Of a stretch of DNA of 64,000 nt, positions 1 through 64,000 are shown piece after piece. The notes under the pieces are model-generated. The model was not told the DNA's origin. It saw only the letters and a program-made list of their open reading frames with translations, and ran no database searches. The translations under genes and the position numbers were made by a program. Origin of the DNA: Longimicrobiales bacterium (GTDB taxonomy: Bacteria; Gemmatimonadota; Gemmatimonadetes; Longimicrobiales; Gaopeijiaceae); assembly GCA_965116905.1 (NCBI GenBank), contig OZ220732.1:768001-832000 (forward strand), in the 5' to 3' direction. The stretch's first letter is position 1. Every line of letters starts with the position of its first letter.

Positions 1-52
1 CGGTCAGCACCACGGTCAGTATAGCCGCGCGGAGCGAGCGGGAACGGATCAC
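1..52 (-). CDS. 5' end of a secreted protein running off the left edge
   Basis: GTG at 52 reads MIRSRSLRAAILTVVLT (signal-peptide-like); AGGAAGG RBS-like motif upstream. Confidence 0.45.
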   Translation of the reverse strand, partial: MIRSRSLRAAILTVVLT

Positions 53-421
53 CGGCCCACGACCTTCCTGCTTACGGCAGCCCCGATCCGATACCTCCCG
101 ATGGGGCTGTGCCGTGTCCACGTCCTCAGAAGACTTGCTTCCATCCATTACTGTGTCCTTCCTCATCGGTGCGGAAACAGGTTGGATTCGGTGATTGAAA
201 GGGTCATATTCGTCGAACCAGGAGGCCGCGATAGCACGATTCCTCGACGCTCTATATGAGCGACCATATCGCGATCACATAAACAGAAGGCGCGATATAA
301 TTGTGATCCACCCAGGATTCCGCAATAGACCAGCGGAGCCCGCCGCCACCAGATCACCCAAGACATCGAACCAGCCGAACGTACGGCTTGCGTGGACCGG
401 GTCCGACCCGGCCGGCCCCAA

Positions 422-1549
422 ATGACCGGCACTCTCCGACTACTCCCGCTGGGTCTCCTGCCCCTGTTGGCTTCGTGCGACGCGCTGAGCCCGTCAGTGG
501 GTGCGATCTCCGGCCAGGTCGCCATTGACGGTCAGGGTGTCGGCGGCATCGAGGTGACGCTGAGCAGCGGAGTGAGCGCCACTACCGATGCAACCGGCGC
601 TTACCGATTCGATCAGGTCCAGGGAGGTTTGTACACCGTCGCGATCAGCGGCTACCCGCTCGACGCCACCTTTCAAGCGACATCGGAACTGGCAGAGATC
701 GTCGCCGATGGGCAGACGGCCATCGTCGACTTTCGAGGAGAGTACATACGCACTGCCAGCGTGATGGGGCGCGTGACCCTCGAGGGCCGGGTGCTCCCTG
801 GTGTCACGGTGCAACTTGACGGGATGTCCGAACGCCTGACCGCGACGGACGGAGTCGGTCAGTTCGCGTTCGAATCGCTTCGGGCCGGAGCCTATACGGT
901 GACGATATCCGACTTCGGGGAGGTCGAGTTCACCACGACCGCTCAATCCGTCTCGCTGGCCGTCGGTGAATCCAGGGTGCTCAGCTTCACCGGAAGGTAC
1001 GTCCGCAGTTCGAACATTTCGGCAACTGTAAGGGTTGCTGGCACCGGACTGCAGGGGGTCACCCTACGACTGGCGGGCCAAGGCGAGGTGGCCGACACCG
1101 TAACGGATGCCGCGGGGCAACACACATTCGCCGAACTCCGGGCAGGCACCTATTCCATCGAGATTTCCGGCTTCTGCAGTGACCATCTGAGTTTTCCGAA
1201 CACGAGCCAGGACGTGTCGGTGGCGGTGGATCAGACGGCGATCGTCACGTTCGACGGAAGTTACCTGCTCGAGGGCAGCATCGTCGGCCGGGTGTCGATC
1301 AAAGGCATGGGGATGGACGGGATATCGGTCTCCCTCAGCAATGGGGCCTCCACCGCAACGGCTGGTGGCGGGTGCTATCGCATCGACGATTTGGAGCCGG
1401 GCTCCTACACGGTCACGATCAGCGGATACCCTGCGGACGCCAGGTTCGACCAAACCTCAGCTCAGGTCACCATCGGTGATCACGGCGGGACGGTCACCGT
1501 CGACTTCCGCGGCGTCTACGACCGTACCGGGGGCATTGTTGGGGGCTAG
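422..1549 (+). CDS. Lipoprotein with four tandem carboxypeptidase-regulatory/Ig-like beta-sandwich repeats
   Basis: Lipobox LLASC after ATG 422; four repeats of G.V...G..V.L......TD..G.Y.F..L..G.Y.V.IS. Confidence 0.8.
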   Translation: MTGTLRLLPLGLLPLLASCDALSPSVGAISGQVAIDGQGVGGIEVTLSSGVSATTDATGAYRFDQVQGGLYTVAISGYPLDATFQATSELAEIVADGQTAIVDFRGEYIRTASVMGRVTLEGRVLPGVTVQLDGMSERLTATDGVGQFAFESLRAGAYTVTISDFGEVEFTTTAQSVSLAVGESRVLSFTGRYVRSSNISATVRVAGTGLQGVTLRLAGQGEVADTVTDAAGQHTFAELRAGTYSIEISGFCSDHLSFPNTSQDVSVAVDQTAIVTFDGSYLLEGSIVGRVSIKGMGMDGISVSLSNGASTATAGGGCYRIDDLEPGSYTVTISGYPADARFDQTSAQVTIGDHGGTVTVDFRGVYDRTGGIVGG

Positions 1550-1623
1550 GTCAGCGTGGACGGCCAAGGGCTCGCTCGACCAGCCGTGGCGGACCGGATC
1601 TCAGGTCTCTTCCGCCACGCACG

Positions 1624-2202
1624 GTGATGTGGACACCCTGCGGTGTATCCTTCCTGAAGGAGGAAGGTGCATTCTCGTCCCGAGCTTTTCGATTCTCCGC
1701 TGTTCTCCTGGACAGATCGGACCCCAAGATGAGCAGAAAAGGCAAGAATACGACCCATGAGGCGCTTCGGCGCTGGCGTGAAACCCCAGCCGTGAACCCC
1801 AGCCACAAGACGCCAGCACTCGGCGTGACCGAGCGGGGCGGCACGATTGACGTGAACAGTCGCAGATGGCGTACGGCGATGGCGGTGGCAACGATCGCGG
1901 TGGTAGCGCTAATGGCCCTGGGTCCACAGGAGACGCCAGACCTTACCACGCTATGGCACCAGCTTGAATCCTGTCAGGCGGATGAGCACAATGCCAATGA
2001 TCACATGCGTCGCATTGCCGCCTTCAATCGCAGTCGATTGCTCCCGCCCCACCAAGCCACATTCGACAGTCTCTCTACTGTGATCGATGCGATTCATCGC
2101 CGGGAAATGGAGGCCGGTGCCGACCTCTTCGCTGAATTGAGGAAGATCGGAGTGGTTCGGCAGTATCCGGTTGGCAGTGACTATCCACCATGTCCTCAAT
2201 AG
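1624..2202 (+). CDS. Hypothetical protein with one TM/signal segment (true start probably downstream)
   Basis: Hydrophobic AMAVATIAVVALMAL followed by a helical domain. Confidence 0.4.
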   Translation: MMWTPCGVSFLKEEGAFSSRAFRFSAVLLDRSDPKMSRKGKNTTHEALRRWRETPAVNPSHKTPALGVTERGGTIDVNSRRWRTAMAVATIAVVALMALGPQETPDLTTLWHQLESCQADEHNANDHMRRIAAFNRSRLLPPHQATFDSLSTVIDAIHRREMEAGADLFAELRKIGVVRQYPVGSDYPPCPQ

Positions 2203-2624
2203 CGCCCGCGGACCTGACCGGAGCCTCGGAGCCATCTTGGAAGTGAAGTTGCCCCGCTTTGACGGACACCCTTTTTCGTTGGAGCCAGCGAGGAGGTGAG
2301 CCATGGCGGGAAATAGAGGGCGACCCCAGCGGTCCCCGCCGAGTCGGGCGCGCCGACCTGCAACTGTCAGCACGCGCTTCACCGCGGTGGTGTTGGTCTC
2401 CTCGAGGATCCTCTCCTCCGTCAAGTAGTCTCGAAGGAGGAGCAGATACGTCCCTTCTTCTGCGTCATGATGTGATTCTCCCTTGCTCACTGCCTCCCGG
2501 TACCGGCTCCTTCCCGCTGGGGTCCCGCCGGTCGAGAGTCTCAATTCGTTGCGGCGCAGCGCGGCGGGGTCTACCATGCTGTGCGCTGCGGGTGCCATAC
2601 CCTCGGCGCAGACAAAGGAGCGAC

Positions 2625-2840
2625 ATGGACGTTGGCCGCATCGTATACATCACCGTGCTGGTGGCGTTCGCCGTGGGATTAGTGTTTTACTGCATCTTCG
2701 GCGACCACGAGGAACCGAAAAAGCCGGCCCCGCCGGACATCGACCTGTCGGACGTGCCGGACTTCTTCGACGACGAGGAGACGGCCAAGGCCAAGCGGAA
2801 GCGAATGCACGAACGCCTCTATTACGGTGGCGGCGAATGA
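2625..2840 (+). CDS. Small single-TM hypothetical protein
   Basis: AAGGAG RBS, ATG 2625, N-terminal TM helix; ATGA overlap with the next gene. Confidence 0.55.
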   Translation: MDVGRIVYITVLVAFAVGLVFYCIFGDHEEPKKPAPPDIDLSDVPDFFDDEETAKAKRKRMHERLYYGGGE

Positions 2841-3148
2841 AGGTGCCGGAACCCCCGAACGGCTGGGCCGACCACGATCCCGCTGAAGTCTGGCTCAAGG
2901 CACTGGCCCGGCGCGGCTTCCCCTCCACCAAGGTGGGCCGGTCGGAGTGGCGGGCGACATGCCCCCTTTGCCGGAGCGTGGACAGGTTTCGCGTTCTGCG
3001 CGGCCCCGACGGCTACATCAGCGGCGGCGAGGACTCAAAGACAACGTTCACGAAGCCGCTGGACGTGCGGTGTCTGGACGGCTGCGACGTGCTGGCCGTC
3101 GCCCGAGTCCTCCATCCGTTCCAACGTGAGTGCGGCCGCGTCACGTGA
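2837..3148 (+). CDS. Small Zn-finger protein resembling a primase zinc-binding domain
   Basis: WRATCPLC...VRCLDGC motif; translationally coupled to the upstream ORF. Confidence 0.5.
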   Translation: MKVPEPPNGWADHDPAEVWLKALARRGFPSTKVGRSEWRATCPLCRSVDRFRVLRGPDGYISGGEDSKTTFTKPLDVRCLDGCDVLAVARVLHPFQRECGRVT

Positions 3149-3335
3149 GCCTGTCCAGCCTGTTCGGCACAGTGGCGGGCGTTGCCAGCGTTTTCGGACC
3201 TTCACCGCATAGTTGTTGGGTAACGCGCGTGACAGACGTCAAGGGTGCGTGCCCGGCGGCTGCCGCCTCAAGATGGATCAGTGCTTCGTCAATCGAGGTT
3301 GAGGAGAGAACGAGGCGGCCCCGTGTGGTCACGGC

Positions 3336-3380
3336 CGAAATGTCAACCACAGTTTCCATTCCGTAAACTCAAGTTGACAT
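3336..3380. repeat. 45-bp palindromic direct repeat, copy 1 (att-like)
   Basis: cgaa-ATGTCAAC-cacagtttccattccgtaaactcaa-GTTGACAT; 37/45 identical to 13817-13861 by eye. Confidence 0.75.
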
Positions 3381-3396
3381 CGGATGGCCATTGGGG

Positions 3397-4512
3397 TCAG
3401 AACAGGGTCGGATTGGGCAGCCGGAAGCGGACGCGACATCCTGCCGGGTAGCTGAAGCGCCTTTTCCGGGTTCCGGGCTCGACCTCGATTCGCTCGGCTT
3501 GTTCCATGGCTTTCAGCTGCTTCCTTAGGTGCCCTTCGTGGAATATGGTCGCGTCGGACTGCACGAATGTCACTACTTCCTCAATCGACACCCACCCCGC
3601 GTCGCGGAACCTTCGGTCGAGCGCGTCCGTGAGGGCTGTGAAGTCAGGCTCGGCAACACCGAGCATCACCATCTGCTCGGAGTCGCCCCCCCGAAAACTG
3701 AAGTCTCCAAATGGAGCGACCTTCCAGATTGCCTGCTTCATGCGGTCTGACCCGAGCGAGTGACCAGTGGCGAAGAACACGGAGTACCTGAGACTATTCC
3801 CCTTGTACAGGTGAAAGTGGAGCACATGGCTAGCGCCAGCGCTCTTGAGCTGGGCCTTGTAGAGGGAGTAGAGATGCCGACGCCGGTCACTACCATCCAT
3901 CGCCGCTGCTTGTCGCCACTCGGTGGTGCCGAACAACGCGTCCATGTGGGGCTCGAATTCTTCCGTGGTCAAGAAGCGGTTGATCTCCTCCCACATGAAC
4001 GTGACGTACACCTCGCATCTCGGGTTCTCGAGAATGCCCCGGACCACGCTGAGCGGGATGTCCTTGACGCCGAATGGGTCCATCATCACGAGGGCCGGGG
4101 CCATTTGCTTCTTTTGATCTTCCAGTTCCTGGAGCACTTCGGCCATACGGGATTGGAACGAGTCTTCCAGCACGTGGACTTGCGCGCTCGAGGGCAACTT
4201 GGGTCGCCACCGATTCACCCGCCCGTTGAGGTGTGCCGCTCGCTTGGGATCCTGCTCAATGAACACGAACACCACTTCTGCGCGGATGGTTGCCGGGTGC
4301 TCGGCCAGCACCCGCATGGCCACCACCGCGGAACCTTCTTCACCCCCGGCGTATTCGCCCGGTCCAGCGAACCCGTCGACGAATAGAATCCGACCATTCG
4401 CATTTCCCATGCCCAGAATCGGAAACCAGGCCTTCAGATACTCCGCCAGCAGGAGATGCTTGCCTTCTGTGTGGTCGTCTCGCTCCCAAATCGTCGCCCT
4501 TGGTGCTGCCAT
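3397..4512 (-). CDS. tcmP: Three-Cys-motif partner protein (SAM-methyltransferase-like, C-terminal wHTH)
   Basis: HTEGKH N-terminus, FVDGFAGPG and MDPFG motifs; directly downstream of DUF5131. Confidence 0.85.
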   Translation of the reverse strand: MAAPRATIWERDDHTEGKHLLLAEYLKAWFPILGMGNANGRILFVDGFAGPGEYAGGEEGSAVVAMRVLAEHPATIRAEVVFVFIEQDPKRAAHLNGRVNRWRPKLPSSAQVHVLEDSFQSRMAEVLQELEDQKKQMAPALVMMDPFGVKDIPLSVVRGILENPRCEVYVTFMWEEINRFLTTEEFEPHMDALFGTTEWRQAAAMDGSDRRRHLYSLYKAQLKSAGASHVLHFHLYKGNSLRYSVFFATGHSLGSDRMKQAIWKVAPFGDFSFRGGDSEQMVMLGVAEPDFTALTDALDRRFRDAGWVSIEEVVTFVQSDATIFHEGHLRKQLKAMEQAERIEVEPGTRKRRFSYPAGCRVRFRLPNPTLF

Positions 4513-4517
4513 CGACT

Positions 4518-5315
4518 CTACGCTAGCTCTACTTTGTCCTCGCCCGGAAACTCGTCCCAGGTCACCCCATCCAGCTCCCGTCCTCCGGCCTTTGGCGTCC
4601 GGCCACCCCACTGCTTGAAGAAGAACGGCACCCGCGCCGACCGGCACTGATCCCGCAGCTGCCTCGCCCACTGGCGACTCATCGGCCGCGCTCGCGCCCC
4701 GCTCTCGCCACCCACGATGACCCAATGCAGTCCCGCCGCCTGGTCGGACCCGTTCAGGAAGCCTCCCAGGTCAAGGGGGCCCAGCAGAGGCTCGCAGCTG
4801 AGAAAGCGGATGACGGCCGGGACCGCGAGAAGGTGCCGCACCCGGTAGTCAACCGCCTGATCCTCCACCGAGGTGCCGATCCAGATGTGGGCCGGAAGGC
4901 CGTCGGGCAGCAGGTCCCGGTTACGCCCGACGAACTTCGCCGCTCGGGCCGGTCGCTTGGTCAGCACCTGATACACGTGTCGATCCACGTCAAGCATCAC
5001 GCGGAAGCACCGCCTCACGAACTCCTCCGGAACGTCGCGGTGGAACAGGTCCGACATGGAGTTGACGAATACGCGCCGCGGAGCCCGCCAGGATCCCGGG
5101 ATCGCGAGCCTTGCCGGCCACACTCTGACCGCGAAGGGGTCGGCGCGGTTTTCGGGGGTGTCCACGACCGGCATGCGCGCCCGATAGGTGGTCGCCAGCA
5201 GCCTCTGGGAAAGGGTCGCCGCGTAGCAGTGGTCGCACCCCCGTGAAACGCGGGTGCATCCCGTCGTCGGGTTCCAGGTCGCGTCGGTCCATTCGATCGC
5301 GCTGCGGTCGGGCAC
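4518..5315 (-). CDS. DUF5131 / phage Gp37-Gp68 family radical-SAM-like protein
   Basis: SAIEWTDATWNP, GCTRVSRGCDHCYA, FVNSMSDLFH, WVIVGGESG, FFKQWGG; GTG start with AGGAGG RBS. Confidence 0.9.
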   Translation of the reverse strand: MPDRSAIEWTDATWNPTTGCTRVSRGCDHCYAATLSQRLLATTYRARMPVVDTPENRADPFAVRVWPARLAIPGSWRAPRRVFVNSMSDLFHRDVPEEFVRRCFRVMLDVDRHVYQVLTKRPARAAKFVGRNRDLLPDGLPAHIWIGTSVEDQAVDYRVRHLLAVPAVIRFLSCEPLLGPLDLGGFLNGSDQAAGLHWVIVGGESGARARPMSRQWARQLRDQCRSARVPFFFKQWGGRTPKAGGRELDGVTWDEFPGEDKVELA

Positions 5316-5507
5316 GGCTGCCTCCTGGTTGGTAGGGTGCGGAATCGAGCCGAAAGATACCGTCTTCGGGTTTTGTTCGCCATCTCTATCTCGTGGCGGC
5401 CGGCCATTTGGGACGGCCTCGGTCCCCATCCAGTCCATGGTTCCTGCTGACGAACGGAGGGGAAGAACAGGGCGACGACGTGCAGTCCCGGTGACGTCGG
5501 CCACCCC

Positions 5508-6214
5508 GAATGGTACGGAGCCAGAGGGGAGAGTCCCTCAGGCCCATCAGGATGGTCCTCGTCGGGCTCGATGCGAGCGCCCACCGAATGGTGTCCTACC
5601 TGGCGGACAGGGCCATCGACGTCCGGCTGGTGACCTTCCATGGCTACGTTCACGACTCAAGAGATGCTGTTGGCCAGGCAGGTACGGGCTGCGGACGATA
5701 CCCGTACGTCGTCCGCCGGTCCGCCAACCGCGTTTGACCTGAAACGGAAGGCCACCGAGCACGGCGTCGCGGAGATCTGGCAGGATGCACGGGAATCGCT
5801 GGACTACAGTGTCGGACGTACTACACGAAAGCCGGCATCACCTATCTGCAGCGGACGACCACCCTGCCCGATGGCGTGCGTGTCCGCAGGTCGCATTCCG
5901 TAACGATCGGCGAGGCCGGAGAAATCCGGATCACGTTCTACCCGGCGGCCGTCGACCTGTGCTACGAGGAGTTCGAGCAGCTCAAGCGTGCGATTCCATT
6001 CGGAGCCGAGAAGCGCCCGAACGCGCCGGCGACGCGACGGGCGACGAATCGGTGGTACTGTCGGCTCGACGAACGGTCATGGCAGAGGTTCAGGACGCCT
6101 CTGATTGCGTTTGTGCGGGCCGTGGAGGACGCTTGGCGGGGGCATGAGCGGAAGGTGGCGGATGCCGGTAGCGCGCGCGTTGCGACAGACGAAGCGGAGT
6201 TGGGGAACAGGTAG
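5508..6214 (+). pseudogene. Repeat copy A: 5'-truncated, frameshifted copy of a putative nuclease-family gene
   Basis: Near-identical to 14776-15438 and 23118-23831; split over three reading frames. Confidence 0.85.
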
Positions 6215-6253
6215 TCCTTTCGACTGGGGGGATTGCCGAGCCGCAACGAACCC

Positions 6254-6375
6254 CGGCATGACCTGCCTGCAGCGGACGACCTGCCTGCCTGACGACGTGC
6301 GTGTCCGCGGGTCGGTTCCGAGACGATCGACATCTTGGACAGATACGGAACACATTCTGTCCGGCGGCCGTCGCA
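6254..6375 (+). repeat. Degenerate partial copy of the same repeat
   Basis: ccggcatgacctgcctgcagcggacgac...gtgcgtgtccgcgggtcg matches the interior of copies A-C. Confidence 0.7.
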
Positions 6376-6482
6376 GGCCGACCGTAACTAGCCTCGGGCG
6401 AAGAGGTCACTGCCTCGGTGTCAAACCGCGCTACGAGGGGCACCGGCGTTTCCATTCATTCTCGGGGCCGAGATGCGGCGCG

Positions 6483-8723
6483 CTACTGCGAAAGACCGGT
6501 GTGAACCGGCACTTGTATGATTGGCCTCAGCGGCTGGAGTTGCGCTCGGTAGGTCTGGACGACACGGTCGTAGAGGTCCTGTACTCTCGGTGCCTCCACC
6601 GTCACGATGAGCGCGTAGCGGATCTTGCCGGCGCTGGTGTCGCTCCGACTCTCCGAACGCGCGTTGTAGTGAATGTCAAAGACGGGCCCATCTAGGCTTT
6701 TTCCGAGCTTGCCAACACGACGGTGGAGGCAAGTCTCCCATTTGTGCGCGTCATCGCGAAGTGGCCAATCCGTAGCATAGAGTTGCGCTGGCTGGAAGAA
6801 CGGGGCCGTATTCGGATGAATCGCGTCCTTTCGACGGAACTTGGACCTGTGCGGCCGAAAGAAGACCGACAAGCCGCTCTTAGTGTAGTTGCCTGGATGT
6901 TCAGGATCCACGGCAGTGGCGAAGCAGAATGTCGCGGTGATCTGGACTCTCCCACTCAACTCGCCCGGCGGTAGCGGTAAGCGAATACGCCTGTAGGCTG
7001 CTGCGGTGATCTCATCCTGGTAGACCACACGCACACAGCCGTCAGGGCAGATGACGAGGTCGTCCAAGTCGGCGGGCAACCGACCCCACCCGGTTTCGTG
7101 CCTTGGCCCTGTGCCCGGATCGGTACAGTGGATCAAGAGTGCTTTGATGGCGAGCGGGCCGAGCACCGGCCCCAAGTGCGCGCGCACTGCGAGTGCGGAC
7201 CGCATTGCCAAAGGCGCTGCATAGCTTGTGCCTTGCGTCGCGATGGCACGGTCGGAATCTGTGGGGTCGTTTACCCAGAAAGCTTCGTGCTGGCTGCCGC
7301 CGAAAGCGACAAGATCCGGCTTTACGATGCCAGGTGAGCGCCCTGGCCCCCTTGAGCTATAGGGTGCCCGTGCCCAGTTGCCGTTTCGCCGATCGCTCGC
7401 ACCTACGGTGAGCCCATTGACGCAGTCGGAGGGTACCTGGATACGCCAATTCTCAAGGACCGGATCTTGGGGTTCTTGGCCAGTGTTTCCCGCTGCGATG
7501 GTGGCAAGAGAGCGCCCATCCGACAGGTGCTCGTCGAGCACAGCCGTCCAAGCGTGGACATCGTGGTCGTCGATCGGCAAGTGTGGCCCAATGCTGAGAT
7601 TGAAGAATTCGTAGTTGCCTTGTGACAACACAGACCTGACCCGCTCGAGTACCTCGTACAGTTCGGACGGATCACGATATGAGTTGGCGTCAAGCACCCG
7701 GTGGTGGTCGATCCGGCACAACGGGCGCTGCACCTGCGTCTCATCGATTGAGCCGAAGAGCATCGCGGAAGTCACGCCCTCCCCGTGGGATAGTAGCTCC
7801 GCATCAGACTGGCCCACTCCCGGTCCGTCGACGGGATTCGCCCATGTAGTCAACGGACTCGACTCAGGCAATCCTCCATCGAAGACGGCCACACGTAGGT
7901 TCGGGTCGAGGACGCCCTGTCCCGGCAATGCGGCGATCGGCCGCGTTGTAGGCTGGCTGCGCAGAACTGGCTGAGTGTTACGGAGCCTCGGCATCTCCCG
8001 TACCACGCGCAGGAAAGAGAAGTGGGCAACGTCCTGCGCCTCTTGCTCATTCGCGCGCAAACGTAAGAAGCAGAGCTTCCCCGCGAAAAAGATGCGATTA
8101 AGGTCGGGATTGAGTCCGAGATCTCTCAGGTAGACCTCGAATGACGCAAGGATAAAGCGATCCGCCGGTTTCTCACTCGCATGAAGTACAACTTCGAGAG
8201 GGAGCCTCTCTTGGCCCATTGTGAGTGGTCGAATTCGCTCCCTAGCCTCGAAAACGGACACCCTTTCAATCGCGGGAAGATGGACAGCCCCGAAGGAGTC
8301 CTCTGTCCAGGAGGTTATCTGGTCTGCGAGTCTGCGGAAGGATCTCCGGGCTCCGGCCACGAACAACTCCGTGGTCACGGCTTCCGTCGGCTCGCGACCG
8401 CGGCTACGTTTTTCCGGGCGAATCTGGCGGGCACGGCTGCCGATCGCACGAAGACCACTCGCCCTTAGGAAGCTCGCTGGGAAGTAGCTCTTCGCATAGT
8501 ACTCTGGATGGAGGGTAAAGGCAGCAACTGCTTCATCGTTCGGACAGGCGTTTGTCGGTAGCCTATCCAATACCGAAGCGGTACTCGCCAGCATTGGCGC
8601 GACACGACCACGTGCCTCGCGAAAACTGTAAGGTGCTGCCTTCGGTCCACCGCCCGTGGTCATCTCGACAGCAGCCGTGAGGCGCTCACCGTACCCCAGC
8701 AGGTAGTTTCGCCCATCCGGCAT
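6483..8723 (-). CDS. ietS: S8 subtilisin-like serine peptidase (IetS-like)
   Basis: Catalytic motifs VFDGG, HGEGV, GTSYAAP; KPDLVAFGG; abuts an AAA gene. Confidence 0.85.
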   Translation of the reverse strand: MPDGRNYLLGYGERLTAAVEMTTGGGPKAAPYSFREARGRVAPMLASTASVLDRLPTNACPNDEAVAAFTLHPEYYAKSYFPASFLRASGLRAIGSRARQIRPEKRSRGREPTEAVTTELFVAGARRSFRRLADQITSWTEDSFGAVHLPAIERVSVFEARERIRPLTMGQERLPLEVVLHASEKPADRFILASFEVYLRDLGLNPDLNRIFFAGKLCFLRLRANEQEAQDVAHFSFLRVVREMPRLRNTQPVLRSQPTTRPIAALPGQGVLDPNLRVAVFDGGLPESSPLTTWANPVDGPGVGQSDAELLSHGEGVTSAMLFGSIDETQVQRPLCRIDHHRVLDANSYRDPSELYEVLERVRSVLSQGNYEFFNLSIGPHLPIDDHDVHAWTAVLDEHLSDGRSLATIAAGNTGQEPQDPVLENWRIQVPSDCVNGLTVGASDRRNGNWARAPYSSRGPGRSPGIVKPDLVAFGGSQHEAFWVNDPTDSDRAIATQGTSYAAPLAMRSALAVRAHLGPVLGPLAIKALLIHCTDPGTGPRHETGWGRLPADLDDLVICPDGCVRVVYQDEITAAAYRRIRLPLPPGELSGRVQITATFCFATAVDPEHPGNYTKSGLSVFFRPHRSKFRRKDAIHPNTAPFFQPAQLYATDWPLRDDAHKWETCLHRRVGKLGKSLDGPVFDIHYNARSESRSDTSAGKIRYALIVTVEAPRVQDLYDRVVQTYRAQLQPLRPIIQVPVHTGLSQ

Positions 8724-9911
8724 CTAGCTGCTCCCTCGCTTCCCGGATGTCGCGTACTTGCGGATGGTGTCGCGACTGACGCCGGTGATCACGTTAGCTT
8801 GCCGCTGCGAAACGACTCCTTCTTCGACTAGGGACACCGCGATCTCTTGGCGCCGCTTGCGATCCAGCGACCTAACGGTGTCACGGAGTACTCGTTCCAG
8901 AGCCCTCTCGATGTTACAGCCATCAACCGCGGCCATCCTCCGAGCGTGGTTCGCGGCCTGAACCGCGGCGCTGAAAGACGAGCCGGCTAGTACGCTGCCG
9001 AGTAGCCCCGGCCACGGCGATGTCGCACGTAGTTCCAAGTGAGCACGTAGTACGGCCGTGACCGCCTTTGCCTGTGGCAGGGGGAATTCTACTACGACCT
9101 CGAACCTCCTCCACACGGCGGAGTCGAGGAGCTGGGCATGGTTAGTCGCTGCTAGAAGCAGGCAACTGGGCGGCCACTCGTCGATTTCCTGAAGGAGCAC
9201 CGTGACCAAGCGTTTCAATTCTCCGATTTCGCTCGTATCGTCCCTGCGCTTCGCTACAGCGTCGAGTTCATCCAGCAGAAGGATGCAATCCCGGTCACGA
9301 GCGAAATCTAGCACGGCCCGCACGTTGCTCCCGGTGCGTCCCAGGAAGGAACTCATCACAGCTGAGAGGTCCAAGATGGCGAGAGGCTGCCCGAGCTCGC
9401 GAGCCATCCACTTGGCCGCGAACGTCTTGCCCACACCTGGTGGCCCAGTAAAGAGCACGGTCCGGGTCGGGTCCACCCCCGCCTCCGCCAATCGCGCTCT
9501 CGACTGGTGCTCGCGAGCGACTTGCCACAGAGCCGTCCAGACATGCGAGTCGTATACTGGCTCGACCTCTAGGACTGGCGCCTCGATCATCCGAACCAAG
9601 GGAAGGCGGGAGTCTCCGTCGACTGGAAGGCCTTCCGGCTCAATTCGACGGGTCGGATTTGCAGTCCGCGGATTCTCCCGCAGGAGAGCGGTCAGTTTGT
9701 CGGCCAGCTCGGGAACGGACGAGCGGTAGCGACGGGCGTATTTTCGTACGAGTACAGCGACATCCCGCTGGCGACCCGCAAGCGCGACCCTTGCCAAGTG
9801 GAAGATATCACTCGTCATTCTGTCGTTTTCGTCCGTCTGGACCATAAGATATGTCCGTATCGATGTTAACGGGTGGACGATTACGCGAACCTTCGAATCA
9901 GTATAGGCCAT
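8724..9911 (-). CDS. ietA: AAA+ ATPase (IetA-like); start probably near 9845 or 9818
   Basis: GPPGVGKT, LLLDELD, ATNH..LLDSAVWRRF; C-terminal HTH-like tail. Confidence 0.85.
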   Translation of the reverse strand: MAYTDSKVRVIVHPLTSIRTYLMVQTDENDRMTSDIFHLARVALAGRQRDVAVLVRKYARRYRSSVPELADKLTALLRENPRTANPTRRIEPEGLPVDGDSRLPLVRMIEAPVLEVEPVYDSHVWTALWQVAREHQSRARLAEAGVDPTRTVLFTGPPGVGKTFAAKWMARELGQPLAILDLSAVMSSFLGRTGSNVRAVLDFARDRDCILLLDELDAVAKRRDDTSEIGELKRLVTVLLQEIDEWPPSCLLLAATNHAQLLDSAVWRRFEVVVEFPLPQAKAVTAVLRAHLELRATSPWPGLLGSVLAGSSFSAAVQAANHARRMAAVDGCNIERALERVLRDTVRSLDRKRRQEIAVSLVEEGVVSQRQANVITGVSRDTIRKYATSGKRGSS

Positions 9912-10189
9912 TCCATACTACGAGGCAACTCCCACCATCCTCGCTTGCCCTTGAGTGCTCGGGTCCGGCGCCGCGGCCTCGGGGGCTAGGCTTGACCGTG
10001 TGGGACCGCCCGGTGAACCGCTGGAAGAAGCCCCTCGACCTAGGCCTAGGCTATGTACGGCAGGGAGCCCCCACTTAAGTCGCCCAACCGTCAAGACGAC
10101 GAGGCTGGAGGATACACCTCTTGGGGGTACCGTGGGTTCACAGTCAATCCCTTCGCCTTCGAGCCTTCACGATCCGATTAGGGCGGGAT

Positions 10190-10510
10190 TCACTCTTCTC
10201 GGTCATCTTCGATTAGCGCCTCCGTCACCTTCTTGACCAGGTTGAGGGTCCTCGAGTTCGATCGCGACGCTCGCAGGAAAACGGGGTCGACCAACACGGT
10301 GGGACTATCAGACCCACGACCCAGAAGCGCGTCAGTGCTCAGTTCGAGGGCGTCGGCCAAACGAACGAGCGATTCGAGCGACGGCGCACGCTGTCCGGTT
10401 TCGAAGTGAGAAACGGAGGCCGCGGCAATCCCGGCTTTGGCTCCCAGCTCAGCTTGCGTCAGGCCGCGCATCTTGCGGTTCTCCCGCAGCCGCTCGGGCA
10501 GGCCATCCAT
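10190..10510 (-). CDS. XRE-family HTH regulator, divergent from the ubiquitin operon
   Basis: RGLTQAELGAKAGIAAASVSHFETGQRAPS. Confidence 0.9.
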   Translation of the reverse strand: MDGLPERLRENRKMRGLTQAELGAKAGIAAASVSHFETGQRAPSLESLVRLADALELSTDALLGRGSDSPTVLVDPVFLRASRSNSRTLNLVKKVTEALIEDDREE

Positions 10511-10529
10511 CGGCGTTTCGTATCTCCCC

Positions 10530-10558
10530 TTGACGTGGCCTCACGATTCGTATAGCGT
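10530..10558 (+). promoter_or_regulatory. Possible sigma70 promoter of the Ubl operon
   Basis: TTGACG-17 bp-TAGCGT in the divergent intergenic region. Confidence 0.35.
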
Positions 10559-10631
10559 TTCACTACGATGTCGCAGCATTCGCTACGACTAAGCATAGCC
10601 CGCGAAAGGGCTCCAAGCAAGGAGGGGAACG

Positions 10632-10874
10632 ATGTCGGAGCGAGGAAAGGACCTGATCATCTACGTGAACCGTCGCAAGTTCGATGACGGTGACGGGGTC
10701 AAGCCACACATGACCGGTGGCGAGATCGCGCTGCTCGTGGACGTGCCGCCCGGGAACGCCGTGGTCCGACTCGATAGGCGCGGCGACAAGAGGGAGATCG
10801 CGGAGAAGGAAGGGGTCGATATCAAGCACGACGATCACTTTCTCGTGACGCGGAAAGTCGTCGAGGGGGGTTGA
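10632..10874 (+). CDS. Ubiquitin-like (multi-ubiquitin-type beta-grasp) protein ending in Gly-Gly
   Basis: IYVN...MTGGEIA.L...VDIK..DHF signature; C-terminus VVEGG; GGAGG RBS. Confidence 0.85.
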   Translation: MSERGKDLIIYVNRRKFDDGDGVKPHMTGGEIALLVDVPPGNAVVRLDRRGDKREIAEKEGVDIKHDDHFLVTRKVVEGG

Positions 10875-11275
10875 TGAACCAGGATCGGATAGTGCGCGAA
10901 CTACGCGCATTGGAGGAGGGCGGGCAGGTAGCGAAGTTGGTGACCGTCTCGCGACCCGTCGTGGTCTATTACGATGTTCCGACCGCTGGTGAAGAGAGGG
11001 ATCTGCCTTCCGAATCAGATGTCATAGTGCCCGTACCCAGCGGCTACCCTGGGGGCATCATCGACCTCGCTGGCCTGCCCGTGGACTCTCCGTTCCTGGG
11101 TCTCGTCAAGGGTGGCCGAAACAGCCAAGGTCTCATCAGTGTCTGCGACCGCGAGTGGCAGCTCGCCAGCTACCATCCGCATAACGGCGGCGGCGGTCCC
11201 CCATGGGATCCGAATCGTCACGGCTTTCACACCTACCTGGATCACTTGATCGCATGGCTAGCCCATCTGAACTGA
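10871..11275 (+). CDS. Prokaryotic E2/UBC-like protein (family E / BubB-like)
   Basis: VPSGYP, WQLASYH, W.P..HGFHTYL; coupled to the Ubl gene. Confidence 0.75.
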   Translation: MMNQDRIVRELRALEEGGQVAKLVTVSRPVVVYYDVPTAGEERDLPSESDVIVPVPSGYPGGIIDLAGLPVDSPFLGLVKGGRNSQGLISVCDREWQLASYHPHNGGGGPPWDPNRHGFHTYLDHLIAWLAHLN

Positions 11276-12726
11276 ACGGTAGGCGGACTGGGAGCGTCAT
11301 CGTTCGGATAAGCAACCCCGAACGGGACGACCTGCTCCGTTTGATGTTTTCTCGATACCCGAAGGAAGAGTGGGCCACGTTCGTCAGATTCGGGTGGCGA
11401 GACACAGGCAGTACTCTGGTCCTGACGCTGGCGGGTATCGACGCGCCCCAGCCCGGAGAGCTGGATGAGCGGGTGGATCACGTGGCAATCCTGGAGCCGT
11501 ATACGCTGCGCATTGCGCTCGATGCCGAGACGCACCCGTTGGCCGTCGGTGTTGTTCACAGCCACCCGGAGGGTTGCCCACCTGTACCGAGCCTGATCGA
11601 CGACGATATGGACACCTACTTCGCCGACTACCTTGCTGGGTTCGCCCCTGGGCGACCGTACGTCAGTTTGATCGTCTCTCAGGTCGACGACCAGGTAGTT
11701 TTTGGGGGCCGCGTCTTCCACGATGGCCATTGGTACCCAATTGCGCGGTTTCCATCTGATTGCGAGCCGGTACATGTTCATCATCAGGAGAGGCCCGACT
11801 CGGCTGACCTTGAGACAGTAGCTCGACTCGCTGCCGCGTTTGGAGACGATGCGGCGCGCAGACTCCGGGAGGCCACGGTCGGCGTGGTCGGCGCCGGCGG
11901 GACGGGCTCGGTGGCCATTGAGGTCTTGGCACGTGCTGGCGTGGGCCGGTTGATCATCGTCGATCCTGACCACCTGGAGCCCTCCAATCTCGAGCGCGTT
12001 CATGGCAGTTGCGCCGATGATGGAGTGGCGCGCTTGAGCAAGTCGGAGATTGCACGGCGTCACGTTAGCGCGATCAATAGGCGATGTGAGGTTGTCGCCG
12101 TAAAGGGAGCGCTACCTCAGGAGCTCGCCATAGACAAGCTCGTCGAGGCAGACGTAGTCCTCGGTTGCACGGACCAGCAACACAGCCGCCTTGCTCTAAG
12201 TGACCTCGTGGTCCGCTACCTCGTGCCGGCAATCGACTGTGGCGTTGCGTTGGAAGGGAGCGAGGGAGTCGTTCGTGGCCAGATAATGCAATTGCTGCGC
12301 TGGCTACCAGCGGACCCGTGCGCCATATGCCGCGGGCTCATTAATCCACGTCGGGTCTCCCAGGAACTCATGTCCGAGCAGGAGCGAGAGTCCCGGCGGT
12401 TGGCGGCCCAAGCGGCCAATCCGGACGGCCGACCCGATAGTGCGTACTGGGAGGACATCCCTCAGCTAAACACCGTTGGCTACCTAACCACGACGGCGGG
12501 AGCGCTGGCGGCAGGCTACGCCGTTGGTTGGATCACCGGACGCTTCGAGCCTCCATTCGAGCGGCTCCAAATGAACCTCACAGCACCCGAGTTTGAGGTC
12601 ATTGCTTGGGAGGAAGTAGCCAACGACGGATGTGCGTGCCGAAGGGTACGTGGCTGGGGCGACCAAGGAAGCGCAGAGGCTTGGGTAACACCTCCTGACC
12701 ACTGGCCGGCCGCCGTGGTCCTGTAG
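11254..12726 (+). CDS. JAB peptidase - ThiF/E1 fusion
   Basis: JAB HSHP...PS..D; E1 GAGGTGS, D.D.LE.SNL.R, GCTD, CAIC and CAC Zn ligands. Confidence 0.85.
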   Translation: MASPSELNGRRTGSVIVRISNPERDDLLRLMFSRYPKEEWATFVRFGWRDTGSTLVLTLAGIDAPQPGELDERVDHVAILEPYTLRIALDAETHPLAVGVVHSHPEGCPPVPSLIDDDMDTYFADYLAGFAPGRPYVSLIVSQVDDQVVFGGRVFHDGHWYPIARFPSDCEPVHVHHQERPDSADLETVARLAAAFGDDAARRLREATVGVVGAGGTGSVAIEVLARAGVGRLIIVDPDHLEPSNLERVHGSCADDGVARLSKSEIARRHVSAINRRCEVVAVKGALPQELAIDKLVEADVVLGCTDQQHSRLALSDLVVRYLVPAIDCGVALEGSEGVVRGQIMQLLRWLPADPCAICRGLINPRRVSQELMSEQERESRRLAAQAANPDGRPDSAYWEDIPQLNTVGYLTTTAGALAAGYAVGWITGRFEPPFERLQMNLTAPEFEVIAWEEVANDGCACRRVRGWGDQGSAEAWVTPPDHWPAAVVL

Positions 12727-12862
12727 CTAAGCCCGATATGGCTCGACATCACCGCAATACGATGCCATCGCGGCCGTACGTCCCCCGTCCACGTCAACGA
12801 CGAGCTCGTCCAGCGCGTCCGCGACTCTAGCGCCGTCGGGTTGGCCGCCTGGGCTACTGCAG

Positions 12863-13780
12863 ATGCCCGCACTCTCGCAGGCTCCGGATGGGAGATGCCA
12901 AGAAATGACAGCAAGCTACGGTTCAGGAGATGTGTCCATCACACCATCCACGGTAGGCAACGTCGCCGTGTCGAACGTTCGCGCCGTCCCGGCCCTGATC
13001 CCCCGAATTCGCTTCGATCTGTCCTGGACCCTACACAACGCTTTCACCCTGGAAGAGGGCCATCGGGGAAAGCAGTTCATCCTCACCGACTTCCGGGGCG
13101 AGCTGACGGTCGGGCCTGACAATCTGTTCGTCGGCAACCTCGTTCGGGACGGATCGGGCCACCCCATTCCGTCGCTGTCCCATGTGCGAGCGCACACGGG
13201 CTCCGTCGCTCTCGATCTGGATGGACATAGGCTCGAACGCCTGGAAGAGCATCGGGCAGGAGGCGTGCTTACCATGCAGATGCAGCTGTGGCCCCGTGTC
13301 GAGATGGACGGGAAGACAATTAATGCCACGGTCGCCGGAATCCGGCTCCAGGTCCCGCGTGACGAATGGCTGGCGGTGGTCGGCGGATTCACCGGAGAAC
13401 AGATCGACCTCTTTGAGATCCGCTACCACCTCACGCACGCGAGTCGTTTCCGGCCAAGCGTCGGGGTGCTCCAGCGTGCGCGCGAGGCCGTCGATCGGGG
13501 GGATTTCGACGCCGCCGTGATCCAGGCGAGAAAGGCCATCAGCCTCTCGGCCGAGTCTTTCCAAGGGCCCGACGGAGGCAGCCTCTTTGCCACCCTCACC
13601 GACAGACTCGACGACGACCATGCGAAGCTCTACGCGGGCCTGGTTGGCCGTGCCAAGGTCATGGGCAACCTTACCGCGCACAGTGCCTCGGCCCGCGAGT
13701 ACACGCGTGGCGAAGCGCTGTTCGCCATCCGCTTCGCAACGATCCTGCTCGAACTGATTGCCGGGTTGGTGTCAGATTGA
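12863..13780 (+). CDS. Hypothetical protein: beta-rich N-domain plus HEPN/DUF4145-like helical C-domain (start may be 12905)
   Basis: AREAVDRGDFDAAVIQARKA...GNLTAH...EALFAI pattern. Confidence 0.6.
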   Translation: MPALSQAPDGRCQEMTASYGSGDVSITPSTVGNVAVSNVRAVPALIPRIRFDLSWTLHNAFTLEEGHRGKQFILTDFRGELTVGPDNLFVGNLVRDGSGHPIPSLSHVRAHTGSVALDLDGHRLERLEEHRAGGVLTMQMQLWPRVEMDGKTINATVAGIRLQVPRDEWLAVVGGFTGEQIDLFEIRYHLTHASRFRPSVGVLQRAREAVDRGDFDAAVIQARKAISLSAESFQGPDGGSLFATLTDRLDDDHAKLYAGLVGRAKVMGNLTAHSASAREYTRGEALFAIRFATILLELIAGLVSD

Positions 13781-13816
13781 CTGCTGGTCGAGTCGGTCGA
13801 GAGGGGTCGGCATCGG

Positions 13817-13861
13817 CGAAATGTCAACTACAGTTTCCATTGTGTGAACTCTGCTTCACAT
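13817..13861. repeat. 45-bp palindromic direct repeat, copy 2
   Basis: cgaaatgtcaactacagtttccattgtgtgaactctgcttcacat versus 3336-3380. Confidence 0.75.
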
Positions 13862-14041
13862 ATGCTGGCCGATGACCGACGGATTGGGGGCACACTGGCA
13901 GTTGCGAATCACCCATCCGACCGCCATGATGACCGCTGCTGTACGAACGTTTGGGAACACCACTTCCCGCGACACTCCAACCGAGCCTTCACCAACCGTG
14001 AGAGTCCCGACACACGATTGCCTCAGAGATAGAAACGCCGT

Positions 14042-14602
14042 ATGAGGGCCCCTACAGCGGTCGTCCTCGTGTGGGCGGTCCTCCTGACTGCATGCGGCCT
14101 CAATGCTCCCGAGGAAGACGTTGAGGAGGTCCGTGGGTTCGCTATCGCACCCATCGAGATCAGTCCCGACGAGCTCGAGGTAGACCAAGGCGAGACTGTT
14201 GCTGTGGACATCGTGCGGGCACTGCCCGTTGCTCACCCGTGTTTCAGCTCAGGTACCGTGGACGCGCAGCCCAAGTGCGAGGACATCATGGGTAGCGGGT
14301 GGACTCTGTGGACCGAAGAGGATCTTGAAACGCTCACCATGGCGCTCGACTGTGGAGATACTGGCCCGGGAGGCGGGGCCATCAACTTGAAAGATTGTTG
14401 GGGCCTTACCGTGTACGAGAGAGGAACAGGACCTGGGCTGGAGGACCTCGGGGGCATGAGGTGGAAGCCCCTGCCTTCGCACTGCGGCCGCCGGACTTGG
14501 GTGGCATACACGCTGAAGGAACACCATGGCGCGGTGTCCAAGTTCTTTCCAAGTCTCCGAATCTTCACCGACACTACCGTCGTCTTCATCCGCCAATGTT
14601 GA
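14042..14602 (+). CDS. Cys-containing lipoprotein of unknown function
   Basis: Lipobox LLTAC. Confidence 0.6.
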   Translation: MRAPTAVVLVWAVLLTACGLNAPEEDVEEVRGFAIAPIEISPDELEVDQGETVAVDIVRALPVAHPCFSSGTVDAQPKCEDIMGSGWTLWTEEDLETLTMALDCGDTGPGGGAINLKDCWGLTVYERGTGPGLEDLGGMRWKPLPSHCGRRTWVAYTLKEHHGAVSKFFPSLRIFTDTTVVFIRQC

Positions 14603-14775
14603 CAACGCCTTCAAGATCGAAGCCTCTGGTCGCCAAAATCATCCGGCGCAACGGGGCCGGTCGCCGCGGCAAGTATCCTCCGCCAAGCGCCTGACAGCGG
14701 CGCTAGATCTTCCTTGGCCCTCACCCAGACCTGTCGACCCGCCTCGCCTGCTCGGCGGTATGCCCAGCGCGCAAT

Positions 14776-15438
14776 CTCAGGCCCATCAGGATGGTCCTCG
14801 TCGGTCTCGGGCTCGATGCGAGCGCCCACCGAGTGGTGTCCGACCTGGCGGACAGGGCTATCGACATCCGGCTGGTGACCTTCCATGGCTACGTCAACGA
14901 CCAGGAGATGCTGTTGGCCAGGCAGGTACGGGTTGCGGCCGATACCCGTACGTCGTCCACCGCTCCGCCAAGCGCGTCCGACCTGAAACGGAAGGCCACC
15001 GAGCACGGAGTCGCGGCGATCTGGCAGGACGCACGGGGATCGCTGGACTACAGTGTTCGGCCGTACCACACGAAAGCCGGCATCACCTACCTGCAGCGGA
15101 CGACCACCCTGCCCGATGGCGTGCGTGTCCGCGGGTCGCATTCCGTAACGATCAGCGAGGCCGGGGAGATACGGATCACGTTCTATCCGGCGGCCGTCGA
15201 CCTGTACCACGAGGAGTTCGAGCAGCTCAAGCGTGCGATTCCATTCCAAGCCGAGAAGCCCCCGAACGCCCTTGCGACGCGACGCGCGCCGGATCAGTGG
15301 TATTGCCGGCTCGACGAACGGTCATGGCAGGGGGGCAGGGCGCGTCTGATCGAGTTTGTGAGGGCCGTGGAGCACGCGTGGCGCGAGCACGAGCGGAAGG
15401 TGGCGGACGGGGGTGGAGACGTTGCGGCGGATGCGTAA
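14776..15438 (+). repeat. Repeat copy B (open frame 14791-15438, 5'-truncated gene)
   Basis: Direct repeat of copies A and C; MVLVGLGLDASAHR...TFHGY... Confidence 0.85.
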
Positions 15439-15541
15439 GAAGACACGAGAGGGCGCCGGGCTGGCTTGAGATCTGGTCGCTGCTCCCGTACTCTAGCGAC
15501 AAGGAAGCACCTGAACTCGGCGCGGAGAGAACGAGAACCCA

Positions 15542-17305
15542 GTGACCGGAACACTTACGTTTCTGAATCAGCTTCTACGCGGCGATTGGCTCTTTGAGAT
15601 TCCCATCTACCAGCGCGGCTACGCCTGGGGACAGGAGAACCTCCGGGATCTTTGGGACGATCTCTACTACCTCGGCGACCGAGAACACTACTTCGGTACC
15701 ATCCTGCTCAAGAAGGCGGAAAAGAGAACGAGAGCCCCCCTAAGAGACTTCGATCACTTCGAGGTAATCGATGGTCAGCAACGGCTGACGACAACCCTCA
15801 TCCTGCTTCGTGAGTTGATCTCCCAACTCAAGGATTTCCGCGACGAAGAAGTGAGTGGCCAGGCTTCCAAGCTCGAAGAGGACTACATCGTTTACCGGGA
15901 CCACTACAAGCTGGCTGTCGGCGGCGAAGACAAATCCTTCTTCCGAGAATCAATCCTGGCTGGTAGGTCCGCCACCGCCCCCCAGACCCGGGCCCAGGAG
16001 CGGCTACTAAGTGCCCAGGAGTTCTTCCGCGACTTGCTCGGTCGGCAAAGAGAATCCAGGGGTGATCAGTATCTCGACTTCCTGATCGAACTCAAGAGTC
16101 GGATCGACCGGCTGCAGGTCATGCTGTACATAGTGCCGTCAACTGCCGAGGCGGTCCGCATGTTCGAGACGGTGAACGACCGCGGGCAACCGTTGACGAA
16201 TCTGGAGAAGACGAAAAGCATCCTGATGTACGCCTCGTATCTCGTCGTTGACGACCCCACCGCCCTGGACACGCTGCTCTCAGAACTGAACGACCACTTT
16301 TCGGAGATCTACAAGTGCTTCAAGGACGTCGAGGAAGCGCTTGGGCTTCGCGATGCAGGTGAGATTCAACGCTATCATCACATCTTCTTCATTGGCTCGA
16401 AGGACTCCCACAAGCACATGCGGGTGCTCAAGGATCTTCTCATGGGGAAGAGCCGGGAGGATCCGGAAGACTGTAGGCGGTTCATTCGCAGGTACACCAG
16501 CGACCTCCGGCACGCGTTCGAAACGATGCGGGAGGTCGCGAGACGCAGGCGGGATAGGAGTGCGCTGGGCAGTGCAATCGACAGGCTCTTCCTAATCGGG
16601 CGTGTGGGGAATCTATATCCGCTTCTGATCGCCGGATGGCAGAAGTTCACGAAGGAATCGCAGCGCGAGGAGATTGTGTGCCTGTTCGAGGCTTTCGTAT
16701 TGCGAGTCTACCGTGTCGCCAGGCGGTACAGCCATACTGGTGGGAGTAGCCTGAACTGGTGGGCCCGTCAGGTCCACGGGGGGCACCGCGCCTACGCAGA
16801 CTTTCTCCACGGGTTGCGGGAACTGACTCAGTACTGGGGCAGCGACAACGCATTCCGACGACACTTGTCTGCGACGCACTGCTACGGGAATCTCGGTACG
16901 GGGACGATCAAATACCTGCTCGCAGAGTACGAGATGAAGCGCCGTATCGAAGCCCGCGAGCCGTTGCAGTTGGACCTTGCTGAGATCCTCTCGTCCGATT
17001 ACGAGACGGAGCACATCCTCCCGCAGCACCCCGCGGGGGGCCTAGGCGAGGAAGAGATGATCGCGCACCAGGAGATCGTCCATCGCCTGGGCAACCTGAC
17101 CATCGCGTCGAAGGACTGGAATCGGAGCATGAGCAACCGTCCCTTCGAGGAGAAGAAGGAATACTACGGCAATTCCATCCTGCGAGTCCAACGCGACCTA
17201 GAGGAATGGAGGGAATGGAACGAAGCGTCCATTCAAGAGCGCGGCGAGACTATCATCGACTTCGCTTTGGAGCGTTGGCGAATTGATCCCACGGTCCCTG
17301 AGTGA
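15542..17305 (+). CDS. gmrSD: GmrSD-like DUF262-DUF1524 (HNH) Type IV restriction protein
   Basis: IPIYQRGYAW, VIDGQQRLTT, FETVNDRG; EHILPQ...LGNLT...N...SN. Confidence 0.9.
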   Translation: MTGTLTFLNQLLRGDWLFEIPIYQRGYAWGQENLRDLWDDLYYLGDREHYFGTILLKKAEKRTRAPLRDFDHFEVIDGQQRLTTTLILLRELISQLKDFRDEEVSGQASKLEEDYIVYRDHYKLAVGGEDKSFFRESILAGRSATAPQTRAQERLLSAQEFFRDLLGRQRESRGDQYLDFLIELKSRIDRLQVMLYIVPSTAEAVRMFETVNDRGQPLTNLEKTKSILMYASYLVVDDPTALDTLLSELNDHFSEIYKCFKDVEEALGLRDAGEIQRYHHIFFIGSKDSHKHMRVLKDLLMGKSREDPEDCRRFIRRYTSDLRHAFETMREVARRRRDRSALGSAIDRLFLIGRVGNLYPLLIAGWQKFTKESQREEIVCLFEAFVLRVYRVARRYSHTGGSSLNWWARQVHGGHRAYADFLHGLRELTQYWGSDNAFRRHLSATHCYGNLGTGTIKYLLAEYEMKRRIEAREPLQLDLAEILSSDYETEHILPQHPAGGLGEEEMIAHQEIVHRLGNLTIASKDWNRSMSNRPFEEKKEYYGNSILRVQRDLEEWREWNEASIQERGETIIDFALERWRIDPTVPE

Positions 17306-17324
17306 CTGGTCTGCCGGTCTCTTC

Positions 17325-17425
17325 CTCCTCGACAACTGGCACGACATCATCGGTGATCCACCTTCGCCGACGCCATCCTCGACTGGCTCCTCCACAACTC
17401 TCAACCGCATCACCCTCAGAGGCGC
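17325..17425 (+). mobile_element. IS21 istB fragment
   Basis: Reads DNWHDIIGDP/FADAILDWLLHNS/NRITLRG across frameshifts, matching the IstB C-terminal motif. Confidence 0.6.
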
Positions 17426-17459
17426 TCGTCGAGCATTCCTGACAACCGACGACCCTGGA

Positions 17460-17720
17460 CAGATACGGGCCACATTTTGTCCGGCGGCCGTCGGCTTGTC
17501 CCACGAGAATGCTCGAGCAATTCAAAGCGTGCGATTCCATTCGAAGCCGAGAAGCCCAGCCCCCCGACGACGCGTCGCGCGCCATAATCATTGGTATTGG
17601 CGGTGGGAGGGAGGGAAGAAGAGGGCGGCGATGTTAGTTGCCGTCGTGGTGGACGAGCCAAGCTGCAGCGAGTGGGGATCGGCACGAGCGGAGGTTGACC
17701 GGGTGACGCGGCGGTGGGCT
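17460..17720 (+). repeat. Degenerate partial repeat copy, matching ~23955-24210
   Basis: Shared gcgattccattcgaagccg, agggcggcgatg, ctgcagcgagtggg and acgcggcggtggg blocks. Confidence 0.7.
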
Positions 17721-18041
17721 GGTCGCGGTGGGCCATCACGGCCTGGGCTCGTCCGCGACCGAGCGGATCTCAGGTCAGAAACGTGGCCACCGGTGGCGCA
17801 ATCTGGGCTGTCTCGGCCTCGCGAATAGGCGGAACCGCGATCACTAGCATGACCCCAAAGAGCGACCGGTGCCGGCACCTGCTCCCTTGCTCACTGGCGA
17901 CCCGCCGTGTACTTCAGAACGGCGCAACGACAATCGGGGCTATCGCACGGTCAGCCGGTCCGCCGGTCGCGCTAGCAGCATTCAATTCAATCCGGAGAAG
18001 TACTTCACGTTTGGGCCAATCCGCCCAGAGAGGAATGAGCA

Positions 18042-20932
18042 GTGGCCGAGAATGACAGTAAGGGCGCTCAGGATAACGCCCGGCGCGTGCGTGTCGAGTG
18101 GCTTCCGACGTACTCGCAAATGCGTCGCTTCATCGGGGTGTTGATCGGCCGCCCGAAGACCAACTTCACCGGACTCCAGAAAGAGCTGTGGGGGCTCCGC
18201 GGCACGCCGCAAAAGACCGTCGATTGGAAAGACCCGGACACCTGGATCGACGAGAGGGTCCCCGGCGAATACCACGAGTTGGCCCTGGCGATCTGGACCA
18301 AAAGCGGTGTCAATCCCAGGTACACAGATGACCATTGGAGGCTCATCCAGAACTACGAACTGCTCGCGGAGGGAGCGGACGGCAAACTGGAGTTGGCCGA
18401 ACGTGGAATCGACTTTATCGACCACGAGTTCGGCGAGGCAGAGGTGTTTCTGGACGAACAAGAAGGCATCATCAACCTCCTCACACTTGTGGCTGGTGCC
18501 GGATCCGCCGGCGCGAGCCGTTCAGCGCTACGTGAGCCGTGGAAGGAGTACCTCACTCGCCATTCGGGATACCAGGCACGCACTACCGTCGACTCAACAC
18601 TCTCGTCACGCCTGAATCACCTTGTCCACCGGGGTTTGGTCAAGCGCGACGGTTCCGACTACGAGATTACCAAGGCGGGATTCGATCACCTGAAGAGGGC
18701 TTCCGTTGACTCGGCGATTACGAAAGGCCTGTGGGACTCGTACCTCGCAACTGCAAAGGAGCGTCAAGAGGAAATCGCCAGACAGGAAGACTACAAGGCG
18801 ACTCTGGCAGAGGAGCTGGCCAAAGCCCGTAGGGCGTTGTTGAGCGACGACGATGGGTGGCCACGGCTGGTGATCGCCGCGATCAAGCACAAAGACAACA
18901 ACATCATCTTCCACGTCAACAAGTCGAAGCTGACGAACTGGATCGAAGGCAATCGAGCCGAGGCAAGAGAAGCCCTACTGGGGATGTGGTCTCAAGGCGA
19001 TCGATCACCTGGTGACCGCGTCCACTCCTTCGACGCCAAGGTGCCGGAATCCGTTTGGCCGCGAACTGCCGTGGGCACACGGCTCAATTCGGCATCGTAC
19101 CTCATGATGGGACTCGACGCGCAGCGCTATCCGCCCTATCAGATCAGGCTGTTCACCAACGCGTATCGGTGGCTCGGGTATCCGATGTCTGCCGCCAAGG
19201 ACGCAGGGGGTGCGTACGAACACGCCTTGGGGTTCCTCGATCGCCTACTTGAAGAAGCACATAAGCGTGGAATGGATAGACCCAGTACCCGGTTGGACGC
19301 GCAATCTGTCGTTTGGCAGCTCCGGAACGAGCCCGCGGAAGACGGAGGGGGCGCTAGACCGACAGATGGGTTCACGAAACTCGCCAAATCCCTCAAGGAC
19401 GCCGGTCTTCTTTTCTCTCAGGAACTAGTCGCCAACTACATCCTGGCCTTGCAGACCAAGCGGTTCGCCATTCTGACGGGGATCTCGGGGACCGGGAAGA
19501 CTAAGATCGCCAAGGCCTTGGCAGGGCACTTCGAACTGAGGAGGCCGGCCGCCAAGATTCCGGGTGATGCTGTCCTCCGAAGGGTGATGCCCGCCCACGT
19601 CAAGTTCGCCAAGCTCGTCTTGCCTGTGGCCATCCGCGACGAACTCAACATCGAAACAAAACCGAGCGCCGGCACAGGACCAACGCTTATCGTACGGTAT
19701 CCAGGTGGGCATGCTAGGCTTCGGACTTTCCTAGCCGGCGGAATGAATCCGATTCTTCAGTTCAAAGGAGATTTTCGGGAGTGGTTCCAGTCGACCTTCA
19801 AGGAGGGCAGTCAGTTCTGGCTTCGAGTGCAGCCCAGCGAAACGGACGACCACGGTGAACTGGAAATCGGACTACCCGGCACTGAAGTCGTCGACAAACG
19901 CCTCGACAACTGCGTCGTCATCCCCGTCCGCCCCGACTGGGTCGACAACCGTGGCCTGCTCGGCTACCTCAACCCCCTGACGAACGAGTACTCGACCACC
20001 CCGTTCCTGAATCTGCTGCTCCGGGCGCGCGACGAGGAAGAAAGAGCCGAGGCGGTCGGCGAGGAGCCACACCCCTTCTTCGTCATTCTCGACGAAATGA
20101 ATCTGGCCCGTGTCGAACACTACTTCTCGGACTTCCTGTCGGCCCTCGAATCAGGCGAGGCCATTCCGCTTCACGAGAACGCAGCAATCGAGAGCGGCGA
20201 GTCCGAATCGGGCCCCCAGGTGCCCCGAGAGCTGAAGGTGCCCGGCAACGTCCTCTTCACCGGCACCGTGAACGTTGACGAGACTACGTACATGTTCAGC
20301 CCCAAGGTGCTCGACCGCGCATTCACCATCGAGTTCGACCAGGTCGACCTGGAAGGGTTCACGACGGGGGAAGCCAGTGACGACGCCTCTGAGCTGGACC
20401 TCGATGGCGTCGAGGACTCACTCGATCTCCTGCGATGCGGGTCCTCGGACGGGGACTGGAAACCCAGACGTGAAGACTGGGTGGCGTTCAGCAAGGGGAA
20501 ACCCGAACACCACACGGCTCTCCTCCAGCTCCACGCCATCCTGGAGAGACAGCACCGGCACTTCGGATACCGTGTCGCCAACGAGATCGCCCGGTTCGTG
20601 AACCTGGCGCGCGAACAAGCGGCGGATCCGGACACAGCCGCAGACGCTGCCTTCGATCTCGCGCTCCTCCAGAAGGTCCTGCCGAAGTTCCATGGGACAC
20701 AACAGGAGTTGGAGTCTCTGCTCGAACAGCTCTTCCACTTCGCGTTGCACGGTGGCGACCACGGGTCAGAGGGGAACAGTCTGCGAAAGTGGACGACTGG
20801 AACGTCGTTGCCGGTCGTTTGACGGGCTCGTCCGCTGACGCAAAGGCCCCGGCCTACCCACGCACCGGTGCGAAGGTCTTGCGAATGCTCCAGCGCCTGC
20901 GGGACCGGGGCTTCACTTCGTTTATCGAGTGA
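18042..20932 (+). CDS. mcrB: McrB-like AAA+ GTPase with multiple N-terminal DNA-binding domains; frameshifted near 20770-20790
   Basis: GISGTGKT, VRPDW, ILDEMNLARVE, NVDETT..FSPKVLDRA; the typical tail YPRTGAKVLRML.RL...GFTSFIE lies in another frame ending at 20932. Confidence 0.85.
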
Positions 20933-20939
20933 CCGGCCC

Positions 20940-22676
20940 GTGAACGGTTCCGCCGGGGCAGGAAAGTCCAGCCGTGTCGCTGTCCACCCTTACGGCCATG
21001 ATGAGCCGGTCGAGGAAACAGACTGCGGCTACCGCTTGCAAAGCGAACGGCAGTGGGCCCTCGCAGGGGACGACGAGGCACTCGAGCAGATAGCGAACCA
21101 GTTGCCGAGTTCGAACCGGAAATGGGTCGCACAACGAAGCGCCCTCATCCTCAACCTCGTCAACTCGGTCGGCGTCCTTGAACTACCCCACCTCGGGACC
21201 CTCGACCTGGTCACCCGCAAGTTCGACGGAAACCAGTTCGAAGCCATGCTCCGCGCCCTAACCGAGTCGGCAACCACCCTCCCATTCTCAGCAAACGAAG
21301 CCGCCGCCGGCCGCTACTCCGTCAGCACCGCACCCCGCGACGATGTCCTCTACCACGCCTTCGTCTACCTGCGCTACATCCTTTCGAACAGGGCCGCGGA
21401 GGAAGTACGCCTGCTTCCCGCCCTCGAGATGACCGTAAGGGAGCCGCACCGGTTGTGGCGCAGCCATCGCCGGGACGTGCGGATTGAAGCCATGACGAGA
21501 GTGGACGCGCATACCCCGCTCGATCTCGTCACGCGGCCCGGGATAGCCGTGGAAGCGTCGTCCCTCTCACCCTCGGGGGCGAGGCTCGCCAAACGACTGG
21601 GCTGGCGTCTCCCGGAATTCGTCTCGGAGCGGAAGATCAGGCCGACAACCGATACCGCCGAGAACCGATTCGTGAAGGCCTTCATCGGACAGGCTCGGAC
21701 CATCATCGGTCGCATGCGATCCGTGGTGAGCTCGCCTGAGCCCAACGCGTTCCGATGGAACCTTCTGCGGGACTGCGATCGCATGGAGGCGTCGTTGATG
21801 CCGATCGCCCGGCACAGCATGTGGCAAGAAGTCGGAAGAATGGTGCGGATCCCCTTCTCGTCCACCGTGCTTCAGCGACGGCGGGGGTATCGCCGCGTGC
21901 TCCAGCACTTTTCCCGGATTCGCCTTGCCCCGACGATCCCGCTCGACAAGGACGGCATGCGCGACCTCCTCGAACTCAAGGACATCGCGCTTCTGTACGA
22001 GCTTTGGACCTTCTTCCGGCTGGTTCACGAGATCTCGGCGGTGCTGGGGAGGCCGCCCGTTCGATCGGAGCCGCTGGTCAGCGATCCCTTCCAGACCGGT
22101 TTAGAAGCCGGCGGAACCTTCGAATGGGATCCGGGCGTGCGCCTGGTCTACAACCAGCGCTTCTCCAAGTCAGCGAGGGCACAGACGCGTTCCTACTCCT
22201 ACTCGGTGCCGCTGATCCCCGACATCGCTCTCTCGGTCCCCGCCGGGCCGAACGCCGGCCTTCACCTGTTCGACGCGAAGTTCCGGGTCCACGGACTCGC
22301 CGACGTGGGGTTCGACGCGGACTACAAGAAGGCCGACGACGAGAAGGCCGCAGAGCGGGCGGGTTCGTTCAAGAGTGCGGACATCTACAAAATGCACGCG
22401 TATCGCGACGCGATTCCAGACGCGCGGTCGGTGTGGATCCTGTACCCGGGTGGACGGTTTCGGTTCTTTGGGGTACCGGAGGATGGTGGGCAACGTGGCG
22501 GCCGGGTGGTTTCGTCGGCCGAAGGGCTGCCTGAAGAGCTGAAGGGGGTGGGTGCGATTCCGGTGGCTCCGATCATCGGCGGGGAGGGGAACAACGGCCG
22601 AGGAATGGCGCCTGCGAGCGGCGAGGCGCTGCGAGCTACATTGGGGCGGATGCTGGGGACTGGGGCAGGAATGTAA
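20940..22676 (+). CDS. mcrC: McrC-like DUF2357 + PD-(D/E)xK nuclease
   Basis: DTAENRFVK, LYELWTF, PDI...FDAKF, DIYKMHAYRDAI. Confidence 0.85.
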   Translation: MNGSAGAGKSSRVAVHPYGHDEPVEETDCGYRLQSERQWALAGDDEALEQIANQLPSSNRKWVAQRSALILNLVNSVGVLELPHLGTLDLVTRKFDGNQFEAMLRALTESATTLPFSANEAAAGRYSVSTAPRDDVLYHAFVYLRYILSNRAAEEVRLLPALEMTVREPHRLWRSHRRDVRIEAMTRVDAHTPLDLVTRPGIAVEASSLSPSGARLAKRLGWRLPEFVSERKIRPTTDTAENRFVKAFIGQARTIIGRMRSVVSSPEPNAFRWNLLRDCDRMEASLMPIARHSMWQEVGRMVRIPFSSTVLQRRRGYRRVLQHFSRIRLAPTIPLDKDGMRDLLELKDIALLYELWTFFRLVHEISAVLGRPPVRSEPLVSDPFQTGLEAGGTFEWDPGVRLVYNQRFSKSARAQTRSYSYSVPLIPDIALSVPAGPNAGLHLFDAKFRVHGLADVGFDADYKKADDEKAAERAGSFKSADIYKMHAYRDAIPDARSVWILYPGGRFRFFGVPEDGGQRGGRVVSSAEGLPEELKGVGAIPVAPIIGGEGNNGRGMAPASGEALRATLGRMLGTGAGM

Positions 22677-22679
22677 ACT

Positions 22680-22709
22680 GAACTGCGATGATCGAACCGG
22701 AATCAGCAC
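22680..22709 (-). pseudogene. First ten codons of a YafQ-like toxin
   Basis: GTG right after the dinJ stop reads MLIPVRSSQF, then similarity ends at the mcrC stop. Confidence 0.55.
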
Positions 22710-22710
22710 T

Positions 22711-22968
22711 TCAGATTTCGACATCGCGGAACAGCTCATCAGCGCTATCGAAACGCTGGCCCTCACCGTCGTCCAGTTCCTTCATGGCCTCGACGGTCGT
22801 CGCGTTTGGTACCTGGACGATGAAGGGCAGTCGCTTCTCCTCGGCAACCCGCAGCAGCACCATGCGGATGACATCCGACACGGACAGGCCCATGGCCTTG
22901 AGCGCCTCGGTGGCACGTGCCTTGGTGTCGCTGTCGATTCTGGCGCGGACGACGGTGTCGGTACTCAT
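22711..22968 (-). CDS. dinJ: RelB/DinJ antitoxin
   Basis: VVRARID..TK.RA...L..MGLSVSDVIR...LPF...VPNATT.EAM; GGAG RBS. Confidence 0.9.
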   Translation of the reverse strand: MSTDTVVRARIDSDTKARATEALKAMGLSVSDVIRMVLLRVAEEKRLPFIVQVPNATTVEAMKELDDGEGQRFDSADELFRDVEI

Positions 22969-23064
22969 TCTGGATCTCCTGTGTGTAGCTTCATTGTAGC
23001 TACAGGCCGATCCGGCAGCAAGACGAGCGCCTGACCGGCCGCACACCCGGGATTCCCGGAACCC

Positions 23065-23831
23065 TTCTGGCCGAGCGATCCGGCAAGGACGGCATCGAAC
23101 GCATAGGGGACTTCGAGGAATGGTACGGAAGCCAGGGGGGAGAGTCCCTCCGGCCCGTCAGGACGGTCCTCGTCGGTCTCGGGCTCGATGCGAGCGCCCA
23201 CCGAATGGTGCCCTACCTGGCGGACAGGGCTATCGAGATCCGGCTGGTGACCTTCCATGGCTACGTCAACGACCAGGAGATGCTGTTGGCCAGGCAGGTA
23301 CGGGCTGCCGACGATACCCGTTCGTCGTCCGCCGGTCCGCCAAGCGCGTCCGACCTGAAACGGAAGGCCACCGAGCACGGAGTTGCGGCGATCTGGCAGG
23401 ATGCCCGAGAATCGCTGGACTACAGTGTCCGGACGTACTGCACGAAAGCCGGCATCACCTACCTGCAGCGGACGACCACCCTGCCCGATGGCGTGCGTGT
23501 CCGCGGGTCGCACTGCGTAACGATCGGCGAGGCCGGGGGAATCCGGATCACGTTCTATCCGTCGGCCGTCGTCCTGTGCCACGAGGAGTTCGAGCAGGTC
23601 GGGGATGCGGTTTCGTTCGAAGGCGGAGAGCCCCCGAACGCGCTTGGGACGCGACGTGCGCCGAACCAGTGGTATTGCAGGCTCGACGAGCAGTCGTGGC
23701 AGCGGGGCAGGGCGCGTCTGATCGAGTTTGTTCGGGCCGTAGAGGACGCGTGGCGGGAGCATGAGCGGAAGGTGGTGGACGGGGCTGGAGGGCGGGTTGC
23801 GACGGACGAAGTGGAGCTGGAGGACAAGTAG
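23065..23831 (+). repeat. Repeat copy C (longest 5' extent; 5'-truncated gene)
   Basis: Direct repeat of copies A and B, preceded by LAERSGKDGIERIGDFEEWY coding-like sequence. Confidence 0.85.
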
Positions 23832-23869
23832 TCCTGCCGACTCGGGAGATTGTTGAACCGGACCGAAGT

Positions 23870-24210
23870 CCGGCATCACCTGCCTGCAACGGACGACCAT
23901 CCTGCCCGACGACGCGCGTGTCCGCGGGTCGCATTCCGTGATGGTCGACGAACTCGGACATACGGACCAGTTCCTGTCCGAGGGGCCTGTGCCACGAGGA
24001 GTTCGAGCAGCTCGGGGATGCGATTCCATTCGAAGCCGGGAGTTCCGAACGCCTCGGCGACGCGTCGCGCGCCGAAACAGTGGTATGCAGGCGGGAAGGG
24101 GGGAGGAGAAAAGGGCGGCGATGGCAGTTGCGGTCGCGGTGGCCGGACGGAACTGCAGCGAGTGGGAAAAGGGCATTGGGGGAGGTTGAGCGGGTCACGC
24201 GGCGGTGGGA
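23870..24210 (+). repeat. Degenerate partial repeat copy
   Basis: Matches 6254-6375 and 17460-17720. Confidence 0.7.
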
Positions 24211-24945
24211 TAGTGGCGGAAGTCGGTGGCCACCCGGCGCGGGGGAACGGGAACGTGCTGGAAACGGACACAAAAACCTGGTTTCCCGGTCGGGATTGAC
24301 ATCTGTTCCATTTGGTATGGGTATGACACCAAGGAGGCGGGGCGCTCGGATTCAGAGACCCTCGCCACAGGCGGGTACCGGATGAAAAAGCCGGGGAAGC
24401 TGTATGCGAGGAATTGGCCGAGGGCCATAGGGAAGCTCGAGTCTTCGCCGAAGCCGCACCTTCAGGCCCCAGCGGGGCGGAACCACGACCCAGTGCATTG
24501 GTCACGCATGGGCGTGGCGCAAACGGATGCGTGTCCCTCACATCTGGGCGATCCCCCGTACGATTTCCGATGACGCAGGATCTCGGCCAAGCCCAGCGCG
24601 AGCCAATACCGTCGGCAGACGACCTCCTCGAACTCGAGGCGCCTTTGATCGGCACCGCCGCCGTCACTCTAAGAGCACTGCTCGGCGATCACGGCCCGCG
24701 GAATGGTAGTTTCGGCCCCCAACGGAGGTGTTGGCGACACACCCGCAAGCCCCTGCTGCAGACGCCGCCGTCACCCGTACACTTCCACTTCACGCTACCC
24801 GCACTTTGCCGCTGCGGAGCCGCATTCGCCAAGCAAGCGTGGCTTCCGGGGCACACTGAGCAAGCGATGAAGGGTTGACACTGAGAGTGGACCCTGTGAG
24901 CGTGGGCTAGCCACGCACTATCGACCCTTCGACGAAGCAGGAGCC

Positions 24946-25179
24946 ATGAGCTACACCAGAACAGCCCCCCCTACTGAGAGCTATTTGCCCAGGAGAACTT
25001 CGGAAGGAATGCTGTTTCAGCGCGTACACGGGAAGCAACATGGACCGGCGCCACTGTGGCATCTTTGGGCCGATCCAGAAGGATGGGGTAGCGTGATGCT
25101 ATTTGTCCGAGACGGTACAACCGTCAAGGAGGCGACCGAGGAAGTGGCACGGACGCTCAGGCATCATGAGGAGGAGTGA
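24946..25179 (+). CDS. Small hypothetical protein
   Basis: GCAGGAG RBS and ATG; no recognisable motif. Confidence 0.4.
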   Translation: MSYTRTAPPTESYLPRRTSEGMLFQRVHGKQHGPAPLWHLWADPEGWGSVMLFVRDGTTVKEATEEVARTLRHHEEE

Positions 25180-25293
25180 AGGAGTAGTCGGCCGCCTAAG
25201 GTCTACCATCAGCTACACCGACAACAAGGTAGCGCGCTTCGTGCGGCAGGCGATAGATTGAACGGCGGTGGTTCTACCGGCATTGGGAAATGA

Positions 25294-25911
25294 ATGGCGC
25301 TTACCCGCTCTGAGCACATGGCCCGGATTCGCAGCATCAATACCGGCCCCGAGATGAGGTTGCGGTCTCACCTCTGGGCCCGAGGGCTCCGGTATCGGTT
25401 ACACCGAACAACTCCGGTTGGACGACCAGACTTGGTCTTCCCCGGCAGCAGAGTTGCCGTATATGTAGACGGGTGCTTTTGGCATGGTTGCCCGCTCCAC
25501 TACGTTGCACCAAGGACAAAGCGGTCATTCTGGGCATCGAAGCTCGCCAAGAATGTCGAGCGCGACCGTCTCCAGACACTTGGATTGGAGAAGCGTGGCT
25601 GGACGGTCATCCGCGTTTGGGAGCACGAGGTGGACGAAGAACTGCCTGCGGTAGGTAACGCAGTCGAGCGAGTTGTCTTGGGCGAGAACGCATCGCCCAC
25701 GAACGATTGGCGTGTCTATAGGGTCGAGGACCTTCCCGGTAGGAGTGGTCACGAACGCCGGTATCTCGTGGATCTGCGAGTTCCAAATCGGTGGGCGGTC
25801 GACGAAGGACCTCGGTTCTCGCGCCGCGGTCCAGCGGACCGCGACGCTATTGCTCGACGGTGGACCGGACCGGATCTGGACGCCCTCTGCAACGGCACTG
25901 GAGAGCATTGA
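25294..25911 (+). CDS. vsr: Very short patch repair endonuclease
   Basis: MARIRS.NTGPE, GRPDLVF, VDGCFWHG, N..RD, RVWEHE. Confidence 0.9.
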   Translation: MALTRSEHMARIRSINTGPEMRLRSHLWARGLRYRLHRTTPVGRPDLVFPGSRVAVYVDGCFWHGCPLHYVAPRTKRSFWASKLAKNVERDRLQTLGLEKRGWTVIRVWEHEVDEELPAVGNAVERVVLGENASPTNDWRVYRVEDLPGRSGHERRYLVDLRVPNRWAVDEGPRFSRRGPADRDAIARRWTGPDLDALCNGTGEH

Positions 25912-27005
25912 TCGTGATCGTCGACCTATTCTCGGGTGCCGGTGGCTTCGCATTGGGAGCGGTGGAGGCTGGGCTGAAGGTCGCGCTTGCCGTAGATCAT
26001 GATCCAGTACTCACTTCATCGCATCGCCACAACCTAACTGACATTCCGCTATTGCTACGGGACCTCGGCGAAGTCGGATTACTCGACCTCTTGGAGGAGG
26101 CGAAACTTGCACCCGATCAGATTACCGGTGTTGTAGGAGGCCCCCCATGTCAAGGATTCAGCAGTATTGGCAAACGTGATGCTCGAGATTCCCGTAATGC
26201 CCTGGTGCCGCGCTTTTTTGGCATGGTCAATGAGCTGCGACCGCCTTTTTTTGTGTTCGAAAACGTCCCTGGGATAATGACCAAACGCTTCCGTCCTCTC
26301 CTCGACAATAGCATCGACCCACTCGTCAACCACTACACGGTGGTCGGGCCCCTAATCCTGAACGCCAGCGCCTTTGGGGCAGCCACCCACCGTCTGCGTG
26401 TCATAGTCCTCGGGATTCACCATCCAAGTAGCCCTGTGTCGGAGACTGACGTAGCAGGCACCGCTCAACCAACGGACGTCGCAGATGCGCTTTCCGGCCT
26501 TCCGGCGCCCTCCCAGAATGGTCACAAGCCCCACTTTGGTTGGCAGCAACTGGAACCAGAAACCGACATTAGCACCTACGCACTCAGCATGAGAAGGACT
26601 CCACCTGACATCTCCGGTGCGCTCGTTAAGGACGCGCACAAACAGGGTCGCGTTTCCGGGTTCCAAGCTACACGACACTCCTCGCACGTGATCGAACGTT
26701 TCTCCAACATACAGCCCGGCGACAGAGATTCCGTCTCGAAGTTTCCCCGCTTGCATCTAGATCGCCCGGCGCCGACGCTCCGCGCCGGCACCGGCCGGGA
26801 CCGCGGGAGCTACCAGTCCGTACGGCCCATACACCCGGTTGAGCCGCGTGTAATCACGGTTCGTGAGGCGGCCCGCCTTCAGGGCTTTCCCGATTGGTTT
26901 GTATTTCACCGAACGAAATGGCACAGCTTTCGAATGATCGGCAACAGCATCGTTCCCACCATGGCGCAACGGCTATTGGAGGCTTGCCAATCACGGATAC
27001 GGTAG
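25908..27005 (+). CDS. dcm: C5 DNA cytosine methyltransferase
   Basis: DLFSGAGG, GGPPCQGFS, FENVPG, EAARLQGFP, IGNS; TTGA overlap with vsr. Confidence 0.95.
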   Translation: MIVIVDLFSGAGGFALGAVEAGLKVALAVDHDPVLTSSHRHNLTDIPLLLRDLGEVGLLDLLEEAKLAPDQITGVVGGPPCQGFSSIGKRDARDSRNALVPRFFGMVNELRPPFFVFENVPGIMTKRFRPLLDNSIDPLVNHYTVVGPLILNASAFGAATHRLRVIVLGIHHPSSPVSETDVAGTAQPTDVADALSGLPAPSQNGHKPHFGWQQLEPETDISTYALSMRRTPPDISGALVKDAHKQGRVSGFQATRHSSHVIERFSNIQPGDRDSVSKFPRLHLDRPAPTLRAGTGRDRGSYQSVRPIHPVEPRVITVREAARLQGFPDWFVFHRTKWHSFRMIGNSIVPTMAQRLLEACQSRIR

Positions 27006-27029
27006 TAGTATGATGAAAGGAGCCACACA

Positions 27030-28364
27030 TTGAGTAGACACCCGCAAGACGCTGCGACTAGGGTGATTAACGCAATGCCCACGAAACAGCTGTTCATCGG
27101 GATGCTCACTAGGGACATCGCCTTAATCCCGGCCGTGCTCGACTTAGTGGACAATTGCGTCGACGGAGCCCGACGCGACGTCGGGGATGGCCCCTACGAC
27201 GGCCACTGGGTGCGGATTGAAGTCTCTGCTGATAGGCTCCGCCTCGCCGACAACTGCGGAGGTATTCCAGTTGATGTTGCCCAACGTTACGCGTTTCGTT
27301 TTGGAAGAGATGAGGACTCGCCGTCAATTCGCCACTCCATCGGACAGTTTGGTGTTGGTATGAAGCGTGCCATCTTCAAGATTGGTGACGAATTCCGGGT
27401 CGACTCTCGTACTAGGACCAGTCGCTTTGTCGTTCGCGAGAACATCCCGGCTTGGGCCAGCAGGGACAAATGGCAGTTTCAATTCACCGAACTCGAAGAG
27501 AACAAAGACCGTCCCGAGGACACCATCGGCACTGTACTCACCATCTCCAAGCTCCACCCAGACGTCGCGACGGCGTTTCGAAGCGAGGCGTTCCGCAACC
27601 AACTTCGAGAGGAGCTGCGAAGCAAACTGACCGGTCCGATTTCCCTTGGGTTCGCAATTTCCCTGGATGGGCGTCCTGTTCACGCTGACCCGCTTGAGCT
27701 CCTCGATTCACGAGCACTGAAACCAGCGTATGCCAGGCGTGACTTCCGTAACGGCGGGCCGTCGACGGTGACTGCACGGTTTTATACGGGGCTAGCCGAC
27801 CCGGATCCGGAAGCCGCGGGCTGGCATGTCTTTTGTAACGGGAGGTTGGTGTTAGAGGCCGACAAGTCGCGGGTGACTGGATGGGGCGGCACAGAGGAGA
27901 CCCGAATCCCTCGCTTCCACGGGCAGTTTAACAGATTTCGCGGCTACCTATACTTTGACTCCGATGACGCTGGTGCGCTGCCTTGGAACACGACCAAGAC
28001 CGGCCTCGATTTGGACTCTGCGGTCTACCGCGCTAGTAGACTCCAGATGCGGACACTGATGAGACCGGTTATCGACTTCCTGAATAAGCTAAAGGCTGAG
28101 AAAGAGGAGTCAGACACTGGTCCGCTTCAGGGTCTGCTTTCTAGGGCACGAAAGGCTAAACTTACCGCATTGACACCACGCCCCACGTTCGTGGTTCCGA
28201 AGGTAGCGCCCCCAAAGCCAAAACCCTCTGTTCAACGTATTCAGTACGATGCGCCATCAGCCAAGGCGCAGGAGATCAAAGAGTACCTGAGTGCTTCTAC
28301 ATGGGTTGCTGTCGGTCGATATACGTTCGACTACTTTTATGATGCGGAGCTCGGGGATGAGTAG
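27030..28364 (+). CDS. GHKL (MORC/Hsp90-like) ATPase with S5-like domain
   Basis: DLVDNCVD, DNCGGI, GQFGVGMK, GT motifs; LPWNTTK. Confidence 0.85.
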   Translation: MSRHPQDAATRVINAMPTKQLFIGMLTRDIALIPAVLDLVDNCVDGARRDVGDGPYDGHWVRIEVSADRLRLADNCGGIPVDVAQRYAFRFGRDEDSPSIRHSIGQFGVGMKRAIFKIGDEFRVDSRTRTSRFVVRENIPAWASRDKWQFQFTELEENKDRPEDTIGTVLTISKLHPDVATAFRSEAFRNQLREELRSKLTGPISLGFAISLDGRPVHADPLELLDSRALKPAYARRDFRNGGPSTVTARFYTGLADPDPEAAGWHVFCNGRLVLEADKSRVTGWGGTEETRIPRFHGQFNRFRGYLYFDSDDAGALPWNTTKTGLDLDSAVYRASRLQMRTLMRPVIDFLNKLKAEKEESDTGPLQGLLSRARKAKLTALTPRPTFVVPKVAPPKPKPSVQRIQYDAPSAKAQEIKEYLSASTWVAVGRYTFDYFYDAELGDE

Positions 28365-29325
28365 TGGCACTCTTGGTCGGGTCATTTACCGAATCCGCCC
28401 AGCAAAGAACGTCGAACGCAAGATGATATGCGAAGCAATGGCTACCCTCTGCCGTCTAGAGCCGCTGCCTGCCTATCAGTATGTCGGCTTGGGGTCCCTG
28501 GAGTTTCACGACTTTGCGTTGTTCTATCAGCGACTAGGGATCCGCACCATGGTGAGCATAGAGAAGCGCGATTCGGCCGAAGAGCAAGCTCGTATCGGGC
28601 TAAACCGTCCGTATGGGCACATTGTGATGGAGTGGGGTGTCTCCACTGAGCGCCTAACCGACATCAACTGGAATAGTCGGTCAATCGTCTGGCTGGACTA
28701 TGACTATCGCATTACGCCGTCGATGCTCGACGATGTACAGTTTCTTGTTTCCGAGCTGCCTTCTGGATCATGCTTGATCGTCACGGTCTGCTGCGAACCA
28801 TGGAAAGCTAGTCTCGCGACGCCGAAGGTTGGGCGCATGCGATTTGAGAGGCTCATTCGGGCGGTGGGCAGGGCGAGGATTCCAGACGGAATAGGTGGTA
28901 AAGACCTTCGCGATTGGGGCCTTGGTGAAGTATCGCGACGGATCATTCGAAATGAGATTGAGACCACTTTGGCTGCTCGGAGCGGTGCTTTGGCACCAGA
29001 TGACCGAATGACGTATTCTCAGGTCTTCAATTTCAGATACGCAGACGGCCCCACGAAGATGGCCACATTCGGGGGAATACTCGTTTCGCGGAGGGATGAG
29101 GTCAGATTGTCTGGGCCTGATTTTGCGCACCTGCCGTACTATCGCCCAGACACGGGCGATTACCATATTCGAATACCTCGGCTGACTTTGAGGGAGGTAC
29201 ACTACCTCAACCAGAAGATGCCGGACAACCTGTCTAGCGTGACTGCGATACCGACTAATGAGGTTGAGAAGTACCTCTCGATCCATAGGTACTTCCCAGA
29301 GTTTCTCGAGGTTGAGATGACGTAG
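28357..29325 (+). CDS. Putative SAM-dependent O-methyltransferase-like protein
   Basis: Y.IRPAKNVERKM, YVGLGS..F.DF, SIE, IVWLDYD, F.YADG..MAT.GG; overlaps the ATPase stop. Confidence 0.75.
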   Translation: MSSGTLGRVIYRIRPAKNVERKMICEAMATLCRLEPLPAYQYVGLGSLEFHDFALFYQRLGIRTMVSIEKRDSAEEQARIGLNRPYGHIVMEWGVSTERLTDINWNSRSIVWLDYDYRITPSMLDDVQFLVSELPSGSCLIVTVCCEPWKASLATPKVGRMRFERLIRAVGRARIPDGIGGKDLRDWGLGEVSRRIIRNEIETTLAARSGALAPDDRMTYSQVFNFRYADGPTKMATFGGILVSRRDEVRLSGPDFAHLPYYRPDTGDYHIRIPRLTLREVHYLNQKMPDNLSSVTAIPTNEVEKYLSIHRYFPEFLEVEMT

Positions 29326-29404
29326 CGGTCGTTCCATTATCAATAGTCTGATCTGCGAGAGACTCCATGCGCTCCCGGGTGTTAGGGTGAACACGTGTTC
29401 ATGG

Positions 29405-31024
29405 TGTTGGCGGCCGTTCAAAACCCGACAGTTGTGGCCGTCGAAAGTCGTACATCTCGGGAGGGTGATCGAGGTTCGCCACGCGGCTGTTCAAGGAAGT
29501 TCGCGATGCGGGCTACCCGGGGAGCTACAGCCAGGCGAACCGGTATGTGCGACGGGTGCGGCCGCGGCCTCCGGACGAGCCTGTGCAGCGGTTCGAGACC
29601 CCTCCGGGCCACCAGGGTCAGGTGGACTTCGCGGACTTCCGGCTGCCCTGGGGCAAGGGCCATGCGCTGAAACGTGGTACTGGGCTACTCGCGCCTGATG
29701 TGGCTGCGCTATTACGAGCGCCAGACGATGCCGGTGGTGATGCGGGGGCTCGAGACCGCGTTCCGGTACTTTCGGGGGCGTCCCGTCCGAACTGCTGTTC
29801 GACCAGATGAAGGCGGTGATCATCGCAGACGGCCGTGCAGATGGGGGGCGGCTGGTCGAGAACCCGGAGTTCCTGCGCTTCAGCCATCACTGGGGCTTCC
29901 GGATCCGAGCGTGCCGTCCCTACCGGGCGCAGACGAAGGGCAAGGTGGAACGGCCGATCCGGTACATCCGCGAGAGCTTCTTCTACGGCCGGGACTTCGT
30001 CTCCGACGACGACCTCAACGCCCGGGCGCTGGAGTGGCTCGACGGCGAGGCCAACGTCCGGATCCACGGGACGCTGAAGGAGCGGCCCGCGAACCGGTTC
30101 CAGCGGGAGCGGCCCTTCTGGCACCGCTCACTTCGTGGCCCTACCGGCCTGCGGCGCCGCTTTCTGAACCCCGAAGGGCAACACGGACCCGGGGAGCTCC
30201 GGCTCCGCCCGTCGTAGATGTCGAACAGCGCCCGCTGGCCACGTATGCCCGGATCACAGGGGATGTCCAGTGAAGACGCCCTCGGGCAGGGAGCGGATCG
30301 CGGCCCAACTGGCCGACCTGAAGATGCCGGGCGCCCTGGAGGCCCTCGACGAGATCCTGGCCGGTGTGGACGGCGGCGGCACGACCGCTGCGCAGGCCAT
30401 CGAGCGGCTCCTTGCCGCCCAGATCGCGCTCCGCAACAGCCGCCGCCTGCAGACGGCGATGCGTTCCAGCCGGCTTCCGGCGGTCAAGACGCTCGCAGAC
30501 CTCGACTTCAGCTTCCAGCCGTCGGTCAAGCGAGAGCAGATCGACTCGCTGCACGAGCTCGGCTTCGTGGACCCACCCGGGGCTCCTGGTCGTCGACGAG
30601 ATCGGCTACCTCCCCATCACCCGCAGCGGCGCCATCCTCTTCTTCCAGCTCGTCAACCGTCGCTACGAGCACGCCTCGACGGTGCTCACGTCGAACCAGG
30701 GCTTCGAGCGCTGGGGCGAGATCCTGCACGACGAGGTCATGGCCGCCGCCCTGCTGGACCGTCTGCTCCACCGCTGCCACATCGTCAACATCCGCGGCAA
30801 CAGCTACCGGATGCGGCGCCACACCGAACTCTCCAAGGCGATCCACCCAACCGCCGCCCGGGCCCTGTCCGCCGAACGCTCGGCGAGGGGGGACGCAGTG
30901 GTGGGCCTCCGGCAGAGACCCCGGGCCCGCCCCGCTACGGTCGCTCCGCTCCCTCCGCAGTGCGGGCGCCGAAGTGTCAGATTTTCGATGGCCAGGAGTG
31001 TCAGATTTTCGGCGGCCATTGACA
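29405..31024 (+). mobile_element. Internally deleted IS21-family element (istA/istB pseudogenes)
   Basis: TG...CA ends with repeated IR motifs; IstA RFETPPG.QGQVDF and TKGKVER; IstB LVVDEIGY and DRLLHR; frameshifts, IstB Walker A missing. Confidence 0.9.
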
Positions 31025-31204
31025 GCGGAGGAATCGAGAACTTCTGCTCTGCGCCGTGCGGCGCTCTCCACAGGAGCCGCCGACGGGCCTTGCTGATCGT
31101 GGTGGTACACATGTACAGTACCTTGCCGTGGCTCAGCTAATGGTCGCACACCTCAACCGCCCTCCTTCCACAACGCCACTTCGGACCCCGGAGCGCCAAC
31201 ACCC

Positions 31205-32284
31205 GTGACACAACTCAGTGAGCAGATCGAAACCGCACGTCGCCGTGTCGTCTCCGATGGCTACGACATGTCTGTAGGTGAGCTGATCAGCCTTTACAGA
31301 GATCGCGAACTCGTGATCAACCCTATCTATCAGCGCTATTTTCGTTGGACCGATTCGCAAAAGACCAGATTCATCGAGTCGTTGCTGTTGGGAATCCCCA
31401 CCCCTCCGATCTTCGTGTTTCAGCAGGCCGGCGGGGTTTGGGAACTCATCGATGGCCTCCAACGGATCTCCACAGTATTGGAATTCGTCGGGGAACTCCG
31501 GCGCGACGGCGAGGTAGTGGAGCCGTCGTCTCTCGAAGGCACCAACCTTGTCCCGAGCCTTGCCGAGGTTGCCTGGGAGTCCCTCCCCATGCCGCAAAGA
31601 TTGGATATTCGCCGGTCCCGAATGCGGGTTGAGATTCTGAAGAAGGAGAGTGACGAGGAAGCCAAGTTCGAACTGTTCCAACGACTCAATACAGGTGGGA
31701 CACACCTGACCGACCAGGAAGTACGAAACTGTGTACTCGTAATGGTGAACCAGGAGTTTCATGATTGGTTGAGACGGCTGACCGAGTCCGATTGCTACTC
31801 CACGACAGTTGTGCTAAGCGACGTCAAGAAACAACAGCAACAAGACATGGAGATTGCGCTTCGATATGTAGCTTATCGACATGTTCCGTATGTCACAGGT
31901 CTAGACGTAAATGAGTACCTCGACCGGGCAGCGCTCACGTTGGCACGGGAAATGACAAGTGATCGGCGCGCTGCCGAAGAGACGGCCTTTTTCAAGACGT
32001 TTGAGCTCTTACGCTCGGCCTTGTCAGACGGGGCGTTCAAAAAGTGGGATGGCCAGAGACATGTTGGTGCATTCTCGGTTTCCGGGTTTGATGCCATCGC
32101 CCACGGTGTCGCGAGCAATCTGGAGCAGATTATCGCGATTCCAGACGCGGCATCGTGGGTGCGGGAGAAAGCCCGTGCGGTGTGGCAGGAGCAGAAGTTT
32201 CAGAAGAACTCTGGTCAGGGGGTTCGCGGCACAACGAGACTCAAGCATTTGCTGCCATTTGGAGAGACCTACTTTCGCCCATGA
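31205..32284 (+). CDS. DUF262 (ParB-like) domain protein
   Basis: P.YQRYFRW, IESLLLGIP.PPIF, LIDGLQRIST, FQRLNTGG. Confidence 0.9.
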   Translation: MTQLSEQIETARRRVVSDGYDMSVGELISLYRDRELVINPIYQRYFRWTDSQKTRFIESLLLGIPTPPIFVFQQAGGVWELIDGLQRISTVLEFVGELRRDGEVVEPSSLEGTNLVPSLAEVAWESLPMPQRLDIRRSRMRVEILKKESDEEAKFELFQRLNTGGTHLTDQEVRNCVLVMVNQEFHDWLRRLTESDCYSTTVVLSDVKKQQQQDMEIALRYVAYRHVPYVTGLDVNEYLDRAALTLAREMTSDRRAAEETAFFKTFELLRSALSDGAFKKWDGQRHVGAFSVSGFDAIAHGVASNLEQIIAIPDAASWVREKARAVWQEQKFQKNSGQGVRGTTRLKHLLPFGETYFRP

Positions 32285-33006
32285 ACGAAACGGTGCGCAC
32301 GACTGAACAGCTGCAGGAGTTTCTTGACGGCGACTTCGGGTGGCGAGTGAAGGAAATGTCGGATATTCGCACGGCAGCTCGGCGCGCCGATACTATGGCA
32401 CGAACGACGCTGGTTCGGGCTGGGATTGCGCTTGCGTATGCACACTGGGAGGGATTCGTAAAGAAGGCTGCGAACGCCTATGTGAGGTACATTTCCTGTC
32501 AGGGTCTACGGCATGTCGATTTGCGGACTTGTTTTGTGGCTCTCAGTCTTCGCAGACCGATTTGGAACCTGCAATCGTCGAGGAAGGCCGAGGCGATGAT
32601 AGCGGCGTTGGAGTCGGTGGTGGGCGAGCAAGCTGCACGGGCGAAGCTGAAAAAAGCAGTCTCAATCGGGACGGAATCCAACCTCAGTTCGAGTGTGTTC
32701 AGGGATATGGCGTGTTGGCTGGGATTGGATGTGGGGCACTACGAGACGAAGTGGCAGTTTATTGACGAGCGCTTATTGAAGCGAAGGAACTCAATTGCTC
32801 ACGGCAGTGGAGGGGAGCTCGTGCTAACGCAGGATGAGTTTGAGGAATTGGTCCATGACGTGGTACAGCTTCTCAGATGGTTTAAGACCGACATCGAGAA
32901 CGCGGTGAGTACGGAAGCATTCCGAAGCGGGAGTGTGGTAGGATTCTCGGACACCGGTGGCGGTGTCGGTGAGGAAGGCGGGCCCGTACGGGTGAAAGGT
33001 CAGTAG
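32281..33006 (+). CDS. MAE_28990/MAE_18760-like HEPN nuclease
   Basis: YAHWEGFVK, TESNL, RNSIAHG (Rx4H); ATGA-coupled to DUF262. Confidence 0.85.
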   Translation: MNETVRTTEQLQEFLDGDFGWRVKEMSDIRTAARRADTMARTTLVRAGIALAYAHWEGFVKKAANAYVRYISCQGLRHVDLRTCFVALSLRRPIWNLQSSRKAEAMIAALESVVGEQAARAKLKKAVSIGTESNLSSSVFRDMACWLGLDVGHYETKWQFIDERLLKRRNSIAHGSGGELVLTQDEFEELVHDVVQLLRWFKTDIENAVSTEAFRSGSVVGFSDTGGGVGEEGGPVRVKGQ

Positions 33007-33181
33007 AATGGGAGGTTCGGTCACGCTGAAAGTCGGTTCCCAGGGACGACCTTGACTCTCAGCACCGAGACGGCGACGGGGGTGCCGGTAACTTGAGGGG
33101 TTTGGGCTTTTCTGCGGTGGCGCGGGCCAACTGGGTTCCGTGGGATTTGGATTGCTACACGAGCGCGCCACACAGATGCCG

Positions 33182-33805
33182 TCACCCTCCGGGTATAGTG
33201 CGAACCCTCTCCGGCAGGCTCGTGCACGCTGCCGCGCGAACGGGACCGATTCGTCGGACCAACTCCTGCATCCTGTCAGGAGGAACGACCTGCATCTTGG
33301 CATCTCGCAATGCACGGAAGATCGCATCGGCCTGGCCGGTTTCTCCGAGCCCATCCGTCACCCGACCGTGGAGCAGTACATCGGCTGTCGATGCAAGTCG
33401 CAGTCCCGGGAATCGCTCGGCGCAGATCCGCCTCGCCTTGCGTTCGTCAATCAGTGCGACGGCGTCGCGCCCTACAGCATAGGCGATCGTCGCGGCCTCG
33501 CCGTCGTCCAGGGTCTCCTGGGCCTCGCCCTCCACAAGCGACCGGTAGACAGGTTCGTCGCTCCGCTGCAGCTCCACCGGGTCGATGGACCCGTCGACGA
33601 TCAGCGCTTCGAGCCCCTCCCAGGATCCGTGCCCCCGCCCTCTGCCTTCCCACAGCTCGCGGCGAACGTTGGTCGTCGCCAGAAAGCGATTCGGGAACGC
33701 ATCGACGATTTCGGACGCCGTCCGCGTCGCGACGAGATTGATAATCACGCTTGCGTCGGTTACGACCGGGGCGCCCGGGTCACCCAGGAAGCTTGACGAT
33801 GTCAT
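33182..33805 (-). CDS. PIN-domain protein
   Basis: VTDASVIINL, LDDGEAATIAYA, LIDERKARR. Confidence 0.8.
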   Translation of the reverse strand: MTSSSFLGDPGAPVVTDASVIINLVATRTASEIVDAFPNRFLATTNVRRELWEGRGRGHGSWEGLEALIVDGSIDPVELQRSDEPVYRSLVEGEAQETLDDGEAATIAYAVGRDAVALIDERKARRICAERFPGLRLASTADVLLHGRVTDGLGETGQADAIFRALRDAKMQVVPPDRMQELVRRIGPVRAAACTSLPERVRTIPGG

Positions 33806-34955
33806 CCGCCTCGCTCCTCTCGGTCTCTGCTCCCTCGAGGAGATCTCGCACTTCAAGCCTATGGAGCCTGAGCATCCGGGCCAGCTGTCCTTCGCTGTAG
33901 TACCCTTTCTTCCACGCTTCGCGGACCAGTAGCGCCAGGCGTCGTGGGACGTGGTCAGTGCGCGACGCTGGATCCTCGGCTCGATGGGAGGTGCCCAGGA
34001 CCTGCTCCGCCTGCCGGTCGGTGATGCCCCCGTGCGACTGGAACCAGTCCCACGTGCCGCGTCGGGCGAGATCGAGCTCCTCGAGGCGGCGCACCATGGC
34101 TTCGCGCGAGACGGTGAACCGGTCGGCCAGAAGGATTACGTGGCGTCGAGTCAGGTGCGAATGCCCGGCCGTCAGCTCTTCAAAACGCAGCTTCACGGCG
34201 CGTGCCGGGGTCAGGAAGGCGCGCGCGAAGTGGTCCGCGTACCGCTCTTCACGAGAGTGGGGGCTGTCGTCCCGCCTGAGGACGTTCGGCTCATGACGGG
34301 TCGATGTTAAGTGTCCGAGCTCGTGACCAGCGGTATAGGCGCGGCGGCTGGCAGGGTGGTTGGCGTTCAGGAGGACGCACGCCCCCACTGCGGCGTCGTG
34401 GGCGAACAGTCCCGAGATGCGGCTGCCCAGAGGTCGCACGTACACGCGGATGCCGAGGTCCAGCTCCATGACCGAGACGATGTCCCTGACCGGGCCGAAT
34501 CCGAGGCCGAGCCAGACACGCAGCTCCTGTGCGTCGTGCTCCGCCTGGGAGCGGACGTTGCCGGGCAGGAGGGGTCGGACGCGCGGGAAATTCCGGTGTC
34601 GGGCTACGCCCAAGGCATTCTCCAACTCCACCTCGGCGCTGACGAGGTCCGTCAACAGCCGGGCCGCCTGCTCGGTGCCGTCGTCCGCGCAGCGCGCCAC
34701 GCTTCGGAACTGGGGAACGAGATCTATGTGGACGGCCTCCCGCCGCAGAATCGCGTTCGCCGAGGTGCCGTAGCGAATCGCGAGCGCCTGTAGCTCGTGC
34801 GTGCGGACGCGCCGCTTCCCCTGTTCGATTGCGACCAGGGTGGTGCGGGCGACATCGATCGCGGCGGCTGCTTTGGCCTGGGTGAGCTCGGCTGTCTTCC
34901 GGGCAATCTGGAGGCGCTCGCCGATGGTGCGGTCCGTCAACCTTTCAGTTCTCAT
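33780..34955 (-). CDS. XRE-HTH - ImmA/IrrE (M78) metallopeptidase fusion
   Basis: N-terminal HTH LTQAKAA...ARTTLVAIEQG; HELGH; E..AD.FA.AFL. Confidence 0.9.
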   Translation of the reverse strand: MRTERLTDRTIGERLQIARKTAELTQAKAAAAIDVARTTLVAIEQGKRRVRTHELQALAIRYGTSANAILRREAVHIDLVPQFRSVARCADDGTEQAARLLTDLVSAEVELENALGVARHRNFPRVRPLLPGNVRSQAEHDAQELRVWLGLGFGPVRDIVSVMELDLGIRVYVRPLGSRISGLFAHDAAVGACVLLNANHPASRRAYTAGHELGHLTSTRHEPNVLRRDDSPHSREERYADHFARAFLTPARAVKLRFEELTAGHSHLTRRHVILLADRFTVSREAMVRRLEELDLARRGTWDWFQSHGGITDRQAEQVLGTSHRAEDPASRTDHVPRRLALLVREAWKKGYYSEGQLARMLRLHRLEVRDLLEGAETERSEADDIVKLPG

Positions 34956-34963
34956 CGATCGCT

Positions 34964-36307
34964 TCACACCCATTGCTTGACGAATGAGGTTGGCCCCAGC
35001 GAGTTCAGGAAGTCCTGCCATTCATCCGCGTGCCGCTCTAAGAGCTGCACCATCCGCCCCTCGATGTCCTCGACGCCCTCGATTACGCGACCGAGGGATT
35101 TCGCGTGGCGCCTCACGATCGGCCGCACATCGCCATCGGCCATGGCGGCGAGGTCGGCCATGTGTCGAGTTCCGGCGATGGCGTAGTCCCGGTAGGCACC
35201 ATTGGGGTGCTGGAAGTCCGGATCAACTGCGGTCTCCAGCGTGCTCGCGTTCATGTCAGTGCAGATGTAGCTCTCAGGATCTTCGGTGAGACCAGCCGCG
35301 TGCACGCTGACCCTTCTCAGCATACACGCGGCGCACACCCCGCAGTGGCGCCACGACCGGCGGACGGAACTCCAGCGGTTGTCCTTCCAACAGGATTTGG
35401 TGGACGGCCACCTGTCGTCGCCGGTGGCGACATAGCTAGCGAGCGTCTCCCCCTTGGTGTGCCAGAGGCGCGGGAAGCGGTAGCGGATGGGCTGTTCGAA
35501 GAGCGCTTCCAGAAACTGCTCCATGCGATGCATGAACTCCGGATGGTTGCGGTAGTCGGGGTGTGCGTGCCCCACGGTCACGAGCGGTGGACCCAGGCTG
35601 CCCTGACCGCTCTCGGGCACGATGACCCTGTTCGCGCGGGTCAGGTACGCGGCGATTCCGGCAGTGGTCGCAAACTTGAACCCGCGGCTCATGGCGCTTG
35701 GCTCGGAGCGTCGGGGGACCCGCACCCGGTAGGGAATCGACACAAATGGCTCCCCGTTGCGGGTCATTGCGCGTGGCCTCCGACCCAGACGCACCCGTAC
35801 CACTTCCTCCCCCAGACTTGCCTTGGCGAGCGCGGCGACCGCGAGCGAGTCCATGCCCTCGCTGTAGGCAAGGACCGCTCTCGAGGGCGGGAACAGAGCG
35901 AATCGATCTCCCTCAGGCTCCTGAATCGGGCTCTCTCTCTGGTGGAAATCGACTGACCAGCGGTCACCTGTGACGAGCCTGAGCGCCTCCAGCAAGGCTT
36001 CCTTCACCGGTGGAGCCCGCCAACGATCAGGGTCATCTACGGGCACGCGAATCGACAGGCGCCGAGTCCATCCACGCGGCGGCCGTCGGCACGACAGGTC
36101 CGCGAACTCCACGCTTGCCGCCACGAGCATAGCGTCGCCCACTACCGGCTCCCAAGGCGAAAAGGCGTACGACTCGAGGGCTGTCGTTGAGAAGCGGATA
36201 TGCCGGCCGAGCTCGCATTGGAGCCAGCCGTCCTGTTGCGGGCCTTCAGGCTCGCAGACGGAGACTCGCGCCTCGGCACGCGCCGCGCCGGTTGCCGACC
36301 GGTTCAC
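34964..36307 (-). CDS. QueC-like (7-cyano-7-deazaguanine synthase / QatC-like) PP-loop enzyme
   Basis: QatC-like N-domain (ADLSCRRP..GWTR.L), variant PP-loop YSEGMDS, PESG, TKGE, SCW...HCGVCAACMLRR. Confidence 0.85.
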   Translation of the reverse strand: MNRSATGAARAEARVSVCEPEGPQQDGWLQCELGRHIRFSTTALESYAFSPWEPVVGDAMLVAASVEFADLSCRRPPRGWTRRLSIRVPVDDPDRWRAPPVKEALLEALRLVTGDRWSVDFHQRESPIQEPEGDRFALFPPSRAVLAYSEGMDSLAVAALAKASLGEEVVRVRLGRRPRAMTRNGEPFVSIPYRVRVPRRSEPSAMSRGFKFATTAGIAAYLTRANRVIVPESGQGSLGPPLVTVGHAHPDYRNHPEFMHRMEQFLEALFEQPIRYRFPRLWHTKGETLASYVATGDDRWPSTKSCWKDNRWSSVRRSWRHCGVCAACMLRRVSVHAAGLTEDPESYICTDMNASTLETAVDPDFQHPNGAYRDYAIAGTRHMADLAAMADGDVRPIVRRHAKSLGRVIEGVEDIEGRMVQLLERHADEWQDFLNSLGPTSFVKQWV

Positions 36308-36864
36308 AGTTGCGGCCCCTCGTCGATTCCGTCGCGCATGACCGGGCTACGGGCCGGTGCCGGGGATCCGGAATCGTCAACGATTTGGGAAGCCAGACCT
36401 CGGACATCGACCGCTTGGCAAGCCTCGGTGAAGCGCCCACTGACACGACCCCAAGGGAACCAGGTCTTCCTCAGGTAGTGCTCTTTGGTGGAGCGTGAGT
36501 TGTCGAGGAGGCACTCGTGAAGCGTGTCGGCGACCGCCGACTCCACCATGTCACGTCCCGACGACGCACTGGCGTCCTGCTGGCTCAGGTAGGTAAGGAA
36601 CGTCTGGGCGGTCTTCGAGCCCGAATGCTCCTGTCGGAGGGCCTCGATCGCCCTAGCGAGGTCGGGCGCGAAGAGGGTGCGTTGGCCGTTGGGTGCCAAG
36701 ATGCGTACGATTGCCTTGAGAGGCAGTTCGCGAGCTTCCTTCAGGAGCGCGGCATCCATTGCCTCAGTGACCTCCCCGGGCGAGAAAGCCCGGATTTCCA
36801 GCCGCTTCGCGACTTGCTTCCAACGCTTCCCGAGCGGCAGGCTCTTCCAAGGGCCATCGCTCAC
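36304..36864 (-). CDS. Unknown helical protein, first gene of the QueC operon
   Basis: GTG with AGGGAGG RBS; GTGA overlap with the QueC start; N-terminus MSDGPWKSLP. Confidence 0.75.
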   Translation of the reverse strand: MSDGPWKSLPLGKRWKQVAKRLEIRAFSPGEVTEAMDAALLKEARELPLKAIVRILAPNGQRTLFAPDLARAIEALRQEHSGSKTAQTFLTYLSQQDASASSGRDMVESAVADTLHECLLDNSRSTKEHYLRKTWFPWGRVSGRFTEACQAVDVRGLASQIVDDSGSPAPARSPVMRDGIDEGPQL

Positions 36865-36895
36865 GTGCTTCCTCCCTGATCGCTGTCTGTGCTGT

Positions 36896-36934
36896 AATGT
36901 CAGAAATCCTATATGTAAAAGATGACATTGTCAA
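36896..36934 (-). promoter_or_regulatory. Sigma70 promoter with overlapping operator-like palindromes
   Basis: Minus strand TTGACA-17 bp-TAGGAT; TGACA-t-TGTCA palindrome and AATGTCA/TGACATT inverted pair. Confidence 0.7.
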
Positions 36935-37044
36935 TATTCCATTCGGGCACACCCTCCTCGCCTCAACCCTAGAGAGCAATTCGAGCCTGTTGGGCGCGAT
37001 CTAGCGGTGATGGGGTAAGGGCTTCAGGGGACCCTCGGATATCC

Positions 37045-40000
37045 CTACGCTTCCGTTCCCGCCCTCCGATTCGTCACCGTCGGCTCCGTCGCCAGCATGG
37101 ACCGCCACCCGGCCACCGTCTCCGCGCTTACATCAAGCGCGGCCGCCGCAGCCTCGTCGAGGACCCGGCGAGCTTCGCACCGTTCCGCCTCACGCATGGG
37201 CAGGAGCTCCACGTCCCGCACCTGCTGCCACGCGTCGGCGAGCGCGTCCCAAGCCGGGTTGTCTGGGGTCGGCACGCGGACTTCACGGAGGTGGTGCAGC
37301 TGCCAAGTTGGGTAGGTCAGCGTCTTCGCCCGTCGATTGAGCAGCATGAGCCGGACTGGGGTGCTGTTCCACCAAGCCGCCAGCGCCTGACCCTGCCGAT
37401 CGCAATCCACGGCGACGGGAACCCACCAGCCGAAGGCCGGCGAGGTCGCCCACAGTGCGTTCACCCGGCCGGTGACCGTATTCATCCGCATGGCGACCAG
37501 CAGCCTGCTCCGCTGTCCGGCGTAGCGTTCAGCCAGCCCCTCCTTGCCTGGGCGGGGCACGTAGCCGACGTCCGGCTCTTCGCGCACCTTGCGCCGCAGC
37601 TTGCTGCTCACGGAGTGATAACCGGGGAGCGATCCCCGGGCATCGGGTTCCGCGACTTTGTAGGCGTCCTGAATGCGTTGTCCCGCCGGGCCGACTGCGT
37701 GGTCGCTCCCGAGGGGTTGCAGGCGCGGCGACGCTTCGACCTGCCGGACGACGTCGGCCAAGGCACCGTTGAACCACTGTACCGGCGTCCAGTCCCCCGC
37801 TTCGACACGGTCGCTTGGCCACTCCGTGACGCGGGCCCACTTGGTCGGCTCGCCAGCCAAGATCGCATCCGCGGCGGCGACGGCCTCCTCAGGCGTGGAC
37901 GGCATCCGGCGAAGCGAGACGAACTGGGTTGGCGGGCGGGTGTTTCCGTGCCAGCGGCGAGCGACCAGCAGGCACTCGTGGATGCTGGTGTTATCGGAGA
38001 AGTTGATGTGGCGCGGATCGTGGGAGGTGACGATGCGCTCGATGTGGAAGCGGCGGGCCAGGAATCTGCGTTCGGCGACGCCGGCTGGACCGGTGCAGCC
38101 AGTGCTCGGGACGACTTTCGCCAAGATTCCTTGACCGCCAAGGAGTCGGTCCGCCAGTGGCGAAAAATAGGTGCTGACGCTATTGGAGTTGATCACTCCT
38201 AAGACTTCGTCGTCCGATTGCTCTACCGAATCCCGAATCCGCAGCTCGTGTTCCTGCATCCGCCTAACGGTGTCTCTCCCGAACTGCCGGTTGCGCTGTT
38301 TGTTGTTCGTGAACGGTGGGTTCATCAGGACCAGATCCAGGTCCTTCAGCGGGTACTCCGCGTCCGCAGCGCTGTCGACGTGATGCGCCGCGAGCCCGGC
38401 CATGGTCCGCAAGGGCCGGATCAGCGTGTGCAGCGAATCCTCCCGGTCGGTCGCACCCAGAATGTCAAGCGACCCCGCCCTCACGCTCCCGTCCGGCTGC
38501 GGCCCGTGCTTTAGGGTGAGCAGGTTCATCCGCCGGTAGTCGACCGTCGGAGCACCAAGCGTCAAGTTACAGGCCGCCAGCTGAACGGCCGTTCGGTTCA
38601 CGTCCAACCCGCAGAGCACGTTTTCGACCAGTAGACGGTGCAGCTTGTCGGAATCGTCCAGGCCATGCCCATTGTCGTCGTCCGCCCCTGCCTCTTCGAC
38701 TCGCTTCTTGATCACATGCAGCGCGGCCATTAGCAGTGTCCCGGTCCCGCACGCAGGGTCCATGATCCGCAGCCGCGACACCTCTTCCGGGTCGCTCCAG
38801 TCGCGGAGGTCCGGGCCGAGGGCGAGCCGCGCCAGCATGAGCGCCGACAGGTTGTTCGTGTAGAAGGCCCCGTAGGCGGTCGCGTCGGGGAGGATGCGGT
38901 GATAAAGCGGGCCGGCGTGGTCGTACCCCAGCGCACTCAGAGAGTCGGCCACTCTATTCGCGCACTCGGCGAGGATGCGCAGCGCGTGACCCGCCCAGCG
39001 TCGATCGGGAATCACGTCCAGCACGGCCAGCGGAGGTTCGAACACCGGCGCGTAGTCGCGTTTCAGGATCGCCTCCCAGGCAGCGCGCAGAACGACCGCT
39101 GGCTTGTCGGCGCCGCCGACCTGATTGAGCTTGGCGATCCCCTCCATGGTCGGCACTTCGCCCAGTCGCCGGTGCAGTAGACAGGCGTTGGCCAAGAGCA
39201 GCGCGGCGATGGTGCAGATGTTGCGGTCGCCCGCTTCCGAAGGAAGGCCGAGCGCGGAAGCGACATCGCCCGCCAGCTCCCCTTCCAGGAACAGTCGCGC
39301 GGCCGCGCGCACGGCGTGCTCGATGTCCTGCGACACTTGGAGGCCGGGTTTACCAAGACCTGAGGCGGCCACGACGTGCGCGTAAACGCCTTGGCTGACG
39401 TCCGCCAACTTGAGGTCGGGTTGAGTGACCGGCTCAGGTGGATCCGGGCCCACGGGGGGCGGATCCGGTCCATCGTAGGCCCGCACGAACCGCGCCGGGT
39501 CCTCCGCCAGCCGGCCGTCGTGCGACTGGAGTGCGCGCAGCACCTTGCCCACCGCGCGATAGCCGTCCGTCCCCGCCGCCAGCGCCGAAACCAGATCCGC
39601 GCCCGGCTCGATCGGAATGGGCACTACGATGTACCCGAGGCGCTTGCCGGGGCTCTTTCGCATCACCCGGCCCACCGCCTGGACGATGTCCACCTGACTC
39701 TGGCGCGGCTCCATGAAGACGATCGCGTCGAGAGACGGCACGTCCACGCCCTCAGTGAACAGACCGACATTGAACAGCACCCGCGCGACCTTCTGGACGT
39801 CCGCCTTCGCCAAGTCGCGCAGCGCCTGATTCCGCGTGAGCGCGCTGTCGGAGGCGTCCAGATGTTGTGCGTTGACAGGCAGAGACGCCTCCGCGTCTGC
39901 GTCGTCCTTCCGCAACCGGCGAGTGGTGATGCGGCGGAGCTCCGGGAGCTTCATGCCCTCAGCGTAGAAGCTTGAACGGGCAATGGAGTTGGAGAACGCA

Positions 40001-41496
40001 ATCGTGCGGTGGAGGCGTCCGGGTCCTTCCTCTTCGGAGCCCTCGGTCACGCCGTTGATGGCGAGCGAGGTGCCCAAGAGGCGGATGACGTCCTGCGAAG
40101 TGACCACCAAAGGCTTGCCGCGAGCGACCTCCCGATCTTCCCCGAGGGATATCAGCTGACTGGTGACGCCCGCGGGAGCCCGGTCTTCGTGTATCCCCAG
40201 CACGATGACCCGGTAGTCCGACAGCATCCCCGCGTTGACCGCCTTGGAGAAGGACAGCGTGTGGAGTTCTGGGCCGTACACGTCCAGGTCGCCCATGTCG
40301 ACCGTCTCGATGCCCTTGGTCTTGAGCGCAGTGCGCGACGAGGCCGTGTAGATCCGCGGGGTAGCGGTCATGTAGAGGCGCTTGGACGATTGCAGCGTAT
40401 CACCGTGCACTGCCCGAAAGCCGCTTAGCTCCTTCGTCTTTCCGTTCTTCGATTCCACAGTGGTGACGCCGGTGGTGCGGTGCGCCTCGTCCATCAACGC
40501 CAAGTCGAAAGCGGGCGCGCCATGTGTCGCTTGAGCAGCCATCACGTGGCGTAGCGACTGGTAGGTGGAGAAGACCACGCGGGTGCGTTCGCCCTCGGGA
40601 TTCGTCAGCATCGCCGCGAGCGCCTTCGCGTCCGACGTGACCGCGCACTCAAGCTCGGACAGCCCGATGTCGTTCCTGGACTCGCCCCTGCCGCCCGCCG
40701 TGTAGTCTGAACAGACCACGCGGCTGTCGAGCTTCCTCGTCGTGTGCCGGAGCCATTCGCGCCGCGCCTGGGATACCAGCGCGATCGATGGCGCGACGAA
40801 GAGAATCCGTCCCCCATTAGGCACCATCCGCTCGGCGATCCGCAGCGAGGTGAACGTCTTGCCGGTCCCGCAGGCCATGATCAGGCGTCCGCGGTCGTGG
40901 TTGGCAAGCCCTTCAACTACGTCTTCGATGGCCTCAGCCTGGAGCGGCCAAGGATCTCGCACCGGCCGGGTCGCGACCTCCTCGGCAATGGCGTCATCCC
41001 CGTGCCGCTGGAAGTCGATCCGCCGGACTGCCGGAGTCAGCGCCTCGATCTGCACCTCGGCGGTCTTGGTCCACGGACACGTCGCGACGATCCACCGCAT
41101 GGCAAAGACCGGCCTGTTCCCGCCTCCTCCAATCTGCGACGAGGCCAAAAAGGAGTCGATGTGGCCCTTGCCCACGCGCGCCTTCGCATCGTAGCACTTG
41201 CATTGGATGGCGATCCAGCTGCCGTCGGCGTGCTCCGCCACCAAATCGATGCCGATGTCGTTCCCGCCGAGCCCGGTCACCTCCACCCGCTCCGGCCAAT
41301 CCGCCCAGCGGTGCACCTGGACGACCTCGTACTCGGGGTTCTCCATGAGCACACGGCAGACCAAGTTCTCGAACCAGCGGCCCTTCTCGGATTCGTCGCG
41401 GCTCTGGCGGCGAATCCGATCAAGGACATCGCTGACGGTGGTCTCTCCCGCTCGGAGGCCGAGGGGGAGTTGGTAACCGCGCGGTTCGCCCTTCAC
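37045..41496 (-). CDS. Type ISP-like single-chain RM enzyme (Mrr-like nuclease, SF2 helicase, N6-adenine MTase, TRD)
   Basis: GIDL...IQCK, MACGTGKT, DEAH, QAVGRVMR, DPACGTG, NPPF. Confidence 0.9.
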   Translation of the reverse strand: MKGEPRGYQLPLGLRAGETTVSDVLDRIRRQSRDESEKGRWFENLVCRVLMENPEYEVVQVHRWADWPERVEVTGLGGNDIGIDLVAEHADGSWIAIQCKCYDAKARVGKGHIDSFLASSQIGGGGNRPVFAMRWIVATCPWTKTAEVQIEALTPAVRRIDFQRHGDDAIAEEVATRPVRDPWPLQAEAIEDVVEGLANHDRGRLIMACGTGKTFTSLRIAERMVPNGGRILFVAPSIALVSQARREWLRHTTRKLDSRVVCSDYTAGGRGESRNDIGLSELECAVTSDAKALAAMLTNPEGERTRVVFSTYQSLRHVMAAQATHGAPAFDLALMDEAHRTTGVTTVESKNGKTKELSGFRAVHGDTLQSSKRLYMTATPRIYTASSRTALKTKGIETVDMGDLDVYGPELHTLSFSKAVNAGMLSDYRVIVLGIHEDRAPAGVTSQLISLGEDREVARGKPLVVTSQDVIRLLGTSLAINGVTEGSEEEGPGRLHRTIAFSNSIARSSFYAEGMKLPELRRITTRRLRKDDADAEASLPVNAQHLDASDSALTRNQALRDLAKADVQKVARVLFNVGLFTEGVDVPSLDAIVFMEPRQSQVDIVQAVGRVMRKSPGKRLGYIVVPIPIEPGADLVSALAAGTDGYRAVGKVLRALQSHDGRLAEDPARFVRAYDGPDPPPVGPDPPEPVTQPDLKLADVSQGVYAHVVAASGLGKPGLQVSQDIEHAVRAAARLFLEGELAGDVASALGLPSEAGDRNICTIAALLLANACLLHRRLGEVPTMEGIAKLNQVGGADKPAVVLRAAWEAILKRDYAPVFEPPLAVLDVIPDRRWAGHALRILAECANRVADSLSALGYDHAGPLYHRILPDATAYGAFYTNNLSALMLARLALGPDLRDWSDPEEVSRLRIMDPACGTGTLLMAALHVIKKRVEEAGADDDNGHGLDDSDKLHRLLVENVLCGLDVNRTAVQLAACNLTLGAPTVDYRRMNLLTLKHGPQPDGSVRAGSLDILGATDREDSLHTLIRPLRTMAGLAAHHVDSAADAEYPLKDLDLVLMNPPFTNNKQRNRQFGRDTVRRMQEHELRIRDSVEQSDDEVLGVINSNSVSTYFSPLADRLLGGQGILAKVVPSTGCTGPAGVAERRFLARRFHIERIVTSHDPRHINFSDNTSIHECLLVARRWHGNTRPPTQFVSLRRMPSTPEEAVAAADAILAGEPTKWARVTEWPSDRVEAGDWTPVQWFNGALADVVRQVEASPRLQPLGSDHAVGPAGQRIQDAYKVAEPDARGSLPGYHSVSSKLRRKVREEPDVGYVPRPGKEGLAERYAGQRSRLLVAMRMNTVTGRVNALWATSPAFGWWVPVAVDCDRQGQALAAWWNSTPVRLMLLNRRAKTLTYPTWQLHHLREVRVPTPDNPAWDALADAWQQVRDVELLPMREAERCEARRVLDEAAAAALDVSAETVAGWRSMLATEPTVTNRRAGTEA

Positions 41497-41543
41497 CTCA
41501 GGTTACTCCCGAGCCAGCGGGCAGGTCGAACAGGAGGGTCACC

Positions 41544-42179
41544 CTACGCGATCTCGAACAGACTACGGAACCACAGTACGAACCTCCGGGCGGCGTCGCT
41601 GTCGTCGCGAAGATAGTGGGCTTTGATAGCCAAACCGTAAGGACGACCCGGCTCTTCCTGCCAAGCCAGCCAAGTGTGGAGGACTGCTTTCTTGGCGGAG
41701 ACCAAAGGGAACAGCGCGCCCAGCTCTTGGGCCGTACTGGTCGAGTCCTCAGCATGAGGAAGTAGCTGATCCTCGCCGTCGATAAGGTCTTCCAGAAAAT
41801 CCTCCAATGCACCGGTGCGCCGATTGTCCGGCATGAGCCACACCCCAACACGCGTGCCGAACTCGCTGGACTCGCCTATGAAGCCGCCTGTTGGAATCTT
41901 GCGTGGAGCCTCAACACCCACGCTTTGCAGCCGCGAGCGCACCCCATTCCAGGTGGCCTTTAGATCGGCATTCGCATCCAGAACGAAGGCCAGCGATCTT
42001 CCGGTTCCCGCGCGAATGGAAACCGTTATCGCACGGAGAACCCCTGACTTGCCCTTCGCATCCACGAGTTCCGGGATGGACTGCGAGTCGACTCCTTGTC
42101 GGAGAAGTAGCTGGCCGATCACATGCTCGTCGTCCTTGCCCTCCAGGTACGCCGCATTGCCCGTCGCGAATTCAACCAT
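41544..42179 (-). CDS. DUF3226-like (TOPRIM-like) protein
   Basis: LEGKDD, VLDAN, WLMPDN..TGALEDFL, KA..H.WLAWQ.EPG. Confidence 0.8.
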   Translation of the reverse strand: MVEFATGNAAYLEGKDDEHVIGQLLLRQGVDSQSIPELVDAKGKSGVLRAITVSIRAGTGRSLAFVLDANADLKATWNGVRSRLQSVGVEAPRKIPTGGFIGESSEFGTRVGVWLMPDNRRTGALEDFLEDLIDGEDQLLPHAEDSTSTAQELGALFPLVSAKKAVLHTWLAWQEEPGRPYGLAIKAHYLRDDSDAARRFVLWFRSLFEIA

Positions 42180-43258
42180 CAGCGCATTTCGATGCTCAAG
42201 TCAGCCGCTGTAACAATGGCCTCCGGATCAAAACTCACGCTGCTGTCGAGTTGTCGCTCGATCTTCTGAACCGACACCACTTCGGCGAGATCCTGACGGG
42301 CCCTAAGCAGGGCCGCCAAGCCATTGATGCAGTCCAAGCTGTGAGTAGTTGCGAATACTTGAATTGAGGATGCTAGCGCCGCATCAACGACGAGTTTCCA
42401 CATTTCCTCCATTACGGTCCAATGCAGGCCGGTGTCAATTTCGTCGATCAGAAGAAACCCGTCTGCGGAACGCACCAAGGACAAAGCGAGCGCGAGAAGT
42501 CGCCGCATCCCGTCGCCGTAGCTCCCGATTGGAGCACGGGGAGAACCTGCCTGGAAGCCCAAGACGATGCCCCCCGTGCGCCCCGCGCCCTCGCCAGTCA
42601 GGAAGTGGATCGAATCAAGGTCCGCTTGGAGGATCCTCATTGCACTGACTACCTCAGACTCACGGCCTGCGACGAGAACCTGATCCCACAGATCAGCCAT
42701 TTCACGGGGGCGCAACGACTCGGCCGTAACGAATTGGATGGGAAGCGACTTCAGCCGCCATGGCCGACCTTCCCGATGCCTCAGCGCCGCTGGCGGCCAG
42801 TCCAGGGAGCCGTCTTCCCTCAGGGGCAGCTTAAGGTGCTCATGTCCTTTTCCGCGTTGGATTAGCAACGCCAAGGGGTGAAGATCGGCTGTGGGCAGGT
42901 CAAACAGGTCATGGGATTCATCCGCCCACCCTTCCACGATTTGAATTGCTACACGTCCAAGACCCTCGGCAGAAGACACGCTCAGGCGGCTACCGAGTCC
43001 GATCCTGTGGCCGCGGAACTGGTGATAGACGGGGTACCGCAACTTGCGACCGCCCGAGGTAACGTGGGATTCGCTCCGTCGCCTCATAGGCGCGACCACA
43101 GCGGTAGGATCGCCGCGAGACGCGAGCAACTCGACGGCCTCCAAGACAGAGGTCTTCCCACAATTGTTGGCGCCTACCAACAGGTTGACCTTCGCCAGGT
43201 CGCGGAGTTCGTACTCCTTGAAGCTGCGGTAGTTTTCCAATCTGAGCGTACGGATCAT
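42179..43258 (-). CDS. ABC-type (AAA_15/AAA_21) ATPase
   Basis: GANNCGKTS, YGDGMRR, LLIDEID.GLH, TTHS. Confidence 0.9.
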   Translation of the reverse strand: MIRTLRLENYRSFKEYELRDLAKVNLLVGANNCGKTSVLEAVELLASRGDPTAVVAPMRRRSESHVTSGGRKLRYPVYHQFRGHRIGLGSRLSVSSAEGLGRVAIQIVEGWADESHDLFDLPTADLHPLALLIQRGKGHEHLKLPLREDGSLDWPPAALRHREGRPWRLKSLPIQFVTAESLRPREMADLWDQVLVAGRESEVVSAMRILQADLDSIHFLTGEGAGRTGGIVLGFQAGSPRAPIGSYGDGMRRLLALALSLVRSADGFLLIDEIDTGLHWTVMEEMWKLVVDAALASSIQVFATTHSLDCINGLAALLRARQDLAEVVSVQKIERQLDSSVSFDPEAIVTAADLSIEMR

Positions 43259-43367
43259 CCCCCATAGCCCCTGTGCGCTGGAACAGGCCACCGACTGGGT
43301 AGTCGATGCTCGGCTACCAAGGTGCCATTGTGGCCGATTCGTCGCCAGTTTCAAGCCGCATCCACCC

Positions 43368-43486
43368 CAACCCTAACGTTACGTCAGGATCCCATTCAAT
43401 CTCCTCGACGACCGGAGCGTCTCCCCCAACTCCCCCACCACCTGATCCCCCCTCCCCCCTCAACCCTAACGTAACGTCAGGGTCCC
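43368..43486. repeat. Two 26-bp direct repeats with a palindromic core
   Basis: caaccctaacgttacgtcaggatccc (43368) and caaccctaacgtaacgtcagggtccc (43461), 24/26 identical. Confidence 0.75.
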
Positions 43487-43615
43487 CAACCGACTCTCCC
43501 ATAGCCACCCTGGGCGCCTCCACCACGATCTCCTCCACCCCCATCCCCCTCAACACGGCCTCGACCTCACGCCGCTCTCCCACCCCACGCTCACCGCCAC
43601 CCCCCGCGACCTCGC

Positions 43616-46600
43616 TCACGACACCATACCCCCATCTCCCCCCGGCACGATTTCGTCCTGTCCGAGCTCCCTCAACCTCGCATTCACCTCTGCCAGTTCT
43701 TCGCTCCACACCCCCTCCAGCTCCCCCACCAACCCCCTCAACCTCTCCACCATGATCTCGAACACGGCGTACATCCCGCTCCCGGGCCGCCCATCCCCGC
43801 GCTCCGACATCGACAGCAGGTTGGCCAGGCGGTTGTTCACCTTGATCGGGAAGTTCAGGGGGTCCTGGTTCGACCGGTTCCGCACCTGGTAGATCTCGCC
43901 CTCCACGGCCGACGCCGCCCTCCGCAAGCGCTCCGCCGCCTCGATCAGCGTTTTATCATCGGTCGCCTCCGCCAGGCGCTCCTCCAGCTGCGCCTTCACG
44001 TCGCGGATCGCGATCACGGCCCGGTTGGCCTCGTCGACCTTGTCCCGGATCCGGACCCCGAACTCGTACTGGGCCTGCAGGTCCTCGACCGTGACGTCGG
44101 TGATCCAGGGGTGCGGCACGACCACCACCTGGGACCGGCTCACGTGGTCGCCCATCGTCAGGCGCACCGTGTACACCCCCGGCGGCACCGCGGGCGCCAT
44201 CGTGCGCACGCCCCAGAGGATCATGCCGGGGAACGTCGTCGCCGGATCCGTGCGCAGATCCCACCGCAGTCGCTGCAGCCCGGATCCGGTGGGGAGCGCC
44301 GGTCCGGCCCACCGGTCCCGCTCCACGCCCTCTTCCGCAGGCTCGAAGGTGCGCACCACATCGCCGGTGGCGTCGATGATTTCCAGCCTGGCATCGGCCG
44401 CGCTCCCACCCCCATCTCCCACCCACCACGACAGCACCACGCCATTCGCGGACCGGTACGCCAGGGCCGGGGTGAACAGGACCAGGTCGCGGAGGGTCGT
44501 GGTCGCGTCGAGCTGGCGCAGCGGGGCGATGTTGTCGAGCGACCAGAAGCCGCGGCCGTGGCTGGCCATGGCCAGTTCGTCGTGCTCGGGGATCACGTCG
44601 GTGATGGGGATGTCGGGAAGGCCGGGGTTGAGCTCCTGCCACCACTCGCCGTCATCGAACGAGATGTAGACGCCATGGTTGGTTCCGGCATAGAGCAGGC
44701 CCTCGCGGGCGGGGTCCCCGCGGATCGAATTGACGTAGGCGTCGTCGCGCATGCCGTTCGTGATCCGGGTCCACGTCTGGCCGAAGTCGTCCGTCTTCCA
44801 GATGTGCGGGCGGAAGTCGTCGAGCAGGGCGAGGCGGGCGGACACGTAGGCTTTTGCGTCGTCGAAGGACGAGGCGTCGATCAGGCTGACGCGGCCGAAG
44901 TCGGGCATGTCGGGGGGCGTCACGTCGGTCCAGTTGGCGCCGCCGTCGGTGGTTACGTGCACGAGCCCGTCGTCCGATCCGGTCCAGATGATGTCGGTGT
45001 CGCGCTTGCCCGGCCCGACCGAGAAGATGGTCGCGTAGACCTCGGGGCCGTTCATGTCGCCGGTGATGGGGCCGCCGGAGTGGCCGAGCGTCATGGGGTC
45101 GGCGCGGGTCAGATCGGGGCTCAGCGCCTCCCAGTTGGTGCCGCCGTCGGTGGTGCGCCAGAGCCGGTTGGACGAGGCGTACAGGATATTCGGATCGACG
45201 GGCGAGAAAATGATCGGAAAGGTCCATTGCCAGCGCTCGACCATGTCGCTGGCGGGCTCGCCGGAGTAGAACCAGGGGTAGGGATTGACCTCGCGCGAGG
45301 TGCCCAGGCGCCGGTTGAACCTGTCGATGTAGCGGCCGTTGTTGGTGCCCGAGAAGAAGACGTCGAGGTCCTTCGGATCGGGCGCGATGTAGCCGGGCTC
45401 GCCGCCGCCGGCCCGGTAGTGGGCGTCCATCGAGCCGGCGGTGATCGCGGGGGCGCGGGCGGCTGTGGGGACTCCGTTGTGGTCGTGGGCGTCGGAGGGG
45501 TCGCGGTCGGTGGCGTCGGCGGGGTCGGCGGCGGCGGCGTCGGCCGCGTCGTCGTCGGCGTCCCCGTTGTCCATTGCCGCGGCCCAGGCCTGCTCGAAGC
45601 GCCCGGCGTTCCAGTCGGACGGCAGGCAGAGGGTGCTGTTGTCCTGCTGCGAGCCGCAGATGTGCCACGGGATGTGCGCGGTCGTGACGCCGTGGTAGAA
45701 CTGCGCGGTGGAAAACTCCTGGTCGGTCCACTCGCTGCCGGTGGTGAAGCTGACCGCGCCGCCGCCGTCGTTGGCGACCACGACGTGCGCGGGGTCGTCG
45801 GGATCGATCCAGAAGTCGTGGAAGTCGCCGTGGGTGCCGTTGTTGATGACTTCGTACGTCGCGCCGCCGTCGGTCGAGCGGAAGAACGACGTGTTCTGCA
45901 CGTAGACGACGTCCTCGTCGTGATGGTCGGCGAACACGTGCGTGTAGTAGAACGCGCGCTGCCGGATCCGCCGCTCGTCGTTGATGAGCTCCCAGGTGTC
46001 GCCCCCGTCGTCGCTCCGGAAGAGCCCGCCGTCGTCGTGCTCGAAGAGGGCGTAGACGCGGTTGGAATTCGCGGTCGACACCGCCAGGCCGATCTTGCCG
46101 ACGACGCCTTCCTGCGGCATGCCCGGGTTGCGGGTGATCTCGGTCCACGTGTCCCCGCCGTCGACCGATTTGAACATGCCGCTGCCCGGCCCGCCGGAGG
46201 ACATCGTATACTCCTTGCGGAAGGCCTCCCACATCGCCGCGTAGATCACGTCCGGGTTGTTGCGGTCGATCGCGATGTCGATCGCGCCGGTCCGCTCGTC
46301 GCGGAAGAGGATTTTCGTCCAGGTGTCGCCGCCGTCGGTGGAGCGGAAGACGCCGCGTTCCTCGCTGGGCACCCCGTATTTCCCGAACGACGCGACGTAG
46401 ACAATGGCCGGATCGGTCGGATGGATCCGGATCGTGGAGATGCCGTGCGACTCGGAAAAGCCGACGTGCTCCCAGGTGGCCCCGGCGTCGCGGCTGCGGT
46501 AGACCCCGTCGCCCGGCAGGATGTTGCCCCGGATGCACGTCTCGCCCATGCCGATGAAGACGAGGTCGGGGTCGGTTTCGGCCACCGCCACCGCGCCCAC

Positions 46601-46948
46601 CGACGCCGAGCTGACCTGGAAGTCCGTGACCGGGAACCAGTCCTCGCCGCCGTTGGTGGTCTTCCACAGGCCGCCGCCCGTGGCGCCGAAGTAGGCTTCC
46701 TGCGGGCGGCCGACGACGCCGGAGGTGGCGATGGAGCGGCCGCCGCGGTCGGGCCCGAGGTTGCGCCAGGAGTAGCTGGCGAGGAAGGCGGAGTCGAGGG
46801 TGATTTGCTGGGCGGCGAGTGGGTGCGGGCCGGCGAGGGCGGACACCCAGCCCGCCGAGCGAGTGATCAGCGTTTCATCATCGACGGGCGGCGCAATGGC
46901 CAGAAGGGTCGCGGCGAGAGCGATCGGCTTGAAGGAAGGGCGTGTCAC
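43616..46948 (-). CDS. Secreted VPS10/sortilin-like BNR-repeat glycosyl hydrolase-like protein
   Basis: WRNLGPDRGGRS and many S.DGG.TW Asp-box repeats; signal peptide. Confidence 0.9.
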   Translation of the reverse strand: MTRPSFKPIALAATLLAIAPPVDDETLITRSAGWVSALAGPHPLAAQQITLDSAFLASYSWRNLGPDRGGRSIATSGVVGRPQEAYFGATGGGLWKTTNGGEDWFPVTDFQVSSASVGAVAVAETDPDLVFIGMGETCIRGNILPGDGVYRSRDAGATWEHVGFSESHGISTIRIHPTDPAIVYVASFGKYGVPSEERGVFRSTDGGDTWTKILFRDERTGAIDIAIDRNNPDVIYAAMWEAFRKEYTMSSGGPGSGMFKSVDGGDTWTEITRNPGMPQEGVVGKIGLAVSTANSNRVYALFEHDDGGLFRSDDGGDTWELINDERRIRQRAFYYTHVFADHHDEDVVYVQNTSFFRSTDGGATYEVINNGTHGDFHDFWIDPDDPAHVVVANDGGGAVSFTTGSEWTDQEFSTAQFYHGVTTAHIPWHICGSQQDNSTLCLPSDWNAGRFEQAWAAAMDNGDADDDAADAAAADPADATDRDPSDAHDHNGVPTAARAPAITAGSMDAHYRAGGGEPGYIAPDPKDLDVFFSGTNNGRYIDRFNRRLGTSREVNPYPWFYSGEPASDMVERWQWTFPIIFSPVDPNILYASSNRLWRTTDGGTNWEALSPDLTRADPMTLGHSGGPITGDMNGPEVYATIFSVGPGKRDTDIIWTGSDDGLVHVTTDGGANWTDVTPPDMPDFGRVSLIDASSFDDAKAYVSARLALLDDFRPHIWKTDDFGQTWTRITNGMRDDAYVNSIRGDPAREGLLYAGTNHGVYISFDDGEWWQELNPGLPDIPITDVIPEHDELAMASHGRGFWSLDNIAPLRQLDATTTLRDLVLFTPALAYRSANGVVLSWWVGDGGGSAADARLEIIDATGDVVRTFEPAEEGVERDRWAGPALPTGSGLQRLRWDLRTDPATTFPGMILWGVRTMAPAVPPGVYTVRLTMGDHVSRSQVVVVPHPWITDVTVEDLQAQYEFGVRIRDKVDEANRAVIAIRDVKAQLEERLAEATDDKTLIEAAERLRRAASAVEGEIYQVRNRSNQDPLNFPIKVNNRLANLLSMSERGDGRPGSGMYAVFEIMVERLRGLVGELEGVWSEELAEVNARLRELGQDEIVPGGDGGMVS

Positions 46949-47152
46949 GGGGGCTGCGTCCTGTGGGGTGGGAGCGTGAGGGGCGGGGTCAAGCTATGGG
47001 AGGGGCGGAGGGGGGGACAAGGAAGCGGCCACGATGACCAGCGTTCGTTTGCCCCTTTCTGCCCGATTTGGGTACTCTTTGATCATGATTGAGCCCCTCT
47101 ACCCCACTGACGGAGCACTCCTCTCGACGAGACCCGCGCACTCCAGTTCTCA

Positions 47153-47980
47153 ATGAGCCACACGCACGCCGGATCACGAGGTATTCGGGACTTCCCGGCC
47201 TACACCTTCCTCGAGGCCGCTCGCTACCTCGGTATTCCCCCCGCGACTCTCAGGTATTGGGTGCTTGGGAGAAGCTCCGGCCACGGCAATGAGTCCGCAG
47301 GTCTTCAGCCCCTCATCAGGGCTCCCGCCACCAATCGGCTTTCCTTCAACAACCTTGTGGAAGCCCACGTCCTTCGTGCGCTACGCACCGTTCACCTGGT
47401 CAAGATGGCAGCGGTACGGGACGCCTTGGCGTACGCCGAGCAATCTCTCGGGATTGAGCGCCTCCTGCTCCGAGACGAACTTCGGACGTCCGGCCAGGAA
47501 GTCCTTCTTGAGCGACTCGGCGAGTTGATTTCCTTGACCAGGTCCGGACAGCTTGCGATACGTCGCATTCTGGCGGCGTACCTGAAGCGCGTGGAGCGGG
47601 ATGAGAGCGCGCTTCCTCTCAGGCTCTTTCCTCTTCCGCCCGGTTCGTCCTACACCACCAAGACCATTGTCATCGATCCGCTGGTCTCCTTTGGGCGGCC
47701 GACCGTCGCGGGTTCTGGCATCTCGACGGAAGCACTCATTCCCCGGATTGACGCTGGCGAGACGGTCGCTGCCCTTGCGAAGGACTATGGCCTCCGGCCT
47801 GCTCAGATTCACGATGCCGTGCTCTACGAAAGAGCAGCTCGAGCAGAGTCTTCTTCATTGACAGGGATCTGGGGCGCCACATCCTGCCGGAGGCCCTTGA
47901 GCTCGCGGGCTTTGCGATTGAACGGCACGACCTGCACTTCGAACCCGACACTCCTGACGAAGTGTGGATTCCGCAGGTAG
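47153..47980 (+). CDS. DUF433 / VapB45-like antitoxin with read-through C-terminus (natural end ~47842)
   Basis: YTFLEAARYL, LSFNNLVEAHVL, IDP.VSFGRP.V.G, GET...LA.DYGL. Confidence 0.8.
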   Translation: MSHTHAGSRGIRDFPAYTFLEAARYLGIPPATLRYWVLGRSSGHGNESAGLQPLIRAPATNRLSFNNLVEAHVLRALRTVHLVKMAAVRDALAYAEQSLGIERLLLRDELRTSGQEVLLERLGELISLTRSGQLAIRRILAAYLKRVERDESALPLRLFPLPPGSSYTTKTIVIDPLVSFGRPTVAGSGISTEALIPRIDAGETVAALAKDYGLRPAQIHDAVLYERAARAESSSLTGIWGATSCRRPLSSRALRLNGTTCTSNPTLLTKCGFRR

Positions 47981-48033
47981 CCCAGCGAGGTTGGGTAATC
48001 GTTTCCGGAGACCGAAGGATCCTCCGACGGCCC
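47839..48033 (+). pseudogene. VapC45-like PIN toxin remnant (start lost, truncated)
   Basis: Frame reads FFIDRDLG...HFEPDTPDEVWIPQVAQRGWVIVSGDRRI. Confidence 0.75.
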
Positions 48034-48108
48034 CTGGTATCGCAAGGGAAGCCCGGCAGAGTCCAGCCCAAGGCACTCAGGAAGCCCGGGTGTCAACCGC
48101 CTCGGTAG

Positions 48109-49284
48109 TCAGCTTTCCACCAACCGATAAACCGCCACCGTCGGCACATCCATTTCCCCGCGCTGGCCGAGAAGCACCCAGTCCGGACCCGCGTCGAGGA
48201 CGGTCGAACCGGTCGGCATTGTGACGCGGCGAATCCACATGCCATCCGCGTCCAGCAGGTGCAGTTCCTGCTCCGATGACCGCCAGCCGTAGGTCGTCAC
48301 CCACATGCTGCCGTCCGGCAACGTCAGGAGAGCTTCGTAAGCCGGAAACTGCTCCGGCAGCCCATCCCTGATACCGGGCCACCGCTGCCTCTCGAAGCGT
48401 CTGCGGTCCTCGGGATCATCGTAGCGCGCCAGCCAGGCGTCCCGGTAGCTGTTCAGGCGCTCGCGCGTGACCGCCAGATCCGGCCCGCCCCAGCGCGCGA
48501 TGCGGGTCACGTCGCCGGTCCAGTCCATGTGTTCGAGTTCGTAGTCGTCGGCCGACCCATGCCAGACACCGGTCGGCGCGACCGCGAACACCATGCTCCG
48601 TCCCCACGTTCTGGGACCGTCGCCGCCGCCAGTCCGAGTGCGCTCCGTCCCCGCGATCCCGGAACGCAGGGCGACCTGCCCGCCGTCCCGCGCCAAACGC
48701 AGCTCCATTCGCCAGCGGTGATGCTCACCCGCGGCCACGGTCAGGTCGAATTCCGGCCACGGCGTGAAAACCAAATCCCCGTCAGACGTGCATGCGGGCT
48801 CGTTGTAGGAACTCACTCCTTCCGCGGTGAGCGACCGCGTGTCCGTCACTTCCCCGTCCTGATCCAGCTGGGTGATCCGGTCCAGATGCCAGTCGAAGAC
48901 CGTAACCGCCGCTCCCGGACAGTCCCGCAGCAGCCGGAGTCCCCCGTATTCCCCAGGCCCCTCGCCATGCCGTCCGCTGGTCCACATGTGCCGACCGCGC
49001 GAGTCGAACCTGCGGACATTGTAGCTCTGCTCGTCCACGACAACGACGCTCCCGTCGTCCAGGCGGACCGCACCGGTCACGTCGCCGAAGATGTACTCGA
49101 GATCCCCATCGATGCTGCCGATCCGCACCAGCGGCTCGTCCGCCAGAGTCAGGTCGGGGTCGCGCGGGCCGTCGCTCTCGACGACGGTCTGAAACGCGAA
49201 CGGGCCGGCCGACACGGCGAGGGCGGGGCTGGCGGCGAGGAGCAGCGCGGTGCTAGCGATGGCCGGGAACAAGCTGTTGCGCAT
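48109..49284 (-). CDS. Secreted 6-bladed beta-propeller protein
   Basis: Signal peptide; GRHGEGPGEY motif. Confidence 0.8.
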   Translation of the reverse strand: MRNSLFPAIASTALLLAASPALAVSAGPFAFQTVVESDGPRDPDLTLADEPLVRIGSIDGDLEYIFGDVTGAVRLDDGSVVVVDEQSYNVRRFDSRGRHMWTSGRHGEGPGEYGGLRLLRDCPGAAVTVFDWHLDRITQLDQDGEVTDTRSLTAEGVSSYNEPACTSDGDLVFTPWPEFDLTVAAGEHHRWRMELRLARDGGQVALRSGIAGTERTRTGGGDGPRTWGRSMVFAVAPTGVWHGSADDYELEHMDWTGDVTRIARWGGPDLAVTRERLNSYRDAWLARYDDPEDRRRFERQRWPGIRDGLPEQFPAYEALLTLPDGSMWVTTYGWRSSEQELHLLDADGMWIRRVTMPTGSTVLDAGPDWVLLGQRGEMDVPTVAVYRLVES

Positions 49285-49481
49285 GGGTCGTTTCTTCCAG
49301 AAGCGGATCTCAACCTTCTCACGACTTGGACACGGACGCCAGCCGGACGGTTGCTCACCCAACGCAACCGTCTTCGTCCAGTGCAATGTCGTATGGTACA
49401 GGTACAGCCGTGTCCGAGCGTTAGTACAGCTTACGGAACAAACTGAACTACGAGCACGACGCCACCTGCAAGGGGGGATGC

Positions 49482-50699
49482 ATGTCCAGCCCAGTCTTCG
49501 CAAGCTGTCTCGCCGCAGTCCTCGCACTGTCCGCCACCACCCACCAACCCCTCTCCCCCCAACAGCCCTCCACCGTCACCGACAGCGCCGGCGTCCTGAT
49601 CGTCGAGACCACCAGCCCGGCCTGGCCACCCGGCACCGGCTGGCGGCTCGCCACCGACCCCACCCTCACCATCGGCGACGAATCGGGCGACCTCAACTAC
49701 ATGTTCGAAGGCGTCTCGCAGGCGTTTCGCCTGGACGATGGGACGATCGTCGTCGTCGACCGTCTCGCCAGCCAGATCAGCCTGTTCGACCCTGCCGGCG
49801 TCTTCATCCGCGATCTCGGAGGCCGGGGCGAGGGTCCCGGCGAGTTCCAAATCCTGCACTACGTGTGGGCCAGGGGCGACACCGTTTGGGCTTCCGACGG
49901 CCTGCTGAGCCGGGTTTCCGTTTTCGACCGCAATGGAGACGTGCTGGAGACCATTCCGGTGGAGGTGGCGCCGGGCATGGGGTCTGCGACCGCTCACACA
50001 CAGTTCGCCGATGGCGCGATCCTCGTGTTGAATGCATCGTCCGGCGGTGTGCGCCTGGGCTCAGGAGACGTCATCGAAGGTGGTGTCTGGACGCTCAGCC
50101 GGTACTCCGTCGGCGGCCGGTTCATGAACGCGATCTCCGGCCTGCGCGGGTCCTCGCGGTGGGAGCATGGCATTCAGGGGCTGTCTCCCGGCGTGTATCT
50201 GCCGTTTTCCGTGGGCACGCCCGCCTACGTGGCCGGCGACGACTACATCTACGCCGGAAGGGGCGTCGAGCCGAGCATCGGACGATGGAGCAACGACGGG
50301 ACGCTGTCCCACCTGATCCGTTGGGCAGCTCCGGAGCGGCCGGTATCCGACCGGGAGAGGCGGCGGTTCCGCGAGGCCAGTTCCGAGGGACCCCGCTACG
50401 TCGAACCCACCGCCTGGGCCCGCTACCTGCGCGAGGTCCCGTTTCCCGATCGAATCCCCGTGTACAGGCGACTGCTTCTCGACACGGAGCAGCACGTGTG
50501 GGCGGAGCGCTACCGGGCCCCCTGGGAGGACACGCCCTCCTGGTACGTGTTCGACGAGCAGGGAGCATGGCTGGGCGAGGTCGCCACGCCGCCCGGTCTC
50601 CACGTCTTCGAGATCGGCAGCGACTACGTGCTGGGCCGCTACCGGGACGAATTTGACGTGCAGTCGGTCGTCATGATTCCGCTGGATCGGGGGGATTGA
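49482..50699 (+). CDS. Secreted 6-bladed beta-propeller protein
   Basis: Signal peptide; GGRGEGPGEF motif; paralogous to the divergent neighbour. Confidence 0.85.
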   Translation: MSSPVFASCLAAVLALSATTHQPLSPQQPSTVTDSAGVLIVETTSPAWPPGTGWRLATDPTLTIGDESGDLNYMFEGVSQAFRLDDGTIVVVDRLASQISLFDPAGVFIRDLGGRGEGPGEFQILHYVWARGDTVWASDGLLSRVSVFDRNGDVLETIPVEVAPGMGSATAHTQFADGAILVLNASSGGVRLGSGDVIEGGVWTLSRYSVGGRFMNAISGLRGSSRWEHGIQGLSPGVYLPFSVGTPAYVAGDDYIYAGRGVEPSIGRWSNDGTLSHLIRWAAPERPVSDRERRRFREASSEGPRYVEPTAWARYLREVPFPDRIPVYRRLLLDTEQHVWAERYRAPWEDTPSWYVFDEQGAWLGEVATPPGLHVFEIGSDYVLGRYRDEFDVQSVVMIPLDRGD

Positions 50700-51282
50700 C
50701 GCGCCGTCCGTCCAACCGCGCATTCACCCACCCCACCACCACACTCCCCGCAATCCCGATCATGGCCGCGACACTGTTCCTGACCACATCGAAGTTGTCG
50801 TACACCCGGTTCGGAATGAGCGCCTGGAGTCCCTCGTCGATCCAGCCCAGCGCCACGGTCGCCACCAGCGCGAGCACCGCCGGCGCCCGCACCCGGCGCC
50901 CATTCCGCGCCCGCTCGCTCAGCGCCTGGTAGATCAGCACGGCAACGATTCCGTACTCGAACAGGTGGGTGCGCTCCTCCATGGTGCCGCCCATCCTGAC
51001 CACCGCCATCGCGTAGACCGCCGTGACGCCCAGCGCCACCCACACCTCGCGCCCCCTGGGCCGCCGTTTCAGCCCGCTTCCCACGATCGCCGCCACCGTG
51101 GCCAGCATCAGGACGAGCACCGCGGCCGGCAGGAGGTCGTGTTCCCGCAGCAATTCGGCCAGCGATCCCGCCAGCCCCAGCGTGGAATAGATGGCGACCA
51201 CGACCGCCAGCGCGCAGAACCATAGGCGCCGTTCCCGCCGGGAGGTGAAGAGTTGGGTGTGACTGGTCATGGAGTTCGTCAT
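50671..51282 (-). CDS. VanZ-like membrane protein
   Basis: Multiple TMs; HLFEYG, DEGLQALIPNRVYD..DV..N. Confidence 0.75.
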   Translation of the reverse strand: MTNSMTSHTQLFTSRRERRLWFCALAVVVAIYSTLGLAGSLAELLREHDLLPAAVLVLMLATVAAIVGSGLKRRPRGREVWVALGVTAVYAMAVVRMGGTMEERTHLFEYGIVAVLIYQALSERARNGRRVRAPAVLALVATVALGWIDEGLQALIPNRVYDNFDVVRNSVAAMIGIAGSVVVGWVNARLDGRRVNPPDPAES

Positions 51283-51429
51283 GGGGTTCGGTCGGCGCGC
51301 TTCTCGGCGTTGCCTATGCTCTTGTCCGGGCCGTTATCATCGTTAAGACACGGTGATCAGTGTTTCATCAGTGAATCATCATTATTTCATCATTGTCTCA
51401 CGATACATGACTGAGAAGGAGTTGGTTCC

Positions 51430-52737
51430 ATGCGCAAGCGCATCCTCACGTTCGCTGCGGCGCTGATCGCCGTTCTCGCGATATCGGCGATATCGGCCTG
51501 CAAGGAAAGTCCGGTCGTGCCGCCGCCCCCACCTCCGCCGCCCCCGCCACCCCCGCCCATGCCGTTCCAGCCCGGGCCGCTGGGGGCCGTCACGGTGGCG
51601 CCGGGCGAGGCGGTACAGATCCGCACGCTGCTCTCGATCAGGGTAGCGCCCACGCTGGGGGCCGTGGCCAGGCGCGGGACCGAGTTCGCGGTCAACGACA
51701 TGGGCACCGTCAACGGGCGCCAGATCGAGCTGGGCAACCCCGTCGACACCAGCTGTTCGCCGGTCGGCGGCCGTGCGGGCGCGCTCGGAATCACCGGTGA
51801 TCCGAGGGTGGCCGGCATCATCGGCACGAACTGTTCGGCCGCCGCCGTTGCGGCGTCGCCCATCGTCAGCGAGGCGGGCATGGTCATGATTTCGCCAAGC
51901 AACACATCGCCTCGCCTGACCTCGGACCTGGCCGGCAACGCGAGCCCCGACTATCACCCCGGCTACCATCGCGTGGCGTCCAACGATCTTCACCAGGCTC
52001 GCGCTCTCTCGGACTTCGTCTACAACGAGCTGGGGCTGCGGACCGTGGGCACCGTTCACGACGGCGATCCGTACACCACCGCCCTGGTGGAGGCGTTCGC
52101 AAACGCGTTCGGGGCCCTCGGCGGCGAAGTGCCGGTTCAGGCCGCCATCGAGAAGGGCGCTACCGACATGACGGACGTTCTCGTGGAGTTCGCGGCCGCT
52201 GGCCCGGACGCCGTTTTCTTCCCGCTGTTCGTAAGCGAAGGGACGGCCTTTGCCGCCCAGGCGCGGGCCTTCGACGGGCTTGAAGGGACGACCCTGATTT
52301 CAGCCGCGGCGCTGCTGGTCTCCGATTTCCTGGGCACGCCGCAGTCGGAGGGAATGTACTTTGCCGGACCGGAGGCGGACTTCGTTGCGAACACGAACGA
52401 GGTGACGGGACGAAACGGCCAGCAGGTGCTGCAAGCGTTCGAGAACCGGTACGGCAGTGTCCCGGGGTCGCCCTACTGGGCGCACAGCTACGACGCGGCC
52501 ACAATCCTCCTCTCGGCCATCGGGTCGGTGGCCGTGGAGGTGGGCGACACGATGTACATCGACCGGGCACAGCTTCGCGACGCGGTCGGTGCGACCAACC
52601 TCAGTGGCCTGATCGGGAACGTTTCCTGCGATGCCTTCGGCGACTGCGGCACGGGGCGGATGAACATCTACCACCACCCGGACATCAGCGTCACGGACAT
52701 CGCCATGCTGCCGGTCGTCTACGTGTACAGTCCGTAG
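51430..52737 (+). CDS. Branched-chain amino acid ABC substrate-binding lipoprotein (LivJ/K-like)
   Basis: Lipobox ISAC, poly-Pro linker, GTNCS, MISPSNTSP.LT, YDA. Confidence 0.85.
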   Translation: MRKRILTFAAALIAVLAISAISACKESPVVPPPPPPPPPPPPPMPFQPGPLGAVTVAPGEAVQIRTLLSIRVAPTLGAVARRGTEFAVNDMGTVNGRQIELGNPVDTSCSPVGGRAGALGITGDPRVAGIIGTNCSAAAVAASPIVSEAGMVMISPSNTSPRLTSDLAGNASPDYHPGYHRVASNDLHQARALSDFVYNELGLRTVGTVHDGDPYTTALVEAFANAFGALGGEVPVQAAIEKGATDMTDVLVEFAAAGPDAVFFPLFVSEGTAFAAQARAFDGLEGTTLISAAALLVSDFLGTPQSEGMYFAGPEADFVANTNEVTGRNGQQVLQAFENRYGSVPGSPYWAHSYDAATILLSAIGSVAVEVGDTMYIDRAQLRDAVGATNLSGLIGNVSCDAFGDCGTGRMNIYHHPDISVTDIAMLPVVYVYSP

Positions 52738-52804
52738 AGGCAGGCGGGCGGCGGGAGGCGGCGGCCGGCGCGCGGCGGGCGGGAGGCGAGCGACAGCCCC
52801 CCCC

Positions 52805-53809
52805 TCAGGGCACCAGCACCGTACAGCCCTGCGTCTCCCTCGATTCCAGCGCGCGGTGCGCCTCGGCAGCCTCCGCAAGCCGAAACCGCTGCCCGACGGT
52901 GATCCGGATGCGGCCGGCCTCGATGTGTCCCAGCAGCTCTCCGGCCGCCTCTTCCAGGTCTTCGCGGCGCTCGATGTAGGGCTTGAGCGAGGGGCGCGCC
53001 ACGGTGATCCCCCTGGCGCTCAGCCGCAGGAGGTCGAGCGGCGGCACCGCGCCCGAGGCGTTGCCGAAGGTGATCATCATGCCGAACCGGCTCAGGCACT
53101 CCATCGAGCCGTCGAAGGTGGCCTTGCCAACGCCGTCGAAGACCACGGGGACCCCTTCGCCGCCCGTGATCCCGGCCACCCGCTCCACGAAGTCCTCTTC
53201 CTTGTACAGGATCACGTGGTCGCATCCGTGCGCGCGGGCCACGTCGCCCTTCTCCGCGCTCCCCACGGTGCCGATCACGGTGGCACCCAGCGCCTTGCAC
53301 CACTGGCTGAGGATCGTGCCCACCCCGCCCGCAGCCGCATGCACGAGCACGGTCTCGCCCGCACTCAGCCGATAGGTGCGGCGGCAGAGGTACCACGACG
53401 TCATCCCCTTCAGCATCGCCGCCGCGGCCGTCTCGGAGTCCACGCCGTCGGGGATCGGGACCAGCTGCCCCGTCGGCATCACCCGCCGCTCGCAGTAGGC
53501 GCCCAGCCCGAACCCGTACGCGACCCGGTCGCCGGGCTGGAAGGAAGGCGCCGCCCGGTCCGCCGGCTCTCCCCCGCCCGCCGGCCCCACCGCCTCCACC
53601 ACCCCCGCGGCCTCCATCCCGATCGCGGTCGGCAGCGACGGCACGGGATACAGCCCGCTGCGGTGATACGTGTCGATGAAGTTCAGTCCGATCGCTTCAT
53701 GCCGGACGAGCACCTCGCCCGGGCCGGGCTCGGACAGCGGGACTTCTTCCCGGCGCAGCACCTCGGGACCCCCGAGTTCGTGGATGCGGACGGCTTTTGT
53801 CGTGTTCAT
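52805..53809 (-). CDS. qor: NADPH:quinone oxidoreductase (zeta-crystallin family)
   Basis: GGPEVL, IGLNFID.YHRSGLY, HAAAGGVG, FGNASG. Confidence 0.95.
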   Translation of the reverse strand: MNTTKAVRIHELGGPEVLRREEVPLSEPGPGEVLVRHEAIGLNFIDTYHRSGLYPVPSLPTAIGMEAAGVVEAVGPAGGGEPADRAAPSFQPGDRVAYGFGLGAYCERRVMPTGQLVPIPDGVDSETAAAAMLKGMTSWYLCRRTYRLSAGETVLVHAAAGGVGTILSQWCKALGATVIGTVGSAEKGDVARAHGCDHVILYKEEDFVERVAGITGGEGVPVVFDGVGKATFDGSMECLSRFGMMITFGNASGAVPPLDLLRLSARGITVARPSLKPYIERREDLEEAAGELLGHIEAGRIRITVGQRFRLAEAAEAHRALESRETQGCTVLVP

Positions 53810-53866
53810 GGTCGCACTCGTGGCTCGTGGTCGTAAGCGGCCCGCCGGGCTAACCGCCCTGGGCGG

Positions 53867-54718
53867 TCAGTTCCGCATGCTGACCCTGGTGGTTCCGCTC
53901 ACGCTCATCGAGAGCGGAGGCATCCCCGCCGCCGACATCGTGCCCTCCATCTCGCGTTCGGCCTCCTGATACGCCGGCAGGCCGCGTTCCGCGTCCCAGA
54001 GAATGAAGCCCGCAGTGGAGCCCGCCATGCTCTGCGTCATCGCCATTCCGGCCACGCTTCCCTCCGCCTCGGCGGACACCTCGCCCGACATCGCGAAGTT
54101 CAGGAGCGACCGCCCGTCCACGAGCGTGTCTCCGACCAGCGTATAGGTCATGATCCCCGTCGACGTCGTCTCCATCGCGTCGATGTCGGCGGTCCACGTT
54201 ACCGTGTCCACCCACATCCCGCCCGGCTCCACCACGGCATCGGGGAGCGGTGGCAGCAGCTGGTACGCGAGGGCAGCGAACGGCGACAACTGCGCGGCGG
54301 CACCCGAAAGCTCGGGCAGCGAGGCGATTTCGACGTCGCCCCGGCGGCCGATCATGTAGTCCAGCGTCCCGCTCACGTCGTCCCCGTCGACCGACTGCGT
54401 GCCCGTCATCGGATCCTGGGAGGAAGCCGTGAAGTGTTCGACGCTTCCCATCACCCGCACCCCCTCCGCGGCGCGCTCGAAGGTCATCGCCAGCGTCAGG
54501 TCGGTGCCGGAGTTCACCATCATGTCGCCCATCGGCGTGCTGACGGCCACGGCCATCGTGTCGGTCATCTGGAAGGTCGCCGTCGGCGGCGTCGGCACGT
54601 CGTAGGCCAGCGGACGGGCGGGCGCGGGTCCACCGTACCCGGAACAGGCGGCAAGGGCTGCGGTGGCGGCGGTCGCGAGCGCGGTCGTGATGATCCTGGG
54701 TGCGTTGCTGCTGTTCAC
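53867..54718 (-). CDS. Hypothetical beta-rich lipoprotein
   Basis: Lipobox ALAAC; strong GC3 codon bias. Confidence 0.7.
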   Translation of the reverse strand: MNSSNAPRIITTALATAATAALAACSGYGGPAPARPLAYDVPTPPTATFQMTDTMAVAVSTPMGDMMVNSGTDLTLAMTFERAAEGVRVMGSVEHFTASSQDPMTGTQSVDGDDVSGTLDYMIGRRGDVEIASLPELSGAAAQLSPFAALAYQLLPPLPDAVVEPGGMWVDTVTWTADIDAMETTSTGIMTYTLVGDTLVDGRSLLNFAMSGEVSAEAEGSVAGMAMTQSMAGSTAGFILWDAERGLPAYQEAEREMEGTMSAAGMPPLSMSVSGTTRVSMRN

Positions 54719-54883
54719 GGTTCCCCTCAGTGTGTGTGTGCCCCGCCTTTCCGACCGCATCCGTTCGGTTCGCGGCCGTCGCTGGCGGGGCAAGAGCGAC
54801 CCTGACGCTACGTCAAGAGCTTAGCATCATCCGGATCGATCTGCCAAAGCGCAGCCGGAGCATATCACTAGCTTCATGGTAGC

Positions 54884-57154
54884 ATGGTCGCGATCACCAA
54901 CACGCGGGAGAGCCCGGGCATGATCTGTATGATCCAGAGGATCCGGTCATGCCTGAGGCACGGAATCGCGGCGCGACCTGGTACGGCCGTGGCGGCCGGG
55001 CTGATGATCGCCGTGTGGGTCTCCGCATGCGGGGACGGCGGCACCGAGCCTCCACCCGCACCCCTACCTCCCGACCCGCCCCGCGCCACGACGGTGACCG
55101 TGACGCCGGCGGCCGCCGAGCTGACGGCGCTGGGCGCCACGGTGCAGCTGACGGCCGAGGTTCGCGACCAGAACGGACAGGTGATGGCGGGGGCCACGGT
55201 CGCGTGGTCGAGCAGCGATGCGTCCGTCGCCGCGGTGGACGGATCGGGGCTGGTGACGGCCGTCTCCGAAGGCACGGCCACGATCTCCGCCACCGCGGGT
55301 AATGCCCAGGGAACTGCCCGAATCACCGTGGCCTACCCGAGCCCCGATCCGCCTTATCGGGGCACCGTCTTCCTGGACCCGGACATCATCCTTCCATCGG
55401 ACACCACGGATTTCGTGGGTCTCGAGCCGGCGGGCCGCGGCGAGCGGCTCGTCTACGACCGGCGCCCCGCGAGGTGGATCACGATCCAGGCCTACCTGTT
55501 CGACGCCACCTTTGCCAACGGGCCGACCACCGAATTCCAGGTCAACCCCGAGTTCGGCACCTGGACGGAGGCCGAGGCGGCAGCCCGCGAATACGCGCCC
55601 GCGATCGGCCGGATTCCGGCTGCACTTCGGGAGGACGTGGACGCCGTCTGGATACACCGGGGCGACGAGGCGTTCGGAGGCGGGAACCGCTCGCTGCTCG
55701 TACACACCGGTCGCGGCGAAGAATACCGGCAACAGGGCTTCCTCGCGGAGGCGCTTGTCCATGAGGGTGTTCATACGTCGCTCGATTCGACGCATGCGGA
55801 CGCCCCCGGGTGGCGGGCGGCGCAGGCAGCCGACCCCACGTTCATCTCGACCTATGCCCGGGATTACCCCGACCGCGAAGACCTGGCCGAGAGCTTCAGC
55901 GCCTGGCTGGCCGTCAGGCACCGCGGGGACCGCATCACCGAAGGAATGGCGGACACGATCACGGCGGCGATCCCCCACCGCCTCGCCTACTTCGACAGCC
56001 TGGACCTCGACCTCTGCCCCGTTGCCGGCGGAGCGGCGTGCGAGGTGCGGGCGACGTGGACGCTGTCAGGCACCGTCAGTCACGGATGGGCCGATCCCGA
56101 GTCCAGGCCCTCGGTGGCGAATCCCGGCGGCCGAGTCGCTGGTGCCGTTGTCGAGATCGTCGATGGCCCCGACGCCGGACGGCAGGCGACGACGGACGAT
56201 CACGGTCGCTACCTGCTGGAATCCCTGGAAGAGGCCCGGGTCACCGTTCGCGCAACTGCAGAGGGGTTCGCGCCGGTCGACCGAGCTCTGGTCCTGGCTT
56301 CGGACACGGCTCTTGCGTTTGCCATCTCCCGTGAGCTGCCGCCCCGGAGACCGCCGACCCCGTTCCCCGACACGGATCCCGAATGGCTCCGGACGCTGTC
56401 CTCCGACTATCCGCACGCGCATCACATGGGCAACGTTCGCGTGTTCTCCGACATCAGCTCGGCCTTCAGCGAGGAGCACGCGGAGCATCTGAGCCAGGTG
56501 TGGGACTTCTTCGATGCGCTCTATGCCGAAAACCGCGGCGACTACGTCGATGCCTACTACACATCGGATTCGACGGTCTTCAAGAAGGTCGTGCCGCACT
56601 GTCCGACGACCTTCATCGCTGGCGCCCGAAACTTGACGTCCTGCTATCTCGACTACCCGCGCTGGTTCATCATCCCCTACCAGATCCCGGACCTGGGCAC
56701 CCAGTTGCACGAGATAGGCCACGACTTCGCCTTCGCGACATGGCCCCAAGCGTGGGAAACCTCCAACTGGTTTGTCGAAGGGACGGCCATGTACTTCGAG
56801 GGCGGTGTGTTCACCGACGACGGCTCGCTCCGGGTCCCGGCGCCACTTCCGTATTGTACGGACCTGTTCCGGCGGCATGACCAGCAGGGCGGTCTCATGC
56901 CCCTCGAGCAGCTACTCCGCCTCAGCCGCGATGCCTTCCTTGAGGACAACCTGCGCACCTACTCGCAGTCGTGCATGCTGTTCGACTACCTGGAGCGCCA
57001 CGAGCCGGGCGTTCTGTACGCGCTCATCCACCGCATCAACGCCGGCCGGATTCCGTCCAACGACGACCTGATCGCCGCGCTCCTCGAACTGACCGGGACG
57101 TCCGTCAGCGAGCTCGAGGAGGCCTACGAGTCCTATTCGCGGATCGCCGGGTGA
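54884..57154 (+). CDS. Lipoprotein: Big_2 Ig domain, HExxH peptidase-like domain, carboxypeptidase-regulatory domain, second HExxH domain
   Basis: VSAC lipobox; WSSSDASVAAVD..G; HEGVH...EDLAES; HEIGH...WFVEGTA. Confidence 0.8.
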   Translation: MVAITNTRESPGMICMIQRIRSCLRHGIAARPGTAVAAGLMIAVWVSACGDGGTEPPPAPLPPDPPRATTVTVTPAAAELTALGATVQLTAEVRDQNGQVMAGATVAWSSSDASVAAVDGSGLVTAVSEGTATISATAGNAQGTARITVAYPSPDPPYRGTVFLDPDIILPSDTTDFVGLEPAGRGERLVYDRRPARWITIQAYLFDATFANGPTTEFQVNPEFGTWTEAEAAAREYAPAIGRIPAALREDVDAVWIHRGDEAFGGGNRSLLVHTGRGEEYRQQGFLAEALVHEGVHTSLDSTHADAPGWRAAQAADPTFISTYARDYPDREDLAESFSAWLAVRHRGDRITEGMADTITAAIPHRLAYFDSLDLDLCPVAGGAACEVRATWTLSGTVSHGWADPESRPSVANPGGRVAGAVVEIVDGPDAGRQATTDDHGRYLLESLEEARVTVRATAEGFAPVDRALVLASDTALAFAISRELPPRRPPTPFPDTDPEWLRTLSSDYPHAHHMGNVRVFSDISSAFSEEHAEHLSQVWDFFDALYAENRGDYVDAYYTSDSTVFKKVVPHCPTTFIAGARNLTSCYLDYPRWFIIPYQIPDLGTQLHEIGHDFAFATWPQAWETSNWFVEGTAMYFEGGVFTDDGSLRVPAPLPYCTDLFRRHDQQGGLMPLEQLLRLSRDAFLEDNLRTYSQSCMLFDYLERHEPGVLYALIHRINAGRIPSNDDLIAALLELTGTSVSELEEAYESYSRIAG

Positions 57155-57208
57155 GGTGACCTTCGGCACCCGGGCATGGGCTGGGTCCTGTGCATGGGCT
57201 GGGTCCAG

Positions 57209-57652
57209 CTAATCCGCTTCGAAATCCGACCCCTTGTGCGACCCGTCGCAGAAGGGCTTCGTCGACGACAGGCCGCAGCGGCAAAGCGCCCCCTTCGTCC
57301 CCTCCGACATCGCGCCGTCCGACCCCACCACGGTCAGCGGCCCGCGCACCAGCAGCGGCCCGTTCGTCGCGCACACGATGCGCACCGGCGCGCCCGCCGC
57401 CTCGGCGTCCGCGTCCGCCTTTTCTGCGTCCGCGTCGCGGCCCGGCACCAGGCGCCCTCCCTGGATCACACCCGGATCGTCGAACCCGACGATGTTGTGC
57501 GTTCCGTCGCAGAACGGCTTGTTGGACGAGTGGCCGCACCGGCACAGCGCGACATCGTCCGTGTCCGCCACGATCTTTCCGCCGACCTCGACCTCGATCC
57601 GCCCGGTCAGGCACAGGGGCCCGGCGGCGGGCACGTCGGCCACATTGCTCAT
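57209..57652 (-). CDS. Tandem CDGSH iron-sulfur domain protein
   Basis: Two LCRCG.S..KPFCDG[T/S]H motifs. Confidence 0.9.
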   Translation of the reverse strand: MSNVADVPAAGPLCLTGRIEVEVGGKIVADTDDVALCRCGHSSNKPFCDGTHNIVGFDDPGVIQGGRLVPGRDADAEKADADAEAAGAPVRIVCATNGPLLVRGPLTVVGSDGAMSEGTKGALCRCGLSSTKPFCDGSHKGSDFEAD

Positions 57653-57662
57653 CGTCGTCTCC

Positions 57663-59429
57663 TCACATTCTCCGGTATCGCGGGCCGCTGCCGCCTTCGC
57701 GGGGCGCCCATCTGGGCCCGAGCACGTCGGTCGCCTTGCAGTCCACGCAGTTGGGCGCGTTGACGCGCAACTCGTCGCCGTCGCGCTCGTACACGCCCGC
57801 GGGGCACAGGTGAACGTACATCTCGGCGACCTCCGGGGACACGTCCCCGCCCACCGTCAGGTGCGACGGAATGTCGTCGCGCGTCTGGTTCCCGCTCTTG
57901 AACACGGCGTCCACCTTGGACACCGCCAGGGGACCGGGCAGTGCCCCGGGCGCACCGGCGGCGGCCGCCCGCAGCCACTTCGGCTCGGCGGCGTCGGTCT
58001 CGGTCGCGATCCGGCCAGCCGGCAGGCGCCCGCCGGTCACCGTGGCCAGGCTCGCCTTCGCGCCGCCCAGGACGAATCCGCTCTTGAACGACAGGCGCAT
58101 GTTGCGGGTGCGCCTCAGATCGCGCGCGATGAATGACCGGTCCACCGCGGCTGTGTAGCCGGCCAGCCCGCCCTCGGAGGTGTCGCCGGCCTTGAGCGCC
58201 TCGTAGATCGTGCGCGCGGCCAGGATGCCCGACTGCATCGCGTAGTGGATCCCCTTCAGCGACGCGACCTCCACGTACCCGGCCGCGTCGCCCACAATGC
58301 AGATGCCGCTCCCGTGCCGACGCTCGGGCAGCGAGTGATAGCCGCCTTCGGGGATCGTCTTCGCGCCCCATTCGACCATTTCGCCGCCCTCCAGGATGCC
58401 GCGGAAGAGGGGGTGGTGCTTCAGGCGCTGCAACAGCCCGTGCACGTCCAGCCGCGCGTTGCCGTAGTCCAGGCTGACGACCAGGCCGAGCGCGACCAGG
58501 TCGTCCGCAAGCGGATAGGCAAAGGTGCCGCCGAACCCGGCGCCGTCCGCGCCCCGTCCCACGCCCCGTCCCACGAGCGGTCCCCCGAGCGGCCCCCCGA
58601 CGAGCGGCCATCCCATGGTGTGGATGATCCGGTCGAGCGGTTTGGAGACCTCCCACAGCTCCTTGACGCCGAGGGAGTAGATCTGCGGATTCGCCGAACC
58701 CACCCCCTGCCAGTCCAGGTACGCCTGCGAGAGCGTGCCGCGAGTCCCCTCGGAGAGCACGGTGACCCGCGCGGTCACGTCGACCGGCGGCATGTAGCCC
58801 GCGCCGCCCGGCTGACCGTCGCGGTCCAGGCCGCGCGCCGCCGTCCGCACCCCGATCACGCCGTCGCCGTCGACGAGCAGGGCGTCGGCGGGGAACCCGG
58901 GCAGGATCATCACCCCGGCCTCTTCGGCGCGCTCGCCGAGCCAGCGCACGACCTCGCAGATGGACGCGATGTGATTCCCGTGGTTGCGCATCGTGGGCGG
59001 CGCCGGGATGCGCAGGTGGCTTTTCTCCGTGAGGAAATAGACGGCCTCGCGCGAGACGGGCCGCCGGAAGGGGAAGTCGGTATCGCTCATGCCGGGAAAG
59101 AGTTCCCTGAACGACCCCGGGTTGATCACGGCGCCGGACAGATTGTGGTCGCCCAGTCCCTCCGCCTTCTCCAAGACCCCGATTTCGAGGTCACCGGGGC
59201 CGTCTCCCGCTTCGTTGCCTTCCCGCACCAGCCGTGCCAGCTCGATCGCCCCTGCCAGCCCGGCGGGCCCCCCGCCGACGAACACCACGTCCAGCGGCAC
59301 TGCCTCGTCGTCCGGCGGCTCGCTGACGATAAAGCGCTCGCGGCGGAGGGCCGGCTGGTGGCGGTCGGGGTGGATGGTCGTGCGGGCTTCGGAAGACCGG
59401 GCTTCGGAGGACATGGCTGTGTGGGTCAC
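57663..59429 (-). CDS. Electron transfer flavoprotein-ubiquinone oxidoreductase
   Basis: VGGGPAGL, LSGA, GVKELW, KGIHYAM.SG, CPAGVYE...NCVDCK. Confidence 0.9.
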   Translation of the reverse strand: MTHTAMSSEARSSEARTTIHPDRHQPALRRERFIVSEPPDDEAVPLDVVFVGGGPAGLAGAIELARLVREGNEAGDGPGDLEIGVLEKAEGLGDHNLSGAVINPGSFRELFPGMSDTDFPFRRPVSREAVYFLTEKSHLRIPAPPTMRNHGNHIASICEVVRWLGERAEEAGVMILPGFPADALLVDGDGVIGVRTAARGLDRDGQPGGAGYMPPVDVTARVTVLSEGTRGTLSQAYLDWQGVGSANPQIYSLGVKELWEVSKPLDRIIHTMGWPLVGGPLGGPLVGRGVGRGADGAGFGGTFAYPLADDLVALGLVVSLDYGNARLDVHGLLQRLKHHPLFRGILEGGEMVEWGAKTIPEGGYHSLPERRHGSGICIVGDAAGYVEVASLKGIHYAMQSGILAARTIYEALKAGDTSEGGLAGYTAAVDRSFIARDLRRTRNMRLSFKSGFVLGGAKASLATVTGGRLPAGRIATETDAAEPKWLRAAAAGAPGALPGPLAVSKVDAVFKSGNQTRDDIPSHLTVGGDVSPEVAEMYVHLCPAGVYERDGDELRVNAPNCVDCKATDVLGPRWAPREGGSGPRYRRM

Positions 59430-59511
59430 CGGGGGCGGCGAATCGGACGCATGACGAATGGGACGAAGGGGACAAATGGAAACCTAACGCCGGAGCGGAT
59501 AAGTTTCCCCG

Positions 59512-60939
59512 ATGACCAGAACGCTTCCCCCAACGCTTCCCCCGACCCTCGGCCAGCTGAAAGCCGCCGGGTACCGGCCGAGGACGGTCCGGGACGAGCT
59601 CCGCGCCAACCTGATCCGCAAGCTCGAGGCCGGCGAAACCCTCTTTCCGGGCGTCCACGGCTACGAGGACACCGTGATTCCGCAGCTGGCGAACGCCATT
59701 CTGGCCCGCCACGACTTCATCCTGCTGGGGCTGCGGGGGCAGGCGAAGTCGCGGATTCTCCGGCAACTGGCCGACCTGCTGGACCGTCACATGCCGATCA
59801 TCGCGGGCAGCGAGGTGAACGACGACCCGCTCGCCCCGATCTCGAAGTTCGGACGGCAGATGGTCGCGGAGCACGGCGACGACACGCCCCTCGAGTGGCT
59901 GGAACGCGATCAGCGGTACCTGGAGAAGCTGGCGACGCCCGACGTGACCATCGCCGACATGATCGGCGACCTGGATCCGATCAAGGCGGCGCGCGGCGGC
60001 TACCTCCTGTCGGACGAGCTCACGATTCACTACGGGATTCTGCCGCGCGCGAACCGCGGCATCTTCGCGATGAACGAACTGCCGGACCTGTCGCCGCGGA
60101 TCCAGGTGGGGCTGTTCAACATCCTCGAAGAGGGCGACGTGCAGATCAAGGGATATCCGGTGCGCATGAAGCTGGACGTCGTGATCGCCTTCACCGCGAA
60201 CCCGGAGGACTACACCGCGCGCGGCAAGATCATCACGCCGCTTAAGGACCGGATCTCGGCCGAGGTGCGCACCCACTACCCGAAGGTGCTGGACACGGGC
60301 GTGCAGATCACCGCGCAGGAGGCGTGGGTCGACCGGGAGGATTGCCGGCCGGTCACGATCCCCGATTTCGTGCGCGAGGTGGCCGAGCGGGTCGCGTTCC
60401 TGGGCCGCATGGAAAAGCGTATCGACCAGCGCAGCGGCGTGAGCCAGCGGCTCCCGATCGCGGTGATCGAGACCGTGGTGTCGAGCGCCGAGCGCCGCGC
60501 GATCCGCCAGAAGGAGGACGCGGTGATCCCCCGGATCGGGGACATCTACGCGTCGCTGCCCGCGATCACCGGCAAGCTGGAGCTGGAGTACGAGGGAGAG
60601 CTGCACGGCGCGGCCCGGATCGGGCGCGAACTGGTGTCGGCGGCAGCGGGCGCGACCTTCGACGCGCGGGCCGGCGGCGCCGATCTCGATTCGGTGGTGG
60701 ACTACTTCGAGGGCGGCGGCGTGATGCAGGTCTCGGAGGACGCCGCGGCGACCGCGTGCGTGCAGGGCTTCGGCCAGGTGCCGGGCCTGCTCGAAGCGAC
60801 CGAGATGGTCGGGCTCGCGCCGGCCGAGAGCGAGGACGGGCTCAAGGCGGCGGCGTGCGAGCTCGTGCTGGAAGGACTGGTCGCCAACCGGCGGATCAGC
60901 CGGACCCGCGGCGGCGGTTACCGCGCAGCCACTCCCTGA
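59512..60939 (+). CDS. Mg-chelatase-like AAA+ ATPase
   Basis: GLRGQAKS, EKLATPD, NELPDL, TANPEDYT.RG. Confidence 0.9.
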   Translation: MTRTLPPTLPPTLGQLKAAGYRPRTVRDELRANLIRKLEAGETLFPGVHGYEDTVIPQLANAILARHDFILLGLRGQAKSRILRQLADLLDRHMPIIAGSEVNDDPLAPISKFGRQMVAEHGDDTPLEWLERDQRYLEKLATPDVTIADMIGDLDPIKAARGGYLLSDELTIHYGILPRANRGIFAMNELPDLSPRIQVGLFNILEEGDVQIKGYPVRMKLDVVIAFTANPEDYTARGKIITPLKDRISAEVRTHYPKVLDTGVQITAQEAWVDREDCRPVTIPDFVREVAERVAFLGRMEKRIDQRSGVSQRLPIAVIETVVSSAERRAIRQKEDAVIPRIGDIYASLPAITGKLELEYEGELHGAARIGRELVSAAAGATFDARAGGADLDSVVDYFEGGGVMQVSEDAAATACVQGFGQVPGLLEATEMVGLAPAESEDGLKAAACELVLEGLVANRRISRTRGGGYRAATP

Positions 60940-62140
60940 GCAGCGCCCCGATCTTCTGCTGCGCGACGGGAAGCGCCCATTCGTCGAGGCGGTCGGGGTG
61001 CACCCAGGCGTGGTCGGTGGGCGCGGACGGGTCCGTGGGCGCGGCGGCGAGCGCGCCCTCTTCCGCGGGGGCGGCAGCGAGTGCGGGTGCGCCCTCGTCC
61101 CCCCCGGCGGCGACCCTCACGATGACGGGCCGGTAGGTCGCGCGAAGGTGTGTGAAGGCGTGGGTGACGGGTTCGAGCCGCGGGCCCGGGGTGCCTGTGA
61201 GGCCCAGGTCGGGAAGGCCCAGGTCGCGGAGCGCGGGGAGCGCCGCGAGCGCGGGGAGCGCGGTCAGGGCCGGGAACTCCCACATGCCGGCGAGAAGGCC
61301 GGTCGGCGGGCGTTTGACGAGGAGGGTGCGGGGGTAGCCGTCGCCGCCACCGTGGCTCGCCGCCGCGTCGGGCCGGTCCGGGGCATCCGCCACCACCACC
61401 GCGACCGCGTACTCGACCCTCCGCACGCGCCGGCGCACACTCGGTGACGGGCGCGCCGCCACCGTCCCCGCAGCGAGGGCGCCGCACTCCTTCCCCACAG
61501 GACAAACACCGCAGCGAGGAGTGCGCGGTGTGCATACGGTGGCCCCCAGCTCCATCAGGGCCTCGTTGAAGTCACCCGGGCGGTCGGGGTCGATGAGGCG
61601 CGTGGCTTCGTCGCGCAGGTGGGCCGGTGTCGGGTCCCCCAGGTCGAGCAGCCGGGACAGGACGCGCCGTACGTTGCCGTCGACCGCCGGCACCGCCTGC
61701 CCGAACGCGATGCTTGCCACCGCTCCGGCCGTGTATTCGCCCACGCCCGGCAGGCTGCGGAGTTCGCGCGGGTCCTCGGGCAGCCGTCCGCCGTACCGCT
61801 CGCACACCATCTTCGCCGACCGGTGCAGGTTGCGCGCGCGTCCGTAGTACCCGAGTCCCTTCCATTCGAGCAGGATTTCGTCGTTCGATGCGCCCGCGAG
61901 CGACCGCCAGTCGGGGAATCGCTCCAGCCAGCGGCGATAGTACGGGGTCACGGTCTCGACGCGGGTCTGCTGAAGCATGAACTCGGCCACCGCCACGCGG
62001 TAGGGCGTCCGGTCGCGGCGCCAGGGGAGGTCGCGGCGATGCCGGTCGAAGTGATCCAGCAGCCTGCGCCGGAACGCGGCCGGATCGATCCGGTTTGCAG
62101 GCTCGGCTGTTCGGGTTCTACTCTTCGTCATGCGCTTCAC
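60896..62140 (-). CDS. mutY: A/G-specific adenine glycosylase
   Basis: RDLPWR, EFMLQQT, W.GLGYY.RARNL, LPGVGEYTA, VDGNV.RV, C-x6-C-x2-C-x5-C. Confidence 0.95.
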   Translation of the reverse strand: MKRMTKSRTRTAEPANRIDPAAFRRRLLDHFDRHRRDLPWRRDRTPYRVAVAEFMLQQTRVETVTPYYRRWLERFPDWRSLAGASNDEILLEWKGLGYYGRARNLHRSAKMVCERYGGRLPEDPRELRSLPGVGEYTAGAVASIAFGQAVPAVDGNVRRVLSRLLDLGDPTPAHLRDEATRLIDPDRPGDFNEALMELGATVCTPRTPRCGVCPVGKECGALAAGTVAARPSPSVRRRVRRVEYAVAVVVADAPDRPDAAASHGGGDGYPRTLLVKRPPTGLLAGMWEFPALTALPALAALPALRDLGLPDLGLTGTPGPRLEPVTHAFTHLRATYRPVIVRVAAGGDEGAPALAAAPAEEGALAAAPTDPSAPTDHAWVHPDRLDEWALPVAQQKIGALLREWLRGNRRRGSG

Positions 62141-63431
62141 GACCTATACGAAGTACCGCAAGAGCTGGCTGGACGCGCTCAACCTGGAGGGCCTCATGGA
62201 GATGCTCTCCGACTTTCTGCTGGACGGAGGCTTCGCCGGCGGTCCCCACTTCCACCCGTACTGGGGCTGGTCCGGTCTGGAGGATACGGCTTCGCTCGAT
62301 GCGCTGAAACAGGCGCTGCTGCGTGCGCTGGTCCAGAGCGGCCAGCTGACGCCCGAGATGATCGAGGAGCTTCGCGGCGAGGGCCCCGGCAATCCGGAGG
62401 TGCAGCAGGAGATCGCGGATCTGCTCGACGAGCTCGTTCAGAAGATGATCGAAGAGGGCTACATCACGCTGACCGGCGAGCCGTCCGGCTCCGCGGGCGC
62501 CACCGGAGACGCCACAGGCACCGGCCACGTCGACGATGCCCGCGAGGCCGCGCGCGGGGTCAACTTCAACCTCACCAGCCGCGGACTCGACTTCCTCGGA
62601 TACCGCGCGCTGCGCAACCTGCTGGGGTCGATGGGGAAGTCGAGCATCGGCGCCCACGAGACCCGCGAATACGCCACGGGCGTCGAGTCGGACGCCGGGA
62701 GCAAGCCCTGGGAATTCGGCGACACGCTGAACCTGGACATCCCCGAGACGCTGAAGAAGACGATCGCCCGCGAGGGGCTGCCGCCGCCGGGGAGCGAGGT
62801 CGCCCTGCCCCTCGACTACAAGGACCTGATGGTGCACCAGACCGACTATCGGTCCTCGTGCGCCACGGTCATCATGCTGGACATTTCGCACTCGATGATC
62901 CTCTATGGCGAGGACCGGTTCTCGCCCGCGAAGAAGGTGGCGCTGGCCCTGTCGCACCTGATCCGCACCGAGTTCCCCGGCGATTCGCTGCGCGTCGTGA
63001 CTTTCGGGGACCGTGCGCAGGAGATTCCGCTGGGCGAGCTGCCGAAGGCCCAGGTCGGCCCCTTCCACACGAACACGGCCGAGGGGCTCGAGGTGGCGCG
63101 CAGGATCCTGACGACGCAGAAGAAGGACATGCGCCAGATCATCATGATCACCGACGGCAAGCCGACCGCGATCACCCTCAAGCGGGGCCGGGTCTACAAG
63201 AACTCGGGCGGACTCGACCGCAACATCCTGCGCGCGACCTATCGCGAAGTCGCCGCCTGCAGACGCTCGGGGATCCCGATCAACACCTTCATGCTGGCGG
63301 ACGACCCCTACCTGGTCCGCTTCGTGCGCGAAGTGGCGAAGATCGCGCGCGGGAAGGCCTACTTCACCTCCACGATGACCCTCGGCCAGCACATCGTGAT
63401 GGACTTTCTTCGGAAGCGGCGGGCGGCGTAG
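62130..63431 (+). CDS. VWA domain protein (partner of the AAA ATPase)
   Basis: MIDAS DISHS, TNT, ITDGKP. Confidence 0.9.
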   Translation: MRFTTYTKYRKSWLDALNLEGLMEMLSDFLLDGGFAGGPHFHPYWGWSGLEDTASLDALKQALLRALVQSGQLTPEMIEELRGEGPGNPEVQQEIADLLDELVQKMIEEGYITLTGEPSGSAGATGDATGTGHVDDAREAARGVNFNLTSRGLDFLGYRALRNLLGSMGKSSIGAHETREYATGVESDAGSKPWEFGDTLNLDIPETLKKTIAREGLPPPGSEVALPLDYKDLMVHQTDYRSSCATVIMLDISHSMILYGEDRFSPAKKVALALSHLIRTEFPGDSLRVVTFGDRAQEIPLGELPKAQVGPFHTNTAEGLEVARRILTTQKKDMRQIIMITDGKPTAITLKRGRVYKNSGGLDRNILRATYREVAACRRSGIPINTFMLADDPYLVRFVREVAKIARGKAYFTSTMTLGQHIVMDFLRKRRAA

Positions 63432-63573
63432 CTTCCTGGCCCCCTATTGCAAGGCGTAGTGTGTCCTACTGCCTACGGAAGCCGTCGTGCTCTTAGTTTA
63501 GCTTAGCTCGTAACCTGAACCAACAGCACGACGGCGGCTGCGGCAACTGTTGGCGACCCGCCCTCGGTCTTCC

Positions 63574-63999
63574 CTACCCGCCCTCGGTCACCCCCTCGAA
63601 CGCCTCCGGGTTGATCGCGGCGGCGCGCCTGGCACGCAGCTCCGGCATGACGTCCTTGCGCGAGAAGCGTTCCAGGAACAGCCCTTCGATCGTCAGGCCG
63701 AAGACCGCAAGGCCCACCCCGAGCACCGCCCCCGTCACCCCCGCGTCCGCCACGAAGAACGCGGCCGCGACGATGCTGCCGACGCGCAGAACGGCTCCGG
63801 CCCCGACCACGCCCGTCCGGCCGGAGCGCACGAAGAGGCCCTGGTAGTACTGGCGCAGACCGTACAGGAAGGGATACGCCGCGGCGATCGGCAGGGCGGC
63901 GCCGGCCAGCGCGACCAGGTCAGAATCCAGCGCGAAGACGTAGCGGAGCAGCGGCTCGCGAATCGCGGGCAGCGCCAGGATCAGGAGGGTGGCCACCAT
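63574..63999 (-). CDS. C-terminal part of a MATE-like transporter (truncated by the window)
   Basis: Several TM helices; runs off the right edge. Confidence 0.6.
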   Translation of the reverse strand: MVATLLILALPAIREPLLRYVFALDSDLVALAGAALPIAAAYPFLYGLRQYYQGLFVRSGRTGVVGAGAVLRVGSIVAAAFFVADAGVTGAVLGVGLAVFGLTIEGLFLERFSRKDVMPELRARRAAAINPEAFEGVTEGG

Positions 64000-64000
64000 C

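Follow-up and report, generated by a model that had tools for sequence, protein, structure and literature searches.

The window, a stretch of 64,000 nucleotides from a Longimicrobiales bacterium, contains four minus-strand open reading frames, here called A, C, H and T. They lie exactly where the original prediction had placed them, and the junctions that it described between them are right as well: a GTGA overlap, a gap of 8 bp and an overlap of 26 bp. The genes and the elements in front of them are:

36906..36934, minus strand: sigma70-type promoter TTGACA-17 nt-TAGGAT, from a promoter scan and conservation in homologues
36923..36933, no strand assigned: palindromic operator TGACA-W-TGTCA over the -35 box, a likely binding site of H
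36898..36902, minus strand: second operator half-site TGACA just past the -10 box, from its recurrence in homologues
36871..36875, minus strand: ribosome-binding site GGAGG of gene A, from the sequence
36304..36864, minus strand: gene A, 186 aa, GTG start, MSDGPW; all-helical partner protein, likely substrate of C
34964..36307, minus strand: gene C, 447-aa QatC-like PP-loop enzyme
33780..34955, minus strand: gene H, 391 aa from ATG; XRE HTH, M78 (ImmA/IrrE) HExxH peptidase and weak UPF0175-like C-terminal domain
33182..33805, minus strand: gene T, 207 aa from ATG; PIN (VapC-like) nuclease, likely toxin

A-C-H-T is a conserved four-gene operon. In 80 genome loci collected through C, A lies directly before C in all 80, H comes after C in 78 and T is present in 77, the missing copies being due to contig ends. 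The same order is kept in a distant second clade, with the A counterpart (A') in 66/66 loci that have room for it, H in 61/63 and T in 51/51. The linkage of C and H runs in both directions: an H homologue (E<=1e-20) occurs in 25 plasmid records, and these are exactly the 25 that carry a full-length C of this clade, with the two genes adjacent. Contigs from RNA libraries matched just short, divergent stretches, most of them in H and T, which is not enough to demonstrate transcription. One DNA sequencing run contains the complete 6-kb stretch with no differences and is possibly where the window comes from.

The sigma70 promoter had been predicted as well and is present. The promoter scan found one such site with 0.5 expected, which taken alone is indistinguishable from chance; the support comes from homologues, most of which have TTGACA at the same place in their upstream regions. 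Among 78 upstream regions TGACA occurs in 77 (shuffle mean 7.6) and TGTCA in 67 (shuffle mean 7.3), with 74 pairs at a spacing of 6 nt, and the second TGACA half-site is found again in 71 pairs, 24-25 nt past TGTCA. The palindrome overlaps the promoter in most homologues. In the 4.2-Mb genome TGACA[AT]TGTCA occurs once, and this single copy is the operon operator.

Scanning 30 ORFs of the window against Pfam returned no QueD, QueE, TGT, KAP ATPase, TatD or CD-NTase, in agreement with the earlier reading of the locus. The four proteins do not match a complete PADLOC v2.0.0 system, and we found no description of the A-C-H-T operon in the literature searched. The setting in a defence island is also borne out, with defence genes on the flanks of the operon.

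The QatC-like enzyme and its partner

C matches the PADLOC model of QatC with an E-value of 3.9e-34. It scores 118.6 bits with the NCBIfam QatC model, below the cut-off of 280, and 28.9 bits with the QueC model TIGR00364 (cut-off 150.3). The top Foldseek match is QatC (9y01_B, E 2.9e-16, TM 0.66) and hhalign to QatC gives 100%; C shows this fold complete with the N- and C-terminal extensions and a Zn site. In a FastTree tree clade I of C (28 rows, support 99) stands apart from QatC (13 rows, support 99), and the canonical QueC placed beside clade I is a long-branch join on which we do not rely. The sequence carries SEGMDS and the Zn motif SCW...CGVCAAC as originally described, within a wider set composed of S149-E-G-M-D153-S154, R208/F212, ESGQG, H/Y249-x-D251-Y-R-N-H-P and Zn cysteines 306/322/325/328.

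The protein encoded by A has no match in Pfam, PADLOC or NCBIfam, the latter two also showing no QatB match, and belongs to a family of 817 clusters at 50% identity. A search of the ESM Atlas gave no usable match, and the A profile retrieved only weak helical-repeat matches from PDB sequences. The structure model (pLDDT 84) has no clear fold match with Foldseek or VIA-align; the best reached Z 7.6 with an rmsd of 5.7 over 107 aligned residues, and unlisted families may exist. QatB is outside the listed fold matches though 9y01 is in the Foldseek library, which does not show that the folds differ. Using hhalign against 13 QatB sequences we detected no relationship for A (1%) or A' (6%). A' and A, on the other hand, are homologues (95%, E 3.6e-8, compared with 0.4% for a reversed control).

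The N-terminus of A had been expected to be conserved. This holds within the clade, with x-[ST]-DGP in 83/83 loci and MSDGP[WH] in 67/68 homologues, but not between clades, whose motifs differ (SDGP, AENE, PDDD). None of the A or A' N-termini read starts with Gly. A second conserved motif, G-[LIV]-D-[ED]-G, lies at the C-terminus of A. The explanation that it is merely the ribosome-binding site of C is partly rejected, as the first Gly uses 4/4 codons and the Asp both of its codons; the last Gly favours GGG/GGA.

The predicted A-C complex scored 0.86 compared with 0.00 for the best of 3 controls, a mark that was reached by 116/157 solved complexes and 2/215 mismatched pairs; since the structure of QatB-QatC is known (9y01, released 2025-10-01), the score may partly reflect the likeness on the C side. 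The prediction runs share at least 72% of contacts, with a partner pLDDT of at least 76. A is predicted to bind C through loop 243-250 and helices 371-404, the surfaces that QatC uses for QatB, and the contact list further includes residues 203-204, 307 and 325-327. On the partner, the confident contacts include residues 3-13, which lie at the mouth of the C active site, but not Ser2. The proposal that A is a QatB-analogous substrate is partly backed by the conserved N-terminus, the predicted binding and the position of the tail.

The H-T pair and comparison with known systems

Pfam assigns an HTH and a Peptidase_M78 domain to H, whose best PADLOC match is RmrA (E 3e-25). The HExxH motif is present in 82/85 alignment rows, the remaining rows being gaps, and in 58/61 full-length proteins of the second clade. 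A UPF0175 match below the cut-off was found in 13/28 H C-termini (best E 2e-4). T itself has no Pfam match; a weak PIN match appears in 9/56 family members, and T matches only the PDC-S70 PIN models of PADLOC (E 1e-8). Its invariant acidic residues in 56 sequences are listed as D17, E50, D101, E103 and D120, five positions that are elsewhere counted as four. We consider H a likely repressor and antitoxin and T a likely toxin.

The first half of the operon resembles Qat. Both have a small helical partner gene with a conserved N-terminus directly upstream of the enzyme gene, the predicted binding surfaces are the same, and C shares the QatC N-domain motifs, ExG, HP and the Zn site. Unlike Qat, the operon has H and T and neither a KAP ATPase (qatA) nor TatD (qatD). 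C falls into a separate clade below the NCBIfam QatC cut-off, with S[DE]GMDS as its PP-loop and YPDYRNHP where QatC has STRTTHP. A starts with Ser instead of the Gly-Thr-Ser (MGTS) of QatB, to which it shows no detectable relationship.

Type IV CBASS likewise pairs a QueC-family enzyme, Cap9, with a partner, CdnD, that has a conserved Met-cleavable N-terminus. The aromatic plus Asp/Asn loop of the C clade resembles the CDG-reading Tyr/Asp pair, although the register of YPDYR against the QueC pair is uncertain and varies between alignments. In contrast to type IV CBASS, none of the four operon proteins matches CD-NTase or Cap10 TGT families, C has 447 aa compared with ~185 aa for Cap9, and the putative acceptor residue of A is not Gly. 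Canonical QueC is also shorter (~220 aa), and the queD-like and queE genes of the host are not neighbours of C.

The second half of the operon corresponds to the HTH-DUF955 (COG2856) plus PIN toxin-antitoxin type, in which an XRE HTH-HExxH fusion lies upstream of a PIN gene and is co-transcribed with it. This three-component type was predicted by Matelska in 2017, with self-cleavage proposed to release the toxin (PMC5499597). That prediction did not determine the upstream signal, and QueC is absent from its text and the supplement examined. Here, by contrast, the H-T pair always follows A-C. The original prediction took the PIN toxin as output of a distinct QueC system; the H-T half, however, belongs to this earlier predicted type. 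The best PADLOC match of H is the antitoxin of RosmerTA (RmrA-RmrT), but T is a PIN nuclease without an RmrT match and the pair is always accompanied by two further genes.

A proposed mechanism and its alternatives

We propose that the operon is an undescribed defence system in which QatBC-like tagging of A by C likely switches on the H-T pair, and give this reading a probability of about 45%. A function in defence is probable. That C tags the N-terminus of A is somewhat favoured, and the step from tagged A to H and T is put forward tentatively, at slightly short of an even chance.

At rest, an H dimer would likely occupy the TGACA-W-TGTCA operator, and T would likely be neutralised by the C-terminal domain of H. 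Upon infection, C would use ATP to adenylate a small carboxylate, which it would then attach to the A serine exposed by methionine removal. Among named candidates for this carboxylate a guanine-like base such as CDG comes first, at under even odds. Modified A would activate the HExxH peptidase. Cleavage of H and derepression of the operon would follow, and the freed T would arrest the cell through RNA cleavage. Two isolate genomes (L026, L047) have a broken A or C beside intact H and T, which fits A-C not being the antitoxin.

The roles could also be reversed, with H as a CapH-CapP-like fused sensor of DNA damage or ssDNA that gates a QatBC-like core of A and C, and T as a parallel backup toxin. 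CapH-CapP and IrrE-DdrO are similar in having an M78 peptidase, an XRE repressor and an operator located at a defence operon promoter, and in the present case the promoter under the operator serves all four genes. They differ from H, which is a single fused protein tied to one operon type. CapP and IrrE carry a GAF domain, whereas Pfam finds none in whole H or in 28 H C-termini, and the DNA-damage trigger put forward in the original prediction is as yet unsupported. For some phages QatB plus QatC suffice for defence (PMC13279940), so that A-C might act as the output and H-T as its regulator. On the other hand, the H clade on plasmids is always found with C, which is probably tighter than expected for a swappable regulator, and other QatC-like enzymes have a nuclease partner, either TatD in Qat or a fused REase domain, which suggests that T fills the effector slot. 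We regard the sensor role of H as unlikely, though worth serious consideration.

The operon could instead be a stress-response or addiction module of plasmids or genomic islands. Its spread is patchy, which counts for the defence reading: this C clade is present in 0/19 other genomes of the host genus, and the operon in 2/301 genomes of the host phylum. In an Alphaproteobacteria sample (n=400, centre genome left out) 5 genomes have the operon and 4 have QatC over the cut-off. Among 50,697 phage records A has 0 matches, and a scan of viral contigs gave a single distant locus, L084. The 25 plasmid records, 14 of them conjugative, would suit an addiction module, as would the membership of H-T in a predicted toxin-antitoxin type (PMC5499597) and the 17/34 loci without a strong PADLOC match among the nearest ORFs. 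The other 17/34 do have a flanking match at E<=1e-30, and at this threshold flanking ORFs are enriched in defence genes (32/124 compared with 2/40 control ORFs). Moreover, the nearest characterised relatives, QatC for C and RmrA for H, serve in phage-defence systems (PMC13279940; 10.1101/2022.05.11.491447). A module without a role against phages is therefore improbable in our view.

A further alternative is that the acidic PP-loop blocks adenylation and C is a non-catalytic or ATP-sensing scaffold, with A-C binding a phage protein without a covalent tag. The acidic loop that had been pointed out is present, yet it is no oddity of one protein, as S[DE]GMDS is found family-wide. In 121 close homologues collected by word search the second PP-loop position is D in 63, E in 48, N in 4, A in 3, K in 3 and Gly in 0. 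The consistent loss of Gly would agree with a scaffold, as would the lack of an N-terminal Gly in A, given that both known acceptors start with Gly (PMC13279940, 10.1101/2025.04.06.647259). However, the catalytic residues are all kept: S149, S154 and R208 in 121, D153 and F212 in 120, the Zn cysteines in 120-121, and T284-K285 nearly invariant. The variation between D, E, N, A and K looks tolerant, and the sister clade with the same operon retains SGGLDS. In QatC S156/S161, the equivalents of the PP-loop serines of C, are required for defence (PMC13279940). A scaffold without catalysis thus has, if anything, a lower probability still.

That C is a metabolic QueC making preQ0 is barely credible. 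In favour of it, the host has QueD-like, QueE and TGT genes elsewhere in the genome and no canonical QueC, and YPDYR resembles the YPDCR of QueC. However, a search of the host found no QueF, and having QueE but lacking QueC is common throughout the host family (QueE in 39/48 genomes, QueC in 1/48), which led us to reject C as a replacement for host QueC. In addition, the operon is rare in the phylum, 26/50 carrier genomes already have QueC, and QatC fails to rescue an E. coli queC mutant (PMC13329287).

The same carrier genomes bear on the tag of the preferred tagging mechanism, which had been predicted to be a deazaguanine. There is no support for this yet, as 10/50 carriers, 4 of them isolates, have no detected QueC, QueD or QueE. 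This speaks against a host-made CDG substrate, although the searches have false negatives: in one genome (G013) with QueC and QueD three models detected no QueE, and another (G032) has QueC and QueE but no PF01242 match for QueD. For QatC the activity is yet to be reconstituted and the first substrate is unidentified (PMC13279940, PMC13376578, PMC13639016). As a long shot, the operon may be a tripwire for phages with 7-deazaguanine DNA, in which C would tie phage CDG to the A serine and the protease-toxin switch would fire. If true, this would explain the YPDYR loop of clade I and the persistence of the operon in hosts seemingly unable to make CDG. The AENE and PDDD sister clades with other loops would then read other molecules, as programmable N-terminal tagging sensors.

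Tagging of A by C would make the operon a third context of QueC-family protein tagging, itself recently found, and A-C a possible answer to what triggers the HTH-DUF955/PIN modules of the 2017 prediction. In Qat both the attached molecule and the output are open (PMC13279940, PMC13376578). With the operon come a new family of partners whose N-termini do not start with glycine and a predicted output that is simple to follow, namely PIN toxicity and release of the operator, which could open a genetic route to the first substrate of a QatC-like enzyme. Copies were found in Pseudomonas lactis, Sphingobium and Janthinobacterium, which makes the operon testable in laboratory hosts.

Operon layout and defence setting

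On re-examination of the sequence, the earlier description of four minus-strand genes with their overlaps and promoter, the SEGMDS loop and the Zn motif was confirmed.

36864-36304, minus strand: gene A, partner protein (186 aa)
36307-34964, minus strand: gene C, QatC-like enzyme (447 aa)
34955-33780, minus strand: gene H, HTH-peptidase
33805-33182, minus strand: gene T, PIN nuclease

With PADLOC v2.0.0, one of the four proteins has no match and the others match QatC, RmrA and PDC-S70, which together make no single listed system; as predicted, the operon is unassigned there. The defence island described earlier is likewise present and long, with IetA, GmrSD, McrBC-like, methylase, HEPN, type IIG and PDC-M38 matches around the operon. 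Directly upstream (37045-43354) lie a 1,483-aa Mrr-helicase-methylase fusion (type IIG/ISP-like) and a PDC-M38 A/B pair, and a DUF262/GmrSD-N gene with a HEPN gene (NsnA-like, MAE_28990-like; 31205-33006) is convergent with T. An IetA match (8724-9911, E 2e-77) beside a 746-aa ORF, possibly IetS (region 6483-9911), and a PDC-M30A match (3397-4725) carry the island further left. Of the 124 ORFs nearest to homologues at 34 chosen loci, 32 match PADLOC at E<=1e-30, and 17 of the loci have such a match. In the control, which is small and not taxon-matched, 2 of 40 ORFs match, and these two belong to the left edge of the island in the window itself.

The operon belongs neither to Qat nor to type IV CBASS, although A-C is proposed to work like QatB-QatC and Cap9-CdnD. 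The H-T pair is of the HTH-DUF955/PIN type, a prediction of Matelska et al. (PMC5499597) that assigns it no signal. A term search of the accessible supplement of PMC13329287 did not return PF06114. We found no description of A-C combined with H-T in the literature on QueC/QatC defence, deazaguanylation, COG2856/IrrE and PIN, none pairing QueC with a PIN domain, and none pairing 7-cyano-7-deazaguanine synthase with a metallopeptidase and a PIN domain; large defence-screen candidate tables or current DefenseFinder models could list the operon. The system is real, widespread and apparently undescribed, and in it a new partner family, A, connects two modules that were each known before.

Conservation, spread and a second clade

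The anticipated four-gene synteny is conserved. In the best 80 of 286 stretches from a GTDB genome scan with the C alignment, A lies immediately upstream of C in all 80; downstream, 78 have H and 77 have T, the exceptions all falling at contig ends. Carriers include Alpha-, Beta- and Gammaproteobacteria, Gemmatimonadota, Acidobacteriota, Chloroflexota, Nitrospinota and Geomonas. Starting from H on plasmids, the 25 records with a homologue (E<=1e-20) are exactly those that have a window-type C, and the two genes adjoin. Of 7,998 candidates scored in a word search, 1,734 are relatives of C, and a profile search for A gave 817 clusters at 50% identity, fragments counted. Distribution is patchy: the operon occurs in 5 and QatC over the cut-off in 4 of 400 sampled Alphaproteobacteria (centre genome excluded), in 2 of 301 genomes of the host phylum and, for the window's clade, in none of 19 other genomes of the host genus. 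Seven loci (L026, L047, L054, L082, L083, L023 and L057) carry frameshifts or breaks. These hit A or C and leave H and T intact, as in the isolates L026 and L047, or, in two MAGs, hit H; some of them may be assembly errors.

Starting from a viral contig (L084), we reached distantly related C proteins whose PP-loop is the canonical SGGLDS. Among the best 80 metagenome loci of this second clade, an A-like gene (A') is present in all 66 with room for it; H was found in 61 of 63, and T in every one of 51. By hhalign, A' and A are homologous (95%, E 3.6e-8, against 0.4% for the reversed control), and neither resembles 13 QatB sequences (1% for A, 6% for A'). A FastTree of 88 proteins separates the 28 rows of the window's clade from the 13 of QatC, each with support 99, and A'-type operons form several branches. 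The architecture must accordingly be an old one, widespread among QatC-like enzymes. Second-clade operons (L084:4351-8023, L098-L177) pair SGGLDS with partners starting MAENE, MPDDD, MPDGD or MAGDNE, the partner motif shifting together with the enzyme's substrate loop. By a pattern written after viewing the sequences, the 65 of 76 A' ORFs that are full-length and have a recognisable start (the 11 left out being mostly cut by contig ends) begin with AENE in 50, PDDD in 5, PDGD in 3 and otherwise in 7.

Partner A and its predicted complex with C

The N-terminus of A is conserved, as expected of the substrate originally proposed: 67 of 68 homologues begin MSDGP[WH], and all 83 loci found via C have x-[ST]-DGP. 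A further 145 representatives show an M-x-DGP start in 131, the same behind a longer annotated start in 7 and none in 7. Serine at position 2 is compatible with methionine removal. A is modeled as all-helical (pLDDT 84), with no clear fold match in a structure-library search.

Co-folding A and C with ATP and Zn scored 0.86 (best of three controls 0.00). Among pairs of known status, 116 of 157 solved ones attain this mark, as do 2 of 215 mismatched ones; for A-C these figures are only roughly valid. At least 72% of contacts agree between runs, with partner pLDDT of at least 76. In the predicted complex, residues 3-13 of A make confident contacts at the mouth of the active site of C, residue 2 not being listed. 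Some of the closest predicted contacts are made by the conserved residues R124, E128 and R132, to the C loop 243-246 and C-terminal helices. QatC engages QatB by the same two surfaces (PMC13279940). Since a QatB-QatC structure exists, the co-fold pass may partly reflect likeness to it.

At its C-terminus (36304-36327), A carries a conserved G-[LIV]-D-[ED]-G, which 62 of 73 matches have 8 residues before the stop; only at the last Gly are the codons biased toward a ribosome-binding site. The motif may serve as another functional tail, perhaps one that contacts H.

Probable effector module, enzyme motifs and proposed mechanism

Our best reading, at a probability of about 0.45, is that on infection C would tag the N-terminus of A, that tagged A would switch on the H peptidase and that T would thereby be set free. 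Its main rival, in which H itself would sense damage and control A-C, the latter being the defence core, we consider rather unlikely; the putative damage trigger of the original prediction falls under this rival. An addiction or stress module and a non-catalytic scaffold role for C are each improbable, and a metabolic QueC is very improbable.

H is a fusion of an XRE HTH and an HExxH peptidase, followed by a C-terminal stretch. Of 78 regions upstream of A, 77 contain TGACA (shuffle mean 7.6), conservation that is partly the promoter's own as this half overlaps the -35 consensus, and 67 contain TGTCA (7.3). The usual arrangement is TGACA-W-TGTCA across the -35 box plus a half-site past the -10 box. 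This palindrome occurs once in the host genome, and many operons of the second clade have related sites upstream. Repression by H of its own operon through this predicted operator is a natural inference.

The H C-terminus is weakly UPF0175-like in 13 of 28 tests, all under the cut-off; proteins of the UPF0175 family act as antitoxins to PIN toxins. The PIN acidic residues of T are kept in both clades.

In 121 word-search sequences (the locus set, partly chosen by the same motifs, was excluded) the PP-loop reads S-[DENAK]-G-[MLV]-D-S, and S149, D153, S154, R208, F212 and four cysteines are each kept in 120-121; C looks like an active enzyme. Its substrate loop, Y-x-D-Y-R-N-H-P (Y249 in 112, D251 and R253 in all 121; His at 249 in the window), is unlike STRTTHP of QatC and resembles YPDCR of QueC. 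The register depends on the reference: against QueC, H/Y249 and D251 align with the Tyr/Asp pair, whereas against QatC those positions are taken by Y252 and N254.

Supply of CDG, a candidate small-molecule substrate, is mixed among 50 carrier genomes (from the 80 loci plus the host): in searches that have false negatives, canonical QueC was found in 26 and a PF01242 protein in 36, with QueC, QueD and QueE all undetected in 10, four of them isolates. The host genome encodes:

C1:896258-896902: QueE
C1:4142014-4142412: QueD-like protein
C1:3976284-3977369: TGT

Neither canonical QueC nor QueF was found in it. Across 48 genomes of the host family, QueE is present in 39 and canonical QueC in 1, and CDG would lack a canonical sink in this lineage, operon present or not.

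QatC-like proteins of 620-710 aa (P0411, P0423, P0437 and others, with loci L186, L198, L199 and L200) form their own clade in the 88-protein tree. Several contain PF18742, a DpnII/MboI-like restriction nuclease domain, which suggests one more QueC-based system, here with the effector fused to the enzyme.
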